Below, in pieces: positions 1 to 64,000 of a stretch of 64,000 bases of DNA; position 1 is the stretch's first letter; each line of letters opens with the position of its first letter. The notes under the pieces are model-generated. The model had not been told where the DNA came from. It worked only from the letters and a program-made list of their open reading frames with translations, and did not search any database. The translations under genes and the position numbers were made by a program. This DNA comes from Caulobacter sp. (lineage in GTDB: Bacteria; Pseudomonadota; Alphaproteobacteria; Caulobacterales; Caulobacteraceae): positions 125,024-189,023 of the forward strand of contig JBIIAX010000005.1 in the NCBI GenBank assembly GCA_044239675.1, read 5' to 3'.

Positions 1-171
1 TTTGTTCCAAGGCCTGCAGAAAGGCCGCATCGTCCATGCCCTGGCCTTCGCCCCGAAACGCCCCGATCGGGCCCGCGCATTCTGGGGGCGGCGCGCCGAC
101 AGCGTCAACCCGCCCCTCTTCGGCCAGAGGCCCGGGGTCGGGCGATGGGAGGCGTACGGGCGACCGGGCCG

Positions 172-792
172 TCATGCCCGGGCCTCGCCCCATTCACTCC
201 AGCCGGCGATCCGTGGAGTCCGCGGCAGGTACATGCTGGAAAGCTCGGTCAGGGCCAGCCCCGCCTGGGTGATAGATGGGGCAATTGGTCGCGTCAGGTG
301 GCAGCCGCCAGCCAGGCGTTTCCAGACCGGTTCGACCCGCTTCTGCCACTTGGCGACATCGGCGTCGGGCGCCAGGCCATGCTCACAGAACAGGAAGCGG
401 CCGCCCGGCTTCAGCACCCGCCGCGCCTCGGCCAGGGCGGCCGCAGGCGACTGGACCGAGCAGAGGGTGAAGGTGCAGACCACGCAGTCGAAGCTGGCGT
501 CGGGATGCGGCAGGGCCTCGGCCGTCCCGTCTTGGATCTCGACCTTGAGGCCGTCTGGGCGTGGCGCGGCCTCCGCCCTCGCCCGCAGTTCGGCGGAGGG
601 ATCGACGCCGGAGACGCTGGTCACCCTTGCCGGATCATAGAAGGCCAGGTTCAGGCCGCCGCCGATGCCCAGTTCCAGGACCCGGCCGGCGGCCTTGGGG
701 ACCACCTTCTGCCTCTGCTTGACGATCGGCTTGGAACCGCAGGCGCAACCGATCAGACGGGGCATCACATAGCGGTCGTAGAGGCTGGTCAT
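172..792 (-). CDS. Class I SAM-dependent methyltransferase
   Basis: VLELGIGGG SAM-binding motif I and FDCVVCTFTLC motif. The ATG at 792 overlaps the NUDIX stop (ATGA) and is preferred over the ORF-track start at 810. Confidence 0.85.
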   Translation of the reverse strand: MTSLYDRYVMPRLIGCACGSKPIVKQRQKVVPKAAGRVLELGIGGGLNLAFYDPARVTSVSGVDPSAELRARAEAAPRPDGLKVEIQDGTAEALPHPDASFDCVVCTFTLCSVQSPAAALAEARRVLKPGGRFLFCEHGLAPDADVAKWQKRVEPVWKRLAGGCHLTRPIAPSITQAGLALTELSSMYLPRTPRIAGWSEWGEARA

Positions 793-1235
793 TGGTAGCT
801 CCTCATCCACTTGGCCACCGCCCAGGCGTGGCTGTCGTGGCGCAGCCTTGTCACCGCCTCCGAAGGATTCATCCAGACCAGGGCATGGTCGTCCTCGATC
901 TTGAGGGCCGGGTCGTCGCCGGCCAGGCGGGCGGTGTGGACGCCGCCCTCGTTCTCGACCGGCTCGCCATCGCTCTTGAGGAACAGCTGGCTGGCGCGGA
1001 GGATCAGCGCGCCGGGCTCCACGATCAGCCCGGTCTCCTCGCCGAACTCGCGGACCAGGGCCTGGTGCTCGGTCTCCTCGCCATCGACAGCCCCGCCGGG
1101 CAGGTCGAAGTAGGAGCGGTCGCCTTCGCGGGTGACCCGGACCACGGCGATCAGCCCGTCCCGCTCACAGACGCCGAAGGCCGCCGGGCGCAGGCGGTAG
1201 GCGATCTCGGGGTCGCGGCGGCCGAACTCCAGCAT
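789..1235 (-). CDS. NUDIX hydrolase
   Basis: Nudix box GGAVDGEETEHQALVREFGEETGL; coupled to both neighbours by overlapping start/stop codons. Confidence 0.9.
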   Translation of the reverse strand: MLEFGRRDPEIAYRLRPAAFGVCERDGLIAVVRVTREGDRSYFDLPGGAVDGEETEHQALVREFGEETGLIVEPGALILRASQLFLKSDGEPVENEGGVHTARLAGDDPALKIEDDHALVWMNPSEAVTRLRHDSHAWAVAKWMRSYQ

Positions 1236-2251
1236 CAGTCGCGTCCCAGCATGGAGTCCCAGGGATCGACCCTGCCCGCCTCGACGTCGGAGACGGCGAT
1301 GGCCGGCCAGCCGACCTTGGAGGAAGCGCTCTGGCGCCAGGCCAGGACATAGAGGTCGCGCAGTTCGGCGGCCCCGGCCCCCAGCCGCTCAATGACGAAG
1401 GCCGCGCCACGCGGATCGACGTCCTTGAAGCCGCCCTGGCTCCAAAGGGCATAGAGGGGTTCCAGGTAGGTCTGGGTCTTCAAGAGGTAGTCGACGGTGC
1501 GCTTCTCGATGGCGCAGGCGCAGTCGTGGAAGGCCGGCATGCCGGCGCGGGCCCCGGCGACGCTGGCCGCGCGGACGACGAAGGCGCCTTCGAACGGCCC
1601 GTGGATCCGGTCGGTCGTGTAGCCCTTGGGGTTGGGGTACTTGCCCCAGCCGTTGTAGTGGATCGAGACATGCAGCGGCTGGGAGCCGTCGCCGACGTAG
1701 TGGCCCAGCACCCCCATGTCCCGCAGGATCAGGGCCTCGCGGCGGACCCGGTCGGCCCGGTACCAGGCGCGGCGGGCGCCCTTGGCGCGCTTCTCGGCGG
1801 CCTTCAGCACCCGCCAGTTGGCGAGGTCGAGGGTCAGCTGCTGGTAGCCGTCGATGATGGCGTACTGCAGGTAGCCGGCCTCCCAGCTGTTGTGGCCGGC
1901 GGCCTGCAGGGCCTTTTCATAGTCCTCGCGGGTCGGCGGCAGGTCGGCCAGGGGCATGACGCCCAGCACCCTGCCCTCGTCATCGAGGTCGAGGTTGTGG
2001 GCGGCGTCGCGGTCCGTGTCGTGGATCTTGCCGGAGCCCTTCCAGCGGTCGGGCTCGCGAGCCAGTTCGCCGACGTCGGCGGCCGCCTTCTTGCCGCGCA
2101 TAAAGGCCGGGACCTCGGCGGGCAGGCCCTCGACCGCCAGCTGGCCGACCATGCGGTGGCCGCTGGCGCCCCAGGCGATGGCCTGGCTGACGGCGCCGGC
2201 GCCGAGGACGACGGCCAGGGCCGCCCCGATGAGCAGACGAGAGACACGCAT
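1235..2251 (-). CDS. S1/P1 family nuclease, secreted
   Basis: Signal peptide followed by the diagnostic WGxxGH (WGASGH); later HYVGDGSQPLH zinc-ligand motif. Confidence 0.85.
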   Translation of the reverse strand: MRVSRLLIGAALAVVLGAGAVSQAIAWGASGHRMVGQLAVEGLPAEVPAFMRGKKAAADVGELAREPDRWKGSGKIHDTDRDAAHNLDLDDEGRVLGVMPLADLPPTREDYEKALQAAGHNSWEAGYLQYAIIDGYQQLTLDLANWRVLKAAEKRAKGARRAWYRADRVRREALILRDMGVLGHYVGDGSQPLHVSIHYNGWGKYPNPKGYTTDRIHGPFEGAFVVRAASVAGARAGMPAFHDCACAIEKRTVDYLLKTQTYLEPLYALWSQGGFKDVDPRGAAFVIERLGAGAAELRDLYVLAWRQSASSKVGWPAIAVSDVEAGRVDPWDSMLGRD

Positions 2252-2275
2252 GGGAACTCCGGCCCGGATGGGAAA

Positions 2276-2863
2276 CTACGGGATGCCCAGCGCCGCCTCG
2301 ACCCGGCCGACCCAGGCCTGGACGGCCGGGTAGTCGGTGAGGTCGAACCCGCCCTCATGGGCCACCCGGGTGTAGGCGACCAGGGCCACGTCCGCCAGCG
2401 TCAACCGCGCGCCGACCAGGAATCCGCCGGCCTCCAGCGCCTGTTCCAGGCGGGCCAGGGCGGCCTTGCCGCGCTCGACCAGCTTCGGCTCCAGGTCGGA
2501 GGCGGGCTTGCCCAGATAGGCCATCTGGAACCGGGCCACGGCGACGTAGGGCTCGTGGCTGTACTGCTCCCAGAACAGCCACTCGAACATCTTGGCGCGG
2601 TCGAAAATGTCCTGCGGAATCAAGTCCGAACCCTCAGCAAGATAGAGGATAATGGCGTTCGATTGGGCCAGGACGCGGCCGTCCTCCAGCACAACCATAG
2701 GAACCTGGCCGGCCGGGTTGCGAGCAATGAATTCAGGGGTGCGACTTTCCCCCTCAAGGATGTTGGTCTCGACCCAGCGATACGGCAGATTCAGCCGCTC
2801 GGCGGTCCACTTTACCTTCAGACAATTGCCCGAGATGCTGTCGCCATAGACGGTGATACTCAT
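2276..2863 (-). CDS. Glutathione S-transferase family protein
   Basis: MSITVYGDSISGNCLKV, NPAGQVP, LAQSNAII and LTLADVAL GST motifs; start placed at ATG 2863 rather than the long ORF-track extension. Confidence 0.9.
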   Translation of the reverse strand: MSITVYGDSISGNCLKVKWTAERLNLPYRWVETNILEGESRTPEFIARNPAGQVPMVVLEDGRVLAQSNAIILYLAEGSDLIPQDIFDRAKMFEWLFWEQYSHEPYVAVARFQMAYLGKPASDLEPKLVERGKAALARLEQALEAGGFLVGARLTLADVALVAYTRVAHEGGFDLTDYPAVQAWVGRVEAALGIP

Positions 2864-2960
2864 CGAGATTCTCCCTGCGACTCCGGCGCGGGTTGCCTTT
2901 GAGGCTCTCGTTCTATAGACACCGCCCTCACAACGTCGAGAAACAAAGGGGGGCCCGCTG

Positions 2961-3578
2961 ATGAAGCGCACCTTCGCATGCCTCGCCGCACTGGCTTTCG
3001 GGCTGGCTGCTAACACCTCTTCAGCCCAGACTCCGGGCCGCGCAAACGACGATCCCATCGGGGATATTATCGCGCAAACGACCGCTTCCCCCAAGGTTGG
3101 GGCGCCTGGGACTCCCGGGACCATGGCGCCGATCCCGGACGATGCTGTCCTGCCTGAACCCAACGCGGGCAAGGCCGATTCCGTTCCAGGGTCCGCCTCG
3201 GCCGAGGCGGACTGGAACATGCGCGTCACCCTCTACCACAACGGCAAGGGCGGAGTGGGCAACCGCGACTCGCTGGGCTGCGCCGTGGTGCCGATGCGCA
3301 CCGCCGCCATCGACCCCCGCGTCGCCCCCAAGCGCACCATCCTGTTCATCCCCGAGACCGTGGGCATGCCCATGGCCGACGGCACGACCCATGACGGCTA
3401 TTGGTTCGCCTCCGACACCGGCGGCGCCATCAAGGGCTCGAAGATCGACCTGTTCACCGGCAGCGGCCGCGGCTCAATGAAGCCGATGATGAAGATCAAC
3501 ACCCGCACCGTGGCGGTGATCAAGGCGGGCTCCTTCACCGGCTGCCCCCGCGCCGGCGGCCAGGTGGCGATGCGCTAG
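2961..3578 (+). CDS. Secreted 3D (Asp-Asp-Asp) domain protein, MltA/Sps-like peptidoglycan-related
   Basis: Signal peptide; AAIDPRV and ASDTGGAIKGSKIDLF are typical 3D-domain motifs. Confidence 0.8.
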   Translation: MKRTFACLAALAFGLAANTSSAQTPGRANDDPIGDIIAQTTASPKVGAPGTPGTMAPIPDDAVLPEPNAGKADSVPGSASAEADWNMRVTLYHNGKGGVGNRDSLGCAVVPMRTAAIDPRVAPKRTILFIPETVGMPMADGTTHDGYWFASDTGGAIKGSKIDLFTGSGRGSMKPMMKINTRTVAVIKAGSFTGCPRAGGQVAMR

Positions 3579-3593
3579 ACATATATAGGCGGG

Positions 3594-3611
3594 AATCTGG
3601 ATATCCAGATT
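3594..3611. repeat. Perfect 18-bp palindrome AATCTGGATATCCAGATT
   Basis: Read directly; follows an ATATATA tract just after the 3D gene stop. Confidence 0.85.
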
Positions 3612-3677
3612 GTCGAGTTTCCGCTCCGAACCCTGGTGTTCCGGCCATTTTTCCTGTGATTTCAGAGATCTGATCCG

Positions 3678-3820
3678 GGGATCGCGTGGCTCCCGGCTTG
3701 GGATCGCATGGGTTCCGGATGGGGATCGCGTGGGGATCGCATGGGTCCCGGATGGGGATCGCGTGGGGATTGGCCGGCTCCCGGATGGGGGTTACCCGGC
3801 GTCCTGTTGGGGATTGGCCA
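3678..3820. repeat. Tandem array of 13 degenerate 11-bp units (consensus near GGGATCGCRTG / GGTCCCGGATG)
   Basis: Units in register: gggatcgcgtg, gctcccggctt, gggatcgcatg, ggttccggatg, gggatcgcgtg, gggatcgcatg, ggtcccggatg, gggatcgcgtg, gggattggccg, gctcccggatg, ggggttacccg, gcgtcctgttg, gggattggcca. Confidence 0.85.
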
Positions 3821-4330
3821 GCGCCCGACGCAGGCTCGTCCCGCGGATTGGCCTCCGCCGTGGGGGTCGGGAACTTATGCAATGAGCAGGGGATCAGGCG
3901 ACGTTCGGACGACGTGCTGAAATAGAGCATGGGCGGCGAGCCTATCGAAGCGGTCGGCCATTATCCCACACCGGGCGATGTCCACCGCGCGCTCCAATCC
4001 AGGCACGCCGGCGCTGATTGTTTCCCTGGGAGCAGAAGGCCGTCCCCATGGCGTGGGCGAGACGCGCGGGCGCTCGACCAGAGCCCGCGGCGGCGCGCTC
4101 GGTCAGCCGGCGCGAAACGGATTGAGCGCAAGATGCGACCGTCGCCTCGTTGTGTGGCTAGGTGTGGGCGGCCAGGACAGGCTGCATGAATGGAGCGGGA
4201 GCCGCCCGGAATTCGTCCCGCCCCCACATCGAACACAGGGCACCATAGAATGCACTGTCACCCGGTACTCCTCCTCTTCAATGAGGAGCGTGAATCACGT
4301 TCTGGGCTCAAGGGAATCCCGGAGGGGGAC

Positions 4331-5530
4331 CTACGGACCGGGAGCAAAGGGCCCGCCTTCGCTGGTTGGAAGGGCAGTGGCGACAGGATTGACCCGCGGC
4401 GCACCAGGCGCCTCCAGGGCGTAGATGAAGGCTCCGCCGCAGTTCCCCTTCACGCCGTTGACGTATTGGGCAGGTCTCAACCGTTCTGCAATTGCCGGAA
4501 CAGTCGCCAAGGCCTTCTTCGCGGGCTCCTGATCGAGCAGCGGTGTCAACCGACCCTCACCGTCGACAAAGAAGGTTCCGGCAAACACCGCCTCCCCCGC
4601 TCGCACGTCAAAGGCTGGCGCTCCCAGGCAAAGACTCACCGCCGATACTCTCTCAATCCTCCAGCGGCCCGGCGGAACAATGTAGACGTAGGTCTTCTCA
4701 ACCAGTTCGGTCGGCTTCTTCCACAGCGTCCCGCCAGGCGTGGCTGCGGCGAAGCTTGGCGAAGTGGCCAGATCGATGGGCCGCGACATCTCATCGGTGT
4801 CCTGCTCAAAATTGAAGAACCCGAAGACTGTGGATTTACCCCGCGCCACCATGCGGACGACGAATACGGTTTGGGCCGCCGTCACGTCCGGCAGCGCCTT
4901 GTCCCGCACCGGCCCGACGGCGGCGGCAGCTTTGTCCGATTGGGCCAGCGCCTTCGCCAGCCTGGCCTCGCGGTCGGGCCGCGTCGTCTTGGGACGGGAG
5001 ATGGCGGTGATGCTCAGAGATGGCTTGTCCACAGCCCCGGCCGCCCCGATCCAACGCGCCCTCGGGTCAAGAAGATCGTTGGAAAACTGGCGTACCGGCC
5101 AACCTTCCGGCGTCTCGGAGCCGACCCAGCTAGCCAGCATCTTGCGACGCTCAGCCAGCGGCCCGGCTGCCAAGGCCGAACCGGCCTCGGCCCCAATCTG
5201 CATTACCGTCCAACCCTGCACGACCATGCAATCCTCGACATTTGTCGCGTAACCATTGTCGTCAGCGACTTCGTTCATGATGGCCAAGAACGTCGTCTCA
5301 AGCATGAGGCCGAACAGCCCATAGGTCAGGCCGGTGATGGCCGTTTGGTCGGGTTGCTCTGTCCGCCCAGCCAGGTCGATACACCCCAAGACGGCGGCAT
5401 CATGAGAATCCATGTCAGCGCCGACCCTGTGAAAATAGGTATAGCCACGGCTTGCGCGGGTCAGATCCGCCTGGGCGAAGGCCGGCGTACCGCAAGCCAC
5501 CACTGCCACCGCTATCAAGAGTTTGCGCAT
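4331..5530 (-). CDS. Hypothetical secreted protein (~399 aa)
   Basis: ATG at 5530 begins a clean signal peptide MRKLLIAVAVVACGTPAFA|Q; long open frame; no family recognised. Confidence 0.65.
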   Translation of the reverse strand: MRKLLIAVAVVACGTPAFAQADLTRASRGYTYFHRVGADMDSHDAAVLGCIDLAGRTEQPDQTAITGLTYGLFGLMLETTFLAIMNEVADDNGYATNVEDCMVVQGWTVMQIGAEAGSALAAGPLAERRKMLASWVGSETPEGWPVRQFSNDLLDPRARWIGAAGAVDKPSLSITAISRPKTTRPDREARLAKALAQSDKAAAAVGPVRDKALPDVTAAQTVFVVRMVARGKSTVFGFFNFEQDTDEMSRPIDLATSPSFAAATPGGTLWKKPTELVEKTYVYIVPPGRWRIERVSAVSLCLGAPAFDVRAGEAVFAGTFFVDGEGRLTPLLDQEPAKKALATVPAIAERLRPAQYVNGVKGNCGGAFIYALEAPGAPRVNPVATALPTSEGGPFAPGP

Positions 5531-5684
5531 CACCCCCCGCTTTCTGAACCTGGATGGTAAGGTCCGGGCCGCCGGGGTTTCAACCAGATCCAATTGTCGC
5601 ATCCGTGAGGAATGGCCTCTTCCACATCGCTCGGCGGGTTGGTCCGAGTGGATGGAAAAGGCCTCAAAGGTGCGCGGACAGGCC

Positions 5685-6311
5685 TCACAGGGTGGCGCAG
5701 CAGCCATCGGCGATCCTCGCCGCATCGACACGCTCGGCGCCCAGACCCGTCAAGCCAAGCACGATCATGTCACGAACCCGCAGCACCTTCTCCGGTCGGG
5801 CCCCGGTGACGTCCAGAAGGCTGGCCATAAGCACCTGGCAGAGACCGAGCCAGAAGAGAACGCCGGAGTTCCTGGCCTCCTGGCTAAGCAAGCCAAGCCT
5901 GGCGGCTTGGTCGAAGTCGTCGGCCACGCCCTTGTTCAGCGGATGCGAGCGATCCGTGACGTTTCCCGAGCCGCGCAGCAAGGCCGCCGTGCGCATGGGA
6001 TTGTTGATCGCGAACGCCGCGCAGGTCCGCATGCCGTTGGCGATGCGCTCGACAGGGTCGGACACGCCCCCGTTGGCGCGCGCCACCTGATCTTCCAGTT
6101 CGAGCCGCACCTCTGCGGCTATAGCGGCGGCGAAGGCGTGCTTGTCGGCGAAGTGGTTGAAGAAGCTGCCCTTGGCCACGCCGGCCTGGGCGACGACCTC
6201 GTCGATCGGGATCGCGTCGATCGGCTTGACGGCCAGGAGCTCGAATCCGGCCGCGATCAGCGCGCTCCGGGTGCGGGCGGCGCGCGGCGGCAGATGGGGG
6301 GTAAGGAGCAT
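5685..6311 (-). CDS. TetR/AcrR family transcriptional regulator
   Basis: HTH motif IDEVVAQAGVAKGSFFNHF; divergent from the catabolic operon. Confidence 0.9.
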   Translation of the reverse strand: MLLTPHLPPRAARTRSALIAAGFELLAVKPIDAIPIDEVVAQAGVAKGSFFNHFADKHAFAAAIAAEVRLELEDQVARANGGVSDPVERIANGMRTCAAFAINNPMRTAALLRGSGNVTDRSHPLNKGVADDFDQAARLGLLSQEARNSGVLFWLGLCQVLMASLLDVTGARPEKVLRVRDMIVLGLTGLGAERVDAARIADGCCATL

Positions 6312-6324
6312 GGCGAAAGCCTAC

Positions 6325-6367
6325 TTGACTATTTAGTCATCCACAAGCAAGGTGACCAAATAGTCAA
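6325..6367. promoter_or_regulatory. Two inverted copies of a palindromic operator TTGACTATTT(A/G)GTCA (6325-6339 and 6353-6367), probable TetR sites
   Basis: Both sites read directly and differ at 1 of 15 nt; they lie in the 82-bp divergent gap. Assignment to this TetR is inference. Confidence 0.7.
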
Positions 6368-6393
6368 CTTAGATTGGCGGGGAGGAGTACGGT

Positions 6394-7413
6394 TTGGCTG
6401 TCATCAAGATTGAGGACATTGGTCACGTCCGCTTCGCCGCGCCGGACCTGGGCGTCATGCGCGCCTTCCTCGAAGATTTCGGGCTTGAGGTCTTCGAGAC
6501 CCAAGGCCGGCTCTACGGCAAGGGGCGCGATGGGCGAGCCTTCCTCCATGTCACCGAGCCCGGGCCCGCGAAGTTCCTGGCCGTCGGCTTTCGCGCCGAG
6601 TCGCTGTCGGATCTCCATGCGCTGGCAGCTCACGAAGGGGCCAGGATCGAGGACCTGAACGAGCCTGGCGGCGGCAAGGTCGTGCGGTTGACCGACCCGG
6701 ACGGGTACCGGGTCGAGGTTGTCGCGGGCCAGGCGAGGGACGCGGTCGCCGAGCTGCCCGCCGACCTGCCGCGCAACACGGCGGCGGCCAGGCCGCGGGT
6801 CCGCGCGGCGGTCCGGCTGCGGGCCGCGCCGGCGCACGTGGTTCGTCTGGGGCACGCGGTGCTCAAGGTGCGCGACTTCCATCAGTCGGAGCGTTGGTAC
6901 AAGGAGCGCTTCGGCTTCCTGACTTCCGATGAGATCGAGGCGGCCGAGGGCGTGCCGCTCGGCGCGTTCATGCGGTGCGACCGGGGCGACGAGCCGACGG
7001 ACCACCACACCCTCTTCCTCGCGCAACTCCCCGGTGAGATCGGCCTGCTGCACGCCGCGTTCGAGGTCGCCGACTTCGACGACCTGATGCTGGGCCACCA
7101 ATATCTGAAGTCGCGCAAGCGCCAGTCGGCGTGGGGCGTCGGCCGCCACATCATGGGCAGCCAGGTCTTCGACTACTGGAAGGATCCGTTCGGCAACGAG
7201 CTCGAGCACTGGACGGATGGCGATCTCTTCACGGCGGCCGATCCGCCGCAGAAGCAGCCGATGAGCGCCCTGCTCTCAGTGCAGTGGGGAAGCCCCCATC
7301 CGATGTTCGCGGGCAAGAGACCGCCGCCGCCGGGCCTCGTCTCGTTCGTCACCGCCATGCTGCTGCGCTTCAAGCGCATGTTCCGTCGCGAACCCCGGAG
7401 ATCAGCCATATGA
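6394..7413 (+). CDS. Two-domain VOC family protein, extradiol-dioxygenase-like
   Basis: GHVRF, LGHAVL, HHTLF, HAAFEV, WGVGRHIMGSQVFDYWKDPFGNELEH motifs; TTG start with GGAGG 8 nt upstream. Confidence 0.85.
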   Translation: MAVIKIEDIGHVRFAAPDLGVMRAFLEDFGLEVFETQGRLYGKGRDGRAFLHVTEPGPAKFLAVGFRAESLSDLHALAAHEGARIEDLNEPGGGKVVRLTDPDGYRVEVVAGQARDAVAELPADLPRNTAAARPRVRAAVRLRAAPAHVVRLGHAVLKVRDFHQSERWYKERFGFLTSDEIEAAEGVPLGAFMRCDRGDEPTDHHTLFLAQLPGEIGLLHAAFEVADFDDLMLGHQYLKSRKRQSAWGVGRHIMGSQVFDYWKDPFGNELEHWTDGDLFTAADPPQKQPMSALLSVQWGSPHPMFAGKRPPPPGLVSFVTAMLLRFKRMFRREPRRSAI

Positions 7414-8249
7414 AACTCGCTACCTATACCGTCGATGGCCGAACCCGCACGGGGATCGTGGTCGGGGACACATTGATCGACACCGGCGTGGCCGGAACCA
7501 TGATCGACCTCATCCGCGACTGGGACACGCACCGCCCGGCCCTGGAGGCCAAGGCCGCCGCCGGCGGCGGCCTGCCCCTATCATCGGTGAAACTGGAAGC
7601 CCCGGTGCCCCGCCCCGGCAAGATCTGGGCGATCGGCCTCAACTATGCCGACCACATCGCCGAGTCGAAGATGGAGACGCCGCAGCGCCAGGTGTGGTTC
7701 ACCAAGGCCCAGACCAGCGTCAACGGTCCTTTTGACGACATCGAGATCGCCAAGGGAACCACGACGGCCGATTACGAGGTCGAGCTCGTCGCGATCGTCG
7801 GCAAGGGCGGCAAGCACATCGCCGCCGCTGACGCGCCGGCGGCGATCTTCGGCTACTGCGTGGGCAACGATGTCACCGAGCGCATGTGGCAACATGCCGG
7901 ACCCCAGTGGTCGCTGGGCAAGAGCTTCGACACGCACGCGCCCATGGGGCCCTGGATCGTGACCGCCGACGAGGTCGGTGATCCCCACGCGCTCGGGCTT
8001 CGCTGCCTCGTCAATGGCGAGACGCGCCAGGACTCAAACACGCGCCACCTGGTCTTCGATATCTGGCGGCAGGTCGAGCATCTGTCTGTCGGGATGACCC
8101 TGGAACCGGGCGACTGCCTGTTCACGGGTACGCCGGGCGGCGTCGGCGCGGCCATGGATCCACGCCAGTTCCTGAAACCCGGCGACATCGTGCGCTGCGA
8201 GATCGACGGCCTGGGTCATATCGAAGGCGCCATGGTGGCTGAGGTCTGA
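7410..8249 (+). CDS. Fumarylacetoacetate hydrolase family protein
   Basis: IGLNYADH, DYEVEL, GNDVTER, GKSFDT and LFTGTPGGVG motifs; ATGA overlap with the upstream gene. Confidence 0.92.
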   Translation: MKLATYTVDGRTRTGIVVGDTLIDTGVAGTMIDLIRDWDTHRPALEAKAAAGGGLPLSSVKLEAPVPRPGKIWAIGLNYADHIAESKMETPQRQVWFTKAQTSVNGPFDDIEIAKGTTTADYEVELVAIVGKGGKHIAAADAPAAIFGYCVGNDVTERMWQHAGPQWSLGKSFDTHAPMGPWIVTADEVGDPHALGLRCLVNGETRQDSNTRHLVFDIWRQVEHLSVGMTLEPGDCLFTGTPGGVGAAMDPRQFLKPGDIVRCEIDGLGHIEGAMVAEV

Positions 8250-8250
8250 A

Positions 8251-9720
8251 ATGGCGGACTTCGACTGCGATGTGCTGATCGCCGGCGGCGGGCCCACGGG
8301 CGTGACGCTCGCCATCCTGCTGGCGCGGCGTGGCGTCAAGGTCATCGTCGCCGAGAAGGAGCCGGCGATCTTTCCGCTGCCGCGCGCGGCCCACATCGAC
8401 CACGAGGGCATGCGCATCCTGCAGGAGACGGGGGCTGCCGATGAGATCTTCGCGACGAGCCGCCGCGTCACCCGCTATGATTTCCTCGACGCTCGCCGCC
8501 AGCTGCTGATGCGCTTCGATGGCGCCGATCGGATCGGCCCCGGCGGCTGGCCCGGCGCCAACATGATCCATCAGCCCTCGGTCGAGACCGCGCTGCGACG
8601 CTCGCTCGCCCGCCAGCCGCAGGTCGAACTGCGCCAGGGCTGCGAAGTGCGGTCGTTCGTCGATGACGGCGCCGGCGTGACGACCGAAATCGCCGTGGCG
8701 GGAGCCGTCCGCACCGTTCGAAGCCGCTATCTGATCGGCGCCGATGGCGCGCGATCGTCCGTCCGCACGGCCGCGGGCGTCGTCTTCAATGACCTGCGTT
8801 TCGAGGAGCCCTGGCTGGTGGTGGACGTGCTCGTCGACGATCCAACCCGGCTGCCGACCGCCAACCTGCAGATCTGCGATCCCCGGCGCCCGACCACCTG
8901 CGTCCTCATGGGCGAGGGGCGGCACCGCTGGGAGTTCATGATCCTGCCTGGTGAGACCCCCGAGCAGGTTGCCGCGGACGCGTTCATCGAGACGTTGCTG
9001 GAGCCCTGGGACGTCAAGGGCGCGGTCAGGATAGAACGGAAGGCGGTCTACACCTTCCAGGCCCGCATCGCCGAACAGTGGCAAAAAGGGAAGGTGATTC
9101 TGGCGGGCGACGCCGCCCACCAGACGCCGCCTTTCGCCGGACAGGGCCTGTGTTCCGGCCTGCGCGACGCTTCCAACCTGGCCTGGAAGTTGGCCGCGAT
9201 CGTCGTGGACGGCGCGCCCGAGGGCCTGCTGGACAGTTATCAGACCGAGCGAGGACCGCATCTGCGGGCGACGATCGATACCGCCGTGACAATGGGGCGG
9301 ATGGTCTGCACGACCAATCGCTGGTCGGCCCTGGCCCGCGATCTGAAAATCCGGCTCGCGCGCGCCCTGGGTAAGATGCCGGCAGGGTCTCCAAGTTATC
9401 CCGCGATCGCCGAGGGCGTGATCCTGGCGGGCGCTCCGGGCGCGGGACTGTATTTTCCCCAGCCGGTTTCGGCCGACGGGAATCGCCTGGACGATGTCCT
9501 GGGCCCAGGGAGCTGGCTGCTGTCGCGCGAGGACCTGCAGGCCCCGAGAACGCTTCCGTTCGCCGGACCGGTCGCCCGCTGGCTCGATGCATATGGGGTC
9601 GAGGCGGTGCTGGTAAGGCCCGACCGCTACGTCTACGGCGCCGGTTCGCCCGATCATCTGCGCGCCGCCTGGGCGGCGGCGATAAGCCCGGGCGCCCCGC
9701 CAAGCGCCGAGCGCACCTGA
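8251..9720 (+). CDS. FAD-dependent phenolic monooxygenase, MhpA-like
   Basis: GGGPTG, GADGARS and LAGDAAHQTPPFAGQGLCSGLRDA FAD motifs; C-terminal LVRPDRYV thioredoxin-like tail. Confidence 0.88.
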   Translation: MADFDCDVLIAGGGPTGVTLAILLARRGVKVIVAEKEPAIFPLPRAAHIDHEGMRILQETGAADEIFATSRRVTRYDFLDARRQLLMRFDGADRIGPGGWPGANMIHQPSVETALRRSLARQPQVELRQGCEVRSFVDDGAGVTTEIAVAGAVRTVRSRYLIGADGARSSVRTAAGVVFNDLRFEEPWLVVDVLVDDPTRLPTANLQICDPRRPTTCVLMGEGRHRWEFMILPGETPEQVAADAFIETLLEPWDVKGAVRIERKAVYTFQARIAEQWQKGKVILAGDAAHQTPPFAGQGLCSGLRDASNLAWKLAAIVVDGAPEGLLDSYQTERGPHLRATIDTAVTMGRMVCTTNRWSALARDLKIRLARALGKMPAGSPSYPAIAEGVILAGAPGAGLYFPQPVSADGNRLDDVLGPGSWLLSREDLQAPRTLPFAGPVARWLDAYGVEAVLVRPDRYVYGAGSPDHLRAAWAAAISPGAPPSAERT

Positions 9721-9841
9721 TCATCGCCCAAGGACCACGGACGATGGCTGCAACCCGCGCCCTCTCGCCAGCGAGGCCTTGCCGCGTCAATCATGCTGGT
9801 CGCGATTCCACATCGGGCGCCTCTTGATCGCGCCTTGGCAC

Positions 9842-9854
9842 ATTGTCAGACAAT
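9842..9854. promoter_or_regulatory. Palindrome ATTGTCAGACAAT upstream of gntR, probable GntR/FadR-type operator
   Basis: Perfect 6-bp arms; shares the core of the site at 10708-10732. Confidence 0.65.
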
Positions 9855-9890
9855 CGTGTAGGTCATGGGCCGGCAGGGAGAAGGCGAAGC

Positions 9891-10628
9891 ATGGCGGGCG
9901 GCAAGGAGGCGGGCGCAGGAACGGGCGGGGGCGAGGCCCTGCCGCTGGACGCCCGGCTGTCGCAGGTGCTGGTGCGGGAGATCATCGCGGGCCGCTATCC
10001 GCCGGGGTCCTGGATCCGTGAACAGGAGGTCTCCGACCGCCACAAGGTTTCCCGCGCCTCCGTCCGCGAGGCCCTGCGCAACGTCGCCTACGCCGGCTTC
10101 GTGGAGATCCAGCCCTGGCGCGGCGCCCAGGTGGCGCAGATCAGCAAGGCCGAGCTGATCGACATCTTTCGGCTGCTAGAACAGACCTATGCGCAATGCG
10201 CCCACTGGGCCGCCGAGCGTTTCCCCGAGGCCCTCCTTTCCCGGCTGGACGCCGGCCTGGCGGCCATGGAGGCCGCCGCCCGGGCCGGGGCGCGGACCGC
10301 CGAGCTGGACAGCCTGTCCTTCGGCCTGGGCCAGATGGTCGGCCGCCATTCGGGCAGCCAGCTGGCCTATCGCCTGCTGGTCCAGGTCGGCAACCTGGCC
10401 CTCTGGCAGCAGCGGGTGCTGTCGCCCGGCAATCCGCACACCACGGAACAGTCGCTGAACGCCCACCGAATCCTGGTCTCGGCGATCCGCGCCCGGGAAG
10501 CCGAGGTGGCGGAATCGGCGGCCCGGATGATCGTCATCATCACCCGCAACACCCTGGAGGCCTCCGACTTCCAGCCCCCGCCTCCGCCGGAGCCGCCGCC
10601 GAAACGCCCGCGCGCCACGCGCGCCTAG
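9891..10628 (+). CDS. GntR (FadR/FCD) family transcriptional regulator
   Basis: IIAGRYPPGSWIREQEVSDRHKVSRASVREAL winged HTH; HRILVSAIRAREAEVA FCD-like tail. Confidence 0.85.
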   Translation: MAGGKEAGAGTGGGEALPLDARLSQVLVREIIAGRYPPGSWIREQEVSDRHKVSRASVREALRNVAYAGFVEIQPWRGAQVAQISKAELIDIFRLLEQTYAQCAHWAAERFPEALLSRLDAGLAAMEAAARAGARTAELDSLSFGLGQMVGRHSGSQLAYRLLVQVGNLALWQQRVLSPGNPHTTEQSLNAHRILVSAIRAREAEVAESAARMIVIITRNTLEASDFQPPPPPEPPPKRPRATRA

Positions 10629-10707
10629 CCCGGGTTGGATGACGGGCCGGCCGCCCAAGGCCGGCGGCGGCGCGCTCGGCTCAAAGGGCGGCAAGCCGCA
10701 GGCTTTG

Positions 10708-10732
10708 GCAAAAATTGTTTGACAATTTTTGC
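10708..10732. promoter_or_regulatory. Inverted repeat GCAAAAATTGT-TTG-ACAATTTTTGC upstream of the TonB receptor, probable GntR operator overlapping a TTGACA
   Basis: Perfect 11-bp arms read directly; contains TTGACA at 10719-10724. Confidence 0.7.
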
Positions 10733-10777
10733 GTCTCTCCCATTCTTCGCGCAACAAGCATGAAGGGGAGTGAAACC

Positions 10778-13222
10778 ATGCGTCATCGCCTGCCGGCGCT
10801 TTGCGCCACCACCGCCTTGGCCGTGACCAGCCTCGCGACGGGAGTCGCTTCGGCCCAGGACGGGCCCCCGGCCGGGGATGGGGTCGCGGTCGAGGAAGTC
10901 GTCGTCACCTCCCGCCGCCGCGACGAGCAGCTGCAGGATGTGCCGATCGCCGTCAACGCCATCACGCCCCGGGATCGCGAGACCCTGGTGCTTGAGAACC
11001 TGGACGATTATCTGCGCCAGTCGCCCGGGGCGACCCTGGTGTCCTCGGGCCCGGAATATCTCAACGACATCTCGATCCGGGGCCAGGGCGGCGGTCGGCT
11101 CGGCTTTTCCGAGACCTCGACCGGCCTGTTCCGCGACGGGCTGTTCGTCGCCGGCGGCGGGTTCGGCGGGCGCTCGCTGAGCCGGCTGGACTTCTTCGAC
11201 GCCGGCCGGGTCGAGGTGATGCGCGGGCCGCAGGGGGCCCTGTTCGGCCGCAACTCGGTGGGCGGGGCGATCAATGTCGTCAGCCAGGCGCCGACCGACA
11301 GTTTCGAGGGCCGCGCCCTGCTGCGCTATCAGGACCCGGAGTCGATCACCTTTGAGGGTCTGCTTAATGCGCCGGTCATCCCGGACCGGCTGGCCGTTCG
11401 TATCGGCGGTTTCGCCCAGGACCAGGAGGGCGGCGAGGTCCGCAACCTGACCACCGGCAACGCCCTGGACGTGCAGCGTTACCAGGGCTTGCGGGCCGCC
11501 CTGCGCTGGACCCCGAGCGCCGACCTGACCGTCGATTTCAGCTGGGAGGGGTCGCACAGCGAATCTCCGGCCTTCGCCACCCTGGGCCGGCGGCCGGCCC
11601 GCATCGACCTGACGCCGCTCGATCCCTCGCCCGACCTGCGGACCGACATGAACCGCGAGGGCGGCTCGACGATCGACGACAACGCCTATTACCTGACCGC
11701 GGTCTGGGACCTGGGCTTCGCCGACCTCAACCTGCGGGCCGGCTACAAGACCCGCGACGGCGGCCGCAGCGGCGAGGACAATGACCATTTCGCCGGCCAG
11801 TCGGGCATCGACGTGATGCCCGGCGTCGAGGTCCGGCCCGCCGATTACACGGTCGGCCAGTTCGAGACCTTCGATCGCAAGGTGGCGCAGGCCTATCTCG
11901 CCTCCAAGGGCGAGGGTCCGGTGACCTGGCTGGTCGGGGTCGAATATCTGACCACCGACAATACGGTGAATGTCGACCCCACCCTCTGCGCGGCCTATAC
12001 CGGCGCCGCCCAGCCGATCATCGACGGCTGTTTCGTCGGACAGGTCGGATCCCTGACCGGGACCTCGCTGCAGGTCCGCAGCGCGGGGCGCCTGGGCCTC
12101 AACCATGACCGCTTCAGCGAGACCCTGGAATCGCCGTCGCTGTTCGGCTCGGTCGAGTACGCCTTTACCGACCGCACCCGCCTGGGTCTTGAGGCCCGGG
12201 TGCAGAGCGACAGCAAGTCCTACCGCATCCAGCGCTGGAGCGAGGACCCGCTGGTCTATTTCGGGACGGGTCCGATCCCGGTCGGCCTGGCCGCGCCGAT
12301 CACCTCCGACCCGGACGGCGCCGGCCCCTTGACCGCCCAGCCGGTGCAGTTCTGCCCGCCGACCCTGGCCGGCTGCAGCGCCGCCCTGTCGACCGTCGAC
12401 ATCAAGGCGGACGCCGACTGGACCTTCGTCACCCCGGCCCTGACGCTCAGCCACCGGTTTACCGAGGACAGCACCGGCTATCTGCGCTTCTCGACCGCCT
12501 ACCGGCCAGGCGGCTTCAACACCAACCTTCCGCCGACCACGGTGCGCGACCAGATCGCCAGCCAGCTGATCTATGACCCGGAATACGCCTACAGCTACGA
12601 AGCCGGTTGGAAGGGACGGCTGCTCGGTATCAACCTTACCGCCGCCCTGTTCTACAGCTGGACCAACGAGGTCCAGGTGACTACCGCGCCGTCGGCCCTG
12701 TCTCGCGGCTTCGTGCTCGACAACGCTGGCGACGCCCACATCTGGGGCTGGGAGATCGAGGCCCGCAAACGCTGGACCCTCGGGCCTGGAACGCTGATGG
12801 CCAACCTGGCGGTCAGCGGCCAGCAGGGCGAATTCGAGGAGGGCGCCTCGGTGTTGTTCGACACCAACGGCGACGGGATCCCTGACATTCTCGACCTGGA
12901 GGGCAACGAGGTTCCGCGCATGCGCGACTATCAAGTGACCCTCAACCTGGCCTACGGTTTTCCAATCAGCGGAAACTGGCGCGGCCTGGTCTCGACCAGC
13001 TACCAGGCGGCCGACGGCGGCTACGAGACCCCGGCCAACGCCGAGTCCTACGAGGGCTACAACCTGCTCGACGGCCGGGTGACCGTGACCAACGGATCGC
13101 TGCGGGTCTCGCTGTTCGGCCGCAACCTGACGGACGAGCGCTACATCACCAACATCCTCAACACCAACGAGTACTATAATGAGCCCCGGGTGCTCGGGGC
13201 CGAGATCGCCGTGGAGTTCTGA
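10778..13222 (+). CDS. TonB-dependent outer-membrane receptor
   Basis: Signal peptide, TonB-box-like EEVVVT, plug motif RVEVMRGPQGALFGRNSVGGAIN, C-terminal Phe (IAVEF). Confidence 0.93.
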   Translation: MRHRLPALCATTALAVTSLATGVASAQDGPPAGDGVAVEEVVVTSRRRDEQLQDVPIAVNAITPRDRETLVLENLDDYLRQSPGATLVSSGPEYLNDISIRGQGGGRLGFSETSTGLFRDGLFVAGGGFGGRSLSRLDFFDAGRVEVMRGPQGALFGRNSVGGAINVVSQAPTDSFEGRALLRYQDPESITFEGLLNAPVIPDRLAVRIGGFAQDQEGGEVRNLTTGNALDVQRYQGLRAALRWTPSADLTVDFSWEGSHSESPAFATLGRRPARIDLTPLDPSPDLRTDMNREGGSTIDDNAYYLTAVWDLGFADLNLRAGYKTRDGGRSGEDNDHFAGQSGIDVMPGVEVRPADYTVGQFETFDRKVAQAYLASKGEGPVTWLVGVEYLTTDNTVNVDPTLCAAYTGAAQPIIDGCFVGQVGSLTGTSLQVRSAGRLGLNHDRFSETLESPSLFGSVEYAFTDRTRLGLEARVQSDSKSYRIQRWSEDPLVYFGTGPIPVGLAAPITSDPDGAGPLTAQPVQFCPPTLAGCSAALSTVDIKADADWTFVTPALTLSHRFTEDSTGYLRFSTAYRPGGFNTNLPPTTVRDQIASQLIYDPEYAYSYEAGWKGRLLGINLTAALFYSWTNEVQVTTAPSALSRGFVLDNAGDAHIWGWEIEARKRWTLGPGTLMANLAVSGQQGEFEEGASVLFDTNGDGIPDILDLEGNEVPRMRDYQVTLNLAYGFPISGNWRGLVSTSYQAADGGYETPANAESYEGYNLLDGRVTVTNGSLRVSLFGRNLTDERYITNILNTNEYYNEPRVLGAEIAVEF

Positions 13223-13224
13223 CG

Positions 13225-14256
13225 ATGAACCACAAGCCGCTGCTCGCTCTCCTCCTGTCGGCCGCCAGCCTGGTCGCCCCGGCCTGCGCTCCTGCGCGCG
13301 CCCAGCCGGCGCCGGCCCTGCCGGCGCCCGCGCCATCGCCCGGAAAGGTCAGCATCGTGCTGGGCGAATGGACCGACCCGGCGCGGGGCGGACGGATCGT
13401 GCCCTACAAGCTGTACCTGCCGGCCGGCGCCGGGCCCTTTCCGGTGGTTGTCCATTCCCACGGCCTGGGCGGCAGCCGCGAGGGTTCCAGCTACATCGCC
13501 AAGGCGGTGGCCGAGGAAGGCATCGCCGTCTTCGCCATCCAGCACGCCGGGTCGGACAGCGGCATTCTCAACCGCGAGACCATCGCCGCCACCCGGCAGG
13601 GCAATCTGCGGCTGGCCCCGGACGCGGCCGAGCAGCGGTTCCGCGACCTGCCCTTCGCCCTCGACCAGATTACGGCGATGAACGCCGCCGGTCCCTACAG
13701 GGGCCGCTTCAACCTCTCGCGGATCGGCATGTCGGGCCACAGCTTCGGGGCGCTCTCGACCCTGGCCGCGGTCGGCCAGTCGATGCCCGGCGTCGGCCCG
13801 GCGTTCCGTGAACCTCGCATCCGGGCGGCCATCGTCTACAGCCCCAACAAGCCGCGCCAGGGCGAGGCGGGCCCGGCCTTCGCCGGCGTCGCCACGCCGA
13901 TCCTGCACTTTACGGGCACCGCCGACGTCTCGCCGGTCGACCTGGAAAAGACCCCCTGGGAGCGGACCATCCCCTTCCAGACCATCAACGGCCCGGACCA
14001 GTATCTGATCGTGCTGGAAGGCGGCGACCATGGCATCTTCGGCGGTCGGCTGGCGGGCGGCGGGCTGAACCGGCCGACCGACCCCGGACATGTGGCGGTC
14101 ATCCTGGCCGAGACCACCCGCTTCTGGCGCGCCTGGCTGCTGGATGACGCGGGCGCCAACAGCGACCTCTGCGCCATCCCGACCCGGGTCGCCCCGGTGG
14201 CGGCGGGCTACACCAAGGCCGCCCATTGCGGGCCGCCCACGCCCCTGCCCAGATAG
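13225..14256 (+). CDS. Exported alpha/beta hydrolase (dienelactone hydrolase / PAF-AH-like)
   Basis: Signal peptide; HSHGLGG oxyanion motif; GHSFG nucleophile elbow; GGDHG catalytic His. Confidence 0.8.
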   Translation: MNHKPLLALLLSAASLVAPACAPARAQPAPALPAPAPSPGKVSIVLGEWTDPARGGRIVPYKLYLPAGAGPFPVVVHSHGLGGSREGSSYIAKAVAEEGIAVFAIQHAGSDSGILNRETIAATRQGNLRLAPDAAEQRFRDLPFALDQITAMNAAGPYRGRFNLSRIGMSGHSFGALSTLAAVGQSMPGVGPAFREPRIRAAIVYSPNKPRQGEAGPAFAGVATPILHFTGTADVSPVDLEKTPWERTIPFQTINGPDQYLIVLEGGDHGIFGGRLAGGGLNRPTDPGHVAVILAETTRFWRAWLLDDAGANSDLCAIPTRVAPVAAGYTKAAHCGPPTPLPR

Positions 14257-14353
14257 ACAACGCGTGTCCTTCCGTCCCCCGGGGCGGAAGGCGGCCCGAC
14301 GGGGCCAGGATATGGGGTCGCGCCGTTTGGGGTGAGGCCGTCCGGAGAAACCG

Positions 14354-15838
14354 ATGCTTCTGCGCCTGATCGCCGGCGTCGCCGCCGCCCTCGCCCTCAC
14401 CGCCTGTTCCACGGCCCCGCAGGAGGCCGTCCAGGCGCCGGCGCGACGGCCCAACATCATCGTCATCCTGGCCGACGACCTGGGGTATGGCGATCTCTCC
14501 ACCTATGGCGGCTGGATCCCCGCCCCGAACATCACAGCCCTGGCGGCGTCCGGCGTGAAGTTCACCGACGGCTATGTCACGGCCGCCGTCTGCGCGCCCT
14601 CGCGCTCGGCCCTGCTCTCGGGGCGATCCCAGACCCGCTTCGGCTTTGAGTTCAATCCCGTCGGCCGCGACGCCAGCGGCGGCCTGCCCCTGGCCGAGAC
14701 CACCATTCCGAAGGTCATGAGGGACGCCGGCTACGCGACCGGAATGGTCGGCAAATGGCATATCGGCCAGGCGCCCGGCTTTCACCCGCTCGACCGGGGG
14801 TTCGACAGTTTCTACGGCCTGCTGGGCGGCGCCACCGACTTCATCCTCGATCGCCAGCCGGGCGACCTGATCGCCCCCATCGCCGGCGACCAGTTGACCA
14901 CCCGCGACCGGTTCCCCGTCAGCCGGGGGCGGGAGGTCGTGCGTGAGCCCCGCTACCTGACCGAGGCCTTCACGGAGGAGGCCATCGGCTTCATCCGCCA
15001 GAACCGCGACAAGCCCTTTTTCCTCTATCTGGCTCAGACCGCGCCTCATACGCCGCTGCAGGCCACGAAGATGTACGCCGATCGGTTCGCCGCCATCCAA
15101 GACCCCCACCGGCGCGCCTATGCGGCCATGGTTTCCGCCCTCGACGACAGCGTCGGCCAGGTGGTCGCGGAACTTAAGGCCCAGGGCCTGGAGAAGGACA
15201 CCATCGTCGTCTTCCTCAGCGACAACGGTTGCGCCGGCTATGTCCGCGGCGCCTGTTCGAACGCGCCCCTGGCCGGGTTCAAGGGCATGCCCTGGCAGGG
15301 CGGGATCAAGGTTCCCTATATCCTGTCCGCCCCCGGCCGCGTCGCCCCCGGACAGGTCATCGGCGCCCCGGTCTCCAGCCTCGACCTGATGGTCACCGCC
15401 GCCCGCGCCGGGGGCGCCGCGGCGCCGGCCAACGCCGAGGGGACCGACCTGCTGGCCATGCTGCGCCGGCGGGCCGCTCCCGCGGAGCGCAGCCTGTTCT
15501 GGCGCACCGGACCCAATTACGCCGCCCGCCAGGGCCGCTGGAAGCTGATCGTCGTCAACAAGTCGGACGTCGTCGATGATCCGAACGACGTCTACGGCTC
15601 ACCGACGCCGGACGGCGTCGGGGCGGCCATCTCGCCACTCGGCCAGTGGGTGCTGCTCTATGACATCGACAAGGATCCGGGAGAGACGACCGACGTCTCC
15701 GATGCTCATCCGGCCGTGGTCAAGCAGATGATGGCCGGCTATCGCGCCTGGGACGCCGCCAACGCCCCGCCGATGTGGACCAGCCGCCGCCAGTTCCGGT
15801 CGGAGGTGAACGGCCGAAAGGTGCAGCTCTACAACTGA
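14354..15838 (+). CDS. Formylglycine-dependent sulfatase, lipoprotein
   Basis: Lipobox LTAC; ILADDLG, CAPSRSALLSG (CxPxR), GKWHIG and SDNG motifs. Confidence 0.92.
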   Translation: MLLRLIAGVAAALALTACSTAPQEAVQAPARRPNIIVILADDLGYGDLSTYGGWIPAPNITALAASGVKFTDGYVTAAVCAPSRSALLSGRSQTRFGFEFNPVGRDASGGLPLAETTIPKVMRDAGYATGMVGKWHIGQAPGFHPLDRGFDSFYGLLGGATDFILDRQPGDLIAPIAGDQLTTRDRFPVSRGREVVREPRYLTEAFTEEAIGFIRQNRDKPFFLYLAQTAPHTPLQATKMYADRFAAIQDPHRRAYAAMVSALDDSVGQVVAELKAQGLEKDTIVVFLSDNGCAGYVRGACSNAPLAGFKGMPWQGGIKVPYILSAPGRVAPGQVIGAPVSSLDLMVTAARAGGAAAPANAEGTDLLAMLRRRAAPAERSLFWRTGPNYAARQGRWKLIVVNKSDVVDDPNDVYGSPTPDGVGAAISPLGQWVLLYDIDKDPGETTDVSDAHPAVVKQMMAGYRAWDAANAPPMWTSRRQFRSEVNGRKVQLYN

Positions 15839-15908
15839 CGCAGGACTTCCAGGCCGGGACATCGAAACGGGCTGAACCAAGACCGACCGTTGGCCGGCTG
15901 ATCCAGGC

Positions 15909-16646
15909 CTAGATATCCCCGCCCACATTCGTCGGCGTCACATGAGCCCGGGCGACGTGGATGCCGCATTCGGTCTTGTCCTGGCCGGCCCAGCGGCCGG
16001 CGCGGACGTCCTGGCCTTCCTCGACGGCGCTGGTGCAGGGCCAGCAGCCGATGGAGGGGAAGCCCTGCGCCACCAGGGGGTGGGCCGGGAGGTCGTGCTG
16101 GGCGGCGTAGGCGTCCAGCTCCGCCTTGCCCCAGTTGGCCAGGGGGTTGAACTTGATCTTGTCCTCGGAGCTTTCGACCACGGCCAGGCGCAGGCGGTCG
16201 CCGCCGTGGAACCGCTTGCGGCCGGTCAGCCAGGCGTCGAAACCGGCGAGGGCGAGATCCAGCGGGATGACCTTGCGGATGTTGCAGCAGGCGTCGGTGT
16301 CGGTCTTCCACAGATTGGCGTCGGGATCGCCGACGGCCAGGTCCTGGAAGCGGGGCCGCAGATCGCGGACATCGGTCAGGCCGAGGCGCTGGGTCAGTTG
16401 CTTGCGGTAGTCGAGGGTCTGGCCGAACAGCATGCCGGTATCCAGGAAGAGGACCGGGATATCCTTGCTGACCTGGGCGGCCAGGTGCAGCAGCACGGCG
16501 GACTCGGCGCCGAAGGAGGAGACCAGGGCCAGGCGGGAGCCGAAGGTGCGGACGGCGGTCTCGATGATGGTTCTGGGGTCGGCGTCGCGAAGCTCGGCGT
16601 CCAGGCGGACGGCCGGATTGACGCGCTCCATCTGGTCGAAGGCCAT
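15909..16646 (-). CDS. cysH: Phosphoadenylyl-sulfate (APS/PAPS) reductase
   Basis: SSFGAES, CCNIRKV, SIGCWPCT and terminal ECGIH motifs; the CC...CxxC set suggests the Fe-S APS-reductase type. Confidence 0.93.
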   Translation of the reverse strand: MAFDQMERVNPAVRLDAELRDADPRTIIETAVRTFGSRLALVSSFGAESAVLLHLAAQVSKDIPVLFLDTGMLFGQTLDYRKQLTQRLGLTDVRDLRPRFQDLAVGDPDANLWKTDTDACCNIRKVIPLDLALAGFDAWLTGRKRFHGGDRLRLAVVESSEDKIKFNPLANWGKAELDAYAAQHDLPAHPLVAQGFPSIGCWPCTSAVEEGQDVRAGRWAGQDKTECGIHVARAHVTPTNVGGDI

Positions 16647-17143
16647 CAGCCCCTCTCCTCGAAGGCCGGCGTGCGATGGTCGGCGGCGCGCTGGTAGACG
16701 TGACGGAACAGGCCGACGGCCTTGGCCCACTGCTCCGGCGTGGCGCCGTCGGCGGGGGCGAAGCTGTCGAAGCCGCAGCGGACCATGAACATCGCCTGCT
16801 GCAGCAGCACGTCGCCAACCGCCCTCACCTCACCCGTATAGCCCAGCCGCTCGCGCAGCAGGGTGGCGGTGGTAAAGGTGCGGCCGTCCCGGAACTTGGG
16901 GAAGACCACGGCCACCACGGCCAGGCGAGGCAGGTCGTAGGCCAGGTCCTCGATGGCCTCGCTGGTCTCGATCCGCACCCCGACGCGGCGGCCGGCGGTG
17001 ACCAGGGCGTCGCCCTCGGCCTGGAAGCGGGACAGGGAAAGGATCACCGGTCCATCCGGGATAGCGTCCTCGTCGGCGACATTGACGAAGACGTCTTCGG
17101 CGGCGGTGAAGGCGCCGTCGGCGAGCTTAATGAGCGTCGGCAT
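16646..17143 (-). CDS. DUF934 family protein (cysI-cysH associated)
   Basis: FPKFRDGR...LLRERLGYTGEVRAVGDVL and RCGFDSF motifs; position between cysI and cysH. Confidence 0.85.
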   Translation of the reverse strand: MPTLIKLADGAFTAAEDVFVNVADEDAIPDGPVILSLSRFQAEGDALVTAGRRVGVRIETSEAIEDLAYDLPRLAVVAVVFPKFRDGRTFTTATLLRERLGYTGEVRAVGDVLLQQAMFMVRCGFDSFAPADGATPEQWAKAVGLFRHVYQRAADHRTPAFEERG

Positions 17144-18782
17144 AGACGGCCTCCTTGAAGGGGACGGCGCCAGCCCGGCGGTAGGTGTCGAGGAAGCGCT
17201 CGCCGTCCTGGCGGATGGCCAGATAGATCTCGACGATGCGATCGACGGCGTCGGCCACCTGGTCTGCCGGCAGGGCCGGGCCGAGGATCTTGGCCAGCGA
17301 GGCGTCTTCCGCCCCCGAGCCGCCGAGGCTGAGCTGATAGAATTCCTCGCCCTTCTTGTCGACGCCGAGCACGCCGATATGGCCGACGTGGTGGTGGCCG
17401 CAGGCGTTGATGCAGCCGCTGATCTTGATCTTCAGCTCGCCGATGGTCTCGGCGCGGTCGGCGTCGGCGAAGCGGTCCTGGATCGACTGGGCGACCGGAA
17501 TGGCCCGCGCATTGGCCAGGGCGCAGTAGTCGAGGCCCGGGCAGGCGATGATGTCGCTGATCAGGTTGATGTTGGAGGTGGCCAGACCCACCGCCTGCAG
17601 CCCCCGATGCACGGCCGGAACATCGTCCAGCGCCACATGGGGCAGGACCAGGTTCTGTTCGTGGGTGACGCGGATATCGCCGAGGCCATAGCGTTCGGCG
17701 AGGGCCGCGACGGCGTCCATCTGGTCGGCGCTGGCGTCCCCGGGGGTGGCGCCCGGAGCCTTCAGCGAGATCTCGACAATGGCGTAGCCGGCCTGTTTGT
17801 GGGCCTTCACATTGTTGCGGACGAACCGGGCGAAGGCGCGGTTGGCGGCGGTCTCGGCCTCGAAGATGTCGGAGCGCGGCGGCAGGACCTGGAAGTTGAC
17901 CGGGGCGAAACTGCCGCGGATGCGGGCCAGTTCGGTGTCCGGCAGGTCGGCGCCTTCGCCCACCTTGGCCCACTCCTCCTCGACCTGCCGGGCGAACTCG
18001 GCGGCGCCCAGGCTGGAGACCAGGATCTTGATGCGGGCCTTGTAGATGTTGTCCCGCCGGCCGTGGCGGTTGTAGACCCGCAGGACGGAGTCCAGGTAGC
18101 TGATCAGGCGGCTGGCCGGCAGGAAGGGCTTGATGGTCGGACCGACGTAGGGGGTGCGTCCCTGGCCGCCGCCGACGATGACCTCGAAGCCGAGGTCGCC
18201 ATCGGGCCCGCGCTTGACGATCAGGCCGATGTCATGGACCCGGGCGGCGGTGCGGTCGCTGGCCGAGGCGGTGACGGCGATCTTGAACTTGCGCGGCAGG
18301 TAGCTGAATTCCGGATGCAGGGTCGACCACTGGCGGATGACCTCCGACCAGACGCGCGGGTCATCGACCTCCTGGGCCGTGGCGCCGGCATAGGGATCGC
18401 TGGTGACGTTACGGATGCAGTTGCCGCTGGTCTGGATGGCGTGCAGGTCGACGGACGCCAGATGTTCGAGGATGTCCGGCGCATCGCCCAGCTTGACCCA
18501 GTTGAACTGGATGTTCTGGCGGGTGGTGAAGTGGCCATAGCCCTTGTCCCAGGTGCGGGCGATGTGGGCGAAGGCGCGTAGCTGGGCGGGATTGAGCGAC
18601 CCATAGGGAACCGCGACCCGCAGCATATAGGCGTGCAGTTGCAGATAGAGGCCGTTCATCAGCCGCAACGGCTTGAACTGGTCTTCGGTCATGTCGCCGG
18701 AGAGGCGACGGACGACCTGGCCGCGGAACTCGGCGGCGCGGTCCTCGAGAAATTCCCGATCGATGATGTCGTAGCGGTACAT
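17127..18782 (-). CDS. cysI: Sulfite reductase hemoprotein (nitrite/sulfite reductase family)
   Basis: FTTRQNIQ, SGNCIRN, LPRKFKIA, ACPGLDYC and SGCINACG siroheme/Fe-S ligands. Confidence 0.93.
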   Translation of the reverse strand: MYRYDIIDREFLEDRAAEFRGQVVRRLSGDMTEDQFKPLRLMNGLYLQLHAYMLRVAVPYGSLNPAQLRAFAHIARTWDKGYGHFTTRQNIQFNWVKLGDAPDILEHLASVDLHAIQTSGNCIRNVTSDPYAGATAQEVDDPRVWSEVIRQWSTLHPEFSYLPRKFKIAVTASASDRTAARVHDIGLIVKRGPDGDLGFEVIVGGGQGRTPYVGPTIKPFLPASRLISYLDSVLRVYNRHGRRDNIYKARIKILVSSLGAAEFARQVEEEWAKVGEGADLPDTELARIRGSFAPVNFQVLPPRSDIFEAETAANRAFARFVRNNVKAHKQAGYAIVEISLKAPGATPGDASADQMDAVAALAERYGLGDIRVTHEQNLVLPHVALDDVPAVHRGLQAVGLATSNINLISDIIACPGLDYCALANARAIPVAQSIQDRFADADRAETIGELKIKISGCINACGHHHVGHIGVLGVDKKGEEFYQLSLGGSGAEDASLAKILGPALPADQVADAVDRIVEIYLAIRQDGERFLDTYRRAGAVPFKEAVYADAH

Positions 18783-18787
18783 GCGGG

Positions 18788-19165
18788 CTACTTCCTGCGG
18801 ATCAGATCGACGCGGCCCGTCGAGCGGGCGGCGCCGGTGGCGGCCTGCAGGGCGGCGATGGCGGCGCCGCCTTCCGCCTGCTTGCCGTGGGTCGGTTCGT
18901 TGGTGGGGCCCAGCGCGCGGATGCGCTCGCGGTAGCTGACGGGCGCCAGGCCGGCGGGGCCTTGCGTCAGGTCGATCAGATAGGGCTCGACGATGACGGT
19001 GGGCTGGGTCTTGGCGACGGCCACGGCGTCCTCGCCGGCGGCGGCGTCGTCATCGGAAAACAGCTGGGCGTCGGCGAACCGCTCGACCCACTGGCCGGCC
19101 TTCCAGAAGACGACTTCGCCATCGATCAGACGGTTGGCGGTGAGGGCTTTGATGGATGACGTCAT
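18788..19165 (-). CDS. DUF2849 family protein
   Basis: KALTANRLIDGEVVF and RERIRALGPT motifs; standard position upstream of cysI. Confidence 0.85.
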   Translation of the reverse strand: MTSSIKALTANRLIDGEVVFWKAGQWVERFADAQLFSDDDAAAGEDAVAVAKTQPTVIVEPYLIDLTQGPAGLAPVSYRERIRALGPTNEPTHGKQAEGGAAIAALQAATGAARSTGRVDLIRRK

Positions 19166-19168
19166 GAT

Positions 19169-19996
19169 CTAATTCCTCCCCCTCTGGGGGAGGAATTGAG
19201 GAGGTGTCGACTCTTGAGCCAGAGCCATCGCCTCCCCCACCATCAGCAGGGCGGGCCCGCTCAGGCCTTCCGCCGTCTCGGCGAGGCGGCCAAGCGTCGT
19301 GGGCAGGCGTTGTTCGTCGGGGCGGCTGGCGTTGAGGACGATCAGGGCCGGGGTGCTCGCGTCGCGGCCGGCGGCGATCATTCGCCCCGAGACCAGACCG
19401 GCGGTGGTCAGGCCCATATAGATAACCACGGTCTGGTTGGCGCGGGCGAGGCTGGCCCAGTCGAGGTCGGGCTCGCCATGGGCGGCGTGGCCGGTGACGA
19501 AGGTGACCGACTGGGCGGAGCCGCGATGGGTCAGGGGCGCGCCGGCCGAGGCGGCGGCGGCCAGGGCGGCGGTGACGCCGGGGACGACATGGACGGTGAC
19601 GCCGGCGGCGCGGCAGGCGGCCAGCTCCTCGCCGCCCCGGCCGAAGATGAAGGGATCGCCGCCCTTGAGGCGGACCACGGTCAGCCCTTGCGTCGCCAGC
19701 GCGACCATCAGCTGGTTGATGTCGTCCTGCGGCAGGGTGTGGCGGCTCTTGCGCTTGGCCACATCGATCAGCCGGGCGCCGCTGGGGGCGAGGTCGAGGA
19801 TCTCCGCCGAGACCAGGCCGTCATGGACGATGACGTCGGCCTGGCCGATCACCCGGGCGGCCTTGACGGTCAGCAGATCGGGATCGCCAGGACCGGCGCC
19901 GACCAGCCACACCGCTCCGGGGACGGCCGCTCCGGTCGGGCGGTCGAGGACCACCAGGCGGCGGTTTTGCGGAGGCGGGCGGGTAGGCCGGGACAT
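19169..19996 (-). CDS. cobA: Uroporphyrinogen-III C-methyltransferase (siroheme synthesis)
   Basis: LVGAGPGDPDLLT, VRLKGGDPFIFGRGGEE and VPGVTAA motifs. Confidence 0.93.
   Translation of the reverse strand: MSRPTRPPPQNRRLVVLDRPTGAAVPGAVWLVGAGPGDPDLLTVKAARVIGQADVIVHDGLVSAEILDLAPSGARLIDVAKRKSRHTLPQDDINQLMVALATQGLTVVRLKGGDPFIFGRGGEELAACRAAGVTVHVVPGVTAALAAAASAGAPLTHRGSAQSVTFVTGHAAHGEPDLDWASLARANQTVVIYMGLTTAGLVSGRMIAAGRDASTPALIVLNASRPDEQRLPTTLGRLAETAEGLSGPALLMVGEAMALAQESTPPQFLPQRGRN
19171..19197. repeat. Perfect 12-bp-arm hairpin inside the last codons of cobA, covering the downstream Shine-Dalgarno
   Basis: AATTCCTCCCCC-TCT-GGGGGAGGAATT read directly. Confidence 0.8.
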
Positions 19997-20170
19997 GGCG
20001 CGATAGCTTCTCTATAAGGACAAATCAGAGACGGGACGGATCCATCAGGACCCGCCCCGCCCGATGTCCGTTGGCGAAAGGGCCATAACGCCAGCGGACC
20101 CTTGCTAACTGGGCTCGGCTAGACCACTTCGCAAACTAGGACTTCTGCCGGGGCGTTCAGGAAAACTAGG

Positions 20171-21130
20171 ATGGAGAAACCCGCCGATCACCGGCGCAGA
20201 TTGCCGCCGCTGAACGCCCTGCGCGCGTTCGAGGCGGCCGCGCGCCACCTCAACTTCAGCCGCGCCGCCGAGGAGCTGTCGGTAACGCCGGGCGCGGTGT
20301 CGCAGCAGATCCAGAATCTCGAGGACTATGTCGGGGCGGCGCTGTTCAAGCGCACGCCCAAGGGCCTGCTGCTGACCGACGCGGCCCAGACCGCCCTGCC
20401 CGCCCTGCGCGAGGCCTTCGACCGGCTGGCCGAGGCGGCCAGCCTGCTGACCGCCGCCGTCGACGGCCGGCGCCTGACCCTGACCGCCGCGCCGTCCTTC
20501 GCCGCCAAATGGCTGGTGCCGCGGCTGGGCAAGTTCGAGGCCAAGCATCCCCTGGTCGACGTCTGGCTGTCGGCCGGGATGGAGGTGGTCGACTTCGCCA
20601 GCAACGAGATCGACCTGGCCATCCGCTACGGCGGCGGGCGCTATCCGGGGCTGGAGGTCATCCGGCTGATGAGCGAGACGGTGATTCCCGTGGTCAGCCC
20701 CGGGCTGCTCAACGAAAATCCGCTGAACGATCCTTCCGACCTGACCCACCATGTGCTTCTGCACGACGGCAGCCCAGACGCGGACGACAGCTGTCCCGAC
20801 TGGGCGATGTGGCTGGCGGCGCGGGGGATCAAGGGCGTCGACGGCGCGCGGGGCCCGCGCTTCAATCAGTCCAGCCTTGTCATCGAGGCGGCGGTGGGCG
20901 GACGGGGCGTGGCCCTGGCCAAGCGGACCCTGGCCCAGGCGGACCTGGACGCCGGCCGGCTGGTGACGCCATTGCACATCGCCACGGCCGTCGACTTCGC
21001 CTATTACGTCGTCCATCCCAAGACCAAGGGACGACTGCCGCAGGTCAAGGCTTTCGTCTCCTGGCTGATGGAGGAAGCCGCCGCCCACGAAGCGGCCCTC
21101 CAGACCCTCGACAACGGTGCAGGTATCTAG
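20171..21130 (+). CDS. gcvA: LysR family regulator, GcvA-like
   Basis: LPPLNALRAFEAAARHLNFSRAAEELSVTPGAVSQQI, AAPSFAAKWLVPRL and DLAIRYG motifs. The symbol denotes the subfamily only. Confidence 0.8.
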   Translation: MEKPADHRRRLPPLNALRAFEAAARHLNFSRAAEELSVTPGAVSQQIQNLEDYVGAALFKRTPKGLLLTDAAQTALPALREAFDRLAEAASLLTAAVDGRRLTLTAAPSFAAKWLVPRLGKFEAKHPLVDVWLSAGMEVVDFASNEIDLAIRYGGGRYPGLEVIRLMSETVIPVVSPGLLNENPLNDPSDLTHHVLLHDGSPDADDSCPDWAMWLAARGIKGVDGARGPRFNQSSLVIEAAVGGRGVALAKRTLAQADLDAGRLVTPLHIATAVDFAYYVVHPKTKGRLPQVKAFVSWLMEEAAAHEAALQTLDNGAGI

Positions 21131-21138
21131 AGTCAAGA

Positions 21139-21471
21139 ATGCCCAAAGACGGAAATGTGCGGGTCGACGATCGCGTCGCCCCGATCGACTGCACGACGAT
21201 GGCCGAGGTCCGGGTGGGCGTCGATGCGCTGGATCGGGCGCTGGTCCTGCTGCTGGCCGAGCGCCAATGCTATATGGACGCCGCCGCCCGCATCAAGCCG
21301 CACCGGGGCGTGGTCCGCGATGTGCCGCGCATCGAGGATGTGGTGGCCAAGGTGAAGGTGGCGGCCACCCAGGCGGGCCTGTCCCACGCCATCGCCGAGC
21401 CGGTCTGGCGCACCCTGGTCGACCGCTGCATCGCCTATGAGTATTCGGCCTGGGACAGATCCCGGACCTAG
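21139..21471 (+). CDS. Chorismate mutase type 2 / isochorismate-pyruvate lyase-like
   Basis: CTTMAEVRVGVDALDRALVLLLAER...AARIK...VRDVPRIEDV motif. Confidence 0.85.
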   Translation: MPKDGNVRVDDRVAPIDCTTMAEVRVGVDALDRALVLLLAERQCYMDAAARIKPHRGVVRDVPRIEDVVAKVKVAATQAGLSHAIAEPVWRTLVDRCIAYEYSAWDRSRT

Positions 21472-21505
21472 CCCCCGGCAACGGTCGGCCGGGGCCCGGC
21501 CGCAC

Positions 21506-21847
21506 CTAGCCCTTCAGCGACTTGAGCATCTGTTCGTGCTGATAGGCGGCGACGTCCATCAAGGCGGCGTCCAGGGCCGCGTGAACCGCCGGCAGCACCC
21601 CGGCGCCCTCGACCTCGGCACGCTCACAGACCTGGCCCAGGGCATGGGCCCCGATCCCTCGGGCCGCGCCCTTCAAGGTATGGGCCGCGTCCCGCCAGCC
21701 GGGACTGCCCGGATCGAGCATCCGCGACCAGATGGCGGCCTGTTCGCGGAACAGATTCAGCACCTCCTCGACGACCCCGGCGTCGCCTGCCGCGAAGCCC
21801 TCAAGATAAGGAAAATCCACGGCTCCGGTGATGTCTCGTCTGGCCAA
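21506..21847 (-). CDS. shpA: Stand-alone Hpt phosphotransferase, ShpA-like
   Basis: AAHTLKGAARGIGA Hpt motif; N-terminus MARRDITGAVDF matches my recollection of Caulobacter ShpA. Confidence 0.7.
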   Translation of the reverse strand: MARRDITGAVDFPYLEGFAAGDAGVVEEVLNLFREQAAIWSRMLDPGSPGWRDAAHTLKGAARGIGAHALGQVCERAEVEGAGVLPAVHAALDAALMDVAAYQHEQMLKSLKG

Positions 21848-21923
21848 GAATACCGCCTTGCGTCCTGCGTTTTTTCAACTATGTTCCGCGCCCTTGCCAC
21901 CGGGTCCGCCCGGAGCAGGATGT

Positions 21924-21999
<76 letters not shown>

Positions 22000-22465
22000 T
22001 CCTACGGTAACGACGCCTGATTGGGCCGCCACGACAAAGCGAACAATCTTGACATGGTGACGGACAAAGTCCCGGTCCGCGACACGCACCCTCTGCCGCT
22101 AAGACTATGACTCCCTCCGCAGACCTTCGCTGGTCTTGAAACACTTGCCTTTGGAATTCTCTGGACTGGCGAAATTTCGACCGGTTGCGCCGCGACCTGC
22201 TGAAATCTCCGTCGGCCGGCGCGCTGCCCGTCCACAACTGCACCGCCCCGCCGACGACACAGAATCGACCGGCCTGGCGACTTTTCGACCCCGGGCCGTC
22301 TCCGGTCGGGCGGGTTCGCAAATTGCCAGGGCAGTTGGGCCGTCGTTTGCCCCTATGGGGCCCGCGCGGCCGTTCGGGGTTTGACATATTGGCCGTGGCG
22401 GTGGATCGACTGCGGCGTCGCGGGCGGTCTATCGTCGGTGATAGACGCAGCGTCCCGGGGGCCCT

Positions 22466-23560
22466 TTGCCGTTCACGATTCACAGTCCGGCCCGCGGCTC
22501 AGCCCTGGCGATCCTGGCCGCGATGGCAGTGATTTCGGCCGGGGCCTTCCTGTCTGGGTGCTCAAGCGTCCAGCCGCAGGTCGCCCTGCCCAGCGCCAGC
22601 GATGAGGCGCTCCGGCAGGAGGCGGCCTTCGAGGCGGATGCGTCCCTGGAGCGGCTTCAGGAGCAGGAAGCCCGGGTCGCCGCCGTCGCCTTCCGGCTGA
22701 CCACGGCCAATGTCGACCTCTGTCCGCAGAAAGGCCCGCGGACCGGTCTGGTGCTGCATGACGCGCTTCAGTACGGGGACGGAATCCGGCCCTATGTCCT
22801 GCGCCGCTTTGGCATGGCCGGCTTTGCCGGGGTCCTGGCCGTGGCCCCGGACAGCCCCGCCGCCCGGGCCGGCGTCCAGCCGGGCGACGCCCTGGTCGCG
22901 GTCAATGGCGGGCGCCTTCCGGAAAGTCCGGTCCCGGAGACCGACAACCGATCCGCCTCCAACCGCGCAAAAGCCAAGACCCAGGAACAGCTCGACGCCG
23001 CTTTCGCCCGAGGCCCGGTCAGGCTGACCCTCCGCCGAGCCGGACAGGACCGGGTCGTCACCGTCGCTCCCGTGCCCGGGTGCGCCTATGATTTCCAGCT
23101 CGATCCGGACAAGGACCTCAGCGCATCAGCCAACGGCAAGACCGTCTTCATCACCACGGCCATGGTCCTCTACGCCGCCAGCGACGACGACCTCGCCATC
23201 CTGCTGGGGCATGAGATGGCCCACAACGTCATGCAGCACCAGTCGCGGATCGCCACCGGGGGCCTGGCCGGCAAGGTCCTGGGCAACATCGGCACGACGC
23301 CCGGCAGCCTGCTGACGACCGAGCGGGAGGCGGACTATGTCGGCCTCTATCTGACCGCCAGGGCCGGCTATGATTTCGGCCGGGCGCAGCAGTTCTGGCG
23401 CCGCTACGGGGCCGATGACGCCAACGCCAGGGACGGTGGCTGGAGCCATCCCGGGTCGCTCGAGCGGTCGACCGTCCTGGGCGCCGCCGCCCGGGAAATC
23501 GAGGGCAAGAAGGCCCGCGGAGAGCCGCTGGTCCCGACCCCGTCCGGAGGCCGGCCATGA
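22466..23560 (+). CDS. M48 family zinc metalloprotease with PDZ domain, lipoprotein
   Basis: Lipobox FLSGC; PDZ motif DSPAARAGVQPGDALVAVNG; HEMAH and EREADYVG; start uncertain (TTG 22466 or ATG 22523). Confidence 0.85.
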   Translation: MPFTIHSPARGSALAILAAMAVISAGAFLSGCSSVQPQVALPSASDEALRQEAAFEADASLERLQEQEARVAAVAFRLTTANVDLCPQKGPRTGLVLHDALQYGDGIRPYVLRRFGMAGFAGVLAVAPDSPAARAGVQPGDALVAVNGGRLPESPVPETDNRSASNRAKAKTQEQLDAAFARGPVRLTLRRAGQDRVVTVAPVPGCAYDFQLDPDKDLSASANGKTVFITTAMVLYAASDDDLAILLGHEMAHNVMQHQSRIATGGLAGKVLGNIGTTPGSLLTTEREADYVGLYLTARAGYDFGRAQQFWRRYGADDANARDGGWSHPGSLERSTVLGAAAREIEGKKARGEPLVPTPSGGRP

Positions 23561-25605
23561 GCATGCCGGAGTCGGCGCCAAAGCGTTCTGGCGGCTTTTT
23601 CAACGCGATGTTCCACGGCCCGGCGGTGACGGCCGAACATCTGGTCTATCGGCCGGATATCGACGGCCTGCGGACCATCGCGGTCGGCTCGGTGGTGCTC
23701 TATCACGCCTTCCCAACCCTGGTGACCGGCGGGTTCATCGGCGTCGACGTCTTCTTCGTCATCTCCGGCTACCTGATCACCTCGATCATCCAGAAGCAGG
23801 CGCTCGGTGGGACCTTCTCGCTGGCGAAATTCTACGAGCGGCGCGTGCGGCGCATCCTGCCGGCGCTGCTCGCCCTGCTGGTCGCGGTGATCGTTGTCGC
23901 CCTGCTGGTCTCGCCGCCCAGCGACGTGCGGGAGATGGCCAAGGGCCTGGCGGGCGCGGCCACCTTCACCTCCAACATCGTCTTCTGGAAGGAGACGGGG
24001 TATTTCGCGCCGGACGCCCACGACGCCCCGCTGTTGCATACCTGGTCCCTGGCGGTGGAAGAGCAGTTCTACCTGACCTGGCCGCTGCTGATCGCCGTCG
24101 TCGTTCGCCGCAGGCCGCTGGCCTGGATCGCCGCGATCGCCGTCGTGTCTTTCGGCCTGAGCGTCTATGACGTCGCCCACCATCCGACGTCAGCCTTCTA
24201 TCTGCCGCAGGATCGCGCCTGGGAATTGCTGGCCGGGGCCGCCCTGGTCTTCCTGCCCCGGATCCGCCTGCCGGCCTGGGCGGCCCAGATCGGCGGCCTG
24301 GTGGGCCTGGCCTGCCTTCTTCTGCCCGCCCTCCTCTACACAGCCAGGACCGACTTTCCCGGACTGGCCGCCCTGCCGGTCTGCCTCGGCACCGCCCTGC
24401 TGATCCAGATCGGCCGCGATCAGCAGACCTTGGCCAATCGCCTCCTGTCGACCCGACCCTTCGTCGGCATAGGCCGCGTTTCCTATTCCCTCTACCTCTG
24501 GCATTGGCCGGTCCTGGTCTACGGCAAGCTGCTGCTGGACCGCCCTCTGACCACGCCCGAGGCTGTCGTGGCGGTCGGTCTGGCCCTCACCCTGGCCGTG
24601 CTGTCGTGGAAATTCCTGGAAGAGCCGGCGCGCACCGCCCCGGCCTCAACCCGCAAGGTTCTGGTCCTGGCGGTGATCGCCTTGCTGGCCACGGCCTTGG
24701 TCGCCGTCGGGCTGTTCGTCTCGCGAGGGCTGCCGGCGCGAGCCTCTGAAGCCGCCCGCATCGCCGATGCCGGCCTTCGCGACACCAACCCCTATCGCGA
24801 CCGCTGCGTGGCGGGATCAAGCCAGTCGACCCCGATCAGCAACTGTCGGTTCGGGTCCGGCGGGCCTCGCTGGACCATCTGGGGGGATTCTCACGCCGAT
24901 GCGGTGGCGCCTGGCCTGTTCCTCAAGGATCGTCCCGAGATCGGCGAGGTGCGGGAAATCGCCAAACACTCCTGTGTCCCCATTCTCGACCTGACGGCGT
25001 TCAAGACCTCCGAGGCCTGCCACGCCTTCAACAGGGCCGCGCTGAAGGCGCTGGCGGTAGACAAGCCCGACACCCTGGTCATCGCTGGACGCTGGGGCGT
25101 CATGCTGCGCCCGGTGTTCGCCGAATACATGGCCAAGGGTGGAGAGCCGGATCCGAAGGTTGCCGAAACCTTCCGCCGCGACGCCAGGCGGACCCTGCAG
25201 GCGGCGCGGGCCGCGGTTGGACCGCAAACCCGCATACTGCTCATCGGTCCGATTCCGGAAGCCCTGTATTCCGTGCCCAAGTGCCGGGCGCGCGCCGAAT
25301 TTACCCATCAGTCGGCCGATCGGCTCTGCCCCGCAATTTCCAGGGCCGATTTCGATCGTTGGGCAGGGCCGGTTGACGCCGCCCTGCGCGACGCCGCCAA
25401 GGCCGCCGACGTAATCTACCTGCCCGCGGCGCCCTATCTATGCGATGCGGTGCAGTGCTCGACGACACAGCAGGGCGCGCCGCGCTATTTCGACGACCAT
25501 CATCTAAGCGGCGCGGGCGCGACCCTGTTGATCGACCGGATTCTCAAGGGCCTGGATAGCGGCGACGCGCCCGTCAGCCGGCCGGAGCCGGCGCCGAAAG
25601 ATTGA
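23557..25605 (+). CDS. Acyltransferase-3 fused to SGNH domain (OafA-like O-acyltransferase)
   Basis: YRPDIDGLR, GVDVFFVISGYLIT, HTWSLAVEEQFY and SYSLYLWHWP motifs; C-terminal GDSHA and DDHHLS SGNH blocks. Confidence 0.92.
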   Translation: MSMPESAPKRSGGFFNAMFHGPAVTAEHLVYRPDIDGLRTIAVGSVVLYHAFPTLVTGGFIGVDVFFVISGYLITSIIQKQALGGTFSLAKFYERRVRRILPALLALLVAVIVVALLVSPPSDVREMAKGLAGAATFTSNIVFWKETGYFAPDAHDAPLLHTWSLAVEEQFYLTWPLLIAVVVRRRPLAWIAAIAVVSFGLSVYDVAHHPTSAFYLPQDRAWELLAGAALVFLPRIRLPAWAAQIGGLVGLACLLLPALLYTARTDFPGLAALPVCLGTALLIQIGRDQQTLANRLLSTRPFVGIGRVSYSLYLWHWPVLVYGKLLLDRPLTTPEAVVAVGLALTLAVLSWKFLEEPARTAPASTRKVLVLAVIALLATALVAVGLFVSRGLPARASEAARIADAGLRDTNPYRDRCVAGSSQSTPISNCRFGSGGPRWTIWGDSHADAVAPGLFLKDRPEIGEVREIAKHSCVPILDLTAFKTSEACHAFNRAALKALAVDKPDTLVIAGRWGVMLRPVFAEYMAKGGEPDPKVAETFRRDARRTLQAARAAVGPQTRILLIGPIPEALYSVPKCRARAEFTHQSADRLCPAISRADFDRWAGPVDAALRDAAKAADVIYLPAAPYLCDAVQCSTTQQGAPRYFDDHHLSGAGATLLIDRILKGLDSGDAPVSRPEPAPKD

Positions 25606-26125
25606 TGCGGCGACCATCGGGGAGCTCGAGTTCCCCGGGCTTCATCCCCTTGGGGCAGTCGCCTTCGCGTATCGCATCGATCGTGGCCGTGTGGGAGCCG
25701 TTGAGACTATCCTGAGCCGCCCCCCTCACGTCGGTGTCGGCCGTCACCTGGTAGCTGCGCTGGAAATCGCCCACCGCACGCCCCTGGGTATTCACCTGTC
25801 CGCCGCCGTCGATCACGCAGGCGGATTCAAACGTCCAGGATCCGTCGGCCTGACGCTCGACCTTGTTCTTCGAGCAGTTGACGCTCTCCGGCGGGCTCCA
25901 CCAGGCCAGCTTCCGATCGGTGACCGCATCAAGACAGACCTTGACGCTCTGCAGCGCGTCCGAGCCGTCCATGACCATGGTCTGGGTCCAGAGGCCGGGG
26001 GTCCGCTGCGGCAGGCTGGCCGGCGCGACCGGGTCCGGCGCGGCGTCCGGTTCCGGCTCCTGCTTGCAGCCCGCCACGGAAATGAGGCCGATGGTGGCGA
26101 AAAGGAGCAGCATCGTCTTATTCAC
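25574..26125 (-). CDS. DUF3617-like lipoprotein
   Basis: Lipobox VAGC; RTPGLW, paired Cys and terminal REGDCPKGMKPG pattern. Confidence 0.7.
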   Translation of the reverse strand: MNKTMLLLFATIGLISVAGCKQEPEPDAAPDPVAPASLPQRTPGLWTQTMVMDGSDALQSVKVCLDAVTDRKLAWWSPPESVNCSKNKVERQADGSWTFESACVIDGGGQVNTQGRAVGDFQRSYQVTADTDVRGAAQDSLNGSHTATIDAIREGDCPKGMKPGELELPDGRRINLSAPAPAG

Positions 26126-26201
26126 AGCCGTGGTCCCCCAGCATTGGCCCGCCTCAAACGGCGGGGATCATCAGGTCAGACGAGAGGCCGCAACAGGCCT
26201 C

Positions 26202-26380
26202 TAGAGCGCGTCAGGGTTAAGTGTAAGCGGTTAACCCGCCCGACGCGCTCTAAACGTTTGATTTAGAGCCCTTTTTAACGGGTTAGATGATTCCATCTAA
26301 CCCTAAAGGGCTCTAGGGTCAGGCGAAATCGCCCGCCCCGCCTGACGCGGCTCCATCCTTGCAGTTTAGAGCGCGTCAGG
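26202..26380. repeat. Cluster of three palindromic CIR/REP-like elements with TAGAGC...GCTCTA ends
   Basis: 26202-26252 TAGAGCGCGTC...GACGCGCTCTA; 26264-26315 TAGAGCCCTTT...AAAGGGCTCTA with GATTC at the apex; 26341-26380 CCTGACGCG...CGCGTCAGG. Confidence 0.8.
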
Positions 26381-26431
26381 CCGACAAACGCCAGTCCCTG
26401 GCGTCGGAAGCACTCGAAGCTCGTCCCCCGG

Positions 26432-27739
26432 TCAGGCCGGTTTGCCGATGGAGCTGTATTCGAACCCGCGGCTCTTCATTTCTTCCGGGCGATAGATGTT
26501 GCGCAGGTCGACCACGATCGGGCTGCGCATCAGCTGTTTGACCCGGTCGAGATCCATGGCGCGGAACTGGTCCCACTCGGTGATGATCACCACCGCGTCG
26601 GCGCCGTCGACGGCGTCATAGGCGTCGTCCTTGAAATCGACGTCCTTGAGCATCGCCTTGGCCTCATGTCCTTCCGGATCATAGGCCTGGACCTTGGCGC
26701 CCATGGCCTGCAGGGCCGGGACAATGTCCAGGCTGGGGGCGTCACGCATGTCGTCGGTGTTGGGCTTGAAGGTGAGGCCCAGGACACCGACCGTCTTGCC
26801 GGTCAGGTCCTTGGAGCCCAGCGCCTTGGCAACCTTGTCGGCCATGGCCTTCTTGCGGCGGTCGTTGACCCGGACGGTGGCCTCGACCAGCTCGATCGGC
26901 GTGCCGGCGTCGGAAGCGGTGCGGACCAGGGCCAGGGTGTCCTTCGGGAAGCAGCTGCCGCCGTAGCCCGGGCCGGCGTGCAGGAACTTGCTGCCGATCC
27001 GGTTGTCGAGGCCGATGCCCTTGGCCACCTGCTGCACGTCGGCTCCGACGGCTTCGCAGAGGTCGGCGATCTCGTTGATGAAGGTGATCTTCATCGCCAG
27101 GAAGGCGTTGGCCGCATATTTGATCAGCTCGCTGGTGCGGCGGCCGACAAAGACGATGGGGGTCTCGTTGAGGTTCAGCGGGCGATACAGCTCGCGCATC
27201 ACCTCGCGGGCCTTTTCGTTGTCGGTGCCGACGACGACGCGGTCGGGCCGCTTGAAGTCGTCGATGGCGGCGCCTTCGCGCAGGAATTCGGGGTTGGAGA
27301 CGACGGCGAAGTCGGCGTCGGGCCGGGCCTCGCGGATGATCTTCTCGATCTCGTCGCCGGTGCCGACCGGAACCGTGGACTTGGTGACCACCACGGTGAA
27401 GCCGTCCATCAGCATGGCGATCTCTTTGGCCGCCGCATAGACGTAGGAAAGATCGGCGTGGCCGTCGCCCCGGCGCGAGGGGGTGCCGACGGCGATGAAC
27501 ACCGCGTCGGCGCTCTTCACCGCTTCATCGGCTTCCAGAGAGAAGGAGATGCGGCCGGCCTTGGCGTTGCGGGCGACCAAATCGTCGAGGCCCGGTTCGA
27601 AGATCGGGATTTCGCCCGCCTTCAGGCGCTCGATCTTGCCGGCATCCTTGTCGATGCAGACGACCGTGTGACCGAAGTCGGCGAAACAGGCCCCGGACAC
27701 CAGTCCGACATAGCCAGTTCCGATCATGGCGACGCGCAT
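26432..27739 (-). CDS. ugd: UDP-glucose 6-dehydrogenase
   Basis: IGTGYVG, VTKSTVPVGT, SNPEFLREG, GYGGSCFPKD and AFKPNTDDMR-like motifs. Confidence 0.95.
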   Translation of the reverse strand: MRVAMIGTGYVGLVSGACFADFGHTVVCIDKDAGKIERLKAGEIPIFEPGLDDLVARNAKAGRISFSLEADEAVKSADAVFIAVGTPSRRGDGHADLSYVYAAAKEIAMLMDGFTVVVTKSTVPVGTGDEIEKIIREARPDADFAVVSNPEFLREGAAIDDFKRPDRVVVGTDNEKAREVMRELYRPLNLNETPIVFVGRRTSELIKYAANAFLAMKITFINEIADLCEAVGADVQQVAKGIGLDNRIGSKFLHAGPGYGGSCFPKDTLALVRTASDAGTPIELVEATVRVNDRRKKAMADKVAKALGSKDLTGKTVGVLGLTFKPNTDDMRDAPSLDIVPALQAMGAKVQAYDPEGHEAKAMLKDVDFKDDAYDAVDGADAVVIITEWDQFRAMDLDRVKQLMRSPIVVDLRNIYRPEEMKSRGFEYSSIGKPA

Positions 27740-28139
27740 GAAGTCTCTCCCAAAAGGACCGCTGCCGCGAGCGATCGACGATGCAGATTGTGCGGTGCAA
27801 CAATCCGATGGACCCGGTCACGCGCCCGTCGTCGGACCCGTTGCGGATTGTGGCGCGGCGCCGAATTTATGGGCGATTGGCGCACCTGCTGGCTGGAGTC
27901 AAGCGCTGGCGGAAAGGCCGCGCCATTTGCGCCTGATCTTTCGCTCCGCGTGAAATTGCCCCCCTAACTGGCTGTTGCCAGCACGGTTGTTTTCAGGGCA
28001 TTTGGCCAGCCGAAAGCCGCATTGCGGCCTGCGACATTGCCAGGCGCCCCGGGAACTGGACTACAGTCCGGCATCAACTCGGTCCGAATTGGGTCGCTTG
28101 CGCTGCCGGGGCCGAGCGTGGCCCGCGTATCGGCGATTT

Positions 28140-29711
28140 GTGTGTGTTGGGGATTTTACGCTGCGCCGCGAGACAGAGCTGAGTCACGAGGAGGTCAAGC
28201 CTCGGGCGGCCCGCGCCGCCCTGAGCGGCTTTACCCGGCATGCCGTGGTGCGGATCATGGCGCTGGTCGGCACCCTGCTGTTGGCGCGGATGATCGCCCC
28301 GGCCGGGTTCGGCCTGTTCGCCACCAGCCAGTTTCTGCTTTCCGGCCTGTCGGCCCTCTGTGTCGGGGGGGTCATCGCCGCCCTGGTGCGCCGACGCGAG
28401 GCGTTGAGCGAGGGCGATCTCCGCACCGCCTTTACCGTTCAACAGACCCTGGCGGTCCTGGTGCTGATCGTCGTCTGGTTCGTCGCGCCGCAGATCGTGC
28501 TCGCCTACCACCTGAAGCCCCACGACGTCTGGGTGATCCGGGCGATGTCGGCGATCGTCCTGGTGATGTCGCTGAAGTCGATCCCCAACGCCGTGCTGCA
28601 GCGTCAGGTTCGACATGACCTGGTGGCGGCCAGCGAGGTGGCGGAATACCTGATCTATCTGGTCACCGCCCTGCTGCTGGCCTGGTTGAAGTGGGGCGTC
28701 TGGGCCCTGGTGACCGCGACCGCCGTTCGCCACATCACCGGGATGATCATCCTGCATCTGTCGGCCAGGATGGTCCCCCACTGGGGCCTGGACCGGGCCA
28801 AGGCCGGCCAGCTGCTGAAATTCGCCGTGCCGCTGCAGGCTACGGGCCTGGTCGACCTGGCGACCCGGGCCGCCGCGCCCCTGGCGGCCGGCCTGTTGTT
28901 CAGCGTCGCCACGGTTGGGGTCATCGGCATGGCCAACACCATGCTGGACGCGGTCATCCTGCAGCCCATCGTCCTGCTGTCGGCGCTTCAGCTCCGCCTG
29001 TTCGCCCGCAATCAGGACAGCCAGGATGCGACCCGGCGGCTGATGGCCCAGAGCATCTATGTCGGCGCCGCCGCGGTTTCGCCCTTCGCCGTCTTCCTGG
29101 CCAGCCTGGCGCCGGTGATCATCGGCCTGCTTTTGCCGGGTTCGTGGCAGCAGGTGGGGCCGCTGATCCAGGGGCTGTTCCTGTCCTGCATCATCCAGGT
29201 GGTGGCCTCGCCGATTTCCCAGGCGTCCAAGGCGCTGGGCATGGTCGGCACCTCGCTGGGCGCCTCCGTGGTCAATCTGATCCTGCAGTTGAGCGTCCTG
29301 TTCGCCCTGGAGCCCTATCTGGGCCTGACCGCCTATCCCATCGCCGCGACCGTCGGCGCCGTGGCCTATACCCTTGTGCTGTGGGTGCGGGTCGGGCGGC
29401 GGATCGGCGGGGCGCCGGTCGGGGCTATCCTGCCGGTGGTCGTCGCCAGCCTGGGGGCCGGGGCCATCTGGTGGCTCGCCGGCGTCAGCCACAACCTGCC
29501 CATCGCCCTGGCCGGATTGGTGCTCGGGGGTCTCGTCTATGTCCTTCTGCTGATGCTGCTGTCGGGCAAGGAGATGGCGCGCTACCTGCGGATCCTCGGC
29601 GACGCCACCCTGGCCAAGAAGCCGGCGCTGCTGGCAAAGTCCGCGAAACTGGCCGCCTTGGTGGATCGGGCGCAGATCTTCGGCCGCGGACCGAAGGGCA
29701 GCCCGTCATGA
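28140..29711 (+). CDS. wzx: Wzx-type oligosaccharide flippase (MOP family)
   Basis: LLLARMIAPAGFGLFA N-terminal motif and many hydrophobic segments; start uncertain (GTG 28140 chosen, CTG 28179 possible). Confidence 0.8.
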   Translation: MCVGDFTLRRETELSHEEVKPRAARAALSGFTRHAVVRIMALVGTLLLARMIAPAGFGLFATSQFLLSGLSALCVGGVIAALVRRREALSEGDLRTAFTVQQTLAVLVLIVVWFVAPQIVLAYHLKPHDVWVIRAMSAIVLVMSLKSIPNAVLQRQVRHDLVAASEVAEYLIYLVTALLLAWLKWGVWALVTATAVRHITGMIILHLSARMVPHWGLDRAKAGQLLKFAVPLQATGLVDLATRAAAPLAAGLLFSVATVGVIGMANTMLDAVILQPIVLLSALQLRLFARNQDSQDATRRLMAQSIYVGAAAVSPFAVFLASLAPVIIGLLLPGSWQQVGPLIQGLFLSCIIQVVASPISQASKALGMVGTSLGASVVNLILQLSVLFALEPYLGLTAYPIAATVGAVAYTLVLWVRVGRRIGGAPVGAILPVVVASLGAGAIWWLAGVSHNLPIALAGLVLGGLVYVLLLMLLSGKEMARYLRILGDATLAKKPALLAKSAKLAALVDRAQIFGRGPKGSPS

Positions 29712-31210
29712 TGGCCGCCGCCGCCGCGGGCGAAGCCGGACTGCGACTGGCCGGCGCCTCGTCGGAGGCCGGCCCCATCCCGACCCTGGTCGCCACCCTG
29801 TCCCTCGCGGGCGAGACCTGGTCGGCCCCGGCCGTGGCCATGACGGTGGGGGGCGCGGTGCTGGTCGCTTCCGACCGCACCGGCTGCATCCAGGCCTGGC
29901 GCGGCGCGGATCTCACGCCCCTGTGGCGGCGGGAACTGAAGTCCGAAATCACCTCCTCGCCAGTTGTCGTCGATCTTGCGGGCGATGGCCGGTTCGAGGT
30001 GCTGATCGGCACGCACGGCGGCGACCTCTACCGGCTGGCCATCGACACCGGGGCCACCGTTTCCCGCTTCCGGCTGGGCGAGGCCATCCGCTCGATCCCG
30101 GCTGTGGCCGATGTGGACGGCGACGGCGAACTGGAAATCATTGTCGGCAGCTATGGGCCCAGCGTCTGGGCCATCAAGCGCAACGGCTCAGTCCTGTGGC
30201 AGCGGAAACTGCCCAAGCACCTGTTCATCGGCGGCACCAAGCGGGGCACGGTCTCCCCGCCCCTGGTCCATGACGTCGACCGCGACGGAAAGCTGGAGAT
30301 CGTGCTGGGCACGCGTTCGGCGCGGTTGTTCTGCCTGGATGCTGCGAGCGGCGAGCCCAAGTGGTTCACCACGGTGAAATACGACCCGGACTCCTCACCG
30401 GCCTTCGCCATGGCCGGCGAAAAGCCCCTGGTGGTGTTCGGCGGCGGCGAACACACCAGCGGCCCCGGCGACAACGCCATCATCGCCCTGGACGGCCGCA
30501 CCGGCGAGCGGGTCTGGGCCGCCCCGGCCGGCGGCGGGGTGGATTCCAGCCCGATGATCATCAGCCTGCCGGGCGGAAAGGTCATCGCCGTGGCCTGCAG
30601 CCTGGCGACCGGGCGCTGCCTGGCCGTGAACCTGGCCGACGGGTCGCCAGCGTGGTCCTACGACTTCCCGCACGCCGAGACCTGCAGCCATGCCGATGGT
30701 CATTGCCGCCCGGCCGATGGACGGCCCTATTTCACCGAGAACGCCATCTGCCGCAGCTATACGACGCCGCTGGTCGTGAAGCCGGCAGGCGCGGCGCCGA
30801 TGGTGGTTGTTGGCAACAACGCCGGCCACATCGTCGCCCTGGACGCCGAGACAGGCGCGGTGCGGTTCGCTGATCGGGCCGAAGGAATGGTGCGCGGGTC
30901 GCTGATCCTGGCGCCGCTTTCGCCGGATGGCGGACAGACGCTGGTCGTTCCGGCCGGATCGACGCTGCGGCTCTACAGCTGGGCCGTGGATGCGCCGCCG
31001 ACGCTCCAGTTCAAGGGCCGGCTCGACCACCTGGGCGCCGATCATGAGGCGCCGGTCGCGACTGGTCCTGCCCTGCCGCCCGCGGAGGGGCTCAAGGGCA
31101 GGATGTTCTGGCGGCTGGGCGTGCTCGACGCCTGGCGCCATCTGCTGATCAAGCTGGACGACAAGGTCCTGCGGCGGCTGGGCGTCAAGCTGCTGGAGCA
31201 TGGCTACTGA
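29708..31210 (+). CDS. Beta-propeller protein with FG-GAP/PQQ-like repeats, no signal peptide
   Basis: Repeats DLAGDGRFEVLIGT, DVDGDGELEIIVGS, DVDRDGKLEIVLGT; PQQ-like ALDGRTGERVW, ALDAETGAVRF; ATG overlaps the wzx stop. Confidence 0.8.
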   Translation: MMAAAAAGEAGLRLAGASSEAGPIPTLVATLSLAGETWSAPAVAMTVGGAVLVASDRTGCIQAWRGADLTPLWRRELKSEITSSPVVVDLAGDGRFEVLIGTHGGDLYRLAIDTGATVSRFRLGEAIRSIPAVADVDGDGELEIIVGSYGPSVWAIKRNGSVLWQRKLPKHLFIGGTKRGTVSPPLVHDVDRDGKLEIVLGTRSARLFCLDAASGEPKWFTTVKYDPDSSPAFAMAGEKPLVVFGGGEHTSGPGDNAIIALDGRTGERVWAAPAGGGVDSSPMIISLPGGKVIAVACSLATGRCLAVNLADGSPAWSYDFPHAETCSHADGHCRPADGRPYFTENAICRSYTTPLVVKPAGAAPMVVVGNNAGHIVALDAETGAVRFADRAEGMVRGSLILAPLSPDGGQTLVVPAGSTLRLYSWAVDAPPTLQFKGRLDHLGADHEAPVATGPALPPAEGLKGRMFWRLGVLDAWRHLLIKLDDKVLRRLGVKLLEHGY

Positions 31211-32502
31211 TGACGGATGGTTTCACGCCTCTCTGCGGACCGGACCTGGCCTGGGTGAACACCACCCTGGACCTGATCGAGCAGCGCTACGTCGGCGGAG
31301 CCAAGATTCTGGTCACCGAGCTGAACGGCGATGGGGTGATCACCGATCCCGAGCCGCTGGTCGCCGACTTCGGCGATGTCCTGCCCTTCCTGCAGCGCTA
31401 TGGCCGAAACGACTTCGCCAGGGAGCAGATGCTGCAGACCGGGCCATACCTGACCGGCGGCCTCTATCGCAGCGGCGGGCGGCTGAAGCTGTTCAGCAAT
31501 CACGACTGGCTGCTGGGCCTGCTGGAACTGCACCGGGCGACGGGCGATGTCGCCCTGCTGGAAGCGGCGCGGACCGGCTCCCTGACCATCATCGAGACGA
31601 TGTTCGTCGGCGACCTGCTGATTGACGAGCCCATCGTCGGCTCCGATCCCCGCACCTGGGCGGCCCGGGCCAACGCCTTCAACGGCGGCTATATCGAGCT
31701 GTGGCTGGAGCTTTACGACCTGACCGGCGACCCGGCCTTCCTGAGCGCCTCGGTGCGGCTGGCCGAGGGTTGGGTAGCCACCGCGGGCTTCCGCAAGTAC
31801 GGGCTGTTCTGCCGGGTGCTCAGCGCCCATTCGGATATCCTGGGCGCGCTGCTGAAGCCCGCCTCCAACCTGTCGGTCCTGCTGTTCAAGGATAACACCA
31901 ACATGGTCTGGAGCCTTGCGGCTCTGGAACACCGGACCAAGGACGGCCGCTGGAAAGGCGTCATCGACCGCTGGCTGACCGGGTTCGAGACCCTGATGCT
32001 CAACGGCGGCGACGTCTGGCTGCAGCTCGACCGGAACATGCAGGGCCGGGAGGTCAGCCTGAAGGCCGCCTTCGCCACCATCGACCTGCTCTGCGATCTG
32101 GCCGCCGAGGGGCTGTCGGACCGGTCGCTGGCCGTCGCCCAGGTGATCGCCGACCGCTGGCTGACCCGGCAATGGGACAACGGCCTGTTCCCCGAACATC
32201 CGGATGGCGACCGCGACCACCTGGACGCCAATGTCGACATGGCCATCGCCCTGCAGAAGCTGGCCGGCCTGACGGGCAGGCCCGAATATGCCGAGGCGGC
32301 CGGTCGCGCCGCCCAGGCCGTCCCGGCGCTGCACGCCACGCCTTACGGCCTGTGCCTGGCCGTCGGACCGGACGGCGCGGTGGTGCGCGACAAGATCACC
32401 GTCAAATACCAGGCCCTGGCCCTGAAACTGGCCCTGGCGCCGGCCGATCCGAAAGCCCTGCTGGCGGATGCTGACCTGATGTCCCTGTTGCGAGATCGCT
32501 GA
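31210..32502 (+). CDS. Hypothetical (alpha/alpha)6 six-hairpin-like protein
   Basis: Recurrent helix-hairpin pattern LLELHRATGDVALLEAA, LELYDLTGDPAFLSAS, LQKLAGLTGRPEYAEAA; coupled to both neighbours. Confidence 0.7.
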   Translation: MTDGFTPLCGPDLAWVNTTLDLIEQRYVGGAKILVTELNGDGVITDPEPLVADFGDVLPFLQRYGRNDFAREQMLQTGPYLTGGLYRSGGRLKLFSNHDWLLGLLELHRATGDVALLEAARTGSLTIIETMFVGDLLIDEPIVGSDPRTWAARANAFNGGYIELWLELYDLTGDPAFLSASVRLAEGWVATAGFRKYGLFCRVLSAHSDILGALLKPASNLSVLLFKDNTNMVWSLAALEHRTKDGRWKGVIDRWLTGFETLMLNGGDVWLQLDRNMQGREVSLKAAFATIDLLCDLAAEGLSDRSLAVAQVIADRWLTRQWDNGLFPEHPDGDRDHLDANVDMAIALQKLAGLTGRPEYAEAAGRAAQAVPALHATPYGLCLAVGPDGAVVRDKITVKYQALALKLALAPADPKALLADADLMSLLRDR

Positions 32503-33687
32503 ATGAAGCTGGGCTACGTCATCGCCAGGTTCCCCTGGCCCTCGGAGACCTTCGTCAGTCGCGAGGTGATCGACCTGCTGCGCATCGGCGTGGACCTGGA
32601 AATCTATTCCTTCGAGCGGCCGACAGGCGCCGACCTCGACCTGCTGACGCCGGAAGCCAAGGCTCTGATCGACAAGGTCCAGTACATCAGCAAGCAGGAG
32701 GCGGCGCTCAGCCTGGCCAGCCTGTCCCTGCCGAAGATGCTGAAACTGAACAACCGCTTCAGCCGGGAAGCCACCGAGAAGACCAACGCCCCCCTGCGGC
32801 TGGGCCGGGCCGCCGCCATTATCCGCCGGGCCAAGGCCGACGGGGTGGACGGCCTGCACGCCCACTGGCCCTACGCCACCCAGGTGGCCGCCCTGGCCCA
32901 CGCCGGATCGGGTCTGCCCTATTCGATCAGCGTGCACGCGCATGAGGTCGCCTACGACAGCGGCCACTTCCCTGCCGCCTTCGAGACCCTGAAGTTCTCC
33001 AGCTTCTGCAATCAGGCGGCGATGGACTACCTGCTGCAGCGCCTGCCCAACGACGAGCGGGCGCGCTGTCACCTGCACTATCACGGGGTCGACACCACGG
33101 CCTTCGCCGAACTGCCGCCGGCGGGCGAGGCCAAGCCGTTGCGAATTCTGTCGGCTGGACGGATCACCCCGACCAAGGGGTTCGATCGGCTGGTCCGCGC
33201 CTGCGCCCTGGCCAAGAAAGAGGGGCTGGATGTCCGGCTGACCATCCTGGGCCGCGGCAATGGGCTGGAGGCGCTGAAGACCCTCGCGGCCGAACTGGAC
33301 TTCGCCGAGGAACTGGAGCTGCCCGGCTGGGTGGCCCATTCGGAAGTCAGCGGCTTCCTGGCCCGCAGCCACGTCTTCGCCCTGCTGGCCAATACCGACT
33401 TCAACGACGGCCTGCCCAATGTCGTGGTCGAGGCCATGGCGGTGGGACGGCCGGTCATCGTCTCCCCCCTGCCCGCTGCCCGCGAAGCGGTCATCAACGG
33501 CGAGACCGGCTTCATTCTGGACGGCGTCGAGGACTATCCGGGCTTTGTCGCCGCCCTTCGCCAACTGGTGGATGGCGCCGGGGCCGAGCGCATGGGAAGG
33601 GCGGCCCGCGCTCTGGTCGTGGGGCGCTATGACGCCCGCGCCCATATCCGCGCCCTGGCTGAACAACTCGAGGGCGCCCATGGATGA
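32503..33687 (+). CDS. GT4 glycosyltransferase, WcaL-like
   Basis: FPWPSETFV, LHAHW, LSAGRITPTKG and DGLPNVVVEAMA motifs. Confidence 0.88.
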   Translation: MKLGYVIARFPWPSETFVSREVIDLLRIGVDLEIYSFERPTGADLDLLTPEAKALIDKVQYISKQEAALSLASLSLPKMLKLNNRFSREATEKTNAPLRLGRAAAIIRRAKADGVDGLHAHWPYATQVAALAHAGSGLPYSISVHAHEVAYDSGHFPAAFETLKFSSFCNQAAMDYLLQRLPNDERARCHLHYHGVDTTAFAELPPAGEAKPLRILSAGRITPTKGFDRLVRACALAKKEGLDVRLTILGRGNGLEALKTLAAELDFAEELELPGWVAHSEVSGFLARSHVFALLANTDFNDGLPNVVVEAMAVGRPVIVSPLPAAREAVINGETGFILDGVEDYPGFVAALRQLVDGAGAERMGRAARALVVGRYDARAHIRALAEQLEGAHG

Positions 33688-34549
33688 GATGACACCGCCC
33701 GCCGCCGCGACCTCAGCGCGTCCGACGCTGGCCGCCGTGGCCATCGCCCGCGACGAGCGGCGCGACATCGTCGGCTTCATCGCCAATCTGGCGCCCTGGG
33801 TGGACGAGATCGTCATCGTCGACGACGGCTCGACCGACGGGACGCTGGAATTCCTCGAGACCTGCGGGTTTCCGGTGACGATCGTCAAACGGCGGCTGGA
33901 GCCGGTCGGCGGTTTCGCGGCCCAGCGCAACAGCGGCCTGGACGTCGCCAGGAGCGACTGGCTGCTGCATATGGATATCGACGAGCGGGTGACGCCGGAA
34001 CTGGCGGCGGAAATCCGCGCCAATATCGCCGACACTTCGATGAACGGCTTCAACTACCGCCGGCTGAACTTCTTCCTGCACCGGCCCTTCCCGGCCGGCG
34101 GCTGGGAAAGCTGGAACAATCCGCAGCTGGGCCGCCGGGGTCATCATCGCTTCGTCAACGCCGTGCATGAAGAGGTCGAGGTCGAGGGTGGGTCGGCCAG
34201 GACGGGGCAGCTGACGGCGATGATGTGGCATCTGAACGACGAGAACTACGTCGAGCGCCTGCGCAAGAGCGTGCAGTATTCCCAGCTGTCGGCCGATGAG
34301 ATCGAGAAGGCCGGGCCGGTGCGCGGCATCGACCTGATCCTTCAGCCGCTGAAGAGGGGCCTCAAGGCCTATGTCCTGAAGGGCGCCTGGAAGCATGGCC
34401 TGCACGGCCTGATCTTCGGGGTCTACACCTTCGCCAGCACCTTCAACCGCTACGCCATCGCCTGGGATCGCCAGAACCAGATCGGGCGCGAGACACTGGA
34501 AGGCCAGCTGGCCGACAACTGGCAGCGGCATGGGGCGCCCAAGGCATGA
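33680..34549 (+). CDS. GT2 glycosyltransferase, LgtF/WaaE-like
   Basis: IVIVDDGSTDGT, FAAQRNSG, LHMDIDER and VHEEV motifs. Confidence 0.88.
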   Translation: MDEMTPPAAATSARPTLAAVAIARDERRDIVGFIANLAPWVDEIVIVDDGSTDGTLEFLETCGFPVTIVKRRLEPVGGFAAQRNSGLDVARSDWLLHMDIDERVTPELAAEIRANIADTSMNGFNYRRLNFFLHRPFPAGGWESWNNPQLGRRGHHRFVNAVHEEVEVEGGSARTGQLTAMMWHLNDENYVERLRKSVQYSQLSADEIEKAGPVRGIDLILQPLKRGLKAYVLKGAWKHGLHGLIFGVYTFASTFNRYAIAWDRQNQIGRETLEGQLADNWQRHGAPKA

Positions 34550-35712
34550 CCACGGGCCCCAAGCGGATCGTCTGGCTGCTGTCGCCCCCCTGGGACGGGG
34601 TGTGGACCCGGCAGAACCACTTCTCCCGCCGCTTCGCGCGCACCGGAGTGGATATCCTCTATGTCGAGAATCCCATCGCCATCGGAGCGCGGCTGAAGCA
34701 GGGCGGACTGAAGTCGTTGTTCCGCGGCGCGACGGTTCGGGAGGTCGAGCCCGGCGTTCGGGTGATGACCCTGCCGATGCAGATCCCGGGATCGACCCGG
34801 CTGAAGGCCCTGGCCCGGCTGAACGGCGCCCGGTTCGCCGGCGCTATCCGGGGGTGGCTGAAGGCCGAGGGCTGGGACGATTATCTTGTCTGGTGCCGGC
34901 TGCCGGGATCGATCGACACGCTGAACCAGCTGTCGCCGCGCACGGTGGTCTATGACGTCACCGACGACTACGTCTACTACGCCCGCTCGGCCGAAGAACG
35001 GCGACTCACCCGGGCCGCCGAGGCGGCCATCGCCCAACGGGCCGGGCAGGTGTTCACCACCACCGAGGCCCTGCGCGACCGGCTGGCCCAGTCCAATCCC
35101 AACACCACCATCATTCCGAACGGCGTCGATCCGGTGTTCCTGGAGAAGGCCTCGGAGGGAGAAGACCCGCTGGCCCATGTGCCGCATCCGCGCATCGGCT
35201 TCGTCGGGCTGGTCGCCCGCTGGATGGACTTCGAGCTGCTGAACAAGCTGGCTAGGCGCTGGCCGGATCAGGTGGTCATCGTCGGGCCGGTCAAGCCGGA
35301 AGCCGAAGCGGCCCTCGGCTCGATCCCCAATCTCGTCCGCATCGGCCATGTGGAACACCTGAAGGTGCCGGCCTATCTGAACGGGTTCGACGTCTGTATC
35401 CTGCCGCATGAGGTCAGCGAGCTTCGCCACCGCGCCGATCCGCTGAAGATCGTCGAATATATGGCCAGCGGAAAACCCACCGTCTCGGTCGCCCTGCGGT
35501 CGGTTTACCCCATGGCGCCCTATGTCGACATCGCCAGGGACCATACCGCCTTCATCGACCTGGTCGCCGCGCGGATCGCCGATCCCCGGGATGACCTGGC
35601 CGAGGGCCGGCGCGACATCGCCCGGGCGCGCGGCTGGGATGGACTGTTCGAGCAGGTCCAGGCCAAGGTGGCCGCGGCCTGGGAGCGGGCGGGGGGACGG
35701 AGCAAGGCATGA
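34546..35712 (+). CDS. GT-B glycosyltransferase, TuaH-like
   Basis: VVYDVTDDY, IIPNGVD, IGFVGLVARWMD and PLKIVEYMASGKP motifs. Confidence 0.85.
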   Translation: MTTGPKRIVWLLSPPWDGVWTRQNHFSRRFARTGVDILYVENPIAIGARLKQGGLKSLFRGATVREVEPGVRVMTLPMQIPGSTRLKALARLNGARFAGAIRGWLKAEGWDDYLVWCRLPGSIDTLNQLSPRTVVYDVTDDYVYYARSAEERRLTRAAEAAIAQRAGQVFTTTEALRDRLAQSNPNTTIIPNGVDPVFLEKASEGEDPLAHVPHPRIGFVGLVARWMDFELLNKLARRWPDQVVIVGPVKPEAEAALGSIPNLVRIGHVEHLKVPAYLNGFDVCILPHEVSELRHRADPLKIVEYMASGKPTVSVALRSVYPMAPYVDIARDHTAFIDLVAARIADPRDDLAEGRRDIARARGWDGLFEQVQAKVAAAWERAGGRSKA

Positions 35713-36935
35713 CGGACGCCAGGCGACCCTATTTCTACGGTCTCGACCTCGTCCGCTTCGCGGCCGCCGCCATGGTGGCTGTGTTTCACCTTGGCTATCG
35801 AAGCTGGTCGGCGCCCCATTCGACCGGCGGCAAGATCCTGCAGTCGGACGTCGTCAGCTATCCCTCCCTGACCGCCTTCGCCTGGTTCGGCTGGATCGGG
35901 GTGGAAATCTTCTTCGTCATCTCCGGCTTCGTCATCGTCGGCTCGGCCAACAACACCAGCCCGATCAGCTTCCTCAAGGGGCGGGTTTCGCGGCTGTACC
36001 CGGCCGCCTGGGTCTGCGCCTGTATCTCGGCGGCCGTGCTCTTCGCCTATTCCATCTATCCCGCGCCCGAGCTGATGCACCGGCTGGCGGGGTCGCTCAG
36101 CCTCTGGGTCGGGGGGCCCTGGATCGATGGGGTCTACTGGACCCTGGCTGTTGAGATCATCTTCTACGCCCTGATCTTCCTGGTGCTGCTGACCGGACAA
36201 TTTTCTCGCGTCCGGTTGATCGCACTTGGCCTGACGCTGTGGAGCGCAGCCTACGTCCTGCCGCGACTGCTGATCGATCTGGGCCTGGTGGCCGCGCCGG
36301 GACTGAATCTTTGGACTCCCAAGAGCGACCTGCTGCTGCTGCGTCACGGAGCGTTGTTTGGGGCCGGCATCTGGATCTGGGTTCTTGCCCGGAGCCGGCT
36401 GAGCCCCGCCGGCTGGCTGGCCCTGGGGTTCGCGGTCATCGTCTCCTGCGGAGAGGTTCTGCTGCGCACCATCGAGATCAGGGGCGCGAGCGCCGCCGCC
36501 CAGGCCGTGGCGCCGGTGGCGACCCTACTGGTGGGTATCGCTATCATCATCATCTCAAGCCGTTTCGCCGCGCGGCTCAATCCGGCCAGCCCGCGGACCC
36601 AGGCCTTCATCCGGCGCCTGGGGTTGATGACCTATCCCCTCTATCTGCTGCATGAGGTGTCCGGGCCGGCGTTGATCCGTCTGCTGACCGATCTGGGCCT
36701 GCCGTCCTGGCCGGCGCTGTTCGCCAGCTTCGCCCTGGTGGTGGCCGCCAGCTGGATCGTCGCCCGCTTCATCGAACCCCCGCTGAAACGCGCCATGCTG
36801 GGCGTGCTGGGAAGAGGCGAGACCGCCCTGCCCCGCCGCCCCTTCCCGATGGGCCTGCTGTTCCGGTCCGGCGGCGACGCCGACCCGGCGCCCGCGGTCG
36901 TCCCTGCCCCCGCCCGGGCGGAGGCCCTCTCATGA
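35709..36935 (+). CDS. Acyltransferase-3 family protein
   Basis: GLDLVRF, GWIGVEIFFVISGFVI, RVSRLYP, YWTLAVEIIFY and TYPLYLLH motifs. Confidence 0.88.
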   Translation: MTDARRPYFYGLDLVRFAAAAMVAVFHLGYRSWSAPHSTGGKILQSDVVSYPSLTAFAWFGWIGVEIFFVISGFVIVGSANNTSPISFLKGRVSRLYPAAWVCACISAAVLFAYSIYPAPELMHRLAGSLSLWVGGPWIDGVYWTLAVEIIFYALIFLVLLTGQFSRVRLIALGLTLWSAAYVLPRLLIDLGLVAAPGLNLWTPKSDLLLLRHGALFGAGIWIWVLARSRLSPAGWLALGFAVIVSCGEVLLRTIEIRGASAAAQAVAPVATLLVGIAIIIISSRFAARLNPASPRTQAFIRRLGLMTYPLYLLHEVSGPALIRLLTDLGLPSWPALFASFALVVAASWIVARFIEPPLKRAMLGVLGRGETALPRRPFPMGLLFRSGGDADPAPAVVPAPARAEALS

Positions 36936-38047
36936 CCGACGTTCGCACCACGGCCAGCCGCGGCGCCCTGCCCGTCATCCAGGACCTGCGGGGCTTTGCC
37001 GCCGTGCTGGTGCTGATGTCTCACGCCCTGCTGCAGTACAACATCCTGATCGGGCCCGGCGGCCGGCCCCTGACGCAGATCTTCGACGGCTCGTTCGGCG
37101 TCGACGTCTTCTTCGTGATCAGCGGCTTCATCATGTACTATATCAGCCACGACAAATTCGCCCGGCCTCGCGCGCCTGGCGACTTCCTGCTGCGCCGGCT
37201 GATCCGCATCGTGCCCCTCTACTGGATCGCCACGGCGCTTCAGGCGCGCCACCAGCTGGCGGCCGGCAATGTCAGCTGGGGCGAAGTGATCCAGTCCTTC
37301 CTGTTCATTCCCTATGACTTCCACGACGGGAAATTTCGGCCGGTCCTGGCGGTTGGCTGGTCGCTGAACTACGAGATGCTGTTCTACGCCATCTTCTTTG
37401 TCGCCCTTTTCCTCAAGCGGCGGCTGGCGATCGGCGTGATCTTCGGCAGCCTGGCCCTGCTGGTGATCGCCGGCATGTTCAATCCGCAGAATTCGGCGCT
37501 GATCGCCTGGACCCGTCCGGTGATCCTGCAGTTCGCCCTGGGCGCCCTGATCGGCATGTTGGCTCTGTCGAAGCCGGCGGCTGCAATAGGCGCATGGCTG
37601 AAGCGACCCCTGCTGCTGATCGTCGGGTTACTGGTGCTGGAGGCCATCTATTTCGTCACCCTGCACCCCGACACCGAAGCAACCCTGGGCTGGCGGCCGG
37701 TGCAGTGGTCTATCGCTGGACTGATCGTTTGCGTCGCGGTCCTGACCCCAAGCCCGCGAGGGGGTCTGGTCCATACGGTGACCCAGAAGCTGGGTGACGC
37801 CTCCTACAGCATCTATCTGTTCCACACGATCCTGCTGAGCATGCTGGCCAACGTCTGGGAGGCCGCCCGGCTGCCGACCACGATATACATCCCGATCGCA
37901 ATCCTGGCGTGCTGCCTGGTCGGAGTGATCATCCACGAACTGGTCGAGCGGCCCCTGCTCCTGCTGCTCAACGAGCGGCGCATCGGGGTGCCGATTCTCG
38001 GCTGGACCCTGTGGAGCCCGAAGAAGGCGCGTGACAATGTGGGGTAG
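36932..38047 (+). CDS. Acyltransferase-3 family protein, ExoZ-like
   Basis: IQDLRGFAA, GVDVFFVISGFIM, RRLIRIVPLYW, GWSLNYEMLFY and LGDASYSIYLFH motifs. Confidence 0.88.
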   Translation: MTDVRTTASRGALPVIQDLRGFAAVLVLMSHALLQYNILIGPGGRPLTQIFDGSFGVDVFFVISGFIMYYISHDKFARPRAPGDFLLRRLIRIVPLYWIATALQARHQLAAGNVSWGEVIQSFLFIPYDFHDGKFRPVLAVGWSLNYEMLFYAIFFVALFLKRRLAIGVIFGSLALLVIAGMFNPQNSALIAWTRPVILQFALGALIGMLALSKPAAAIGAWLKRPLLLIVGLLVLEAIYFVTLHPDTEATLGWRPVQWSIAGLIVCVAVLTPSPRGGLVHTVTQKLGDASYSIYLFHTILLSMLANVWEAARLPTTIYIPIAILACCLVGVIIHELVERPLLLLLNERRIGVPILGWTLWSPKKARDNVG

Positions 38048-38155
38048 CCTCAAGCCGCGCGCCGTTGCATCAAGAGCGGACGCAGCGTCCTTGGACACGA
38101 CCGTCGCCGACGATTGCTCCCAGTCGGCTACGCCGAACAAGATGGCCAGAGTCCC

Positions 38156-39553
38156 ATGAACCTACCGATCGCCGTATTCGGACTGTATCTCGCCCTCTGC
38201 CTTGGCCTCTACGTCTACTACCGGCGGGGCCTGTTCTTCGTCTATCCGATTACCCTGATCATTCTGCCGACCCTGCGGCTGAATCTCGGCTTTCCGCTGT
38301 ACCTGTTCGATGTAAGCGGCGGGCTGATCCTGGCGGCGGCCGTTCAGGCTGGGGGCTGGCGGGCATGGCCGCGCGGCGTCCTGCCCTGGCATTTCATCTT
38401 CGCCGGCTTCCTGGTCTTTGCGGGCATCATCGTGCCGATGTTCCGCTACGGATTCTCGTTGCAGAGCGTCTGGATCAGCGGCCACGCCTCGCTTTCGTTC
38501 ATGCAGATCTTCACGGCCGCCGCCCTGGTCAATGTTCCCTCGCTGGCGCCGTCCCGCAAATTCCTCATCTGGGGGATTGTGGCGGGCCTCGCGGCGCTCG
38601 GCATCGTTCTCTGGCTGCAGTTTGGCAGTCCGGGGATGTCGCGCGCCATCAACGGCTTCTTCTATCGGGATCAGGCCACCAGCTTCAACATGACCGAATT
38701 CGGGGCCGCGATCACGGCGCAGCGCTCGGCCGGCCCCTTCTTCAATCCCAACAGCGCCGGGGTGGTCGCCGTGCTGGCGGCCTATGTGGCCTGGCTGCTG
38801 GGATCGCGAAAGATGACCTTCGCGGCCTTCGCCCTGGCCGCGGCCTGCGTCATCCCGACGGTGTCCAGGCAGGCCATGCTGGCCCTGGCCCTGGCCCTCT
38901 CCGTCAGCCTGATCGCCGGGGATCCGAAGCGACGGATTGTCGGAATTGCGCTCCTGGCCCTCGTTCCTCTGGTCGCTCCGCTTGCGACGATGATCCCAGC
39001 CCTGGCTCCCGCTTTCGAACGCTTCGGGCGCTGGCAGGGTGGAGCCCTGGAGGACAACAACGTCAGCGGCCGCTTGATCGACGGGCCGATCCGCCTGTGG
39101 AATCTGATCGTCGAAAAGCCCGACACCGCGGTGGTCGGCGCGGGCTGGGACGTGATCAAGTTGATGAACCAGGGCCTCGACGTGGGCATCTATTCCACCG
39201 GCTTCGTCTCAAACTCGTTCCTGCTCTGGCTCTACTACGGCGGGATCGGCGGCTTCATCCTGATCCTGGTGTTCTTTGGGCAGATGCTCCGGGCATCTAT
39301 CCAGTCGCGGGGATTGCTGAAGGCCAAGGCCGTGGCCATCACCGTGGCCATCATGTTCCTCTATTTTTCGGACAACGGCGGCATCCTCATCGAGGCCTAT
39401 ATTGCGCCAATCTCCATTGCGGCCGGCCTGATCTTCGCTTTTCAGGTGCGCCAGGAGGCCCTCGCCAGACAGATGCAGCGCCGACCGCCGGGTGTTCTGC
39501 CTGTCGAAAGCTGGATTCCCGAGGCCAGTCCCGCCGCGCGGCTTGAGCGGTGA
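38156..39553 (+). CDS. Wzy/O-antigen ligase family membrane protein, probable repeat-unit polymerase
   Basis: Multi-pass; RSAGPFFNPNSAG, TVSRQA, NVSGRL and SNSFLLWLYYGGIGG fit Wzy_C-type motifs; lies among the GT genes. Confidence 0.7.
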   Translation: MNLPIAVFGLYLALCLGLYVYYRRGLFFVYPITLIILPTLRLNLGFPLYLFDVSGGLILAAAVQAGGWRAWPRGVLPWHFIFAGFLVFAGIIVPMFRYGFSLQSVWISGHASLSFMQIFTAAALVNVPSLAPSRKFLIWGIVAGLAALGIVLWLQFGSPGMSRAINGFFYRDQATSFNMTEFGAAITAQRSAGPFFNPNSAGVVAVLAAYVAWLLGSRKMTFAAFALAAACVIPTVSRQAMLALALALSVSLIAGDPKRRIVGIALLALVPLVAPLATMIPALAPAFERFGRWQGGALEDNNVSGRLIDGPIRLWNLIVEKPDTAVVGAGWDVIKLMNQGLDVGIYSTGFVSNSFLLWLYYGGIGGFILILVFFGQMLRASIQSRGLLKAKAVAITVAIMFLYFSDNGGILIEAYIAPISIAAGLIFAFQVRQEALARQMQRRPPGVLPVESWIPEASPAARLER

Positions 39554-39599
39554 GCTCGTCCGGAATGCCCCCGAAGGCCACGGTCGGAGCCGCCGACTG

Positions 39600-40718
39600 A
39601 TGCGTGTCGCCTATGTCACCGACAGCTTCGCCAAGCGCGAACGGTTCGGCCTCAGCCGCGTGTCGCATGAACTGCGCGAGGCGCTGGTCCGGCTTGGGGT
39701 CGAGATCCTGCCGGTTTCGGCCAACAGTGACTTTCCGGAGAACCCGCCGGCATGGCTGACCGACGCCGGCTTCCGAAAGCTGCCGATCAAGAGGAAGTAC
39801 CTGGCCCCGCTTTGGTCCTATCTGCCCGAACCTCGCGTCGAGCGCTGGACCGGTCCGGTGGACGTCGTCCACAGCGTCGATACCGACTACGCCGTCGCCA
39901 CCGGTCGGCCCTGGGTGCTGACCATCCATGACATCGGGGTGCTGGAGCATCCCGAGTTCTTCGGCCAGGCTCACCCTTGGCTGCTCAAGCGAATGCTGGC
40001 CCAGGCCGTAAACCGGGCTGCGGCTGTGATGTGCATTTCCGAGACCACCGCCAACGCCGTGCGCGGCGTCGTCGGATCCGCCTTGGATGGCCGGATGCGC
40101 GTCATTCCTCTGGGCCTGCCCGCCGACCAGTTCGAACCGCCGGCCGCTGACGCCCTGGCCGACATGACCGGGATGCCGCCGGCTGGGGAGCCGTTCCTGC
40201 TGTTCACCGGCTCGATGAACCCGCGCAAGAACCTGCCCCGGGTGATCCGTGCGTTCGCCAAGGCCGCCGACCGTATTCCCCATCACCTGGTGCTGGCAGG
40301 CAGCCTGGGCTGGGACTTCAAGGCGGTGGAAGAAGAGATCGCCGGCTCACCGATCGCCGGCCGGATCCATCGGCCGGGCTATGTTACCGACGCCCAACTC
40401 AAGGGGCTCTACGCGGCCGCCGACGGCTACATCTACGTCTCCCTCTATGAGGGGTTCGGGCTGCCGATCATCGAGGCCATGTCGCAAGGCTGTCCGGTCC
40501 TGACGTCCGACCAGTCATCGATGCCCGATGTCGCGGGCGGCGCCGCCCTTCTGGTCGATCCGGAGGATCAGGACGCCATCGCCGAAAAAATCATCGCCTT
40601 GGCAAAAAGCGGTCGTGGCGATGCTGCGCGCATCGCCAGCGGCCTTGCCCGGGCACAGAGTTTCAGTTGGACACAGACCGCCGGGCAGGTTCTGGAAGTC
40701 TATCGCGCGGTAAGCTAA
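39600..40718 (+). CDS. GT4 glycosyltransferase (WbaZ/WbdB-like)
   Basis: LTIHDI, CISETTA, GSMNPRKN and SLYEGFGLPIIEAM motifs. Confidence 0.9.
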   Translation: MRVAYVTDSFAKRERFGLSRVSHELREALVRLGVEILPVSANSDFPENPPAWLTDAGFRKLPIKRKYLAPLWSYLPEPRVERWTGPVDVVHSVDTDYAVATGRPWVLTIHDIGVLEHPEFFGQAHPWLLKRMLAQAVNRAAAVMCISETTANAVRGVVGSALDGRMRVIPLGLPADQFEPPAADALADMTGMPPAGEPFLLFTGSMNPRKNLPRVIRAFAKAADRIPHHLVLAGSLGWDFKAVEEEIAGSPIAGRIHRPGYVTDAQLKGLYAAADGYIYVSLYEGFGLPIIEAMSQGCPVLTSDQSSMPDVAGGAALLVDPEDQDAIAEKIIALAKSGRGDAARIASGLARAQSFSWTQTAGQVLEVYRAVS

Positions 40719-40749
40719 TGGCGGTCTCGGGGGTCTTCAAAGAGCGCGC

Positions 40750-41994
40750 ATGATTGACACTGTCGTCGTCGTCAATGACCGCGCCTTTCCAGGCGGCGGA
40801 GCGTCCACGGTGGCGCTGGAATCGGCCAAGGGACTGGCCGGTCGGGGCCTGGACGTCACCTTGTTCGCCGCCATGGGGCCCGCCGATCCGGCCCTTGAAG
40901 CAGCGGGCGTCAAGGTCGAGTTGCTCGGCCAGGCGGACCTGGCCACCGGGGGGCGCATCGCTATGGCGGCCCAGGGGTTGTGGAACACCGCCGCCGCCAA
41001 ACGCCTGCAAGAGCTTCTGGCGACCCAGCCGGCGGGCCGCACGGTCGTCCACATCCACAGCTGGTCAAAGTCCCTGTCGGCCAGCGTCTTCGCCGCCGCC
41101 CGCAAGTCGGGCCATCCGACCGTGGCGACCCTGCACGACTACGGCTTCGTCTGTCCCAACGCCGCCCTGCACGACTTCCCGACCGGCAAGCCCTGTCAGC
41201 TGAAGCCCATGTCGGTCGCCTGCCTGACGCGCAACTGCGACTCCCGCAAATATGTCCACAAGCTGTGGCGGGTGGCGCGGCAGGTATCCTTGGATCACAT
41301 CGCCCGCGCCGCCAGCGGCCTTGACGCCGCCATCTGCGTCACCGAGTTCGCGCGGGAGGTCTATGCGCCCCATCTGCCCCGCTCGCTGCGCACCGAGGTG
41401 GTCCCCAACCCGATCGCAGTCAAGGATCAGGGCCCGGCCGATCCTGCCGGCCAGAACCGGTTCGTCTATGCCGGCCGCCTGTCGCGGGAAAAAGGTGTTC
41501 TGCTGCTGGCTGAGGCCGCCAAGCGGGCCGCCGTGCCGCTGACCGTTGTCGGCGACGGCGAACTGGCCGAAGCGGTGCTGGCGATCAATCCTCAAATCGA
41601 GATCACCGGCTGGGTCGCCCGAGAGGCGGTCACGCAAAACATGCGCCTGGCCCGCGCCGTGGTCCTGCCGGCCGAGTGGCGCGAGACGCAGGGGATGGTC
41701 GTGCCCGAAGCTTTCGGCAACGGCATACCCTGTATCGCCAGCACCGGCACCGCGCCGGGCTCCGCCGTCGAGGACCGGATGACCGGCCGACTGTTCGAGA
41801 ACGGCGACGTCGAATCCCTGACCTGCGCCCTTCGCGATCTGGCGCGGGACGACGAGGCCGTGCGGACCATGGGCCGGACCGCCTATGATCGATATTGGGC
41901 GGCCCCGCCCACTCTGGACCTTCACCTGGACCAGCTCATTGATCTCTATGGGTCGGTTCTCGCCGACCGCTCAGACCCCCGGCGAGCCGCCTGA
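40750..41994 (+). CDS. GT4 glycosyltransferase with Cys-rich insert
   Basis: VATLHDYGFVCPN, YAGRLSREKG and ETQGMVVPEAF motifs. Confidence 0.88.
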   Translation: MIDTVVVVNDRAFPGGGASTVALESAKGLAGRGLDVTLFAAMGPADPALEAAGVKVELLGQADLATGGRIAMAAQGLWNTAAAKRLQELLATQPAGRTVVHIHSWSKSLSASVFAAARKSGHPTVATLHDYGFVCPNAALHDFPTGKPCQLKPMSVACLTRNCDSRKYVHKLWRVARQVSLDHIARAASGLDAAICVTEFAREVYAPHLPRSLRTEVVPNPIAVKDQGPADPAGQNRFVYAGRLSREKGVLLLAEAAKRAAVPLTVVGDGELAEAVLAINPQIEITGWVAREAVTQNMRLARAVVLPAEWRETQGMVVPEAFGNGIPCIASTGTAPGSAVEDRMTGRLFENGDVESLTCALRDLARDDEAVRTMGRTAYDRYWAAPPTLDLHLDQLIDLYGSVLADRSDPRRAA

Positions 41995-41997
41995 CCC

Positions 41998-43488
41998 ATG
42001 CTGTTCAACTCCCCCATCTTCCTGTTCGCCTTCCTGCCGATCTCGGTGTTTGGCTACTATCTGGTGGCCAGGCTATGGGGCGGCGTCGCGGCCCGCGTCT
42101 GGCTGGTCGGCTGTTCGCTGTTCTTCTACGCCTGGGCCGTGCCGCAGTACGCGGCCCTGCTGATCGGCTCGATCCTGTTCAACTTCGTGGCCGGGCGGGT
42201 GATCGAGCGGGCGGAGACACGGCGAAAGACCCTGCTGACGGTCGGCATCGCCGCCAACCTGCTGACCATCGGCTATTTCAAATACGCCAACTTCTTCGTC
42301 CAGACGGTGTCGCAGTCGTTCGGGCTGAACGCCCCGATCCTGCACATCATCCTGCCCCTGGCGATCTCCTTCTTCACCTTCCAGCAGATCGCCTATCTGG
42401 TGAACGCCTATCGGCGCAATTCCACCAACCCCAACCTGCTCGACTACGCCTGTTTCATCACCTTCTTCCCGCATCTGATCGCCGGCCCCATCGTCCAGCA
42501 CAGCGACATCCTTCCTCAGTTCCGCGACGAGAAGATCTACAGGCTGGACCTCGGCCGGCTGGCCTCCGGCTTGACCATCTTCCTGCTGGGCTTGGCCAAG
42601 AAGGTGATCCTGGCGGATGAGTTCGGCAACTATGCCAACATCGCCTTCGACGGGGTGACGCGCGGCGCGCACCTGTCGCTGTACGAGGCCTGGGGGGGCG
42701 CGCTGGCCTACACATTCCAGCTCTATTTCGACTTTTCCGGATATTCGGACATGGCCATCGGCCTGGGTCTGATGTTCGGCATCATCATGCCGATGAACTT
42801 CAATTCGCCCTACAAGTCCTTGTCGATCATCGAGTTCTGGCGCCGCTGGCACATGACCCTGTCGCGGTTCCTGCGCGAGTTCATCTACATTCCGCTGGGC
42901 GGCAATCGCAAAGGCGACCTGCGCCGCCACCTGAACCTGTTCCTGACCATGCTGATCGGCGGGCTGTGGCACGGCGCCTCCTGGACCTTCGTCGTCTGGG
43001 GCGGGTTCCACGGGGCGATGCTGGTGGTGAACCACGGCTGGAACAGCCTGATGACCCGGCTGGGCCGGCCGGAGGGCAGCAAGCCGATCGGCCTGGGTAT
43101 TCCGGCCCTGATCCTGACCTTCGTCTGCGTCGTCATCGGCTGGGTGATGTTCCGCGCCCCCTCCTGGGAAGTGGCCACCGCCGTCTACCAGGGGATGCTG
43201 GGCCTCAATGGCGCGGTGCTGCCCACCGACCTGGTCGACAAGGCGCCCTTCCTGTCGCTGCTGGGCGAAGCCGGCAAGCTGACCCACTTCAATGACGGCA
43301 CCAACATCGGCTTCCTGCGGATGGTGATCATGCTGGGGATCGGCCTGGGGGTCTGTATGCTGGCCACCAACATCCCGCAGCTCTCCCAGCGGGCCCGCTG
43401 GTGGCTGGTGGTCCTGACCTTCGCCCTGGTCCTGCAGAAGGTGCTCTTCTCCGGCCAGATCTCCCACTTCATCTACTTCCAGTTCTGA
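41998..43488 (+). CDS. MBOAT O-acyltransferase, AlgI/PatA-like
   Basis: MLFNSPIF, LPLAISFFTFQ, FPHLIAGPI, QLYFDFSGYSDMAIG, EFWRRWHMTLS and GLWHGA motifs. Confidence 0.93.
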   Translation: MLFNSPIFLFAFLPISVFGYYLVARLWGGVAARVWLVGCSLFFYAWAVPQYAALLIGSILFNFVAGRVIERAETRRKTLLTVGIAANLLTIGYFKYANFFVQTVSQSFGLNAPILHIILPLAISFFTFQQIAYLVNAYRRNSTNPNLLDYACFITFFPHLIAGPIVQHSDILPQFRDEKIYRLDLGRLASGLTIFLLGLAKKVILADEFGNYANIAFDGVTRGAHLSLYEAWGGALAYTFQLYFDFSGYSDMAIGLGLMFGIIMPMNFNSPYKSLSIIEFWRRWHMTLSRFLREFIYIPLGGNRKGDLRRHLNLFLTMLIGGLWHGASWTFVVWGGFHGAMLVVNHGWNSLMTRLGRPEGSKPIGLGIPALILTFVCVVIGWVMFRAPSWEVATAVYQGMLGLNGAVLPTDLVDKAPFLSLLGEAGKLTHFNDGTNIGFLRMVIMLGIGLGVCMLATNIPQLSQRARWWLVVLTFALVLQKVLFSGQISHFIYFQF

Positions 43489-43496
43489 GGTCGCAG

Positions 43497-44489
43497 ATGA
43501 AAGCGCTGCTCAAGCTGATCGCCGCCGCCGCCCTGTCGCTGGCGCTCTATCTGGTGATCAACGGCTTCGTGCTGGACCGGCCGGTGTCGCTGGGCTCCAT
43601 CGCCCCGATGATCGCCAAGAAGGTGGCCTATGGGGAAAAGGCGCCCGGCCCGAAGCTGGTCATCATCGCCGGCAGCAACGCCCGCACCAGCCACCGTTGC
43701 GCCCTGCTGGAGCAGCGGCTTGGGATGGCCTGCGTCAACGCCGGCAACACGGCGGGCCTGGGCATGGACTACATGCTGCGAAGCTTCGAGCCGATCATCA
43801 AGCCGGGCGACGTGGTCTATCTGCCCATGGAGTACCAGCAGTATGGCGCGACCCGCACCCAGACCCTGACCGGGCCGGACGCCGCCGTTCTGTTCCGTCA
43901 TGACAAGGCGGCGCTGCTGGCGCGAGGACCCGAGGGGGTGATCCGGGCGGCCTTCATGTTCGATCTGTCGACGATCATCGACAGCGGGGTTGAGGCGATC
44001 TTGAATGTCGCGGGCGTTTCCGCGCGGTTCGACGCCAAGGCCTTCGACATCCAGGGCGACGAGCTGGGCCTGACCCACGAGCGCGGCAAGACTTTCGACG
44101 CCTTCATCGCCAGCACGCGCTGGCGGCCGCCGACCGCCGCCCAGTTTCGCGCCGATACCGGGGCCAAGGATGTGATCCGCGATTTCGTCAAACGCAGCCG
44201 CGCGCGCGGGGTGCGGGTCATCGCCGGCCTGCCCGTCAGCTTCCGGGACGTGCCGATCCCCGCTGATCTGCTGGCGGAGATGAGGCGGTTTTATGAGTCG
44301 GCCGGCGCCGAATTCCTGGTCCTGCCCAACGAGAGCCAGTACCCGCGCGACGACTTCTACGACACGCCCTTCCACCTGGAAGAAGGCGCGACCCTGCAGC
44401 ACACCGAGCTTCTGGCACAGGCCCTGGCCGGCCCTCTGAAGCCGGAGAGAGACGCCGCCGCCCGCAACCGCATCGGAAGCCGTCCATGA
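43497..44489 (+). CDS. Periplasmic SGNH-like partner of the MBOAT (AlgJ/DltD-like)
   Basis: N-terminal anchor; AGSN, NAG and DTPFHL (DxxH) blocks; directly downstream of the MBOAT gene. Confidence 0.7.
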   Translation: MKALLKLIAAAALSLALYLVINGFVLDRPVSLGSIAPMIAKKVAYGEKAPGPKLVIIAGSNARTSHRCALLEQRLGMACVNAGNTAGLGMDYMLRSFEPIIKPGDVVYLPMEYQQYGATRTQTLTGPDAAVLFRHDKAALLARGPEGVIRAAFMFDLSTIIDSGVEAILNVAGVSARFDAKAFDIQGDELGLTHERGKTFDAFIASTRWRPPTAAQFRADTGAKDVIRDFVKRSRARGVRVIAGLPVSFRDVPIPADLLAEMRRFYESAGAEFLVLPNESQYPRDDFYDTPFHLEEGATLQHTELLAQALAGPLKPERDAAARNRIGSRP

Positions 44490-45676
44490 GCGTAGCCAGC
44501 CCCACAGGGCCGAAGGTCGCCTTCCTCTGCACCCACAGCTTCACCCTGGCGACCCTATACAAGGGGCTCTTCCCCTATCTGACGTCCAAGGGGTTTGAGG
44601 TTGAGGTGATCACCGGCGACCGGGAATTCGTGGATTTTCCGGAGCAGCATTTCGGCGACTTCCTGCTGCGTATCGTGCCGATGGAGCGGACCCCCTCCCC
44701 GATCAAGGATCTGGTCGGGCTGCTGGCGATGATCCGGCTCTTCTCCAAACAGCATTACGACGTGGTCCACGTCTCCACCCCCAAGGCCAGCCTGCTGGGG
44801 GCCATCGCCGCGCGGCTGACCGGCCAGGGGCCGGTGGTCTTCGTCTATCGCCGGAAGGTCTATGAGCTTTACCAGGGCCCCAAGCGCCGGTTCTACGAAG
44901 CCATCGAGTGGCTGATCTGCAAGCTCAGCGCTATGGTCGTGCCCATCAGTCGCGAGCTGGCCGGCGACCTGGTGCGGGATGTCGGCTGCGACGAGCGCAA
45001 GATCCGCTTCTTCGGTCAGGGGTCGAGCAACGGCATCGACGCCCGGCGCTTCAACCGGACACCGGAATTGGTCGCCGAGGCCGAAGCCCTGCGCGGGGAG
45101 CTGAACATCCCGGCCGAGGCGCCGGTCCTGCTGTTCCTCGGCCGGGTCTGTTCGGAGAAGGGCGTCGATCACCTGCCCGGCGTTCTGGACCGGGTGCGGG
45201 TCGTGGTTCCCGATGTGCAATTGATCGTCGCCGGACCGGACGACGCCCGCGACCCCGGCACGCCCGCCACCCTGGAGCGCTTCGCCACCGATCCCGCGAT
45301 CCGGCGTATCGGCTATGTCAGCCGGCCCGATCCGCTGTTCGCCCTGTGCGACCTGTTCATCTTCCCATCCTTCTTTGAAGGGTTCGGCAATGTACTGCTG
45401 GAAGCCGCCGCCATGGGCCGGCCGTCAGTGGGGTTCGACGTCTCCGGGGTCCGGGAGGCGGTATTGACTGGCCAGACAGGCCTGCTTGGCCCGATGGGAG
45501 ACGAAGCCATGATGGCCGATCATGCCATCGCCCTGCTGACGGACGACGCCGCTCGCGAGAAGATGGGCGCCGCCGCCAGGGCCCGTGTCGAGGCCGGCTT
45601 CACCCGCGAGGCCATCTGGGCCGACATCGAGGCGGCCTTGCGAGAGCTCGCTGACAAGCCCGCCGCCTCACGCTGA
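44486..45676 (+). CDS. GT4 glycosyltransferase, CapM-like
   Basis: VHVSTPKASLLG, GSSNGID, LGRVCSEKG and FFEGFGNVLLEA motifs. Confidence 0.9.
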   Translation: MSVASPTGPKVAFLCTHSFTLATLYKGLFPYLTSKGFEVEVITGDREFVDFPEQHFGDFLLRIVPMERTPSPIKDLVGLLAMIRLFSKQHYDVVHVSTPKASLLGAIAARLTGQGPVVFVYRRKVYELYQGPKRRFYEAIEWLICKLSAMVVPISRELAGDLVRDVGCDERKIRFFGQGSSNGIDARRFNRTPELVAEAEALRGELNIPAEAPVLLFLGRVCSEKGVDHLPGVLDRVRVVVPDVQLIVAGPDDARDPGTPATLERFATDPAIRRIGYVSRPDPLFALCDLFIFPSFFEGFGNVLLEAAAMGRPSVGFDVSGVREAVLTGQTGLLGPMGDEAMMADHAIALLTDDAAREKMGAAARARVEAGFTREAIWADIEAALRELADKPAASR

Positions 45677-45701
45677 GACGGTTCAGGCTTTCGGCGGAGG
45701 G

Positions 45702-47099
45702 TCAGGCCTGCCGCGCTTTTGGAGTCGGTGGCGGGATGAGCATGGCGCAGGCCAGGGCCACGACCATCGCCATGGCCGGCGTCCGCAGCGGATAGTCGAC
45801 CACCGAATGGGCGGCGACGGCGACCAGCACCAGGCAGGCCGCCCGCCCCTGACGGCTGATCGGATCGGGTGTCTTGTCGCGCCAGGCGCTCCAACCGCGC
45901 CAGCCGGCCCAGACCAGCAGGGCGAGGAAGATCAGGATCCCCGGCCAACCACCTTCGAGCCAGAGCTCCAGATAGTCGTTGTGGGCGTGATTCATGAAGC
46001 CGGACCGCATGGTGTCCAGCCGCTCCTGCGCCCGGTAGACGGTGTCGAAGCTCCCGAACCCGGCGCCGATCGGGGTCAGCTTCTGGGCCGCCTCGGCGAT
46101 ATTCGGCCAGACCGCGAACCGCTGGTCCTCCGCCACTCGGTTCTGGTCGAAGCGCTGGAGAATGGGACTGCTGGCGACCAGCACCACGGCGGCGAGGGCC
46201 GCGGCCGCGCCCCCCGCGATCAGACCAATGCTGCGCCGCCGCCCTGGACCGATCTCTCGAAGAAAGACCCCCAGGCTGAGCAGCAGGGTCAGGCCCATGA
46301 CGACCGTACCGGCCCGCGACCGGGTGGCGACCGCGACGACCACCATCAAGCCGACCAGCACCAGGCCAATGGCGATGCGGTGCGGTTGGGGCGGCCCCGG
46401 GACGCGAGAACCGCCGAACACATAGGCCATCACCAGGGGAACGGCGGCGCACATCAGGGTCGCTTGATGGTTGCGGTTGGCGAAAAACCCGATCGGCAAC
46501 CCTTCATGGATCCGGGCGTAGAGGCGCAGGCTGTCCGCATCCGGCAGGGCCACCTGAAGCGCGCCCAGCAGAGCGGAGGCCACGGCCAGGATGGCGACGA
46601 CCAGGGCCAGTCTCGCCCGGCTGCGCGGGTCGAGGAGCGTCACGGCCAGGAAGATGGCGACAGGGGGAATGAGGGCAAGGATGCACCTCAGGGTCTCGGC
46701 GGGCTTGATGCTGATCGGCGCCCAACCGGGCTGGAGACCGGCCACGGCCAGGGTCTGGGTCTGCAGCTCGCGACCGGGAAGTTGGGTCCAGACACTGGGC
46801 GGGAGCGGGATGATCTGGATCACCGGCAAGGCGATGATGGCGGCCAGCAGGATGAGGCTGAGGCGCTGTTCCCGCGCCAGCGACGCCTCGGACCAACGCC
46901 AGAGGGCCCAGGCCAGGACGGGCAGGCTGGCCAGCTCGACCAGCAGCAGGCGCAACGGCGCTTCCCGGCTCGCCCCGCCAAAGACCAGGCCGACCAGCAG
47001 CAGGGCCGCCACGGCGATAGCCAGCGCGGGGCCCAGTTCCAGACCCCGGACTCGGCCACGGACGGGTCGATGGCGAGATTTTCCGCGCCGCGCACTCAT
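45702..47099 (-). CDS. O-antigen ligase / O-oligosaccharyltransferase family protein
   Basis: GFFANRNHQA, TRSRAG, IGAGFGSF and HAHNDYLELWLEGG WaaL/PglL-type motifs. Confidence 0.85.
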   Translation of the reverse strand: MSARRGKSRHRPVRGRVRGLELGPALAIAVAALLLVGLVFGGASREAPLRLLLVELASLPVLAWALWRWSEASLAREQRLSLILLAAIIALPVIQIIPLPPSVWTQLPGRELQTQTLAVAGLQPGWAPISIKPAETLRCILALIPPVAIFLAVTLLDPRSRARLALVVAILAVASALLGALQVALPDADSLRLYARIHEGLPIGFFANRNHQATLMCAAVPLVMAYVFGGSRVPGPPQPHRIAIGLVLVGLMVVVAVATRSRAGTVVMGLTLLLSLGVFLREIGPGRRRSIGLIAGGAAAALAAVVLVASSPILQRFDQNRVAEDQRFAVWPNIAEAAQKLTPIGAGFGSFDTVYRAQERLDTMRSGFMNHAHNDYLELWLEGGWPGILIFLALLVWAGWRGWSAWRDKTPDPISRQGRAACLVLVAVAAHSVVDYPLRTPAMAMVVALACAMLIPPPTPKARQA

Positions 47100-48355
47100 G
47101 ACGGCCCCCCGACGCCGACCGGCGCCTGGCGAACCTCGATGTCGTCGAACGAGGTTTCCAGCGACAAGCGTCGGTCGCCGCCGCGGGCGTTCAGATACAG
47201 GCTCTGCGCCGCGCAGGCTTCGTCCACATCAAAGTCCACATGAAACCTGGCCCACTGGCCCTTCTCAGTATCGATCGGCTCACCCAACGCCAGGGGGCGG
47301 CCCTCGATGCAGCGGACCAACCACTGGTACAGGCCATCGGCGCCATCCTCGTTGACCCGGACTCTGCCGGTCAGTCGATAGCGGCCGGGAGGCAGGGCCA
47401 GGGTCTGGCGGACCATGCCGCTGTGGGGGTCAAAGCCGTCGTAGCGCAGGACCAGCTCTCCGCCCGTGGGCCCCGCCTCCAGGGTGGCGGTGACGCCGGG
47501 GTCCTGGAAAAGCTGCCAGTTGAATGGGGGCGGCCCGCGCAGCCCATCGAACCCGGGATCGTAGACCCACTGTCCCGTCGTCGGAGGTTTCGTCGAAACC
47601 AGGCTGAACCAGTCGGCCCGGGCCTGCGCGAACTCACCGATCTTCATCACACGATTGACGTAGTCGCCAACCTCGGGATCCGTCGGCGCAAGGCCGCGGG
47701 CCTTCATCTCGAACAAAAGCTGGCGAAAGCCGTCGACGGAAGCGTAGGCGCCCATCCGGGACATCAGCTTCGGGCGCCAGTCCGGTGCAAGCGCCATGCG
47801 GTCCACCAGCGCCTCTACGGCCCGAGGGTCTCCCATCAGTCCGGCGACCGCCGGACCGACGGCCTGCATGCCACTCTCCGTGCGGCGCATGATCGAGTCT
47901 GCCGACCGCATGGCCGCCTTGAAGTCCCCCTGACCGGCGGCATCAGCGAATAGCCAGTATTGAGTCGGCGTGTCGCGGCGGCTGAGGGCCGCCCCCCGGC
48001 GAAAATAGATCCGGGCCCGCGCCCGGTCGCCAGTAACGGCCTCGGCGTTGCCAAGCACCCGGAGTGCGCTGACGTCCGATGGATCGGCCTGAAGGGCCCG
48101 CCGCGCCGTGGCCGCCGCCCGCGAAAACTCTCCCCGTCCCGACAGCGTCTCGGCCTTGAGCGAAAGAGCCTGGCCATCGTTCGGCGCCCAGGACAGCGCC
48201 GGAGCAACCTCGCGCGTCGCCAGGAAATGGCCGGTCAGGCCCTGCGCCAGACAGAGCCACCCAAGGCCCAGCATGACCGCCAGAAGCACCGCGGCCCTGA
48301 CCAGGGCCCGTGGACCGAGGACAAGGCCGCGCGACTGGGATTGCGGCTCCGCCAT
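47096..48355 (-). CDS. Membrane-anchored TPR-like protein with a C-terminal beta-sandwich-like domain
   Basis: N-terminal TM helix; ARRALQADPSDVSALRVLG TPR-like repeat; PGFD...FNWQL tail. Coupled to wzc and the ligase gene. Confidence 0.65.
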   Translation of the reverse strand: MAEPQSQSRGLVLGPRALVRAAVLLAVMLGLGWLCLAQGLTGHFLATREVAPALSWAPNDGQALSLKAETLSGRGEFSRAAATARRALQADPSDVSALRVLGNAEAVTGDRARARIYFRRGAALSRRDTPTQYWLFADAAGQGDFKAAMRSADSIMRRTESGMQAVGPAVAGLMGDPRAVEALVDRMALAPDWRPKLMSRMGAYASVDGFRQLLFEMKARGLAPTDPEVGDYVNRVMKIGEFAQARADWFSLVSTKPPTTGQWVYDPGFDGLRGPPPFNWQLFQDPGVTATLEAGPTGGELVLRYDGFDPHSGMVRQTLALPPGRYRLTGRVRVNEDGADGLYQWLVRCIEGRPLALGEPIDTEKGQWARFHVDFDVDEACAAQSLYLNARGGDRRLSLETSFDDIEVRQAPVGVGGPS

Positions 48356-50628
48356 TACCCGCCGGTGGAGACAAGCTTGGGCTTGGTTCCGTAGCTGTAG
48401 TCATAGGCGTAGCCATAGCCGTAACCGTAGCCGTAGCCCGCCGCCTTGGCGTTGAACTTGGTCAGCACCGCGCCGAGCAGGCGGAACCGGCCTGGCGCCA
48501 GCCGCTCGAGAGCGGCGCGGGCGGTGCCGCGCCGGGTCACACCGGCCTCGACCACCAGCACCGTGCCGCCGACCACCGAAGCCAGAATTGGCGCGTCGGC
48601 GAGCCCCAGGACTGGCGGACCGTCGATGACCAGCAGGTCGAACACTTCCGCCGCCTCGGCCAGCAGGCTGCGCAGCCGTGGCCCGCCAAGCAGCTCGGCC
48701 GGGTTCGGAGGCAGGGGTCCACAGGCCATGATCGACAGGTTGGGCTGATCACTGACCTGGACCAGTTCCTCCAGCGGCATTCCGGTCAGGTAGTTGCTGA
48801 GGCCAAAACTGTTGTCGGCGCCGAGGGTGCGGTGCAGCGACGGGTTCCGCAGGTCGCCATCGACCAGCAGGACCCGCTTGCCGAGACCCGCGAAACTCCG
48901 GGCAATGGCCAGGGCCGAGGTCGACTTGCCTTCCGAAGGCCGGCTGCTGGTCAGCAGGACACTGGCCGGCACACCCTCCATGGTCGAGAACTGCAGGGCT
49001 GTTCGGATCGAGTAGTAGGCCTCGGAGAAGTTCGATCTGGGATCGGCCAGGGCCGCGAGGACGCCAACACCCTTGCTGAGCACCGGCACCGAGCCCAGCA
49101 GGGATACACCCAGCTTGCTCTCGATATCCTCCGGCCGGTCGATGGATTCATCGAAGTATTCGAGGGCCAGGGCGGCAAGCACGGCCAGGGCCAGGCCCGC
49201 CAGGGCGGCGATCGCCAGGTTGAGGAAGGGTTTGGGCCGCGAAGGCACGCCCGGCGGCTTGGCCCGGTCGACGATGGAGATGTTGTTGCTGCCCAGGCCG
49301 CCGGCGACGCCGACTTCCTTGTAGCGTTGCAGCAGGCCGTCATAGAGGACCCGATTGGTGTCCACTTCCCGCTGCAGGATATTGTACTTGATGCTCCGCT
49401 CACGGAGATCGAGGTAGGACCCCTTCAGCTGGGTGACCCGACCGCCGAACGACTGTTCCTGTTTCAGGGCGGTTTCATACTGGGCGCGCAGGGCGCCGCG
49501 AATGCCCGATACGGTGGTCCTGATCTGGCGATCGGTCTCATCGATCTGCGACTGCAGCGCCGTCATCTCGGGGAAGTTCGGCTTATAGAGCTTCAGGTTC
49601 TCCTGATAGGTGGCTTTCAGCTTGGCCTGCTGCTGCTGCAGCTGCTGGACGGTCGGGTTGGTCAGGGCCTCCGGAAGGGCGCTGTCCGGGGTCGACTGAG
49701 CCTGGCGCCAGCGCTGCTCGGCGCGGATCCGCTCCCCCTGAGCCTCGGAAAAGGCGCTGTTCAGGGCCGAAAGGTTGGACGATGTCAGAGATTTTCCGCC
49801 GCCGCTCGGAGCGCCCGGCGCGGAGCTGGCTTCCTCCTCGACGTTGATGATCTCCTGCTGGCCGGCGTAGGCGACCAGTTGCCGTTCGGAGTCCTCAAGC
49901 CGTTGCTTCACCTGCTTGAGCCGACCTTCGAGGAAGGTGCGAGCATAGGAGGAGGAATCGTAGCGACGATCGAGATTGGAGGTGATGAAGCTGTCCGCGA
50001 AGGCATTGGCGATCCTGGCCGAAATGTTCGGCTTGGGGCTGTCGAAGGTCACCTTCACCAGGCGGGACCCGCGGGTCGGGGCCACGCCGAGGTTCTTTTT
50101 CAACTGGCCGATCGCCGCCTTGCGCCTCGCGGCCGGGGTCAGTTTCTTCTTGTCCAGGGGAACGCCCATGGTCCGGAGGAAGTTGTCATCCAGATCCAGC
50201 CGCAGGCTGTCGACCACCCGTTCGGCGAGGGATTCGCTCTTCAGCAGCCCATACTGCGTCTGGAAGAACTCGTCGCCGGTCGAAGCCTCGGTCGGCGTCA
50301 TGTCGCCGACATCGAGAATCTTGGTCTCCTGGCGCTCGATCTGCAGGGTCGTGCTGGCCGTGTAGATCGGCGTCATCAGCAGGGTTGCGATAATGCCGAC
50401 GACCAGGGTGGCGACGAAGATCGACAGGGCGATCCAGCGATATTTGATCAGCGCGTGCCAGTATTTGAGGAAGGACGCAGAGGACCCGCCCTTGTCGGGA
50501 GCGGCCCAATCCCAACCGGAGTAGGCCTCGGGAAGCTGGGCGTCACGAATGACAATGGGGCCGGCGGAACGGGCCGTCGGAACCGGCCTGCCGGCGGCAT
50601 CACCCTGACCGCGATCGAGACTATGCAT
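48355..50628 (-). CDS. wzc: Wzc/GumC polysaccharide co-polymerase BY-kinase
   Basis: Wzz-type N-terminus TPIYTASTTLQI, coiled coil, Walker A SRPSEGKST, LVDGDLRNP, VIDGPP and C-terminal YGYGYGYAYDY cluster. Confidence 0.93.
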   Translation of the reverse strand: MHSLDRGQGDAAGRPVPTARSAGPIVIRDAQLPEAYSGWDWAAPDKGGSSASFLKYWHALIKYRWIALSIFVATLVVGIIATLLMTPIYTASTTLQIERQETKILDVGDMTPTEASTGDEFFQTQYGLLKSESLAERVVDSLRLDLDDNFLRTMGVPLDKKKLTPAARRKAAIGQLKKNLGVAPTRGSRLVKVTFDSPKPNISARIANAFADSFITSNLDRRYDSSSYARTFLEGRLKQVKQRLEDSERQLVAYAGQQEIINVEEEASSAPGAPSGGGKSLTSSNLSALNSAFSEAQGERIRAEQRWRQAQSTPDSALPEALTNPTVQQLQQQQAKLKATYQENLKLYKPNFPEMTALQSQIDETDRQIRTTVSGIRGALRAQYETALKQEQSFGGRVTQLKGSYLDLRERSIKYNILQREVDTNRVLYDGLLQRYKEVGVAGGLGSNNISIVDRAKPPGVPSRPKPFLNLAIAALAGLALAVLAALALEYFDESIDRPEDIESKLGVSLLGSVPVLSKGVGVLAALADPRSNFSEAYYSIRTALQFSTMEGVPASVLLTSSRPSEGKSTSALAIARSFAGLGKRVLLVDGDLRNPSLHRTLGADNSFGLSNYLTGMPLEELVQVSDQPNLSIMACGPLPPNPAELLGGPRLRSLLAEAAEVFDLLVIDGPPVLGLADAPILASVVGGTVLVVEAGVTRRGTARAALERLAPGRFRLLGAVLTKFNAKAAGYGYGYGYGYAYDYSYGTKPKLVSTGG

Positions 50629-50692
50629 TCTGTTGGACCTGACTGCAGATGGAAACGCGGCCTGCGCCGGACGTGATCGAAAACGCCATAGA

Positions 50693-51403
50693 TCAGAATG
50701 GCCTGAAGATGGCCAGAATCGGCACCGCCCCGATGACTTCGCGCCAGGCCGCCTTGACCTGGGAGCCATCGACGACGACCACGTCACCGCCGACGACCGG
50801 CGGATCGATGGTCTTGCCCTCGCGGATGGCCTTCAGGTCGAACACCGCCACGGTGCGCTGGCCCTGAACGGTGCGGAACACCGCCACCCGGCGCAGATTG
50901 GCCATTCGGGAATCCGGTCCCCGGGCCAGCGCCACGGCCTGAAGCAACGAGGTGTCGCCGGTGAGGACATAGACGCCGGGCTGAATGACCGCGCCATCAA
51001 CGGTGATCTTCTGGCTGACGGCCTCCTCAAGCCAGACCGTCACCTGCGGCGACTCCAGATACTCCTTGCCCAGGCGGGCGGCGATGTCGGCCGCCAGTTC
51101 GTTGGTCGTGCGGCCCGAGGCCCTGACCTGACCGATCAGCGGCAGCGTCACATAGCCGCCCGCATCGACCTGAACGCCTTCCATGCTCAGGGTCTGAACC
51201 CGGAAGACGTTGATATTGATCTTGTCGAGCGGCCCGATGCGGTAGTCCGCGGGCGGGGCCATCGGCTCGGCCACCCCGATGTTGGTGGCCACGCCGAGCT
51301 GAGCGTCCCTTGGTCCAGCGCCGTCGCTGGCGCAGGCGACGGCCAGCATGGCCATCCCCGCCAGGACCAGGGATCGACAGACGGCGGCTGCAGTTTGGAA
51401 CAC
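50693..51403 (-). CDS. wza: Wza-type polysaccharide export lipoprotein
   Basis: Lipobox LAVAC; YRIGPLDKI, LPLIGQV and DGAVIQPG motifs; GTG start with GGAG upstream. Confidence 0.88.
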   Translation of the reverse strand: MFQTAAAVCRSLVLAGMAMLAVACASDGAGPRDAQLGVATNIGVAEPMAPPADYRIGPLDKININVFRVQTLSMEGVQVDAGGYVTLPLIGQVRASGRTTNELAADIAARLGKEYLESPQVTVWLEEAVSQKITVDGAVIQPGVYVLTGDTSLLQAVALARGPDSRMANLRRVAVFRTVQGQRTVAVFDLKAIREGKTIDPPVVGGDVVVVDGSQVKAAWREVIGAVPILAIFRPF

Positions 51404-51726
51404 ATTCAACTCCTGGATCGCGTCCTGTCCGTCCGACAGCCTGCCCTCGGATTGGTTCCGAATTTCGGCGCCGACACAGATGGACACAGCTTCTCTTCGC
51501 ATGCTTTGCGACGGCTCCCCCATGAAGCGAGCCGCTTTGGCGGTTCTTAGCACCGATACCGTCCCTTGCCTATTTACGGGGCGCCGTAATGGCGACAAAC
51601 CGACGCACGGTCCGGAGACGGTCAAGCGGAACGAACAGACTCAACCGCGTCACGAAAACTTCACCCTATTGAAGGACTTAGGCTCATCCTGGGGTCTCGG
51701 CCCCCGAACATCTCCAATGGCCGGCT

Positions 51727-52710
51727 CTAGAACTTCGGCTCCGCCAGCCACCGGCTGGCGCTGCTGACCATGGCCTCCAGGTCCCGGGTTGGCCGCCATC
51801 CCAGATCGGCGTCAGCGGCCTGCGCGTCGGCGATCAGAATAGGCGGATCGCCGGGTCTCCGGTCGCCGATCACATGCGGAACGGGCCGCCCCAGGGCTCT
51901 TCCCGCCGCCTCGATCACCTCGCGAACCGAGATCCCCCGGCCCGCGCCCAGATTCCAGATCCTGCTTTCTCCGCCGTCCAACAACCATTCAAGCGCGCGG
52001 ATGTGGGCGTCGGCCAGATCGGTTACATGCACATAGTCCCGCAGAGCCGTGCCGTCCGGCGTCGGATAGTCCTGCCCGAAAACCGTGACCGGCGAATTGT
52101 GGGAGATCGCCGCCCGGCAGATCAGCGGAATCAGATGGGTCTCAGGGTCATGACTTTCACCGATCGAACCGCCGGCGTCCGCGCCGGCGGCGTTGAAATA
52201 GCGAAGGATGGCTGATCGGAACTGCCCGGCCTGACCGAGCCAGCCCAGCAGCGATTCGAACGCCAGCTTTGAGGCGCCATAGGGATTGATCGGAACGAGC
52301 GGTGAGGCTTCCGGGGCCGGAACGACTTGCGGCAGGCCGTACACGGCGGCCGTCGAGGAGAAGACCATGGTCTCAACGCCATTGGCGATCAGCGTCCGGA
52401 CGAAGCGGATCGGCGCGGCGGTGTTATTCTCGAAATAGCGGAGAGGGTCGCGCATGCTCTCGCCGACCTGGCTGTAGGCGGCGAAGTGCATGGCCGACCT
52501 TATGTCGTAGGTCGCGACGACCGCCGCGACCGTCGCGTCGTCGCCGATGTCGCCCAGTTCAAGTGGTCCGAACTGCACGGCCTCGGCGTGACCGGTGCTG
52601 AGGTTATCGAGGGTCACCGGCAGATAGCCGGATTCCGCCAGCGCCTTGCAGACATGCGAGCCGATGTAGCCCGCGCCACCGGCGACAAGGATCGCGCCCT
52701 TGGAACTCAT
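51727..52710 (-). CDS. galE: UDP-glucose 4-epimerase
   Basis: GGAGYIGSH, FSSTAAVYG, YGASK, LRYFNAAGA and RDYVHVTDLADAH motifs. Confidence 0.95.
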   Translation of the reverse strand: MSSKGAILVAGGAGYIGSHVCKALAESGYLPVTLDNLSTGHAEAVQFGPLELGDIGDDATVAAVVATYDIRSAMHFAAYSQVGESMRDPLRYFENNTAAPIRFVRTLIANGVETMVFSSTAAVYGLPQVVPAPEASPLVPINPYGASKLAFESLLGWLGQAGQFRSAILRYFNAAGADAGGSIGESHDPETHLIPLICRAAISHNSPVTVFGQDYPTPDGTALRDYVHVTDLADAHIRALEWLLDGGESRIWNLGAGRGISVREVIEAAGRALGRPVPHVIGDRRPGDPPILIADAQAADADLGWRPTRDLEAMVSSASRWLAEPKF

Positions 52711-52722
52711 GTCTGGTGAGGC

Positions 52723-53490
52723 TTAGTAGGAGCCGCGGCGGAAGATGACCACCGGGACGGTGGCCACGAGTATCCAGGCGTCGAGGCCGAGACTCTTCGA
52801 CCGGACGTAGGCGGTGTCGATGGCGACGCGGCGGCGGTAGGACAGATCATTGCGACCGCTCACCTGCCACAGACCGGTGATGCCCGGACGGACGGACTGG
52901 TAATGGATGAAGTAGCGGCCGTAGCGAGCGCCTTCTTCGGCCACGATCGGGCGCGGGCCCACAAGGCTCATCTCGCCGCGCAGGACGTTGAACAGCTGGG
53001 GAAGCTCATCGAGGCTGGTCTTGCGCAGAAAGGCGCCGATCCGGGTGATGCGGGGATCGTTCCGCAGCTTGTGATCCAGGGCCCATTCCGCGCGTGCTTC
53101 AGGCGATTCAGCCAGCAGCCGCTCCAACCGCTCCTTGGCGTCGACCGCCATGGACCGGAACTTCATGCAGGGGAAACTGCGGCCGTCGCGGCCGACCCGG
53201 CGGTGGGCGAAGAAGATCGGACCGCCGTCGTCAAGCCGAACCAGAAGGGCCGTTAGAAGCATCAGCGGGGCCAGGGCGACGAGCAGCAGGCTGGCCAGGA
53301 TCACGTTGATAATGCGTTCGCCGTCCCAAGACCGGCGCCGCGTATCAGGCCGAACCAAGGGGCTCGGAGACATTGACGCGGCGTGGGCAAAAATCTGCCG
53401 CTGCGGTGACGGAACGCTGTGAACGTCCGCTTCGCGGTGGCGTGCATCGATGCGGGATGTGAATTCCGCGCTGGGCTGCATTAGGGACAT
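52723..53490 (-). CDS. Priming undecaprenyl-phosphate glycosyl-1-phosphate transferase (ExoY/WbaP-like, small PGT)
   Basis: [34 protein letters not shown] and [14 protein letters not shown] motifs. Confidence 0.93.
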
Positions 53491-53645
53491 GCCTCACGTT
53501 CGCCTTCGCACTGCAGCAAGAGCAACCACGGCGGCCAAAATTCTCGCTGGCCGTCGCCGCTACATCAATTGTTGCGGCTTTTATCAGCAGGTTATGCCGA
53601 AAAACAACCCAACCAGGGTAAGAACCCGCGAATTATTTCAGACAC

Positions 53646-53674
53646 GAAAAAGCCGGCAACCTGGGTTGCCGGCT
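53646..53674 (-). terminator. Intrinsic terminator downstream of small protein 1
   Basis: AGCCGGCAAC/GTTGCCGGCT stem followed by a U-tract on the minus strand. Confidence 0.75.
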
Positions 53675-53726
53675 CTCAAGACGCATCCTGACGCGAAAAA
53701 CACCCGCGCCACGCGATGGGGGAACC

Positions 53727-54005
53727 CTACGGGGATTCGTCCTCGTCCAGTTCGCTGATCGCGAGGGCGCCGGCGGCGGCGACGCCGCCGACGATCAGGA
53801 GACCGGTGGTGGTCTCGCTCAGCTCGCTGGTCCGGCCCTTCTCAGCGCCGACGCGCTTCAGGGTGGCGGCCTTGGCCTTGGCCTTGGCGGGCTTGGCCGC
53901 GACAGCGGCGGAAGCCGTTGACGGGACAAGGTTTTCTGCCATCGCCGGGCCGGCGAGGGCAGCCAATGCCAGCAGCCCGACGGCCGCTGCTTTTAGTGTC
54001 TTCAT
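53727..54005 (-). CDS. Small secreted protein, paralogue 1 (LKRxGAxKGR / SP-terminal family)
   Basis: 92 aa; GGAGG RBS; signal peptide ending AMA; LKRVGAEKGR; hydrophobic helix; ELDEDESP end; homologous to the two upstream ORFs. Confidence 0.85.
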   Translation of the reverse strand: MKTLKAAAVGLLALAALAGPAMAENLVPSTASAAVAAKPAKAKAKAATLKRVGAEKGRTSELSETTTGLLIVGGVAAAGALAISELDEDESP

Positions 54006-54025
54006 CAGAAACCTCCTTCAAGGAC

Positions 54026-54060
54026 AGCGCCAATACGGACGGGCCAAATGGCCAGACGCC
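54026..54060 (-). promoter_or_regulatory. Conserved structured 5' leader, copy 1
   Basis: mRNA GGCGUC-U-GGCC-AUUU-GGCC-N10-GGCGCU; same geometry as copies 2 and 3. Confidence 0.65.
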
Positions 54061-54271
54061 ACAATCTCATCTTTAACCGGAGCAGAGGCCCCGGGCGCAA
54101 GCGCGGAACTGTGACATTATGAAACGGCATACCGCACTGCCGCATTTTTGGCGTCTCGGCCCTGCCCCCGTCCATCCCCTGATCGGATTTCGGGCGCCGG
54201 AGATCCAGGTTCAGTGGCGGGAGCCCACGCCCGAGGCCGCACCTTCCGCAGACTATCGGACATCAACGCCG

Positions 54272-54302
54272 AAAAGGGTCGGCAGCAAAAGCCACCGACC
54301 CT
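54272..54302 (-). terminator. Probable intrinsic terminator downstream of small protein 2
   Basis: AGGGTCGG/CCGACCCT stem with a short U run on the minus strand. Confidence 0.55.
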
Positions 54303-54351
54303 CGTCAAAATTCGTTCGGACTGGCGCTAGTCGAGACCAGCGCCGGCGCAA

Positions 54352-54639
54352 CTACGGGGAAGAGGGCGCGCTGTCGTCGCCCTCAAGCGCGACCGCGCCG
54401 GCGACGACAGCGACCACCCCGGTGACAACCATCAAGGATTCCCACCTGAATTCGCCGACTTGAGCATTGACCCGGCCCTTTTCAGCGCCAGCGCGCTTCA
54501 GAGCGGCCTTGGCCTTGGAGGCTTTCGCGGCCTTCGCCGTCGCGGCGGCGGGCACCTTGGCGGCGGTTTGGGCGAGCGCCGGGCCGGCGACAAACGCCAG
54601 GGCGGTGAGACCCAGAACTGCGGCTTTGAAACTCTTCAT
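54352..54639 (-). CDS. Small secreted protein, paralogue 2
   Basis: 95 aa; signal ending ALA|Q; LKRAGAEKGR; hydrophobic helix; EGDDSAPSSP end. Confidence 0.85.
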   Translation of the reverse strand: MKSFKAAVLGLTALAFVAGPALAQTAAKVPAAATAKAAKASKAKAALKRAGAEKGRVNAQVGEFRWESLMVVTGVVAVVAGAVALEGDDSAPSSP

Positions 54640-54655
54640 CGGAAATCCCCGTCAC

Positions 54656-54690
54656 AGCGCGCAGGATTTTTGACCGTCTGGTCAGGCGCT
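54656..54690 (-). promoter_or_regulatory. Conserved structured 5' leader, copy 2
   Basis: mRNA AGCGCC-U-GACC-AGAC-GGUC-N10-CGCGCU; compensatory changes relative to copies 1 and 3. Confidence 0.6.
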
Positions 54691-54874
54691 GATCAAGGCG
54701 ATTAAAGCCCAAAGCGCCAGTTGGTTGCAATACCGCAGTTGTAGAGGCCGCGGATTTGTCGGGGGATGGCGCTTTTTTACCGCACCATTTCGCCCTGCCT
54801 AGCCGGAGGCGCCTCGGCTCGCCCCCTTACCCCGCCTAGCCGTCGCCGGCCGCAAAACAGGTTCTAACGACGCA

Positions 54875-54905
54875 AATAGGCCGGTGGCGACGCCACCGGC
54901 CTATT
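54875..54905. terminator. Long perfect hairpin downstream of small protein 3
   Basis: AATAGGCCGGTGGCG-A-CGCCACCGGCCTATT read directly. Confidence 0.7.
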
Positions 54906-54949
54906 GATCTTCCAGCCGCCCGGAGTTGGGCGACGAAATACTGCGCGTC

Positions 54950-55228
54950 CTACGGGGACTCGGCTTTGTTGTCGTCGGCGATTTGCGTGATGGCGATCGC
55001 CCCAACGATAATGCCCCCGACGGTGACCAACGGAATGAACGACGGCGAGTCGACAATATCGCCATTGGTCCGGCCCTTTTGGGCGCCGACACGCTTCAGC
55101 GACGCGGCCTTGGAGGCCTTCGAAGCCTTGTAGGCGGGAGCCTTGGCCGGAGCGACCGTCTGCGCGAGAGCGGGGCCGGCAATGGCGACGGCGACAGCCG
55201 CGACCAGGGCAGCTTTAAGAGTCTTCAT
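54950..55228 (-). CDS. Small secreted protein, paralogue 3
   Basis: 92 aa from ATG 55228 with GGAGG RBS; LKRVGAQKGR; hydrophobic helix; DDNKAESP end. Confidence 0.85.
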   Translation of the reverse strand: MKTLKAALVAAVAVAIAGPALAQTVAPAKAPAYKASKASKAASLKRVGAQKGRTNGDIVDSPSFIPLVTVGGIIVGAIAITQIADDNKAESP

Positions 55229-55248
55229 CAGATCCTCCATGATAGAAA

Positions 55249-55283
55249 AGCGCCAGATCGGACGGGCCAGGTGGCCGGACGCC
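55249..55283 (-). promoter_or_regulatory. Conserved structured 5' leader, copy 3
   Basis: mRNA GGCGUC-C-GGCC-ACCU-GGCC-N10-GGCGCU. Confidence 0.65.
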
Positions 55284-55599
55284 TAATTCACCCTCTTAAT
55301 CCCGATTCTGGCGAAGAATTGCAAGCGCCATGTTACCGGCTGGGTGTATTTTGCGCTGCACTGCCGCATTTCGACATCAGGGTTCACGCCGGGACCCTTT
55401 CCGGACCGGTTGGGTTCGCTGGCCTCGCAAGGCCGCCCGGCCTGCCCGTCTGATCAACAGATGGCGCCTCTCTCTTGCACTGCAGCATCCAAACTGACGC
55501 ACTTGCCCGATCCGCCAGCCTTGATGGCTTTACGGCGGACGGACCGGCGGGCGATGTCCTGATCCCGCCCTCGGGCAGGCTGGAGACTGGAGCGACGTC

Positions 55600-55884
55600 A
55601 TGGTCACCCTCGAGTTCATGCTGGGGTCGGATAGGGACGCGGGCCGGTTCGACCTTGCCCTCTATCGTTTTTTGGAATCCGGGGATTTCAGGCCGGACGT
55701 CGATGACGATCTGGCGATGTGCCACACTACCCCATTGAGAGACTGCACCTTGAAACAGGTGGTCTTCTCCTGCGCGCGGATGGCCGAGGCTTTCGTGCTG
55801 TTCTGGAGCGGATTCGAAGACCCCGCGGGGAGGGCTCCCTGGGAGGACTGGCGCTCGGCCATCGGCGCGGCGACCGCCCATTGA
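55600..55884 (+). CDS. Hypothetical protein (94 aa)
   Basis: ATG with GGAG 7 nt upstream and natural-looking composition; no family recognised. Confidence 0.35.
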   Translation: MVTLEFMLGSDRDAGRFDLALYRFLESGDFRPDVDDDLAMCHTTPLRDCTLKQVVFSCARMAEAFVLFWSGFEDPAGRAPWEDWRSAIGAATAH

Positions 55885-56069
55885 GGCGACGTCCCGGCGC
55901 TCTGTGAACGCCTTGCCGAGCCTTCGCCCAGCTTGTAGGCAGTCGTGCTGGCTGGCGGTTCGGAGCGAACGGCCGGACAGCGAACCCATCCCTCGCGGAT
56001 TCGAATCCCGCGGCTTGCCGCGACCCTGACAACCTGACGCCGGCCTACGGCGGTCGCCAAGGGCAACCT

Positions 56070-58292
56070 ATGCTTCATCCAGTGATTGTTTGCGGTGGTT
56101 CTGGGTTGCGGCTTTGGCCTGCGTCGACACCCGCGCGGCCGAAACCCTTCATCCCGCTGATGGAAGGCCAGTCCACCTTCGGTCAGGCGCTGTTCCGGGT
56201 CGGCCAATTCGCTTATGCCGCGGAGACCATCGTGGTCGCGGGGCCCGCCCATGCCGGACTGATCGAGGCCGAACTGGCCAGGCAGGGAATGGTCGGCACG
56301 GTGGTGGTCGAACCGGAGGGCCGCGATTCCGCTCCCGCCATGGCCGCCGCCGCCGAGCTCGTCCGCCGCCGCGATGCCGATGGCGTCTGTATCTTCCTGG
56401 CCGCGGACCATGACATCAGCGACCATATGGCCTTCGCCGCTGTGGTCGAGACCGCGCGGCAGCTGGCCCTGACCGGCGGCATCGTCACGCTTGGCGTCAA
56501 TCCCACAGGGCCTTCAACCGCCTACGGCTACATCCAGCCGGGGGACCTGCTCGGCCAGGGCGAGGGGCGCCGGGTGAAGGCCTTCGTCGAAAAGCCAGAC
56601 CACGACCGCGCCCTGCGCTTCCTCAGCGAAGGCTTCCTCTGGAACAGCGGCATGTTCATCTGCCGGGCCGATGTCCTGCTTGAGGAACTGGCCACCCACG
56701 CGCCGGCCGTGGCCCGGTGCTGCGAAGAGGCCGTGGCCACCGGCGCCCTGGACGGCGGGCAGTTTCATCTGGGCCAGGTGTTCCGCACGACCCCGAAGAT
56801 CTCCATCGACTACGCCGTCCTGGAAAAGACCGACAAGGCCCTGGTCCTTCCCGCCGCCTTCGCCTGGTCCGACCTGGGCGCCTGGGACGCGGTCCTTGAA
56901 CAGTCTTCGCGCGATCCGGCCGGAAACTACGGCGATGGCGAGGTTCATCTTCAAGGGGCCGAGAACTGCCTCGTTCGCGCCGGACCCGGAATGACCATCG
57001 CCGCCGCCGGGACCCGCAATCTGGCGATCATCGCCGAGGGCTGCTCGGTGATGGTCTGCGACCTGGCCAACACCACCGACCTGAAGGCCCTGATCGAACG
57101 GGTCAACGCCAGCGCCGCCGCCGTGCCTGGCCCCTCGGCGCGAGCGCTCGGCGCCCGGTTCGAGACCTGGCTGATGACCGCCGCCCTGCCCCTGTGGTGG
57201 ACCCTGGGCGCCGACCACGCGGGCGGCGGCTTCCAGGAACTGATCGGCCAGGATGGCCGGCCGGTCGAGGCCGATCGCCGCCTAAGGGTCCAGGGCCGCC
57301 AGACCCACGTCTTCGCCCGCGCCGGCATCGATGGCTGGACGGGTCCCTGGCGACAGGCGGTTAAGCACGGCCTCGACGCCCTGTCCGGCCGCTATCGCCG
57401 CGAGGACGGACTGTACCGCACCCTGGTCACCCCGGACGGCGCGTCGAAGAATGACGAGGCCTGGCTCTATGACCAGGCCTTCGTCCTGCTGGCCCTGGCC
57501 TCGGCCACCGCGGCCGGCGTCCGCGCCGAGGCTTGCAAGGCGGAAGCCCGAGACCTGCTGACCGCCATTCGAGGCGCCTATAGTCATCCGTCCGGCGGCT
57601 TCCGTGAAATCACCGCCCTGAGCTTCCAGTCCAATCCCCTGATGCACCTGTTCGAGGCGGCCCTGACCTGGATGGAAACGGATGGCGAGCCGGTCTGGAA
57701 GGATCTGGCCCAGGAAATCGTCGACCTGATCCTGATTCGCCTGCTCGATTCCGAGGGGGGCCCCCTGCGGGAGTATTTCGACTCCGACTGGAGTCCGGCG
57801 CCCGGACGCAACGGCGCGGTGGCCGAGCCAGGCCATCAGTTCGAATGGGCCAGCCTGTTGACCCGCTGGGCCAGGCTCACCGGCGACGATGGCGCTCTGA
57901 TCGCGGCCCGCAAGCTCTATGACTGCGGGGCCAAGGGGGTAGACAACCGGCGCGGCGTGGCCATCGACGAGATGGACACCTCATTCAACTGGGTCCGCCG
58001 CTCAGCCCGCCTCTGGCCGCAGACGGAGCGGATCAAGGCCGCCGCCGCGCTGGCGGCGCTGGAACCTGAAGGCGGACGCATGCAGGCCGACGCCCTGGCC
58101 GCCGCGCAGTCCCTGTGGCGCTACCTCGAAACGCCGGTCCAGGGGCTGTGGCGCGACCGCCAGGATATCTCCGGCGGTTTCCTGGATGAACCGGCGCCCG
58201 CCAGCAGCCTCTACCATATCCTCGGCGCGGTCGAGGCCATCGGGGCCCTGGCCCAGACGACCGCGCCGGAACCAGTCCCCGCCGAGGCCTGA
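56070..58292 (+). CDS. manC: Mannose-1-phosphate guanylyltransferase fused to an AGE-family epimerase/isomerase
   Basis: N-terminal VIVCGGSGLRLWP, EPEGRDSAPA, WNSGMF, SIDYAVLEK, WSDLGAW; C-terminal RVQGRQ, SNPLMHLFEA, EPGHQFEW, RLWPQTE, SSLYHI. Confidence 0.88.
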   Translation: MLHPVIVCGGSGLRLWPASTPARPKPFIPLMEGQSTFGQALFRVGQFAYAAETIVVAGPAHAGLIEAELARQGMVGTVVVEPEGRDSAPAMAAAAELVRRRDADGVCIFLAADHDISDHMAFAAVVETARQLALTGGIVTLGVNPTGPSTAYGYIQPGDLLGQGEGRRVKAFVEKPDHDRALRFLSEGFLWNSGMFICRADVLLEELATHAPAVARCCEEAVATGALDGGQFHLGQVFRTTPKISIDYAVLEKTDKALVLPAAFAWSDLGAWDAVLEQSSRDPAGNYGDGEVHLQGAENCLVRAGPGMTIAAAGTRNLAIIAEGCSVMVCDLANTTDLKALIERVNASAAAVPGPSARALGARFETWLMTAALPLWWTLGADHAGGGFQELIGQDGRPVEADRRLRVQGRQTHVFARAGIDGWTGPWRQAVKHGLDALSGRYRREDGLYRTLVTPDGASKNDEAWLYDQAFVLLALASATAAGVRAEACKAEARDLLTAIRGAYSHPSGGFREITALSFQSNPLMHLFEAALTWMETDGEPVWKDLAQEIVDLILIRLLDSEGGPLREYFDSDWSPAPGRNGAVAEPGHQFEWASLLTRWARLTGDDGALIAARKLYDCGAKGVDNRRGVAIDEMDTSFNWVRRSARLWPQTERIKAAAALAALEPEGGRMQADALAAAQSLWRYLETPVQGLWRDRQDISGGFLDEPAPASSLYHILGAVEAIGALAQTTAPEPVPAEA

Positions 58293-58402
58293 ACCGCCGC
58301 TTTTTTAACGGCGGGTTCTTGCCCTTGGGTCACCGTCGACGGCTGTCGCTGGCTGTGCAAACACGGGTCCAGACAAGCTTCTTCAGGACCCGGAGACCCT
58401 TC

Positions 58403-59185
<783 letters not shown>

Positions 59186-59220
59186 ACCGCCAGTCCCAGC
59201 CATCCGAAACGACAAGGCAA

Positions 59221-59248
59221 AAGGCCCCGGGGTTTTCCCCGGGGCCTT
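59221..59248. terminator. Hairpin between convergent SDR and ompA, probable bidirectional terminator
   Basis: AAGGCCCCGGGG-TTTT-CCCCGGGGCCTT, flanked by A-rich and T-rich runs. Confidence 0.75.
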
Positions 59249-59275
59249 CGCTTTGGTGCGGGCTTCGATCCTGGA

Positions 59276-60457
59276 TCAGAAGTTGATCGAGATCGTCGAA
59301 CGGCGGTTCAGGGGTTCCTTCACCCCATCGCCGGTGGCGACGGCGGGAGCGGATTCACCCTTCCAGTCGACCGAGAGGGTCGCGCTGTTGACGCCCAGGC
59401 CGATCAGGGCGTCGGCGACGGCCTTGGACCGGCGCTGCGACAGGCCGACGTTGTATTTGGCCGAACCGGAGGTGTCGGCGTGACCGACGACCACGATCTG
59501 GGTGGCGTTGCCGGCCGAAGCGTACTGAGCCGCTTCCGAAACCACCGACTGGGCTTCCGGCGTCAGGATCGATTGATCGAACGGGAAGTAGACGATGAAT
59601 TCGCGCGCTTCATAGACCGGCGCCGGCGGAGGAGCCGGCGGCGGCGGGGGAGCTTCCGGCGGGGGCGGCGGAGGTGCGGGCGGCGGCGGGGGCGGCGCTG
59701 GCTGGGCGAAGCTGTAACGCAGCCCCACCGTCAGCGACTGGTCCTCATAGGCGCCCTTGAAGGAGCCGGGCTGCGCCGAGCCGGAGCTGCTCGAGCCGAA
59801 CCGGATGTCGTTGCCGTCCAGGTAGCGGTAGGTCAGGTCGCCGGTGAGGCGGTCGGAGATGTCGAAGGACATGCCGCCCAGGAACTGCCAGGCGAAGGCC
59901 GTATCGTCGTCATCGACCCGGAAGACGCCGCCCGGCGTGGCCGAGTTGAATTTTCCACCGACCTTCAGATCAACCCGGGCGGCGCCGATCCCGGCTCCGA
60001 TAAACGGGCGGACGCGCGAGGACGGGAAGAAGTCATAGATGACATTTCCCATCAGGGTGTAGGCCTCGATGTGCCCACCGGGTCCCGCGCAGTTGGTCGA
60101 CGCCGGCAGCGACACCGACACGTTGCAGACCGCGTTGGGCAGGGCCCGGGTGGGGGTTCCCTTTACCGACTCAACCGCGCCGGCGCGGAATCCGCCTTCG
60201 ATTTCCACCCGCCAGTTGGGGTGAACCTGCCAGCCGAGACGCCCAAAGCTGGCGATATTGTCTTCCTGCTGGAAGTCGTAGCGGTAGGGCAGGCCATCGG
60301 TCGCGTCGTTCTGAGACCGGGCGCTGATGCCCTCTGGCGTATGCCAGCCGAGATCGGCCGCGACATACGGGCCGAGTTCCTGGGCCGCCGCCTGCTGGGC
60401 GACCGCCATCATTAATGCGCCGGCTACGCCAGCCGCCAAGATCGTCTTCAACGTCAT
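59276..60457 (-). CDS. ompA: OmpA family outer-membrane protein
   Basis: Signal peptide, 8-strand barrel ending GLRYSF, Pro-rich linker, VYFPFD, GHADTSG..YN..LS.RR and NRR peptidoglycan-binding motifs. Confidence 0.92.
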   Translation of the reverse strand: MTLKTILAAGVAGALMMAVAQQAAAQELGPYVAADLGWHTPEGISARSQNDATDGLPYRYDFQQEDNIASFGRLGWQVHPNWRVEIEGGFRAGAVESVKGTPTRALPNAVCNVSVSLPASTNCAGPGGHIEAYTLMGNVIYDFFPSSRVRPFIGAGIGAARVDLKVGGKFNSATPGGVFRVDDDDTAFAWQFLGGMSFDISDRLTGDLTYRYLDGNDIRFGSSSSGSAQPGSFKGAYEDQSLTVGLRYSFAQPAPPPPPPAPPPPPPEAPPPPPAPPPAPVYEAREFIVYFPFDQSILTPEAQSVVSEAAQYASAGNATQIVVVGHADTSGSAKYNVGLSQRRSKAVADALIGLGVNSATLSVDWKGESAPAVATGDGVKEPLNRRSTISINF

Positions 60458-60694
60458 CGAGGTTCCCCTTGCCCTGCTGGAACCCGCGCAACACCCTTGG
60501 TCATCAGCAAGGCTGAGACCAGGGCTCGCGGGCCGTGGTCCCAGATGAAGTCCTGTGGTCGATCGCCGTTCCGAAGGGGCCGGACCTCTCGGGGCAATTG
60601 TGGCGAACTGTGGCGCGGCTGCTACAGCACACCCTCGCGGACAGCCCGGCGGCGGCCTGTCCGCCGCTCACTCCAGCCGGACCCCGCTGAACCT

Positions 60695-61264
60695 TTAGTC
60701 CTTGGCGCGCTCGTAGTAGCTGCCGTCCTCGGTCAGCACGACGATACGGGTGCCCGAGGCGATATAGGGCGGCACCATGACCCGCGCGCCGTTGGACAGG
60801 GTGGCGGGCTTGTAGGAGGAAGAGGCCGTCTGGCCCTTCATCGCCGGCTCGGTGTCGACGATCTCGAAGGTCACCCGGGCGGGAAGTTCCATGGCGATCG
60901 GGGTGTTGTCGTGGATGGACAGGAAGACGGTCATGCCTTCGCTCAGCCACTGGCCCTTTTCACCGATCATCTCGGGGGAGACGACATACTGATCGAAGCT
61001 CTCGGGGTTCATGAAGTGGAACCCCTCGCCGTCCTGATAGAGGAAGGTATGTTCCCGCTCGTCGACGAAGGTCTGCTCGACCTGTTCAGTGGTGCGGTAG
61101 CGTTCCGAGACCTTCACCCCGTCGGAGATGCGGCGCATGTCCAGCTGGGTGACCGGGGTGCCCTTGCCGGGGTGGATGTTCTCGACACTGAGGACGACAT
61201 AGAGCTTGCCGTCGACATCGAGAACGGAGCCCTTGCGGAGCGAGCTGGCGGCGACCTTCGGCAT
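60695..61264 (-). CDS. efp: Elongation factor P
   Basis: HPGKG loop with the modifiable Lys, [21 protein letters not shown] and YYERA motifs. Confidence 0.96.
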
Positions 61265-61395
61265 GAAACCCTCTTGTGCGGCGGGACGCGGCGCGTCGGC
61301 GCTGCGATTCCGTTGAATATCGTTGGGGCCGCTCTCTATAGGGTCACGAGCAAAACCGCCAGTGTCCGGCGGGATCTGGGCAGGAGCGCCGCGAC

Positions 61396-62439
61396 ATGAC
61401 CCTTCCCTCCCCCTGGTGGGACAAGGATCGCCACCGCGATCGCCGGCCCTTCCTGATCGCCCGCAACCGCATCACCGCCGCTGTGCGGGCCTGGTTCGGG
61501 GACCGGGATTTCACCGAGGTCGAGGCGGCCGCCCTGCAGGTCTCGCCTGGCAACGAGGCTCATCTGCACGCCTTCGCCACCGAAGCCATCACCACCGGCG
61601 GCGAGCGGGCGCCCCTCTATCTGCACACCTCGCCGGAGTTCGCGGCCAAGAAGCTGCTGGCGGCCGGGGAGACGAAGATCTTCGACCTGGCCCGGGTCTG
61701 GCGCAACCGCGAGCGCGGCCCGCTGCACTATCCGGAGTTTACCATGCTGGAGTGGTATCGGACGGGCGAGCCCTATGAGACGCTGATGGACGACTGCGCC
61801 GGCCTGCTGCGGCTGGCGGCGGAAACGGCGGGGTCCCGCCGATGGAGCTTCCGGGGCATGGAGGTCGATCCCTTCGCCGAGCCGGAGCGGGTGACCGTGG
61901 CCGAGGCGGTGGAGCGGTTCGCGGGCGTCGACCTGCTGGCCACCGTCCAGGCGGACGGCGGGACCGACCGTGACGGCTTGGCCGCCCGGGCGACCGGCGC
62001 CGGCATCCGGGTCGCCGTCGACGATACCTGGGCCGATGTGTTCAGCCGCATCCTGGTGGAAAAGGTCGAGCCGCGGCTGGGCCAGGGACGGGCCACGGTT
62101 CTCTGCGAATACCCGATCAGCGAGGCGGCTTTGGCGCGGCCCAAACCGGCCGATCCGCGCGTCGCCGAGCGGTTCGAGCTCTATGCCTGCGGGGTCGAAC
62201 TGGCCAACGCCTTCGGCGAACTGACCGACGCGGCCGAACAGCGGCGGCGGTTCGAGGCCGAGATGGCGGAGAAGGCGCGGGTCTATGGCGAGCGCTATCC
62301 GATCGACGAGGACTTCCTGGCCGCCCTGGACCAGATGCCCGCCGCCTGCGGCTCGGCCCTGGGGTTCGACCGGCTGGTGATGCTGGCGACCGGGGCCAAG
62401 CGGATCGACCAGGTGATCTGGACTCCGGTGGCGGGGTAA
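61396..62439 (+). CDS. epmA: EF-P lysine aminoacylase
   Basis: [40 protein letters not shown] and ALGFDRL motifs; divergent from efp. Confidence 0.93.
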
Positions 62440-62520
62440 TTCGGTGACAGTCACTTTTTTCCCACCGCAGGGCCGCCGATCCGATCCGCGAACTTGAAAA
62501 AAGTGACTGTCACCGAATTA
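62437..62520. repeat. Perfect 24-bp inverted repeat with a 36-bp spacer (REPIN/MITE-like)
   Basis: TAATTCGGTGACAGTCACTTTTTT ... AAAAAAGTGACTGTCACCGAATTA; each arm contains a GTGAC-N-GTCAC palindrome. Confidence 0.88.
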
Positions 62521-62563
62521 CCTCTCGGCCCGCGGATTTGCCCCTCGCCGCCACAGGCGCCAT

Positions 62564-63619
62564 ATGCCGCCCAGCATGACTAACGCCCGCACCCTTCGCA
62601 GCGCCGCCGACCTGGCCGAGAGCGGCCTGATCGCGGCCGACCGCCTGCCCGCCCTGGAGCGGGTGGCGGCGCGGTATGCGGTGGCGATCACCGCGCCGAT
62701 GGCGGAGCTGATCGATGCGTCAGACCCGGCCGACCCCATCGCCGCCCAGTTCCTCCCCCAGGAAGCCGAACTGGACGCCACGCCGCTGGAACGGGCCGAT
62801 CCGATCGGCGACGCGGCCCACAGCTCGGTGACCGGGGTGGTGCATCGTTATCCCGACCGCGTGCTGCTGAAGATCACCCACACCTGCGCCGTCTACTGCC
62901 GGTTCTGTTTCCGCCGGGAGATGGTCGGGCCGGAGGGGCATGGCAATCTGAGCGGCGCCGAGCTGGACGCGGCCATGGTCTATATCGCCGCCCGGCCGGA
63001 CATCTGGGAGGTGATCGTTACCGGCGGCGATCCGCTGGTGCTGTCTCCCCGGCGGCTGAGGGACATCATGGACCGGCTGTCCGCAATCGAGCATGTGAAG
63101 ATCGTCCGCTTCCACACCCGCATCCCGGTGGTGACGCCGGACGCGGTCACGCAGGAGATGGTCGAGGCGCTGAAAGCGCCCGGCAAGACGACCTGGCTGG
63201 CTCTGCACGCCAACCACCCCCGCGAGATGACCCCCGCCGCCCGCGCCGCCTGCGCCCGGATCGTCGACGGCGGGATCGCCATGGTCAGCCAGACGGTGCT
63301 GCTGAAGGGCGTCAATGATGACCCGGAGACGCTTGGCGCCCTGATGCGGGCCTTCGTCGAGACGCGGATCAAGCCATACTACCTGCACCAGGGCGACCTG
63401 GCCCCCGGCACCGGCCACCTGCGCACCACGGTCGAGGACGGCCAGGCGGTGATGCGGGCGATGCGCGGCGCCTATTCCGGCCTCTGCCAGCCGACCTTCA
63501 TCCTCGACATCCCCGACGGCCACGGCAAGGTGCCGGTCGGCCCGGTCTATCTGGAGGACGGCGCGGTCGAGGACCCGGCGGGGCGATCATGGGCTTACCC
63601 AACCCCCTTCAGGGAATAG
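62564..63619 (+). CDS. epmB: Lysine 2,3-aminomutase family radical SAM enzyme, EpmB-like
   Basis: VHRYPDR, CAVYCRFCFRR, TGGDPL, SQTVLLKGVND and PYYLHQGD motifs; adjacent to epmA and efp. Confidence 0.85.
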   Translation: MPPSMTNARTLRSAADLAESGLIAADRLPALERVAARYAVAITAPMAELIDASDPADPIAAQFLPQEAELDATPLERADPIGDAAHSSVTGVVHRYPDRVLLKITHTCAVYCRFCFRREMVGPEGHGNLSGAELDAAMVYIAARPDIWEVIVTGGDPLVLSPRRLRDIMDRLSAIEHVKIVRFHTRIPVVTPDAVTQEMVEALKAPGKTTWLALHANHPREMTPAARAACARIVDGGIAMVSQTVLLKGVNDDPETLGALMRAFVETRIKPYYLHQGDLAPGTGHLRTTVEDGQAVMRAMRGAYSGLCQPTFILDIPDGHGKVPVGPVYLEDGAVEDPAGRSWAYPTPFRE

Positions 63620-63624
63620 AGGCC

Positions 63625-63999
63625 ATGTTCCTGGTTGCGGCTTGGATGACGTTTGATTGCGATGATTGCAACGAGCCCGATTGCTTGGACTTGCTTATGG
63701 CAGCGGACGACGCTTTGGAGGCCGCTGGCGGCATCGAAGGCATTGTTAAGCCGATCATCAAACGCCACAGCGCTGTAGACCAGACCCACACTTTGAACTA
63801 TAATAACGGCCGCCTATTCTTGCATCTTTCTCGCTCGACTAAACGGGAAACTGACTACGTTTCCTTGATCAGTGCTTTCGTTGAGGAGGTTGAAGCAACA
63901 GGCCTCTTGGTCATCGGCGCCATGTCAAAACACACACCTGATGATGCCAGCGACGCCTTTCAAGTTACCGCCATTGGCAGAGCCCGTCTCGAGATCTGA
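63625..63999 (+). CDS. Low-GC hypothetical protein, possibly Imm7-like
   Basis: 124 aa from ATG 63625 with GAGG upstream; visibly AT-richer than its flanks; weak resemblance to Imm7. Confidence 0.5.
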   Translation: MFLVAAWMTFDCDDCNEPDCLDLLMAADDALEAAGGIEGIVKPIIKRHSAVDQTHTLNYNNGRLFLHLSRSTKRETDYVSLISAFVEEVEATGLLVIGAMSKHTPDDASDAFQVTAIGRARLEI

Positions 64000-64000
64000 T

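Follow-up and report, generated by a model that had tools for sequence, protein, structure and literature searches.

A conserved propeller-barrel gene pair of bacterial exopolysaccharide clusters, previously unstudied, is probably a sugar-remodelling module

Among the closest described systems are Agl32 and AglQ, soluble single-toroid proteins encoded inside archaeal clusters for lipid-linked glycans (PMC12624080, PMC13308652). Agl32 turns GlcA into IdoA; its likeliest substrate is a DolP-linked tetrasaccharide, soluble UDP-GlcA not being excluded (PMC12624080, PMC13308652), and the solved structures closest to it are those of cellobiose 2-epimerase, mannose isomerase and AGE (PMC13308652). 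The catalytic residues described are H184, E187, H243 and H374 for R. albus CE, and E499, Y500, N510, Y560 and Y578 for the GlcE-type D-glucuronyl C5-epimerase (PMC13308652). Here we analyze a bacterial gene pair, coding for a beta-propeller and a helical barrel, that lies within a stretch of 64,000 nucleotides from Caulobacter sp. (GCA_044239675.1 JBIIAX010000005.1:125024-189023), hereafter the window. An earlier note on this DNA had called both families uncharacterised, which agrees with the lack of any NCBIfam match for the barrel, with database names that are all 'hypothetical' or generic, and with a literature search in which no published study of either family was found. The genes concerned are the following.

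26432 to 27700, minus strand: ugd, UDP-glucose 6-dehydrogenase, divergent from the operon
28140 to 29711, plus strand: wzx-type MOP flippase (Pfam and NCBIfam matches), start codon uncertain (27975, 28140 or 28245)
29708 to 31210, plus strand: propeller gene, 500 aa, cytoplasmic eight-bladed BamB/PQQ-type beta-propeller
31210 to 32502, plus strand: barrel gene, 430 aa, cytoplasmic alpha/alpha toroid of 14 helices, distant relative of the GH47/PL2 clan
32503 to 33687, plus strand: GT4 glycosyltransferase (GT4a, EpsE-like; Pfam and NCBIfam matches), adjoining the barrel gene on its 3' side
33680 to 34549, plus strand: GT2 glycosyltransferase, fourth member of the cassette (Pfam match, conserved context)

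A four-gene cassette conserved across exopolysaccharide loci

The junction sequences reproduce exactly the overlaps and abutment from wzx to the GT4 gene that the earlier note had described. Within 29706-29714 (TCATGATGG) the propeller ATG (29708-29710) runs into the wzx stop TGA (29709-29711), within 31205-31215 (TACTGATGACG) a single base is common to the propeller stop TGA (31208-31210) and the barrel ATG (31210-31212), and within 32497-32508 (CGCTGAATGAAG) the GT4 ATG (32503) lies directly 3' of the barrel stop (32500-32502). Third-position GC reaches 0.88-0.89 in the plus-strand frames of both genes, which are therefore the coding frames; long antisense ORFs across the pair were rejected as high-GC artefacts.

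The propeller, barrel, GT4 and GT2 genes are found together in Alpha-, Gamma- and Deltaproteobacteria, Bacteroidota and Dehalococcoidia, usually no more than 5 nt apart. Gaps between propeller and barrel are mostly -4 to +5 nt across loci, and for barrel and GT4a seven loci have gaps of -4 to +1 nt, locus L008 having one of +12 nt; the order of the cassette is broken in L018 and L030, where all members still share one locus. When neighbourhoods were surveyed starting from the barrel, the propeller was present in 13 of 15 genome loci, one exception being a contig without upstream sequence, and the reciprocal survey starting from the propeller recovered the barrel in all six contigs that extend downstream (6/6). 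The earlier note had made its proposal depend on the pairing being conserved elsewhere, and both surveys bear this out: the pairing is strongly conserved. An apparent barrel-GT4 fusion (P0058) was rejected as a frameshift artefact, and no natural fusions of the pair members were found. The conservation of the cassette is thus directly supported, and we conclude that propeller and barrel are a real, uncharacterised gene pair in exopolysaccharide clusters of several bacterial phyla.

The cassette is constant, whereas the flanking acyl-, methyl- and sulfotransferase, dioxygenase and precursor genes vary between loci (sulfotransferases are present in L008 and L017), and no sugar-activation gene common to all cassette loci was found in the loci compared. 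This combination of variable tailoring and precursor genes with no shared activation gene fits a modification that takes place after glycosyl transfer. Farther out in the barrel family, members likewise reside in glycosyltransferase-rich biosynthetic loci and not in catabolic ones. The proximity of ugd had led the earlier note to suggest uronate epimerisation. This linkage argues only weakly for it, since ugd lies within 10 kb in about a third of the loci (6 of approximately 17 informative ones, the window and five others) and is absent within that distance from most of them, including three Rhodopseudomonas loci whose clusters correspond to that of the window almost throughout.

An eight-bladed cytoplasmic propeller

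The propeller, with its PQQ-like blades, was recognized correctly in the earlier note: the protein matches the Pfam families PQQ_2 (E=1e-25) and FG-GAP_3 (E=6e-11), and its AlphaFold2 model (pLDDT 90.2, pTM 0.90) superposes in Foldseek on a designed eight-blade propeller (TMt 0.91), BamB and YxaL, with E-values of 1e-17 to 1e-22 for the BamB/YxaL-like eight-bladed propellers. RGL11 and the propeller of lambda-carrageenase (E=5e-9) are weakly matched too. About 54 orthologues were found, 43 of which are in the alignment. Two specific assignments were rejected. As BamB of the BAM complex the protein scores 65.5 bits against a TIGR03300 cut-off of 285 and is devoid of lipobox and signal peptide; as a PQQ-dependent dehydrogenase it scores 38 against 480 (TIGR03075) and 26 against 833 (TIGR03074), and it is cytoplasmic. 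Both propeller and barrel lack K or R in residues 1-12 as well as an N-terminal hydrophobic core. Their highest 19-residue Kyte-Doolittle values are 1.72, inside a predicted beta-strand region, for the propeller and 1.32 for the barrel, and a signal peptide occurs in none of the 43 propeller orthologues. The missing signal peptides pointed out earlier are therefore genuine for both proteins, which are also free of membrane segments, and no orthologue carries an export signal; their cytoplasmic location is directly supported. Three elements distinguish the propeller sequence.

29972 to 30298, plus strand: three FG-GAP-type D-x-D-x-DG..E loops, residues 89-97, 135-143 and 189-197 (regular-expression match, orthologue alignment)
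30683 to 30760, plus strand: insertion C326-x-H328-x4-C333...C348-R-S-Y (orthologue alignment, n=43)
31091 to 31171, plus strand: conserved C-terminal helix, residues 462-488, on a variable linker (model pLDDT about 90, orthologues)

The three loops, DLAGDGRFE (residue 89), DVDGDGELE (135) and DVDRDGKLE (189), are the Ca-binding-type DxxxDG-xxE loops that had been announced, and pattern matching located every motif quoted for either protein. Orthologues usually carry two further loops of this type, both degenerate in the window protein. In the insertion, all 43 orthologues retain the three Cys, the His being conserved to at least 90%, and the model is less confident there (pLDDT 69-81); judging from this pattern, the insertion is a candidate Cys3His metal site. 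The C-terminal helix contains an invariant D474 and is only weakly amphipathic (hydrophobic moment 0.1-0.35), which makes packing on a protein surface likelier than insertion in the membrane. Conserved polar positions are also present in the propeller itself (R128, D228, E248, D255, D279, R349 and R396), and it could consequently be an enzyme in its own right.

A helical toroid distantly related to GH47

The AlphaFold2 model of the barrel (pLDDT 96.3, pTM 0.94) is a toroid of 14 main helices. Its top Foldseek E-values are to enzymes of the cellobiose 2-epimerase, mannose isomerase and AGE types, through entries (5x32, 3gt5 and 5zig) that are also those nearest to Agl32, and the AGE superfamily as a whole (N-acylglucosamine 2-epimerase, cellobiose 2-epimerase, mannose/sulfoquinovose isomerase) gives E=1.8e-9 to 1e-7 with partial overlap, a TM-score of about 0.55 and an rmsd of 6-7 A. 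GH47 enzymes of bacteria and humans (4AYO, 1X9D, 1FO3, 5KK7) give the highest TM-scores, 0.65-0.70, at an identity of 16-18%. The (alpha/alpha)6 barrel of the earlier note therefore stands as a helical toroid, but with 14 main helices and its best TM-scores to (alpha/alpha)7 GH47 the six hairpins are only an approximation, the protein being nearer to the seven-hairpin GH47 and PL2 folds than to AGE or C5-epimerase.

Profile comparisons agree with this placement. A profile of the extended barrel family matches human ER mannosidase I (ERManI) collinearly (E=5e-7), the ERManI regions of D463, its third catalytic carboxylate, and of the Ca-binding T688 in the C-terminal hairpin falling outside the alignment. 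Two distant relatives, P0300 and P0317, exceed the Pfam GH47 (PF01532) cut-off of 22.9 with 41.6 and 43.1 bits, whereas the window barrel is unmatched at E<=1 and only four of its 43 orthologues match (best E=0.031), which places the relationship at the level of the superfamily. The window barrel passes no curated family threshold, including that of any glycoside hydrolase family, and has no match in NCBIfam. Pfam PL2 is matched weakly by 37 of the 43 orthologues (best E=4.6e-10) and GH88 by eight; the window protein remains below the PL2 (PF06917) threshold (16.4 versus 26.6 bits), its residues 230-346 aligning to profile positions 353-464 of 491 only. Pfam AGE (PF07221) finds weak matches in 3/43 orthologues. 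The C5-epimerase kinship considered by the earlier note fares badly: C5-epim_C (PF06662) leaves the window barrel unmatched and hits three of the 43 orthologues (best E=3.8e-5), and the catalytic residues of GlcE-type enzymes, tyrosines included, have no invariant counterpart in the barrel family. Tyrosine is well conserved at two positions only, Y161 and Y400, and even there it occupies less than half of the extended-family sequences. The toroid fold is directly supported, and so is the conclusion that the barrel, with its seven-hairpin-like architecture, is distantly related to GH47.

The polar loops and hairpins listed in the earlier note were all recovered (ADFGD at residue 52, FSNHD at 95, FKDNTN at 226 and DANVD at 339, together with three L..L..TGD/R..A hairpins at residues 104, 164 and 348). 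They coincide with invariant columns in an alignment of 43 orthologues (39-61% identity) and are on that account more than chance resemblances. The motifs are the following.

31363 to 31377, plus strand: ADFGD, residues 52-56; D56 invariant in the extended family
31492 to 31506, plus strand: FSNHD, residues 95-99, located where GH47 has its 'FESTIR' acid motif; D/E99 invariant
31678 to 31698, plus strand: FNGGYIE, residues 157-163; E163 conserved in 66 of 67 sequences
31885 to 31902, plus strand: FKDNTN, residues 226-231; K227 and N229 invariant in the extended family
32218 to 32238, plus strand: HLDANVD, residues 337-343, aligned to the GH47 'LRPET' base motif
32404 to 32427, plus strand: KYQALALK, residues 399-406; K406 invariant, position 399 always K or R
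32491 to 32499, plus strand: C-terminal R-D-R; D429 and R430 invariant, always the last residues

Nine positions are absolutely invariant in the 67 sequences of the extended family (21-55% identity), seven of them charged or polar, and every second helix of the toroid bears conserved polar residues at its N-terminal end, the usual location of the active site in such folds. D339 and D343 are retained in 67/67 sequences. In the HMMER alignment the ERManI base E599 lies opposite N341 with a two-residue gap adjoining, removal of which would bring it to D343, and E163 falls at the conserved glutamate of the GH47 'QLEF' motif. The general-acid Glu of GH47 (ERManI E330, in F-E-S/T-T-I-R) is absent and aligns to S96, a column that is variable among the orthologues (L10, S9, D9, F6, Y4, E2). 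The C-terminus of GH47 carries the TEAHP motif. This Ca-binding hairpin is not recognisable in the barrel family, which ends in an invariant ...LLRDR; by analogy with the GH47 hairpin, the RDR could possibly plug the centre of the barrel. The subfamily linked to the propeller keeps H98, H337 and H375 without exception, but the extended family does not conserve H98 and H337.

Possible functions of the pair and comparison with known systems

The most economical reading, and one of those proposed in the earlier note, is that the pair tailors a lipid-linked intermediate. We tentatively favour, at somewhat less than even chances, a cytoplasmic two-protein module that would remodel the lipid-linked repeat unit before flipping, with epimerisation as its likeliest chemistry. 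The four-gene cassette propeller-barrel-GT4-GT2, embedded in Wzx/Wzy-dependent exopolysaccharide loci, would supply both the substrate and the enzyme: the GT4 and GT2 would build the undecaprenyl-diphosphate-linked unit, and the pair would then remodel one of its sugars, rather than add one, at the cytoplasmic face and prior to flipping by Wzx. The barrel would be the catalytic subunit, with a putative active-site ring made of the carboxylates D56, D/E99, E163, D339, D343 and D429 and of the basic residues K227, K406 and R430. The propeller, an 'empty' BamB/PQQ-type platform of eight blades with its probable Cys3His metal site, would be made in fixed ratio with the barrel, which it probably binds while holding or presenting the substrate. 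We deduce the physical interaction of the two proteins solely from the coupling of their genes. As for the chemistry, the single likeliest would be abstraction and re-addition of a proton on an in-chain sugar, that is, an epimerisation such as Agl32, itself a toroid, carries out in archaea; C5 of a hexuronate is one candidate site. The best-supported homology of the barrel is to a hydrolase family, GH47, and not to an epimerase. The complex, the lipid-bound nature of its substrate and its chemistry are all inferred.

It is rather unlikely, in our estimate, that the barrel is instead a cytoplasmic GH47-like glycosidase or transglycosidase which trims the repeat unit or clears stalled or mis-built undecaprenyl-linked intermediates and so recycles the carrier, as a form of editing or quality control, the propeller recognizing the substrate. 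GH47 provides the highest TM-scores, the collinear ERManI match and the two relatives above the Pfam threshold, D339 and D343 align at its base motif and E163 at the 'QLEF' glutamate, and glycosidase-like cytoplasmic toroid domains do serve biosynthesis in cyclic beta-1,2-glucan synthase. Against this, the general-acid position is the variable S96, no TEAHP hairpin is recognisable and the family ends in RDR, the window barrel is below every glycoside-hydrolase threshold, and a general clean-up enzyme would not be expected to keep constantly to one and the same GT4/GT2 pair; to our knowledge, moreover, Wzx/Wzy pathways include no cytoplasmic trimming step.

That neither protein is enzymatic, the two forming a scaffold that joins GT4, GT2 and perhaps Wzx near the membrane, with a BamB-like propeller platform and the toroid as a carbohydrate- or protein-binding adaptor, appears improbable. 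The closest solved relatives of the propeller, BamB and YxaL, are non-catalytic, all quinoprotein models score far below their cut-offs, the C-terminal helix on its variable linker resembles a docking element and genes so tightly coupled to wzx and GT4 point to assembly in fixed stoichiometry, but nine invariant barrel positions, seven charged or polar and at active-site-like helix ends, would be unusual in a pure scaffold, and Arg, Asp and Glu residues are conserved in the propeller as well.

Improbable too is an enzyme like AGE that would isomerise or epimerise a soluble precursor, be it a free sugar, a sugar phosphate or a nucleotide sugar, and so supply an unusual donor to the neighbouring GT4 or GT2. 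The best Foldseek E-values of the barrel are indeed to mannose isomerase, AGE and cellobiose 2-epimerase, all cytoplasmic enzymes, some orthologues are named 'mannose-6-phosphate isomerase' or 'YyaL' by their sources, and three histidines are invariant in the propeller-linked subfamily; however, the superposition on AGE enzymes is poor (TM about 0.55, rmsd 6-7 A), few orthologues match Pfam AGE, two of the histidines (H98, H337) lose their conservation in the wider family, the cassette has no kinase or nucleotidyltransferase for activating a free sugar, and a propeller partner plays no part in known AGE enzymes. A catabolic pair degrading, in the cytoplasm, imported oligosaccharides of the organism's own polymer, with a PL2/GH88-like lyase or hydrolase toroid and a PL11/PL22/carrageenase-like propeller, is very improbable: PL2 is the Pfam family matched by most barrel orthologues, GH88 is matched by eight and the propeller weakly resembles lambda-carrageenase and RGL11, but the PL2 matches cover the last third of the profile only and consist in part of non-collinear hairpins, linked catabolic genes such as a transporter or a sugar kinase are missing, and in every phylum examined the pair lies inside a biosynthetic operon between wzx and a glycosyltransferase.

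Returning to the remodelling module, each component can be set against a described counterpart. The propeller resembles BamB, YxaL and other 'empty' quinoprotein-like propellers in its eight blades, its PQQ_2-type repeats and the absence of a cofactor-binding signature. In contrast to BamB it has neither a lipoprotein nor a Sec signal and is thus cytoplasmic, and to the BamB/YxaL plan it adds the FG-GAP-type DxDxDG loops, the Cys3His insertion, the C-terminal helix and the coupling of its gene to that of a toroid. PL2 pectate lyases (Yersinia PelP/PelW type; 2V8K, 5A29) have, like the barrel, the rare (alpha/alpha)7 fold, but the part holding their metal site and their N-terminal half are unaligned to it, and their context is pectinolytic where that of the barrel is biosynthetic. 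PL2 enzymes use a Mn-binding His/His/Glu set and an Arg base. According to what Abbott and Boraston reportedly described in 2007, PL2 includes a cytoplasmic member and proceeds by metal- and Arg-assisted abstraction of the uronate C5 proton; such chemistry would fit the ring of carboxylates and Lys/Arg in the barrel.

GH47, the family of class I alpha-1,2-mannosidases (human ERManI 1X9D/5KIJ; Caulobacter K31 4AYO), offers the best superposition and the collinear profile match of a seven-hairpin toroid, with motifs alike in position (F-x-x-x-(D/R)-x-L-G-L-L and G-L-x-P-E) and an acidic residue that starts the helix carrying the GH47 base. GH47 enzymes are secreted or lumenal, whereas the barrel is cytoplasmic and encoded in a biosynthetic operon, and it lacks the general-acid Glu and a recognisable Ca-binding Thr hairpin, has several invariant Lys/Arg and ends in the invariant RDR. 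For AglQ, published mutagenesis primers allowed three fragments to be rebuilt; against barrel HMMs these reach 3.5-10 bits, barely above shuffled controls, and fall on different barrel hairpins, a similarity at the hairpin level only. Agl32, of 372 aa, needs no propeller partner, and the bacterial cassette is not consistently linked to uronate synthesis. Agl32 and the barrel both have AGE-type structures as nearest neighbours, overlapping them only in part; Agl32 is without the catalytic residues of AGE (PMC13308652), and the barrel probably is too. Like Agl32/AglQ, the barrel is a soluble single-domain alpha-toroid encoded among glycosyltransferases that build a lipid-linked oligosaccharide at the cytoplasmic face, in some loci accompanied by sulfotransferases and ugd.

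Setting of the propeller and barrel genes

The propeller and barrel genes (29708-31210 and 31210-32502, + strand, products of 500 and 430 aa) sit within a large Wzx/Wzy-type exopolysaccharide locus, in a window of about 68% GC from an organism of a lake-water metagenome. The gene order and the three junctions around the pair are as follows.

Gene order of the locus and junctions of the pair
Order, part 1: AT3-SGNH acyltransferase, then divergent ugd (UDP-glucose 6-dehydrogenase)
Order, part 2: wzx, propeller, barrel, GT4 (EpsE-like; GT4a), GT2, second GT4 (TuaH-like)
Order, part 3: two AT3 acyltransferases, Wzy-like protein, two further GT4s
Order, part 4: MBOAT and a candidate partner ORF without assignment, then another GT4
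Order, part 5, other strand: O-antigen-ligase-like protein, TPR protein, Wzc, Wza
Order, part 6, other strand: SDR epimerase, WbaP-type phosphoglycosyl transferase
29708, +, wzx/propeller junction: propeller start, overlapped by the wzx stop; TCATGATGG
31210, +, propeller/barrel junction: base common to the propeller stop and the barrel start; TACTGATGACG
32502/32503, +, barrel/GT4 junction: barrel stop abutting the GT4 start; CGCTGAATGAAG

These junction sequences bear out the coupling of wzx, propeller, barrel and GT4 described in the earlier note. Its statement that both proteins lack a signal peptide also holds, since neither a signal peptide nor a membrane segment was found in the window propeller or barrel, nor a signal peptide in 43 propeller orthologues, and the motifs it quoted from both proteins are all present and fall on invariant alignment columns. 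Third-position GC is 0.88-0.89 in both + strand genes, and the long antisense ORFs lying over them are the usual high-GC artefacts.

Several other features of the region were recorded. Upstream of ugd, an OafA-like AT3 acyltransferase is fused to an SGNH domain (23557-25605, +); with the two AT3 proteins and the MBOAT protein, the locus therefore holds four separate O-acylation systems. The MBOAT O-acyltransferase gene is followed after 9 nt by a 330-aa ORF (together 41998-44489, +) without a match in Pfam or NCBIfam, which, judged by its position, could be an extracytoplasmic MBOAT partner of an undescribed family, like AlgJ/AlgX or PatB. Two Wzy_C/O-antigen-ligase-like membrane proteins are encoded at 38156-39553 (+) and 45702-47012 (-), the latter adjoining the TPR protein; both gave weak matches to the exosortase-system (PEP-CTERM/XrtA) associated models PEP_O_lig_1 and PrsT, and no exosortase was seen within the window. 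Between the phosphoglycosyl transferase and nucleotidyltransferase-AGE genes, about 2.5 kb of lower GC (53490-56070, 0.635-0.648) contains no ORF with the codon bias of the genome and no Rfam match. Just outside the polysaccharide locus, a fusion of about 730 aa (56070-58292, +) joins an N-terminal sugar-phosphate nucleotidyltransferase to a C-terminal AGE toroid (E=2e-73), which stands in place of the usual cupin-type mannose-6-phosphate isomerase domain.

Folds and family relationships of the two proteins

No curated family covers the window barrel, for which Pfam returned only PL2 at 16.4 bits and NCBIfam nothing. Its AlphaFold2 model (pLDDT 96, pTM 0.94) is a confident toroid of 14 main helices, the last inner helix being short. 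By Foldseek E-value the barrel lies closest to AGE-type enzymes (mannose isomerase, AGE, cellobiose 2-epimerase), at TM-scores of only about 0.55, whereas TM-scores are highest (0.65-0.70, with 16-18% identity) for GH47 alpha-1,2-mannosidases of bacterial and human origin. The latter are classic (alpha/alpha)7 barrels, PL2 being the other (alpha/alpha)7 family, so that the toroid proposed in the earlier note stands and its six-hairpin description is roughly right at best. Among 43 barrel orthologues, the Pfam families most often matched were PL2 (37), GH127 (30), GH76 (23) and GH88 (8), followed by GH47 (4), C5-epim_C (3) and AGE (3).

A profile search of 1.84 billion representatives gave a barrel family of 404 clusters at 50% identity; every member among the best 150 of these 404 matches has a single domain and a length of 525 aa or less. 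The distant members P0300 and P0317 both exceed the Pfam GH47 gathering score, and P0300 matches the window barrel in a local search (E=3e-15). Furthermore, a profile of 67 family members matched human ER mannosidase I (ERManI) at E=5e-7 over two collinear stretches, its other PDB matches being single-hairpin and often non-collinear. Single-sequence searches of PDB, NCBIfam and plasmids with the barrel gave no match, a profile of the GH47-like subgroup (A4) found only non-collinear single-hairpin matches to GH76-type proteins in PDB, and a cluster look-up yielded no names for the distant relatives. A search with a 144-aa human ERManI segment, meant to supply a full-length GH47 for mapping D463 and T688, returned only exon-sized fragments. 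An apparent barrel-GT4 fusion from a metagenome assembly (P0058, 731 aa) was discarded as evidence of a physical link because its N-terminus and junction read out of frame; it most likely arose through frameshift errors.

In our view the barrel is related to GH47 distantly, at superfamily level, and does not belong to it, because the GH47 acid E330 lies opposite a variable barrel position (S96), the base E599 aligns beside invariant D339 and D343, and the Ca-binding C-terminal hairpin is not recognisable. Residues D56, D/E99, E163, K227, N229, D339, D343 and K406 are kept in the wider family, and every member ends in the equivalent of D429-R430. In toroid enzymes the N-terminal ends of alternate helices hold the active site, and the model places the conserved barrel residues there too. 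A hydrolase remains the best-supported homologue and would suit a GH47-like enzyme that trims or edits the glycan; with the variable acid position set beside it, we consider this reading unlikely.

The propeller matches PQQ_2 (E=1e-25) and FG-GAP repeats in Pfam, all quinoprotein and BamB equivalog models falling far below their cut-offs. An AlphaFold2 model built from 43 orthologues (pLDDT 90, pTM 0.90) has eight blades of four strands each and, at the C-terminus, a long helix. FG-GAP-type DxDxDG..E loops number three in the window propeller and five in most orthologues, and the blade repeats carry invariant or near-invariant polar residues (R128, D228, E248, D255, D279, R349, R396). In an insertion, C326, C333 and C348 are invariant and H328 is near-invariant across the 43 orthologues, a pattern suggestive of a putative Cys3His metal site. 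A periplasmic location with disulfides was rejected because signal peptides are absent from all orthologues and there are three invariant cysteines, with a histidine beside them. The C-terminal helix is conserved, the linker before it variable; its charge, its weak amphipathicity and its confident model led us to reject a role of the helix as membrane anchor. The closest Foldseek neighbours of the propeller, a designed eight-blade propeller (TMt 0.91), BamB and YxaL, are non-catalytic proteins, which would agree with a non-catalytic scaffold; the conserved barrel residues at helix ends typical of active sites point the other way, and we regard a scaffold as decidedly unlikely.

Conservation of the four-gene cassette

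The neighbourhood survey called for by the earlier note showed the pair recurring with GT4a and GT2 across taxa. Fifteen genome loci were recovered with the barrel as starting point, in Rhodopseudomonas, Sphingomonadales, Gammaproteobacteria, Deltaproteobacteria, Bacteroidota and Dehalococcoidia, and tblastn with the proteins of the window found the order propeller, barrel, GT4a, GT2 in almost all of them, the two exceptions being a contig that starts at the barrel and a MAG with the genes split over two contigs. Exact protein look-up added the same cassette in three further loci, and in one 8.1-Mb genome its members lie apart, yet within one locus. Most propeller-barrel gaps measure -4 to +5 nt; barrel and GT4a are -4 to +1 nt apart (+12 in locus L008). 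In a reciprocal scan of metagenome contigs, begun from the propeller, each of the six contigs that reach that far carries the barrel after it. Orthologues are similar in number (59 barrels, about 54 propellers), and many of them lie on contigs of the same length. In a distant variant, at 25-31% identity, a single locus holds barrel, GT4a, GT2, GT4b, propeller and ugd.

The surroundings are less constant. Precursor genes differ from locus to locus, and in other taxa variable tailoring enzymes (TylF methyltransferase, PhyH dioxygenase, sulfotransferase) are inserted between wzx and the propeller. The adjacent ugd was rejected as a defining partner, since just 6 of about 17 informative loci, roughly a third, have it within 10 kb. 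Up to three sulfotransferase genes accompany related cassettes (L017, 5691-7401 and 13899-14801; L008, 7609-8547), which makes sulfation of some of these polysaccharides, at least, probable. More distant barrel relatives occur without the propeller, still among glycosyltransferases and GT-C-type proteins. P0300 (L020, 2464-3753) and P0204 (L021, 3156-4439) each lie in a GT-rich locus beside a nitroreductase-methyltransferase fusion and an LPG_synthase_TM protein, a second recurring neighbourhood of the wider family.

Proposed role and comparison with known systems

The conserved unit is a four-gene cassette, two of its products adding sugars and two being cytoplasmic and similar to proteins that process carbohydrates. 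As a module the propeller-barrel pair is real, testable and well conserved, and its function is one that we infer. In the reading to which we give most weight, although short of an even chance, it would remodel sugars on the lipid: the barrel, with the propeller as partner, would alter a sugar that the undecaprenyl-diphosphate-linked repeat unit has already received, ahead of flipping by Wzx. Such a post-transfer change would be the simplest reading, since no sugar-activation gene travels with the otherwise constant cassette.

One close functional precedent by analogy is found in archaeal Agl32 and its relative AglQ, which are soluble single-toroid proteins. Among solved structures, Agl32 comes nearest to cellobiose 2-epimerase, mannose isomerase and AGE, which it overlaps only in part and whose catalytic residues it lacks; in an N-linked glycan built up on dolichol phosphate it turns GlcA into IdoA, sulfation following, and its authors favour a lipid-linked tetrasaccharide as substrate, soluble UDP-GlcA not being excluded (PMC12624080, PMC13308652, PMC3827465). 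The barrel shows the same pattern of nearest solved structures. An isomerase of soluble precursors would fit these AGE-type neighbours; the want of a travelling sugar-activation gene speaks against it, and it appears as improbable as the scaffold. A catabolic role, suggested by the PL2 matches, is very improbable for a pair constantly placed among glycosyltransferases.

Within on-lipid remodelling, uronate C5-epimerisation, the example offered in the earlier note, takes about half of the weight. It gains some support from Agl32, the adjacent ugd, the sulfotransferases in two related loci and a ring of carboxylates with Lys/Arg, the kind of site that would favour removal of a C5 proton with help from a metal or a base, as in PL2. 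On the other side, ugd is linked in a minority of loci, the catalytic tyrosines of GlcE have no invariant counterpart in the barrel family, homology to AglQ could not be established by comparing AglQ fragments rebuilt from published primers with the barrel HMMs, and the best-supported homology is to a hydrolase. Our fullest proposal is tentative and rather unlikely to hold in every part: the pair would be an unrecognised cytoplasmic glycan-editing machine of Wzx/Wzy pathways, a GH47/PL2-derived seven-hairpin enzyme with a new candidate catalytic constellation and an obligate, putatively metal-binding propeller partner, which changes the configuration or structure of an undecaprenyl-linked repeat-unit sugar after transfer, giving a motif conserved in bacteria of at least five phyla or classes and not makeable from any nucleotide sugar.

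Both families are unannotated in NCBIfam and the barrel lacks a Pfam family; the searched literature contained no relevant account of a propeller paired with a toroid, or of a GH47-like protein that is cytoplasmic and encoded in a polysaccharide cluster. The folds are already known; what is new is a GH47/PL2-type toroid with a different set of conserved residues that is coupled to a propeller and used for biosynthesis in the cytoplasm. As the barrel family is sizeable and consistently found in glycan-biosynthesis loci, assigning its function would improve the annotation of many genomes. On-lipid remodelling could explain how L-iduronate, L-guluronate and similar sugars enter repeat-unit polymers without a dedicated nucleotide-sugar pathway, and would extend the GH47/PL2 seven-hairpin fold to a cytoplasmic, biosynthetic role. 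Wzx/Wzy systems are usually described as glycosyltransferases with a flippase, a polymerase and export proteins, decoration being left to acyl-, pyruvyl- or methyltransferases; a conserved cytoplasmic pair of a 'degradative' fold and a propeller would, if the reading is true, add to bacterial polysaccharide assembly a new class of step, the remodelling of sugars on the carrier lipid.

What the first reader, a model, noticed from the sequence alone, without database searches (positions are those of the whole stretch)
53727..55228. Triplet of paralogous small secreted proteins heading the polysaccharide export operon: candidate capsule-anchor or sorting system
Seen in sequence: three ~92-95 aa ORFs in tandem with one architecture. 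Each has a Sec signal (MKxxKAA...AGPAxA), an Ala/Lys-rich arm, an invariant LKR[VA]GA[EQ]KGR motif, a ~20-aa Gly/Val/Ile/Ala helix and an acidic tail ending in Ser-Pro (ESP, SSP, ESP). They sit directly upstream of, and on the same strand as, priming transferase-galE-wza-wzc-TPR-ligase. The charge distribution (basic before the helix, acidic after) is the reverse of PEP-CTERM-type anchors and conflicts with the positive-inside rule for a simple inner-membrane anchor. Established: E. coli GfcA/YjbE are small signal + low-complexity + hydrophobic + acidic/Ser-Thr proteins encoded first in group 4 capsule / yjb export operons. Inference: these could be abundant envelope proteins that carry, nucleate or tether the polysaccharide, possibly cleaved at the basic motif and glycosylated on Ser/Thr.
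Basis: partly seen in the sequence, partly recalled or inferred. Interest (0 to 1): 0.85.

Follow-up and report, generated by a model that had tools for sequence, protein, structure and literature searches.

The report
Triplicated small exported protein beside capsule genes
Three tandem copies of an uncharacterised ~92-residue exported, single-helix protein lie just upstream of a polysaccharide export gene set in a freshwater Caulobacter relative; every known relative sits at that same spot, so it probably belongs to the pathway, but its role is untested.

Summary
Three paralogous genes lie on the minus strand at 54950-55228, 54352-54639 and 53727-54005. They are 47-50% identical and share one architecture: AxA signal peptide, cationic disordered arm, LKR[VA]GA[EQ]KGR motif, ~17-residue Gly/Val/Ala helix, and an acidic tail ending in Ser-Pro. 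They are real genes: dN/dS is 0.36-0.44, each has a Shine-Dalgarno site, and one copy appears in a metatranscriptome.

No Pfam, NCBIfam or PDB entry matches. An exhaustive HMMER search of 1.84 billion proteins found four other clusters; 14 are now known, all 'hypothetical' and all from uncultured Caulobacteraceae. In all eight independent loci with context the gene sits between a divergent ManC-AGE fusion gene and Bac_transf-(GalE)-Wza-Wzc-TPR-Wzy_C. Only this genome has three copies.

- Each copy has its own strong terminator hairpin, so they do not simply head the operon.
- The Ala/Lys arm and acidic tail are clade-specific.
- GfcA/YjbE resemble it in architecture only.
- No sortase-like partner was found.

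Best reading (0.42): a small inner-membrane accessory of the export machinery that exposes a cationic arm to the periplasm. The anchor/carrier idea is not excluded (about 0.2).

The parts
54950..55228 (-). Small protein copy 1 (92 aa): signal peptide, Ala/Lys/Pro arm, LKRVGAQKGR motif, helix FIPLVTVGGIIVGAIAI, tail ...DDNKAESP, TAG stop.
54352..54639 (-). Small protein copy 2 (95 aa): LKRAGAEKGR motif, helix LMVVTGVVAVVAGAVAL, tail EGDDSAPSSP.
53727..54005 (-). Small protein copy 3 (92 aa): LKRVGAEKGR motif, helix TGLLIVGGVAAAGALAI, tail SELDEDESP. Its 5' two-thirds is recovered as an exact 191-nt contig in a metatranscriptome.
54875..54905 (-). Terminator-like hairpin after copy 1: 14-bp stem AAUAGGCCGGUGGC/GCCACCGGCCUAUU, followed by UUGCG.
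   Evidence: 90-nt fold -49.4 kcal/mol, z = -5.8
54268..54303 (-). Terminator-like hairpin after copy 2: 13-bp stem GGGUCGGUGGC.../...GCUGCCGACCC, followed by UUUUCGG.
   Evidence: -49.5 kcal/mol, z = -5.9
53643..53677 (-). Terminator-like hairpin after copy 3: 13-bp stem AGCCGGCAACC/GGUUGCCGGCU, followed by UUUUCG. A smaller hairpin plus U-run lies at 53689-53711.
   Evidence: z = -3.0
55209..55283 (-). Conserved 5' leader and start block of copy 1. It is 75% identical to the copy 3 block at 53986-54060; copy 2 has a different leader.
   Evidence: repeat family D2
53986..54060 (-). Conserved 5' leader and start block of copy 3.
53632..53659 (-). Promoter-like site TTGCCG-16-AATAAT between the copy 3 terminator and Bac_transf. 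This is a consensus match only.
52723..53490 (-). Short polyprenyl-phosphate hexose-1-phosphate transferase (Bac_transf, WbaP/ExoY-like). It begins 236 nt downstream of copy 3.
51727..52710 (-). GalE-like NAD-dependent epimerase.
50693..51625 (-). Wza-type export protein (Poly_export plus one SLBB domain). The true start is probably internal: a gene caller gave 276 aa on the same DNA.
48355..50787 (-). Wzc-type chain-length regulator / tyrosine autokinase (Wzz, GNVR and P-loop domains).
47096..48355 (-). Protein with an N-terminal membrane anchor followed by TPR repeats, which are therefore presumably periplasmic.
45702..47099 (-). Wzy_C-family protein (O-antigen ligase/polymerase-like, ExoQ-like position).
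56070..58292 (+). Divergent ManC (mannose-1-phosphate guanylyltransferase) fused to an AGE-family epimerase/isomerase domain. It is the conserved partner on the other side of the small gene in every locus where that side is held.

Best explanation
These are three anciently duplicated genes for a lineage-restricted envelope protein of about 70 residues when mature. The protein is a dedicated accessory of a Caulobacteraceae Wzx/Wzy-type exopolysaccharide or capsule export module.

Shown:
- The genes are real and under purifying selection.
- Every known relative occupies the same slot, between the divergent ManC-AGE gene and the priming transferase-Wza-Wzc-TPR-Wzy_C genes.
- In this genome each copy has its own ribosome-binding site and its own terminator hairpin.
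- The features conserved across the family are the AxA|Q signal-peptidase site, the basic juxtamembrane motif L-x-R-x2-A-x-K-G-R, a short Gly-containing hydrophobic helix, and a C-terminal Ser-Pro(-Lys/Arg).

Inferred:
- Sec export and signal peptide cleavage.
- The C-terminal helix then holds the protein in the inner membrane with the N-terminus out. This puts a disordered arm of about 40 residues, net charge +2 to +7, and the basic motif at the periplasmic face.
- There the arm contacts either the anionic lipid-linked or nascent polymer (the cluster encodes a UDP-glucose dehydrogenase, so the polymer is probably acidic) or the periplasmic parts of Wzc, the TPR protein or Wza. The effect would be to tune polymer assembly, hand-over or retention.
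- Separate promoters and terminators allow it to be made in excess over the enzymes.
- The three diverged copies suggest specialisation rather than simple dosage.
For: Real genes. Transcribed: an exact 191-nt contig of copy 3 in a metatranscriptome. That contig and one over the Bac_transf 5' end (2 mismatches) are the only full-length contigs across 20 kb.

New family: no Pfam, NCBIfam or PDB match. All cluster members are named 'hypothetical protein'.

Conserved synteny at 24-33% protein identity.

Architecture: signal helix 3-17 and helix 64-86, the rest disordered. Cationic ectodomain in all nine representatives. The basic motif is the most conserved segment, with a top-residue frequency of 0.66 against 0.42 for the arm.

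Own terminators. Uronic-acid precursor enzyme in the cluster.

Precedent for small membrane proteins that modulate the adjacent priming transferase: ExoX/PsiA (PMC3233446).
Against: - No experiment of any kind exists for this family.
- The helix is short (about 17 residues) and only marginally hydrophobic. The summed Hessa scale gives -0.9 to +2.7 kcal/mol.
- In the window copies the helix is followed by an acidic rather than a basic tail, so inner-membrane retention is uncertain.
- The strictly conserved C-terminal Ser-Pro is not explained by this model.
- The family is confined to one small clade, so related export modules in other bacteria work without it. Whether Caulobacteraceae carrying this same module can lack it could not be tested: loci L011-L017 hold only a ManC gene without the export genes, and L035 lacks the Bac_transf side.
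- RNA evidence is two short contigs from one run, and DNA carry-over cannot be excluded.
Confidence: 0.42

Rival explanations
1. Carrier or anchor, GfcA/YjbE-like. The whole mature protein is translocated because the weak helix is not a stop-transfer signal. It then ends up at the periplasmic or outer-membrane face. There it tethers the acidic polymer through its cationic arm, or is itself glycosylated, most plausibly on the one invariant Ser in the C-terminal Ser-Pro, by the Wzy_C-family protein of the operon.
For: - Same architecture and same 'first small gene' position as GfcA and YjbE. PMC8592465 itself speculates that GfcA might carry O-antigen.
- Marginal helix hydrophobicity and an acidic tail in the window copies.
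- The terminal Ser-Pro is nearly invariant.
- A Wzy_C protein is always in the module.
- From my own knowledge, not tested here: some Wzy_C-family enzymes (PglL, PilO/TfpO) O-glycosylate proteins, and PilO modifies a C-terminal Ser of pilin.
- Own terminators and recovery in RNA fit an abundant structural protein.
Against: - No homology to GfcA or YjbE and no gfcBCD/yjbFGH-like genes.
- The arm is Ala/Lys/Pro-rich rather than Thr/Ser-rich, and one member has no Ser/Thr in its arm.
- The Wzy_C protein matched only the generic Wzy_C model and sits where the ExoQ-type polymerase sits in the S. meliloti exo cluster.
- In the Brevundimonas-type members the tail is neutral to basic, which fits an ordinary N-out/C-in membrane anchor.
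- The function of GfcA itself is unknown.
Confidence: 0.2
2. ExoX/PsiA-like brake. A small inner-membrane protein binds and inhibits the adjacent priming glycosyl-phosphate transferase according to the ratio of the two proteins. Three copies against one transferase gene would hold polysaccharide synthesis down unless the small genes are repressed.
For: - The small gene is immediately next to the Bac_transf gene in every locus.
- Precedent: in rhizobia, ExoX and PsiA are ~90-100 aa membrane proteins next to exoY/pssA, and their copy-number ratio controls EPS (PMC3233446). exoX lies beside exoY in S. meliloti.
- Independent transcription units would allow the ratio to be regulated.
Against: - No homology (hhalign probability 0.45%).
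- The architecture is different. ExoX has uncleaved N-terminal hydrophobic segments and a long basic cytoplasmic tail. Here the conserved motif and most of the protein are on the periplasmic side, and only 9-14 residues would face the cytoplasm, where the transferase's catalytic domain lies (established knowledge of small Bac_transf enzymes).
- exoX is divergent from exoY; these genes are co-oriented with Bac_transf.
Confidence: 0.12
3. Positional passenger. It is a small envelope protein with some other role, such as membrane stress or cell surface charge, that happens to be inherited next to this locus within one narrow clade. The synteny would then reflect shared ancestry rather than function.
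For: The family is known only from one group of Caulobacteraceae, in which even the flanking housekeeping genes (adh_short, EF-P, EpmA, EpmB) are syntenic. The genes are separate transcription units.
Against: The small protein is only 24-33% identical between clades, and the export genes 31-64%. GalE is present or absent, a 63-aa ORF comes and goes, and an OmpA-like gene is inserted in the window. Through all this the small gene keeps exactly the same slot.
Confidence: 0.12
4. Regulatory upstream ORFs. Translation of a signal-peptide-bearing ORF that ends in an Asp/Glu-rich stretch plus Ser-Pro-stop would pause or terminate poorly, depending on export state. That would alter folding of the downstream hairpin and read-through into the export genes, by analogy with secretion-monitoring arrest peptides.
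For: - Conserved acidic, Pro-containing C-terminus.
- TAG stop in all 10 genes examined, against 12 of 39 window genes.
- A hairpin downstream of each ORF.
- At termination the helix would still be inside the ribosomal tunnel (inference from its position 9-14 residues from the end).
Against: - The most conserved element is a mid-protein basic motif, not the C-terminus alone.
- The main hairpins lie 45-80 nt beyond the stop, out of reach of a terminating ribosome.
- Three tandem copies, each ending in a full terminator, do not fit a leader-peptide design.
- Tails in the other clade are not acidic.
Confidence: 0.04

Closest known systems
E. coli GfcA (YmcD) and YjbE, small first genes of the gfcABCDE-etp-etk and yjbEFGH loci
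   Same: About 80-100 aa. AxA signal peptide, low-complexity region, Gly/Val/Ala-rich weakly hydrophobic stretch, short polar tail containing Asp. Each is the first small gene beside polysaccharide export genes, and each has unknown function (PMC8592465).
   Different: No detectable homology. The low-complexity region is Thr/Ser-rich and uncharged in GfcA/YjbE but Ala/Lys/Pro-rich or cationic here. GfcA and YjbE lack the basic L-x-R...KGR motif and the terminal Ser-Pro. They travel with GfcBCD/YjbFGH, which are absent here. gfcA is cotranscribed with its operon (PMC8592465), whereas these genes carry their own terminators.
Rhizobial ExoX / PsiA, small membrane inhibitors of the priming transferases ExoY / PssA
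   Same: Membrane proteins of about 90-100 aa, encoded directly beside the short Bac_transf priming transferase of an alphaproteobacterial Wzx/Wzy EPS cluster. Gene dosage relative to the transferase matters (PMC3233446).
   Different: No homology. ExoX has no cleavable signal peptide and carries a long basic cytoplasmic tail. It is transcribed divergently from exoY. Here most of the protein would be periplasmic.
PEP-CTERM / exosortase sorting signals
   Same: A hydrophobic helix near the C-terminus of a secreted protein encoded in an EPS locus that contains Wzc-, Wza-, TPR- and Wzy_C-like genes.
   Different: No PEP motif and no Arg-rich end. Model scores are not significant (E about 1-2). 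No exosortase was found among the ORFs scanned. The neighbouring genes score far below the XrtA-system cut-offs.

Membership tests
GfcA/YjbE | Detectable sequence homology to GfcA or YjbE. | tested here: not met
   hhalign of the 7-sequence family profile: probability 1.3% against GfcA and 0.1% against YjbE. No Pfam or NCBIfam family matched at E up to 10 apart from chance-level hits.
GfcA/YjbE | Signal peptide, then a low-complexity region, then a Gly/Val/Ala hydrophobic stretch, then a short polar tail, in 80-100 aa. | tested here: met
   Sequences compared directly. Minimum summed Hessa value over a 17-residue window: 0.35 for GfcA, against -0.9 to +2.7 for this family.
GfcA/YjbE | Thr/Ser-rich low-complexity region (about 30% Thr in GfcA). 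| tested here: not met
   The arm is Ala/Lys/Pro-rich, with 0-9 Ser+Thr per 39-45 residues. One member has none.
GfcA/YjbE | Encoded together with GfcB/C/D (YjbF/G/H) homologues. | tested here: not met
   Pfam scans of the candidate ORFs tested found no such families. Some ORFs gave no match at all, and some stretches were not scanned.
GfcA/YjbE | First small gene, co-oriented with Wza/Wzc-type export genes. | tested here: met
   One qualification: separate terminators follow each copy here.
ExoX/PsiA | Sequence homology to ExoX. | tested here: not met
   hhalign probability 0.45% against S. meliloti ExoX taken from pSymB.
ExoX/PsiA | Small membrane protein encoded next to the priming transferase gene. 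| tested here: met
   236 nt upstream of Bac_transf in the window, and the adjacent called gene (39-383 nt upstream) in every locus where Bac_transf is held.
ExoX/PsiA | Dosage-dependent inhibition of EPS synthesis. | not testable with these tools
   Needs over-expression and deletion experiments.
PEP-CTERM / exosortase substrates | Pro-Glu-Pro motif, then a transmembrane helix, then an Arg-rich C-terminus. | tested here: not met
   Tails are acidic or neutral and end in SP(K/R). NCBIfam PEP-CTERM-type models score E = 0.95-2.4.
PEP-CTERM / exosortase substrates | Exosortase gene in the same genome or locus. | tested here: inconclusive
   None was found among the window ORFs scanned. However, only 64 kb of the genome is available and a few ORFs had no match.

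The most novel reading that the evidence does not exclude
The protein is the acceptor or anchor of the polysaccharide. The weakly hydrophobic helix does not stop transfer. The mature ~70-residue protein reaches the periplasmic face, and the Wzy_C-family 'ligase' of the operon attaches the polymer to the invariant C-terminal Ser (Ser-Pro end). This would give a protein-anchored capsule, and would also suggest what GfcA/YjbE-type proteins do.
Probability: 0.12. Interest if true: 0.8.

Novelty: new variant of a known kind. Interest (0 to 1): 0.45.

Why it matters
Small signal-peptide proteins at the head of capsule export loci, such as GfcA and YjbE, have been known for years without a function. 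This is an unrelated family with the same layout and position. It has clearer conserved motifs (a basic juxtamembrane motif and a terminal Ser-Pro) and a strict one-to-one association with a compact Wzx/Wzy export module. That makes it a cleaner handle on what such proteins do: regulate, scaffold, or anchor the polymer. The practical weight is limited. The family is confined to a few uncultured freshwater Caulobacteraceae, and nothing here shows a mechanism.

Tried and rejected
- **Word-indexed protein search with the three paralogues.** It returned only the window's own proteins, because low-complexity words flooded the candidate list. The exhaustive search and a wider profile were needed.
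- **Genome scan with peptide patterns from the small protein.** 49 pattern matches, none confirmed.
- **Metagenome scan with the ManC-AGE alignment.** It returned generic ManC genes. None of the 80 loci encodes a family member. The one close relative, L035, has a different gene order and lacks the relevant side.
- **Structure prediction.** Two helices and disorder, pLDDT 58.6, so no fold search was run.
- **PDB sequence search and Rfam at a permissive threshold over 53400-56100.** Nothing significant.
- **Helix supplied in trans for a Wza lacking its outer-membrane helix.** Rejected because this Wza ends in its own hydrophobic segment ...AAWREVIGAVPILAIFRPF.
- **Mimic of the Wzz/Wzc proline-rich/GNVR region.** Considered because of 'SPK' and a Gly-rich helix. 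Rejected because the order of the elements is reversed and the Pfam GNVR model does not match.
- **YegP-like identity for the neighbouring 63-aa ORF.** My guess from its sequence pattern; there is no Pfam hit.
- **CtrA-box-like half sites upstream of copies 1 and 3.** Seen by eye. They are not full sites and were not pursued.
Full report
**What is there**

Three ORFs lie on the minus strand at 54950-55228, 54352-54639 and 53727-54005, of 92, 95 and 92 aa. The mechanical ORF for the first copy begins 12 nt earlier.

The three proteins align end to end with 31 invariant columns, and pairwise identity is 47-50%. All share:
- MK..KAA...AGPA.A, with an AxA|Q/E signal-peptidase site after residue 22-23.
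- A 41-45-residue Ala/Lys/Pro-rich arm with net charge +4 to +7.
- The motif LKR[VA]GA[EQ]KGR.
- A 17-residue Gly/Val/Ile/Ala stretch.
- A tail of net charge -2 to -5 that ends in Ser-Pro.

The DNA shows a tandem unit of 598-640 nt. Its best-conserved block encodes the basic motif, and copies 1 and 3 also share a 75-nt leader.

**Are they genes?**

Yes, on four grounds.
- GC3 is 0.78-0.83, like the neighbouring genes.
- dN/dS is 0.36-0.44 among the paralogues and 0.15-0.55 among orthologues.
- Each copy has a Shine-Dalgarno site.
- One metatranscriptome holds an exact 191-nt contig of copy 3 (53833-54023). It also holds a 200-nt contig over the 5' end of Bac_transf (2 mismatches). No other full-length contig from that run maps to 44-64 kb. 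This is thin evidence, but it fits relatively high expression.

**Transcription units**

Each copy is followed by a 13-14-bp perfect hairpin and a U-run. The 90-nt folds give -41 to -50 kcal/mol, with z = -3.0 to -5.9. Spacers of 310, 346 and 236 nt follow the three copies. A promoter-like site lies between the last terminator and Bac_transf. The copies are therefore adjacent to the export genes and co-oriented with them, but they are probably separate transcription units, not the first cistrons of the operon. The closest relative, L005, has a similar hairpin. More distant loci have weaker ones.

**Surroundings**

Downstream on the same strand lie a short Bac_transf priming transferase, GalE, a Wza-type exporter, a Wzc-type co-polymerase/kinase, a membrane-anchored TPR protein, and a Wzy_C-family protein.

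Divergently upstream lies a ManC guanylyltransferase fused to an AGE-family domain.

Further along, from 23.5 to 45.7 kb, are an AT3-SGNH acyltransferase, a UDP-glucose dehydrogenase, a Wzx-like flippase, several GT4 glycosyltransferases, and an MBOAT protein. This is a roughly 30-kb Wzx/Wzy-type locus, and its polymer is probably acidic and acylated.

No exosortase-like or gfcBCD-like gene was found among the ORFs scanned. The neighbours score well below the cut-offs of the XrtA/PEP-CTERM-specific models.

**Relatives**

No Pfam, NCBIfam or PDB match exists. An exhaustive HMMER search of 1.84 billion representative proteins found only four further clusters. A wider profile raised the total to 14 clusters at 90% identity. 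All are named 'hypothetical protein', and all come from metagenomes or MAGs labelled Caulobacteraceae, Caulobacter or Brevundimonas. The window itself comes from a lake-water organism. Its EF-P is 91-92% identical to that of those MAGs, and the flanking adh_short/EF-P/EpmA/EpmB genes are syntenic, so it is a Caulobacteraceae.

In all eight independent loci with context, the small gene is a single copy at the same spot. These are the window (same DNA as L001), L005, L006, L007/L008, L009, L010, L029-L032 and L033/L034. The spot is after the divergent ManC-AGE gene and before Bac_transf-(GalE)-Wza-Wzc-TPR-like-Wzy_C, wherever those flanks are held. This holds even though the small protein is only 24-33% identical between clades and the export proteins 31-64%. 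Only this genome has three copies.

The paralogues differ from one another about as much as each differs from L005's single copy (dN about 0.4). The duplications are therefore old, or the copies have diverged quickly.

**What is conserved across the family**

Four features are shared by all members:
- The signal peptide and its AxA|Q site.
- The basic motif L-[KQE]-R-x2-A-x-K-G-[RK], with Arg invariant. This is the most conserved segment.
- A Gly-containing hydrophobic stretch.
- A C-terminal Ser-Pro, or Ser-Pro-Lys/Arg.

The mature N-terminal region is cationic in every member (+2 to +7), but its composition varies: Ala/Lys-rich in this branch and Ser/Thr/Pro-rich in the Brevundimonas type. 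One member has no Ser or Thr there at all.

The tail is acidic only in the window/L005/P0005 branch. Elsewhere it is net 0 to +2.

AlphaFold2 with the 14-sequence alignment predicts only the signal helix and a helix at 64-86, at low confidence. The hydrophobic stretch is marginal for membrane insertion, with a summed Hessa scale of -0.9 to +2.7.

**Comparison with known systems**

*GfcA and YjbE.* I took both from E. coli K-12. They have the same layout and the same 'first small gene' position, and their function is still unknown. PMC8592465 speculates that GfcA might be modified by O-antigen. Homology is not detectable, the composition differs, and the GfcBCD partners are missing.

*ExoX.* I took it from S. 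meliloti pSymB, next to exoY. It is the precedent for a small membrane protein that inhibits the adjacent priming transferase according to gene dosage (PMC3233446). It is unrelated, has no cleaved signal peptide, and has a long basic cytoplasmic tail.

*PEP-CTERM signals.* They do not fit.

**How it most likely works**

The firm conclusion is that this is a dedicated small envelope component of this export module. The mechanism is inferred. After Sec export and cleavage, the C-terminal helix most simply acts as a membrane anchor. That places the cationic arm and the basic motif at the periplasmic face of the inner membrane. There, Und-PP-linked units, the growing acidic polymer, the large periplasmic domain of Wzc and the TPR domain all meet. 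I give this reading 0.42.

The anchor/carrier reading (0.2) is kept alive by the weak helix, the acidic tails of these copies, the unexplained invariant terminal Ser-Pro, and the constant presence of a Wzy_C protein. An ExoX-like brake (0.12), a positional passenger (0.12) and a translational-arrest type of regulatory ORF (0.04) are less likely, for the reasons given under the rival explanations.

**Verdict**

- The link to the polysaccharide locus is strongly supported by synteny.
- The specific anchor/sorting mechanism is unsupported but not excluded.
- Several descriptive claims need correcting: operon head, general acidic tail, and general Ala/Lys arm.

This is a new, narrowly distributed small-protein family, analogous to GfcA/YjbE but not homologous to them. 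Interest is moderate.

Noticed in passing
L007:1567-1758(-), L029:9409-9600(-), L030:5538-5729(-), L033:3377-3568(-), L006:856-1068(-), L009:5569-5892(+), L010:5562-5894(+): A conserved 63-aa ORF (70 aa in L006) lies between the ManC-AGE gene and the small gene, on the ManC-AGE strand, in the Brevundimonas/Caulobacter-type loci. Its consensus is M.DHSYS.QL..ESDS.WRWSVVDVDG.LNASGLS..EEAAR.AAFREIGQLA. It has no Pfam match and is absent from the window and from L005.
   Followed up: partly
window 55600-55884 (+): A 94-aa ORF with coding-like composition (GC1/2/3 = 0.59/0.49/0.80) lies in the 840-nt gap between copy 1 and ManC-AGE, the position the 63-aa ORF occupies elsewhere. A gene caller called it on the same DNA (L001). 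It has no Pfam match and no clear similarity to the 63-aa ORF.
   Followed up: partly
window 56070-58292 (+): Mannose-1-phosphate guanylyltransferase is fused to an AGE-family (GlcNAc 2-epimerase / mannose isomerase-like) domain. The fusion is the constant divergent neighbour of the small gene. Caulobacter loci whose ManC lacks the fusion did not have the export module nearby.
   Followed up: partly
stop codons of the small genes: window 53727-53729, 54352-54354, 54950-54952, and seven genes in other loci: All 10 family genes examined end in TAG, although the Ser and Pro codons before it vary. TAG is the stop of 12 of 39 window genes. Shared descent may explain part of this, but it is not otherwise explained.
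   Followed up: partly
window 23557-45676: This is the rest of the polysaccharide locus: AT3-SGNH acyltransferase (23557-25605), UDP-glucose dehydrogenase (26432-27739, -), Wzx-like flippase (27975-29711), GT4 glycosyltransferases, a second AT3 acyltransferase (36932-38047), and an MBOAT/DltB-like protein (41998-43488) followed by an unassigned ORF (43401-44489). ORFs at 31210-32502 and 38065-39546 have no family match.
   Followed up: partly
window 59276-63619: An OmpA-family protein (59276-60457, -) is inserted into an otherwise conserved adh_short / EF-P / EpmA-like / EpmB-like block shared with Caulobacter and Brevundimonas MAGs. EF-P is 91-92% identical.
   Followed up: no
window 50693-51625 (-): The Wza-type exporter is short, with one Poly_export and one SLBB domain. 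It has a probable lipoprotein-type signal (...MLAVAC) well inside the mechanical ORF, and it ends in a short hydrophobic segment.
   Followed up: no
window 15909-21996: A sulfate-assimilation block is present: PAPS reductase, sulfite/nitrite reductase, a tetrapyrrole methylase and a LysR regulator. A tRNA gene lies at 21924-21996.
   Followed up: no

Follow-up and report, generated by a model that had tools for sequence, protein, structure and literature searches.

Directly upstream of the priming sugar transferase gene (Bac_transf) of a Wzx/Wzy-type polysaccharide cluster in a Caulobacter sp., three small genes follow one another on the minus strand, and each of them is preceded by the same short element. 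Does this element work as RNA in the leader of each gene, does it work as DNA, or is it simply what the duplication of one unit has left behind? We addressed this question in the window, i.e. the whole 64 kb stretch of DNA analysed here. The three small genes are real. They are paralogues (48-52% identity). Each encodes a protein with a signal peptide, a conserved LKRxGAxKGR box and a hydrophobic segment at the C-terminus, and each is followed by a terminator hairpin of its own (Table 1), so that each gene would form its own transcription unit. For gene 3 the homologous start is the ATG at 55228 (MKTLK), not the in-frame ATG upstream of it at 55240.

Table 1. Features of the three small genes and their leaders, in window positions. 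SD, Shine-Dalgarno region; promoters are predictions made by eye.
Feature	Position	Strand	Sequence or remarks
Leader element copy 1 (gene 1)	54060 to 54026	minus	GGCGTC T GGCC ATTT GGCC CGTCCGTATT GGCGCT
Leader element copy 2 (gene 2)	54690 to 54656	minus	AGCGCC T GACC AGAC GGTC AAAAATCCTG CGCGCT
Leader element copy 3 (gene 3)	55283 to 55249	minus	GGCGTC C GGCC ACCT GGCC CGTCCGATCT GGCGCT
Small gene 1 (92 aa)	53727..54005	minus	signal peptide, Ala/Lys-rich stretch, LKRVGAEKGR box, C-terminal hydrophobic segment, acidic tail ending SP
Small gene 2 (95 aa)	54352..54639	minus	paralogue
Small gene 3 (92 aa)	54950..55228	minus	paralogue; start is the homologous ATG
Predicted promoter, gene 1	54072..54100	minus	TTGCGC (54100-54095), 17-nt spacer, GTTAAA (54077-54072); ends 11 nt before element
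Predicted promoter, gene 2	54701..54730	minus	TTGCAA, 18-nt spacer, TTTAAT; ends 10 nt before element
Predicted promoter, gene 3	55296..55324	minus	TTGCAA, 17-nt spacer, GATTAA; ends 12 nt before element
Linker and SD, gene 1	54006..54025	minus	GUCCUUGAAGGAGGUUUCUG; SD outside element; invariant in X6 and X8
Linker and SD, gene 2	54640..54655	minus	GUGACGGGGAUUUCCG; complementary to copy 2 internal loop
Linker and SD, gene 3	55229..55248	minus	UUUCUAUCAUGGAGGAUCUG; 3' part and AUG complementary to copy 3 internal loop
Terminator hairpin, gene 1	about 53646-53674	minus	with T run
Terminator hairpin, gene 2	about 54271-54303	minus	with T run
Terminator hairpin, gene 3	54875..54905	minus	perfect 15-bp arms, then T-rich tail TTTGCG

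All three elements are 35 nt long and have the layout 6+1+4+4+4+10+6 in common. The first-pass annotation had described this geometry ahead of all three small genes, and it is borne out by sequence, coordinates and offsets, the elements ending 20, 16 and 20 nt before the ATGs of genes 1, 2 and 3 (at 54005, 54639 and 55228). In copy 1 the outer 6-bp helix (GGCGUC/GGCGCU) contains two G.U pairs, and it encloses an inner hairpin (GGCC-AUUU-GGCC) and, on the 3' side, a 10-nt internal loop (CGUCCGUAUU). Copy 3 has the arms of copy 1, with the loop ACCU and the internal loop CGUCCGAUCU, while copy 2 consists of an outer helix AGCGC(C)/(C)GCGCU, an inner hairpin GACC-AGAC-GGUC and the internal loop AAAAAUCCUG. 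Both stems previously described for copy 2 are present, but a C.C mismatch stands in place of its sixth outer pair, the outer arms having been quoted as 5 nt long. The element exists beyond chance: in the region upstream of gene 2, its exact geometry at that offset arose in 29 of 20000 dinucleotide shuffles. A covariance model scored copies 1, 2 and 3 at 45.2, 40.3 and 44.3 bits, respectively, and its next best match in the 64 kb, which lies within a coding region, at 22 bits.

The differences between the copies are unevenly distributed. Copies 1 and 3 differ at 6 positions, of which none is among the 20 paired and all are among the 15 unpaired ones (Fisher p=0.003); copies 1 and 2 are identical at 15 of 20 paired (75%) versus 3 of 15 unpaired positions (20%, p=0.002). 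It had been claimed that the loops drift freely, and these contrasts agree with that view, the stem arms being conserved; the CGUCCG of the internal loop is common to copies 1 and 3. Taken as a whole, the element is an island of 72-79% identity, while the rest of the upstream region is 30-50% alike and the SD linker 55%. A similar picture emerges from runs X6, X7 and X8, which contain close relatives (X6/X7 represents a relative roughly 95% identical); runs X2-X5 are identical to the window and added no variation. Inside the elements these relatives show only one change at a paired position, where it repairs the C.C mismatch; four more affect loop or internal-loop positions, and 15 changes fall within the 40 nt that precede the elements. 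The repair occurs in copy 2 of X6/X7, where 54661 G>C restores the sixth pair and the 3' arm reads GGCGCT; further changes in the same copy are 54662 C>A, 54671 T>C and a deletion at 54667, and its internal loop comprises 9 nt, not 10. Copy 3 has a single change in X8, at loop base 55270, and copy 1 is unchanged in X6 and X8, where the 40 nt upstream of it contain 4 and 7 changes. Judged from these comparisons, the stem arms are under constraint.

For compensatory evolution, the sequences make a weak case. The substitutions between the copies comprise a single genuine double change (G-C to A-U) and two changes of the wobble type, and one pair is broken. With 5 arm substitutions, chance leaves at least 9 of the 10 pairs intact in 4-15% of trials, and a pair-count control gave 46 of 500. 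Of the compensatory substitutions first proposed, one genuine double change therefore stands, but not the strength attributed to them. Similarly, the proposal that selection acts on RNA structure rather than on DNA is upheld by the arm constraint and by a helix specific to the gene strand (see below), but not by covariation or by folding z-scores.

Relatives further afield have a related but different structure. A profile search retrieved about 13 homologues of the small proteins; a phmmer-type search with a small protein returned the query itself only, peptide-pattern scans of genome and metagenome contigs confirmed no relative, and a DNA pattern derived from the CDS had 0 matches in metagenome contigs. 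The orthologues are single-copy genes of Caulobacteraceae-type polysaccharide loci, and they have a simpler hairpin with related arms in the same place, ~10 nt after a promoter-like -10 box. Their promoter is stronger (TTGTGA-N17-TATTAT, or GCTATTAC), and their hairpin (GGGYGC...GCGYCY), which begins 9-10 nt after it, has arms that align with those of the window at a 1-nt shift. The arms are spaced by 23 nt in the window versus 8-11 nt in the orthologues, and the cross-genus arm changes are all pyrimidine transitions opposite G. Extending the covariance model to orthologous loci, as had been advised, yielded matches to the three window copies only: there was no match at the orthologous leaders, where the 35-nt architecture is absent, and a search with filters off found three copies only in the 64 kb and none in 20 related loci. 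Nor did Rfam, the other resource named at that stage, supply a family at the elements, as Rfam 15 at gathering thresholds returned one tRNA only in the window and a search at E<=10 over 52500-57000 gave no match overlapping the three elements.

Folding each leader with RNAfold, likewise an earlier suggestion, recovers the proposed structure as the MFE fold of copy 1 (-11.7 kcal/mol, z -0.31) and copy 3 (-11.7 kcal/mol, z +0.28), and a near-identical fold for copy 2 (-11.0 kcal/mol, z -1.93), in which both stems are kept, an extra U7-A20 pair is formed and the sixth pair is shifted. The X6/X7 variant of copy 2 reaches -14.1 kcal/mol (z -2.83). Compared with shuffled sequences, copies 1 and 3 fold no better, and the whole predicted UTRs have z values of -1.1 to +1.1. 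On the antisense strand the outer helix is absent in copy 1 and partial in copy 3. In both copies this helix is specific to the gene strand because it needs the two G.U pairs, which favours RNA over a DNA palindrome.

Transcription of the element is suggested by promoter-like boxes. The layout TTGC(G/A)N, 17-18 nt, A/T-rich hexamer, 10-12 nt and 5' arm is common to all three genes, and that of gene 1 matches the orthologues. The boxes are weak matches, and a consensus promoter scan reported none of the three predicted promoters. Since they end 10-12 nt upstream, the element is probably transcribed, and from the distance between the predicted -10 boxes and the 5' arm, 3-5 unpaired nt would be expected at the predicted 5' end. 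In X8 the gene 1 promoter has an insertion after 54080 and a deletion at 54093, and as both lie within the spacer, its length is kept. The gene 2 promoter is unchanged in the X7 contig, in which 54697 and 54699, between -10 box and element, vary; in X8 the positions that vary between the -10 box of gene 3 and its element are 55291 and 55292. The helix lies 5-10 nt upstream of the SD, which it does not occlude (folds of -11.0 to -14.1 kcal/mol, a stability not above that of shuffled sequence).

The element is most simply read as an ordinary hairpin of the 5' leader, and the evidence for a new regulatory RNA is slim. The reading we prefer, at a probability of about 0.35, is a transcribed stem-loop at or near the 5' end of each of the monocistronic mRNAs, with stabilisation as its most likely role. 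Its GC-rich outer helix of 5-6 bp, 4-bp inner hairpin and asymmetric internal loop would stand at the mRNA 5' end or a few nt from it, and each short mRNA is predicted to encode a small exported, membrane-anchored protein. Selection would maintain the helix arms, and the hairpin would most likely guard the 5' end against 5'-end-dependent decay (pyrophosphate removal followed by RNase E entry), which could keep the small-gene mRNAs abundant. Because the promoter positions are predictions, the 5'-terminal location is a predicted one as well, and the stabilising function a putative one. Precedents for such a role are the ompA, papA and aprE mRNAs, which are stabilised by 5'-terminal hairpins, since RppH and RNase E depend on a 5' end that is single-stranded (PMC3997798). 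Like the leaders of E. coli ompA and papA and of B. subtilis aprE, the element is a GC-rich hairpin predicted to start a few nt from the transcript 5' end, is situated upstream of the SD, which it excludes, and heads a short mRNA whose product is exported or belongs to the envelope. Unlike them, it is built as a helix of two tiers with an internal loop of 10 nt and occurs in three paralogous copies, and it has no sequence relationship to these leaders. Two observations count against a plain stabiliser, which leaves them unexplained, namely that copies 1 and 3 have kept CGUCCG in their internal loops and that the whole gene 1 leader is invariant in relatives.

Alternatively, the element could have no function at all: the leaders would stem from one duplicated unit, their GC-rich near-palindromic arms (GGCGCC-like) would self-pair, and few sequences together with chance would account for the remainder. 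We consider this unlikely. Folding no better than shuffles is what it would lead one to expect, as is the occurrence of a relaxed form of the geometry in 22% of shuffles, and it fits both the one double compensatory change and the restriction of cross-genus arm changes to pyrimidine transitions opposite G. However, an island of identity between diverged flanks, the SD linker included, speaks for constraint, as do differences that avoid paired positions, relatives that gather changes just upstream and not in the arms, and the persistence of related arms across genera.

Rather unlikely, in our view, is a leader hairpin that serves as recognition site for a trans-acting RNA-binding protein or small RNA, to which the helix would present its loop or internal loop; translation or decay of the small-gene mRNAs would then be controlled together with polysaccharide synthesis. 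Such a site could explain why arms and CGUCCG are kept between copies 1 and 3, why the gene 1 leader is invariant from element to ATG in two relatives whose sequence directly before it differs by 7-17%, and why the arms GGYGYC/GCGYCY are kept across genera whose small proteins are only about 30% identical. Yet no candidate factor is known, the sequences of loop and internal loop are wholly different in copy 2 and in the orthologues, and there are neither an Rfam family nor further copies in the 64 kb, as a regulon site might show.

A more elaborate possibility is an H-type pseudoknot, with the outer helix as stem 1 and the internal loop paired to its own SD/AUG region as stem 2, which would act as a paralogue-tuned translational brake. 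We regard it as distinctly improbable. The duplex energy between internal loop and own initiation region is -9.5 kcal/mol for copy 3 (p 0.03-0.06), -7.1 kcal/mol for copy 2 and -10.1 kcal/mol, with 9 bp, for copy 2 of X6/X7. All three loop changes of X6/X7 improve the pairing, as random changes of the like do in 1.6% of trials, cognate pairs exceed non-cognate ones for copies 2 and 3, and loop lengths suggest, by inspection and not by computation, that the fold is sterically possible. The hypothesis is post hoc, however, and copy 1 does not conform to it (-5.0 kcal/mol, p 0.46; its loop prefers the initiation region of copy 3); copy 2 does not surpass random 10-mers drawn from the local composition (p 0.29), and the orthologues are without consistent loop-SD complementarity. 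It is similarly improbable that the window lineage turned an ancestral leader hairpin into a small riboregulator in which the internal loop co-evolves with its own SD/AUG as such a pseudoknot, thereby individually tuning translation of three copies of a dosage-sensitive polysaccharide regulator. ROSE elements are about 100 nt long and belong to rhizobial heat-shock genes. The element resembles SD-sequestering leaders of this kind, and translational pseudoknots, as a structured 5' UTR of an alphaproteobacterium whose internal loop, in copies 2 and 3, could base-pair with SD/AUG; unlike in ROSE, the SD lies outside the 35 nt, there is no Rfam match at E<=10, and the complementarity is weak and, in copy 1, absent.

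It is also quite doubtful that the element acts as DNA, either as a repressor operator just after the start site or as part of an unusual promoter, with RNA starting at its 3' edge or downstream of it. In favour of this, the inner GGCC-N4-GGCC and GACC-N4-GGTC form DNA palindromes without a mismatch, the arms show conservation at the sequence level, and a separate motif, TGCNGCAGTGC, is a conserved DNA site at this locus. Transcripts of the locus were found in one metatranscriptome only (X10), as two exact contigs of ~190-200 nt, and the one over gene 1 (53833-54023, ~190 nt) has its 5' edge 3 nt downstream of element 1, which would suit such a start. Being ~190 nt long, like the sole other exact contig, it may be a single amplified fragment, and it does not show transcription of the element. 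As DNA, copies 1 and 3 have no inverted repeat in their outer arms, because the two G.U pairs become A.C on the opposite strand. Moreover, a symmetric half-site change from GGCC to GACC/GGTC would not be tolerated by a single dimeric protein, the spacing of the arms is 23 nt here versus 8-11 nt in the orthologues, and no -10/-35-like or ECF-like boxes within the element are common to the three copies.

Several known classes of element were rejected: a sigma-54, ECF or RpoH-type promoter inside the element (no shared boxes by eye), an SD-sequestering leader or RNA thermometer such as ROSE or fourU (the element ends 16-20 nt before the ATG, with the SD outside), a riboswitch (35 nt, free-drifting loops, no U-tract, no SD helix, no Rfam match), an intrinsic terminator or attenuator (what comes after the 3' arms is GUCCUU, GUGACG and UUUCUA, and a scan gave no terminator at the elements) and a REP/BIME-like dispersed repeat (no copies beyond the three in 64 kb, none in 20 related loci).

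Returning to the leader hairpin as putative stabiliser, it would, if real, be an unnamed leader motif controlling a tiny, previously undescribed family of ~92-aa envelope proteins, always encoded next to the priming glycosyltransferase in a polysaccharide cluster of the freshwater Caulobacteraceae type. This position recalls the rhizobial ExoX/ExoY dosage switch, and the leader could be a handle on the amount of surface polysaccharide. In rhizobia, ExoX/PsiA-type proteins inhibit the priming glycosyltransferase (ExoY/PssA), and the gene dosage ratio matters (PMC3233446). The likeness concerns genes and not RNA: as with ExoX/PsiA, the gene of a small membrane-attached protein adjoins the Bac_transf gene of an exopolysaccharide cluster, but the proteins of the window carry a signal peptide that looks cleavable and an anchor at the C-terminus, and their gene is triplicated. 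Searches of the small proteins against Pfam/NCBIfam at E<=1 gave no relevant match beyond noise, and membership in ExoX/PsiA/SyrA was rejected, as no profile matched and the analogy is one of position by Bac_transf only. As it stands, the element is a lineage-restricted 5' UTR hairpin of three paralogues, with two sequence variants, useful for annotation and no surprise to specialists.

Other searches produced candidates that were discarded. The element pattern had 27 matches in genome contigs, all chance-like and most of them in GC-rich actinomycete genomes, and the sole alphaproteobacterial match lies inside a coding region. When synteny was followed via Bac_transf and the 740-aa NTP-transferase/epimerase, the loci reached, in Caulobacter and Sphingomonadales, were without the small gene, and an apparent small-gene match in one locus (L058) was spurious. 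Finally, RNAalifold applied to the orthologue group gave a different, long-range CUCAU/AUGAG pairing, part of which would lie upstream of the predicted transcription start.

On the gene strand, the positions and the 6+1+4+4+4+10+6 layout that the first-pass annotation gave for a structured leader ahead of three small genes (g1-g3) are exact, and the 3' ends of the elements lie 20, 16 and 20 nt ahead of the ATGs (copies 1, 2 and 3). In isolation, the minimum-energy fold of copies 1 and 3 is the proposed structure (-11.7 kcal/mol each), and that of copy 2 (-11.0 kcal/mol) is nearly identical to it. The layout needs one correction, a C.C mismatch as sixth outer pair of copy 2. The fit of copy 2 to this geometry is not chance: the geometry recurs at a comparable offset in 29/20000 dinucleotide shuffles of its own upstream region, and a relaxed geometry in 22% of shuffles. 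Under a covariance model built from the structure, the three copies reach 45, 44 and 40 bits, and the next match in the 64 kb, within a coding region, reaches 22 bits. This match (8521-8559, minus strand), the sole other one below E=0.1 in the window, lies in a stretch of 87% G+C inside long ORFs of both strands and appears to be a chance hit. Rfam holds no family for the element; a terminator, a riboswitch, an RNA thermometer and a dispersed repeat were each rejected, the defining feature having been tested and having failed.

Coordinates of features in the small-gene locus (window positions) and in related loci (positions in the locus named)
Feature	Position	Strand	Remark
Element copies 1 / 2 / 3	54026-54060 / 54656-54690 / 55249-55283	minus	35 nt
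g1	53727-54005	minus	92 aa
g2	54352-54639	minus	95 aa
g3	54950-55228	minus	92 aa from homologous ATG
g1 predicted promoter		minus	TTGCGC-N17-GTTAAA-N11, our reading
g2 predicted promoter		minus	TTGCAA-N18-TTTAAT-N10, our reading
g3 predicted promoter		minus	TTGCAA-N17-GATTAA-N12, our reading
Internal loop/SD-AUG complementarity, copy 2	54662-54671 with 54640-54655		
Internal loop/SD-AUG complementarity, copy 3	55255-55264 with 55226-55237		
Bac_transf ORF as listed	52723-53490	minus	255 aa
94-aa ORF	55600-55884	plus	divergent
TGCNGCAGTGC sites	53508-53518, 54134-54144, 55358-55368, 55477-55487	read on minus	
TGCNGCAGTGC in orthologues	L041-L056		~23-33 nt upstream of divergent 63-aa ORF
TGCNGCAGTGC in Sphingopyxis	L008 5714-5724; L010 5638-5648		
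Divergent 63-aa ORF	L041 3409-3600	minus	equivalents in L045, L049, L051, L054
CUCAU/AUGAG pairing	L041 3956-3960 with 3992-3996		RNAalifold; equivalents in other loci
X10 RNA contig	53305-53504		Bac_transf 5' part, 2 mismatches
X10 RNA contig	53833-54023		g1 5' part, exact

The strongest signal of selection is the placement of the differences between copies. Copies 1 and 3 differ at 6/35 positions, and each of the six belongs to the 15 that are unpaired (Fisher p=0.003); copy 2 agrees with copy 1 at 15/20 of the paired but 3/15 of the unpaired sites (p=0.002). The element forms an island of 72-79% identity between g1 and g3 in upstream sequence that is otherwise barely alignable, the Shine-Dalgarno (SD) linker 3' of it being less conserved. 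Independent changes were taken from public metagenome contigs of close relatives (runs X6, X7 and X8). Element 1 and the remaining g1 leader are unaltered in X6 and X8, in which the adjoining 40 nt upstream show 4 and 7 changes, and element 3 is changed in the tetraloop only. The X6/X7 variant of element 2 has four changed sites. One replaces the C.C mismatch by C-G and so gives the 3' arm of copies 1 and 3, GGCGCT; the others fall in the internal loop, now 9 nt. The variant folds at -14.1 kcal/mol, better than 200/200 shuffles.

Of the selection on RNA structure that had been claimed, the part that stands is that the stem arms are constrained; selection on pairing itself is no more than suggested by these sequence comparisons. 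The alleged compensatory substitutions reduce to a single true double change, from G-C to A-U in the inner stem, beside two one-sided wobble changes and one break. For the five arm substitutions, chance alone leaves at least 9/10 pairs intact in 4-15% of trials, varying with transition bias; the pair-count control is unremarkable (46/500), and copies 1 and 3 and all predicted UTRs fold no better than shuffles.

The best-supported reading, to which we assign a probability of about 0.35, is that of a stem-loop which would stand at the extreme 5' end of each small-gene mRNA, outside the ribosome binding site, and would most likely shield the mRNA from 5'-end-dependent decay. Such protection is afforded by 5' stem-loops of the ompA, papA and aprE mRNAs (PMC3997798), and by analogy the window element may work like them. 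A stabilising role accounts neither for the CGUCCG that is conserved between the internal loops of copies 1 and 3 nor for a g1 leader that is invariant throughout; a rival reading takes the leader as the site of an RNA-binding factor. Alternatively, the internal loop may pair with its own SD/AUG region in a pseudoknot: in copies 2 and 3 the 10-nt loop complements this region over 7-9 bp, the predicted energies are -9.5 kcal/mol for copy 3 and -10.1 kcal/mol with 9 bp for the X6/X7 variant of copy 2, and 3/3 loop changes in that variant improve pairing. However, copy 1 is without such pairing, and the idea is post hoc. A third rival is a DNA operator or promoter element; an RNA rather than a DNA palindrome is favoured, because the outer helix, with its two G.U pairs in copies 1 and 3, is not properly formed on the opposite strand. 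The last rival is an element without function.

A protective 5'-terminal stem-loop depends on where transcription starts. One RNA data set holds the locus, the 'plant metagenome' metatranscriptome X10, with two contigs and no other match across 20 kb; the window organism is from lake water. The g1 contig ends 3 nt downstream (3') of element 1, which at face value places the 5' end where the first-pass annotation would have abandoned its leader. We treat this end as uninformative on the start site, because both contigs (~190-200 nt, even depth) are as expected of single amplified fragments.

In the leaders of loci carrying an orthologous small gene, a covariance-model search did not find the 35-nt element. 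These leaders consist of a good promoter (TTGTGA-N17-TATTAT or GCTATTAC), then 9-10 nt, then a hairpin with the arms GGGYGC and GCGYCY set 8-11 nt apart, ~20 nt with the SD, and the ATG. Their hairpin arms align to the window arms upon a 1-nt shift, and all arm differences are pyrimidine transitions opposite G, which would be compatible with pairing and with plain sequence conservation alike. The window leaders have an orthologue-like layout with weaker promoter boxes; the predicted g1-g3 promoters were not called in a consensus promoter scan, and in X8 the g1 spacer carries one insertion and one deletion that cancel. In the orthologue leaders (alignment A6), RNAalifold proposes for 10/10 sequences that AUGAG of the SD region pairs with CUCAU, which directly follows the -10 box (L049 has the U.G-compatible AUGGG), a pairing that would be relevant only if transcription starts earlier than predicted.

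The three small genes are paralogues (48-52% identity), whose products begin with a signal-peptide-like N-terminus (MKTLKAA...AGPALA-Q), contain an Ala/Lys-rich stretch and an invariant LKRxGAxKGR box, and finish with a C-terminal hydrophobic segment and an acidic tail whose last residues are SP. Each gene is probably a separate transcription unit, since each has its own hairpin and T run or T-rich tail 3' of it. The locus lies within a Wzx/Wzy-type polysaccharide cluster, in which, along the minus strand, a bifunctional NTP-transferase/GlcNAc-2-epimerase gene and the 94-aa ORF (both divergent, on the plus strand) are followed by the three small genes, Bac_transf (the priming sugar transferase), an epimerase, Poly_export and Wzz/tyrosine kinase. 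The 94-aa ORF has no Pfam or NCBIfam match. Bac_transf as listed exceeds the 239 aa of most orthologues. An internal Met (MSPSPLV, ~53373) would set the TGCTGCAGTGC motif ~135 nt upstream, as for g1 and g3, but the longer form is transcribed, since the X10 contig extends to 53504.

The by-products of this analysis, namely a small-protein family with an ExoX-like position, its triplication and an 11-nt motif, TGCNGCAGTGC, are perhaps more interesting than the hairpin. A single-sequence search of 5.8 billion proteins returned the query alone, an exhaustive search of 1.84 billion representatives with a profile yielded 7 proteins, and a profile built from those 7 yielded 13. The family (~13 members at 90% clustering among the 5.8 billion) is unannotated and its proteins, ~92 aa long, carry a signal peptide, the conserved box (L/V)xRxxAxxGR and a hydrophobic anchor at the C-terminus (loci L040-L056 and the window). 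The homologue contigs come from freshwater metagenome assemblies, and some of these bear the label Caulobacteraceae; where the contigs are long enough, the homologue always directly precedes Bac_transf, with a small conserved ORF and the NTP-transferase/epimerase gene running divergently from it. The small ORF (63 aa, …SYSFQLS.ESDSRWRWSVVDVDGRLNASGLS…), which in orthologous loci separates the homologue from the NTP-transferase/epimerase gene, is unrelated to the 94-aa ORF at its place in the window. The small gene is single-copy in all other homologous loci, so only the window lineage has it in triplicate. The ExoX/PsiA inhibitors of ExoY/PssA are likewise encoded beside a priming transferase (PMC3233446), but have no sequence similarity to the window proteins.

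All four copies of TGCNGCAGTGC in the 64-kb window fall inside this 2-kb locus (expected 0.26; 0/100 shuffles reach four). Two of them precede the ATGs of g1 and g3 by ~130-140 nt, another stands ~250 nt ahead of g3, and the fourth is 18-28 nt before the annotated start codon of Bac_transf; for g2 there is a degenerate copy only. These polysaccharide loci probably share the motif as a transcription-factor site. It occurs once per locus, at one conserved place, in the 12 orthologous Caulobacteraceae-type loci found to carry it, and in two Sphingopyxis genomes it stands just upstream of a TTGAC-type promoter before Bac_transf.
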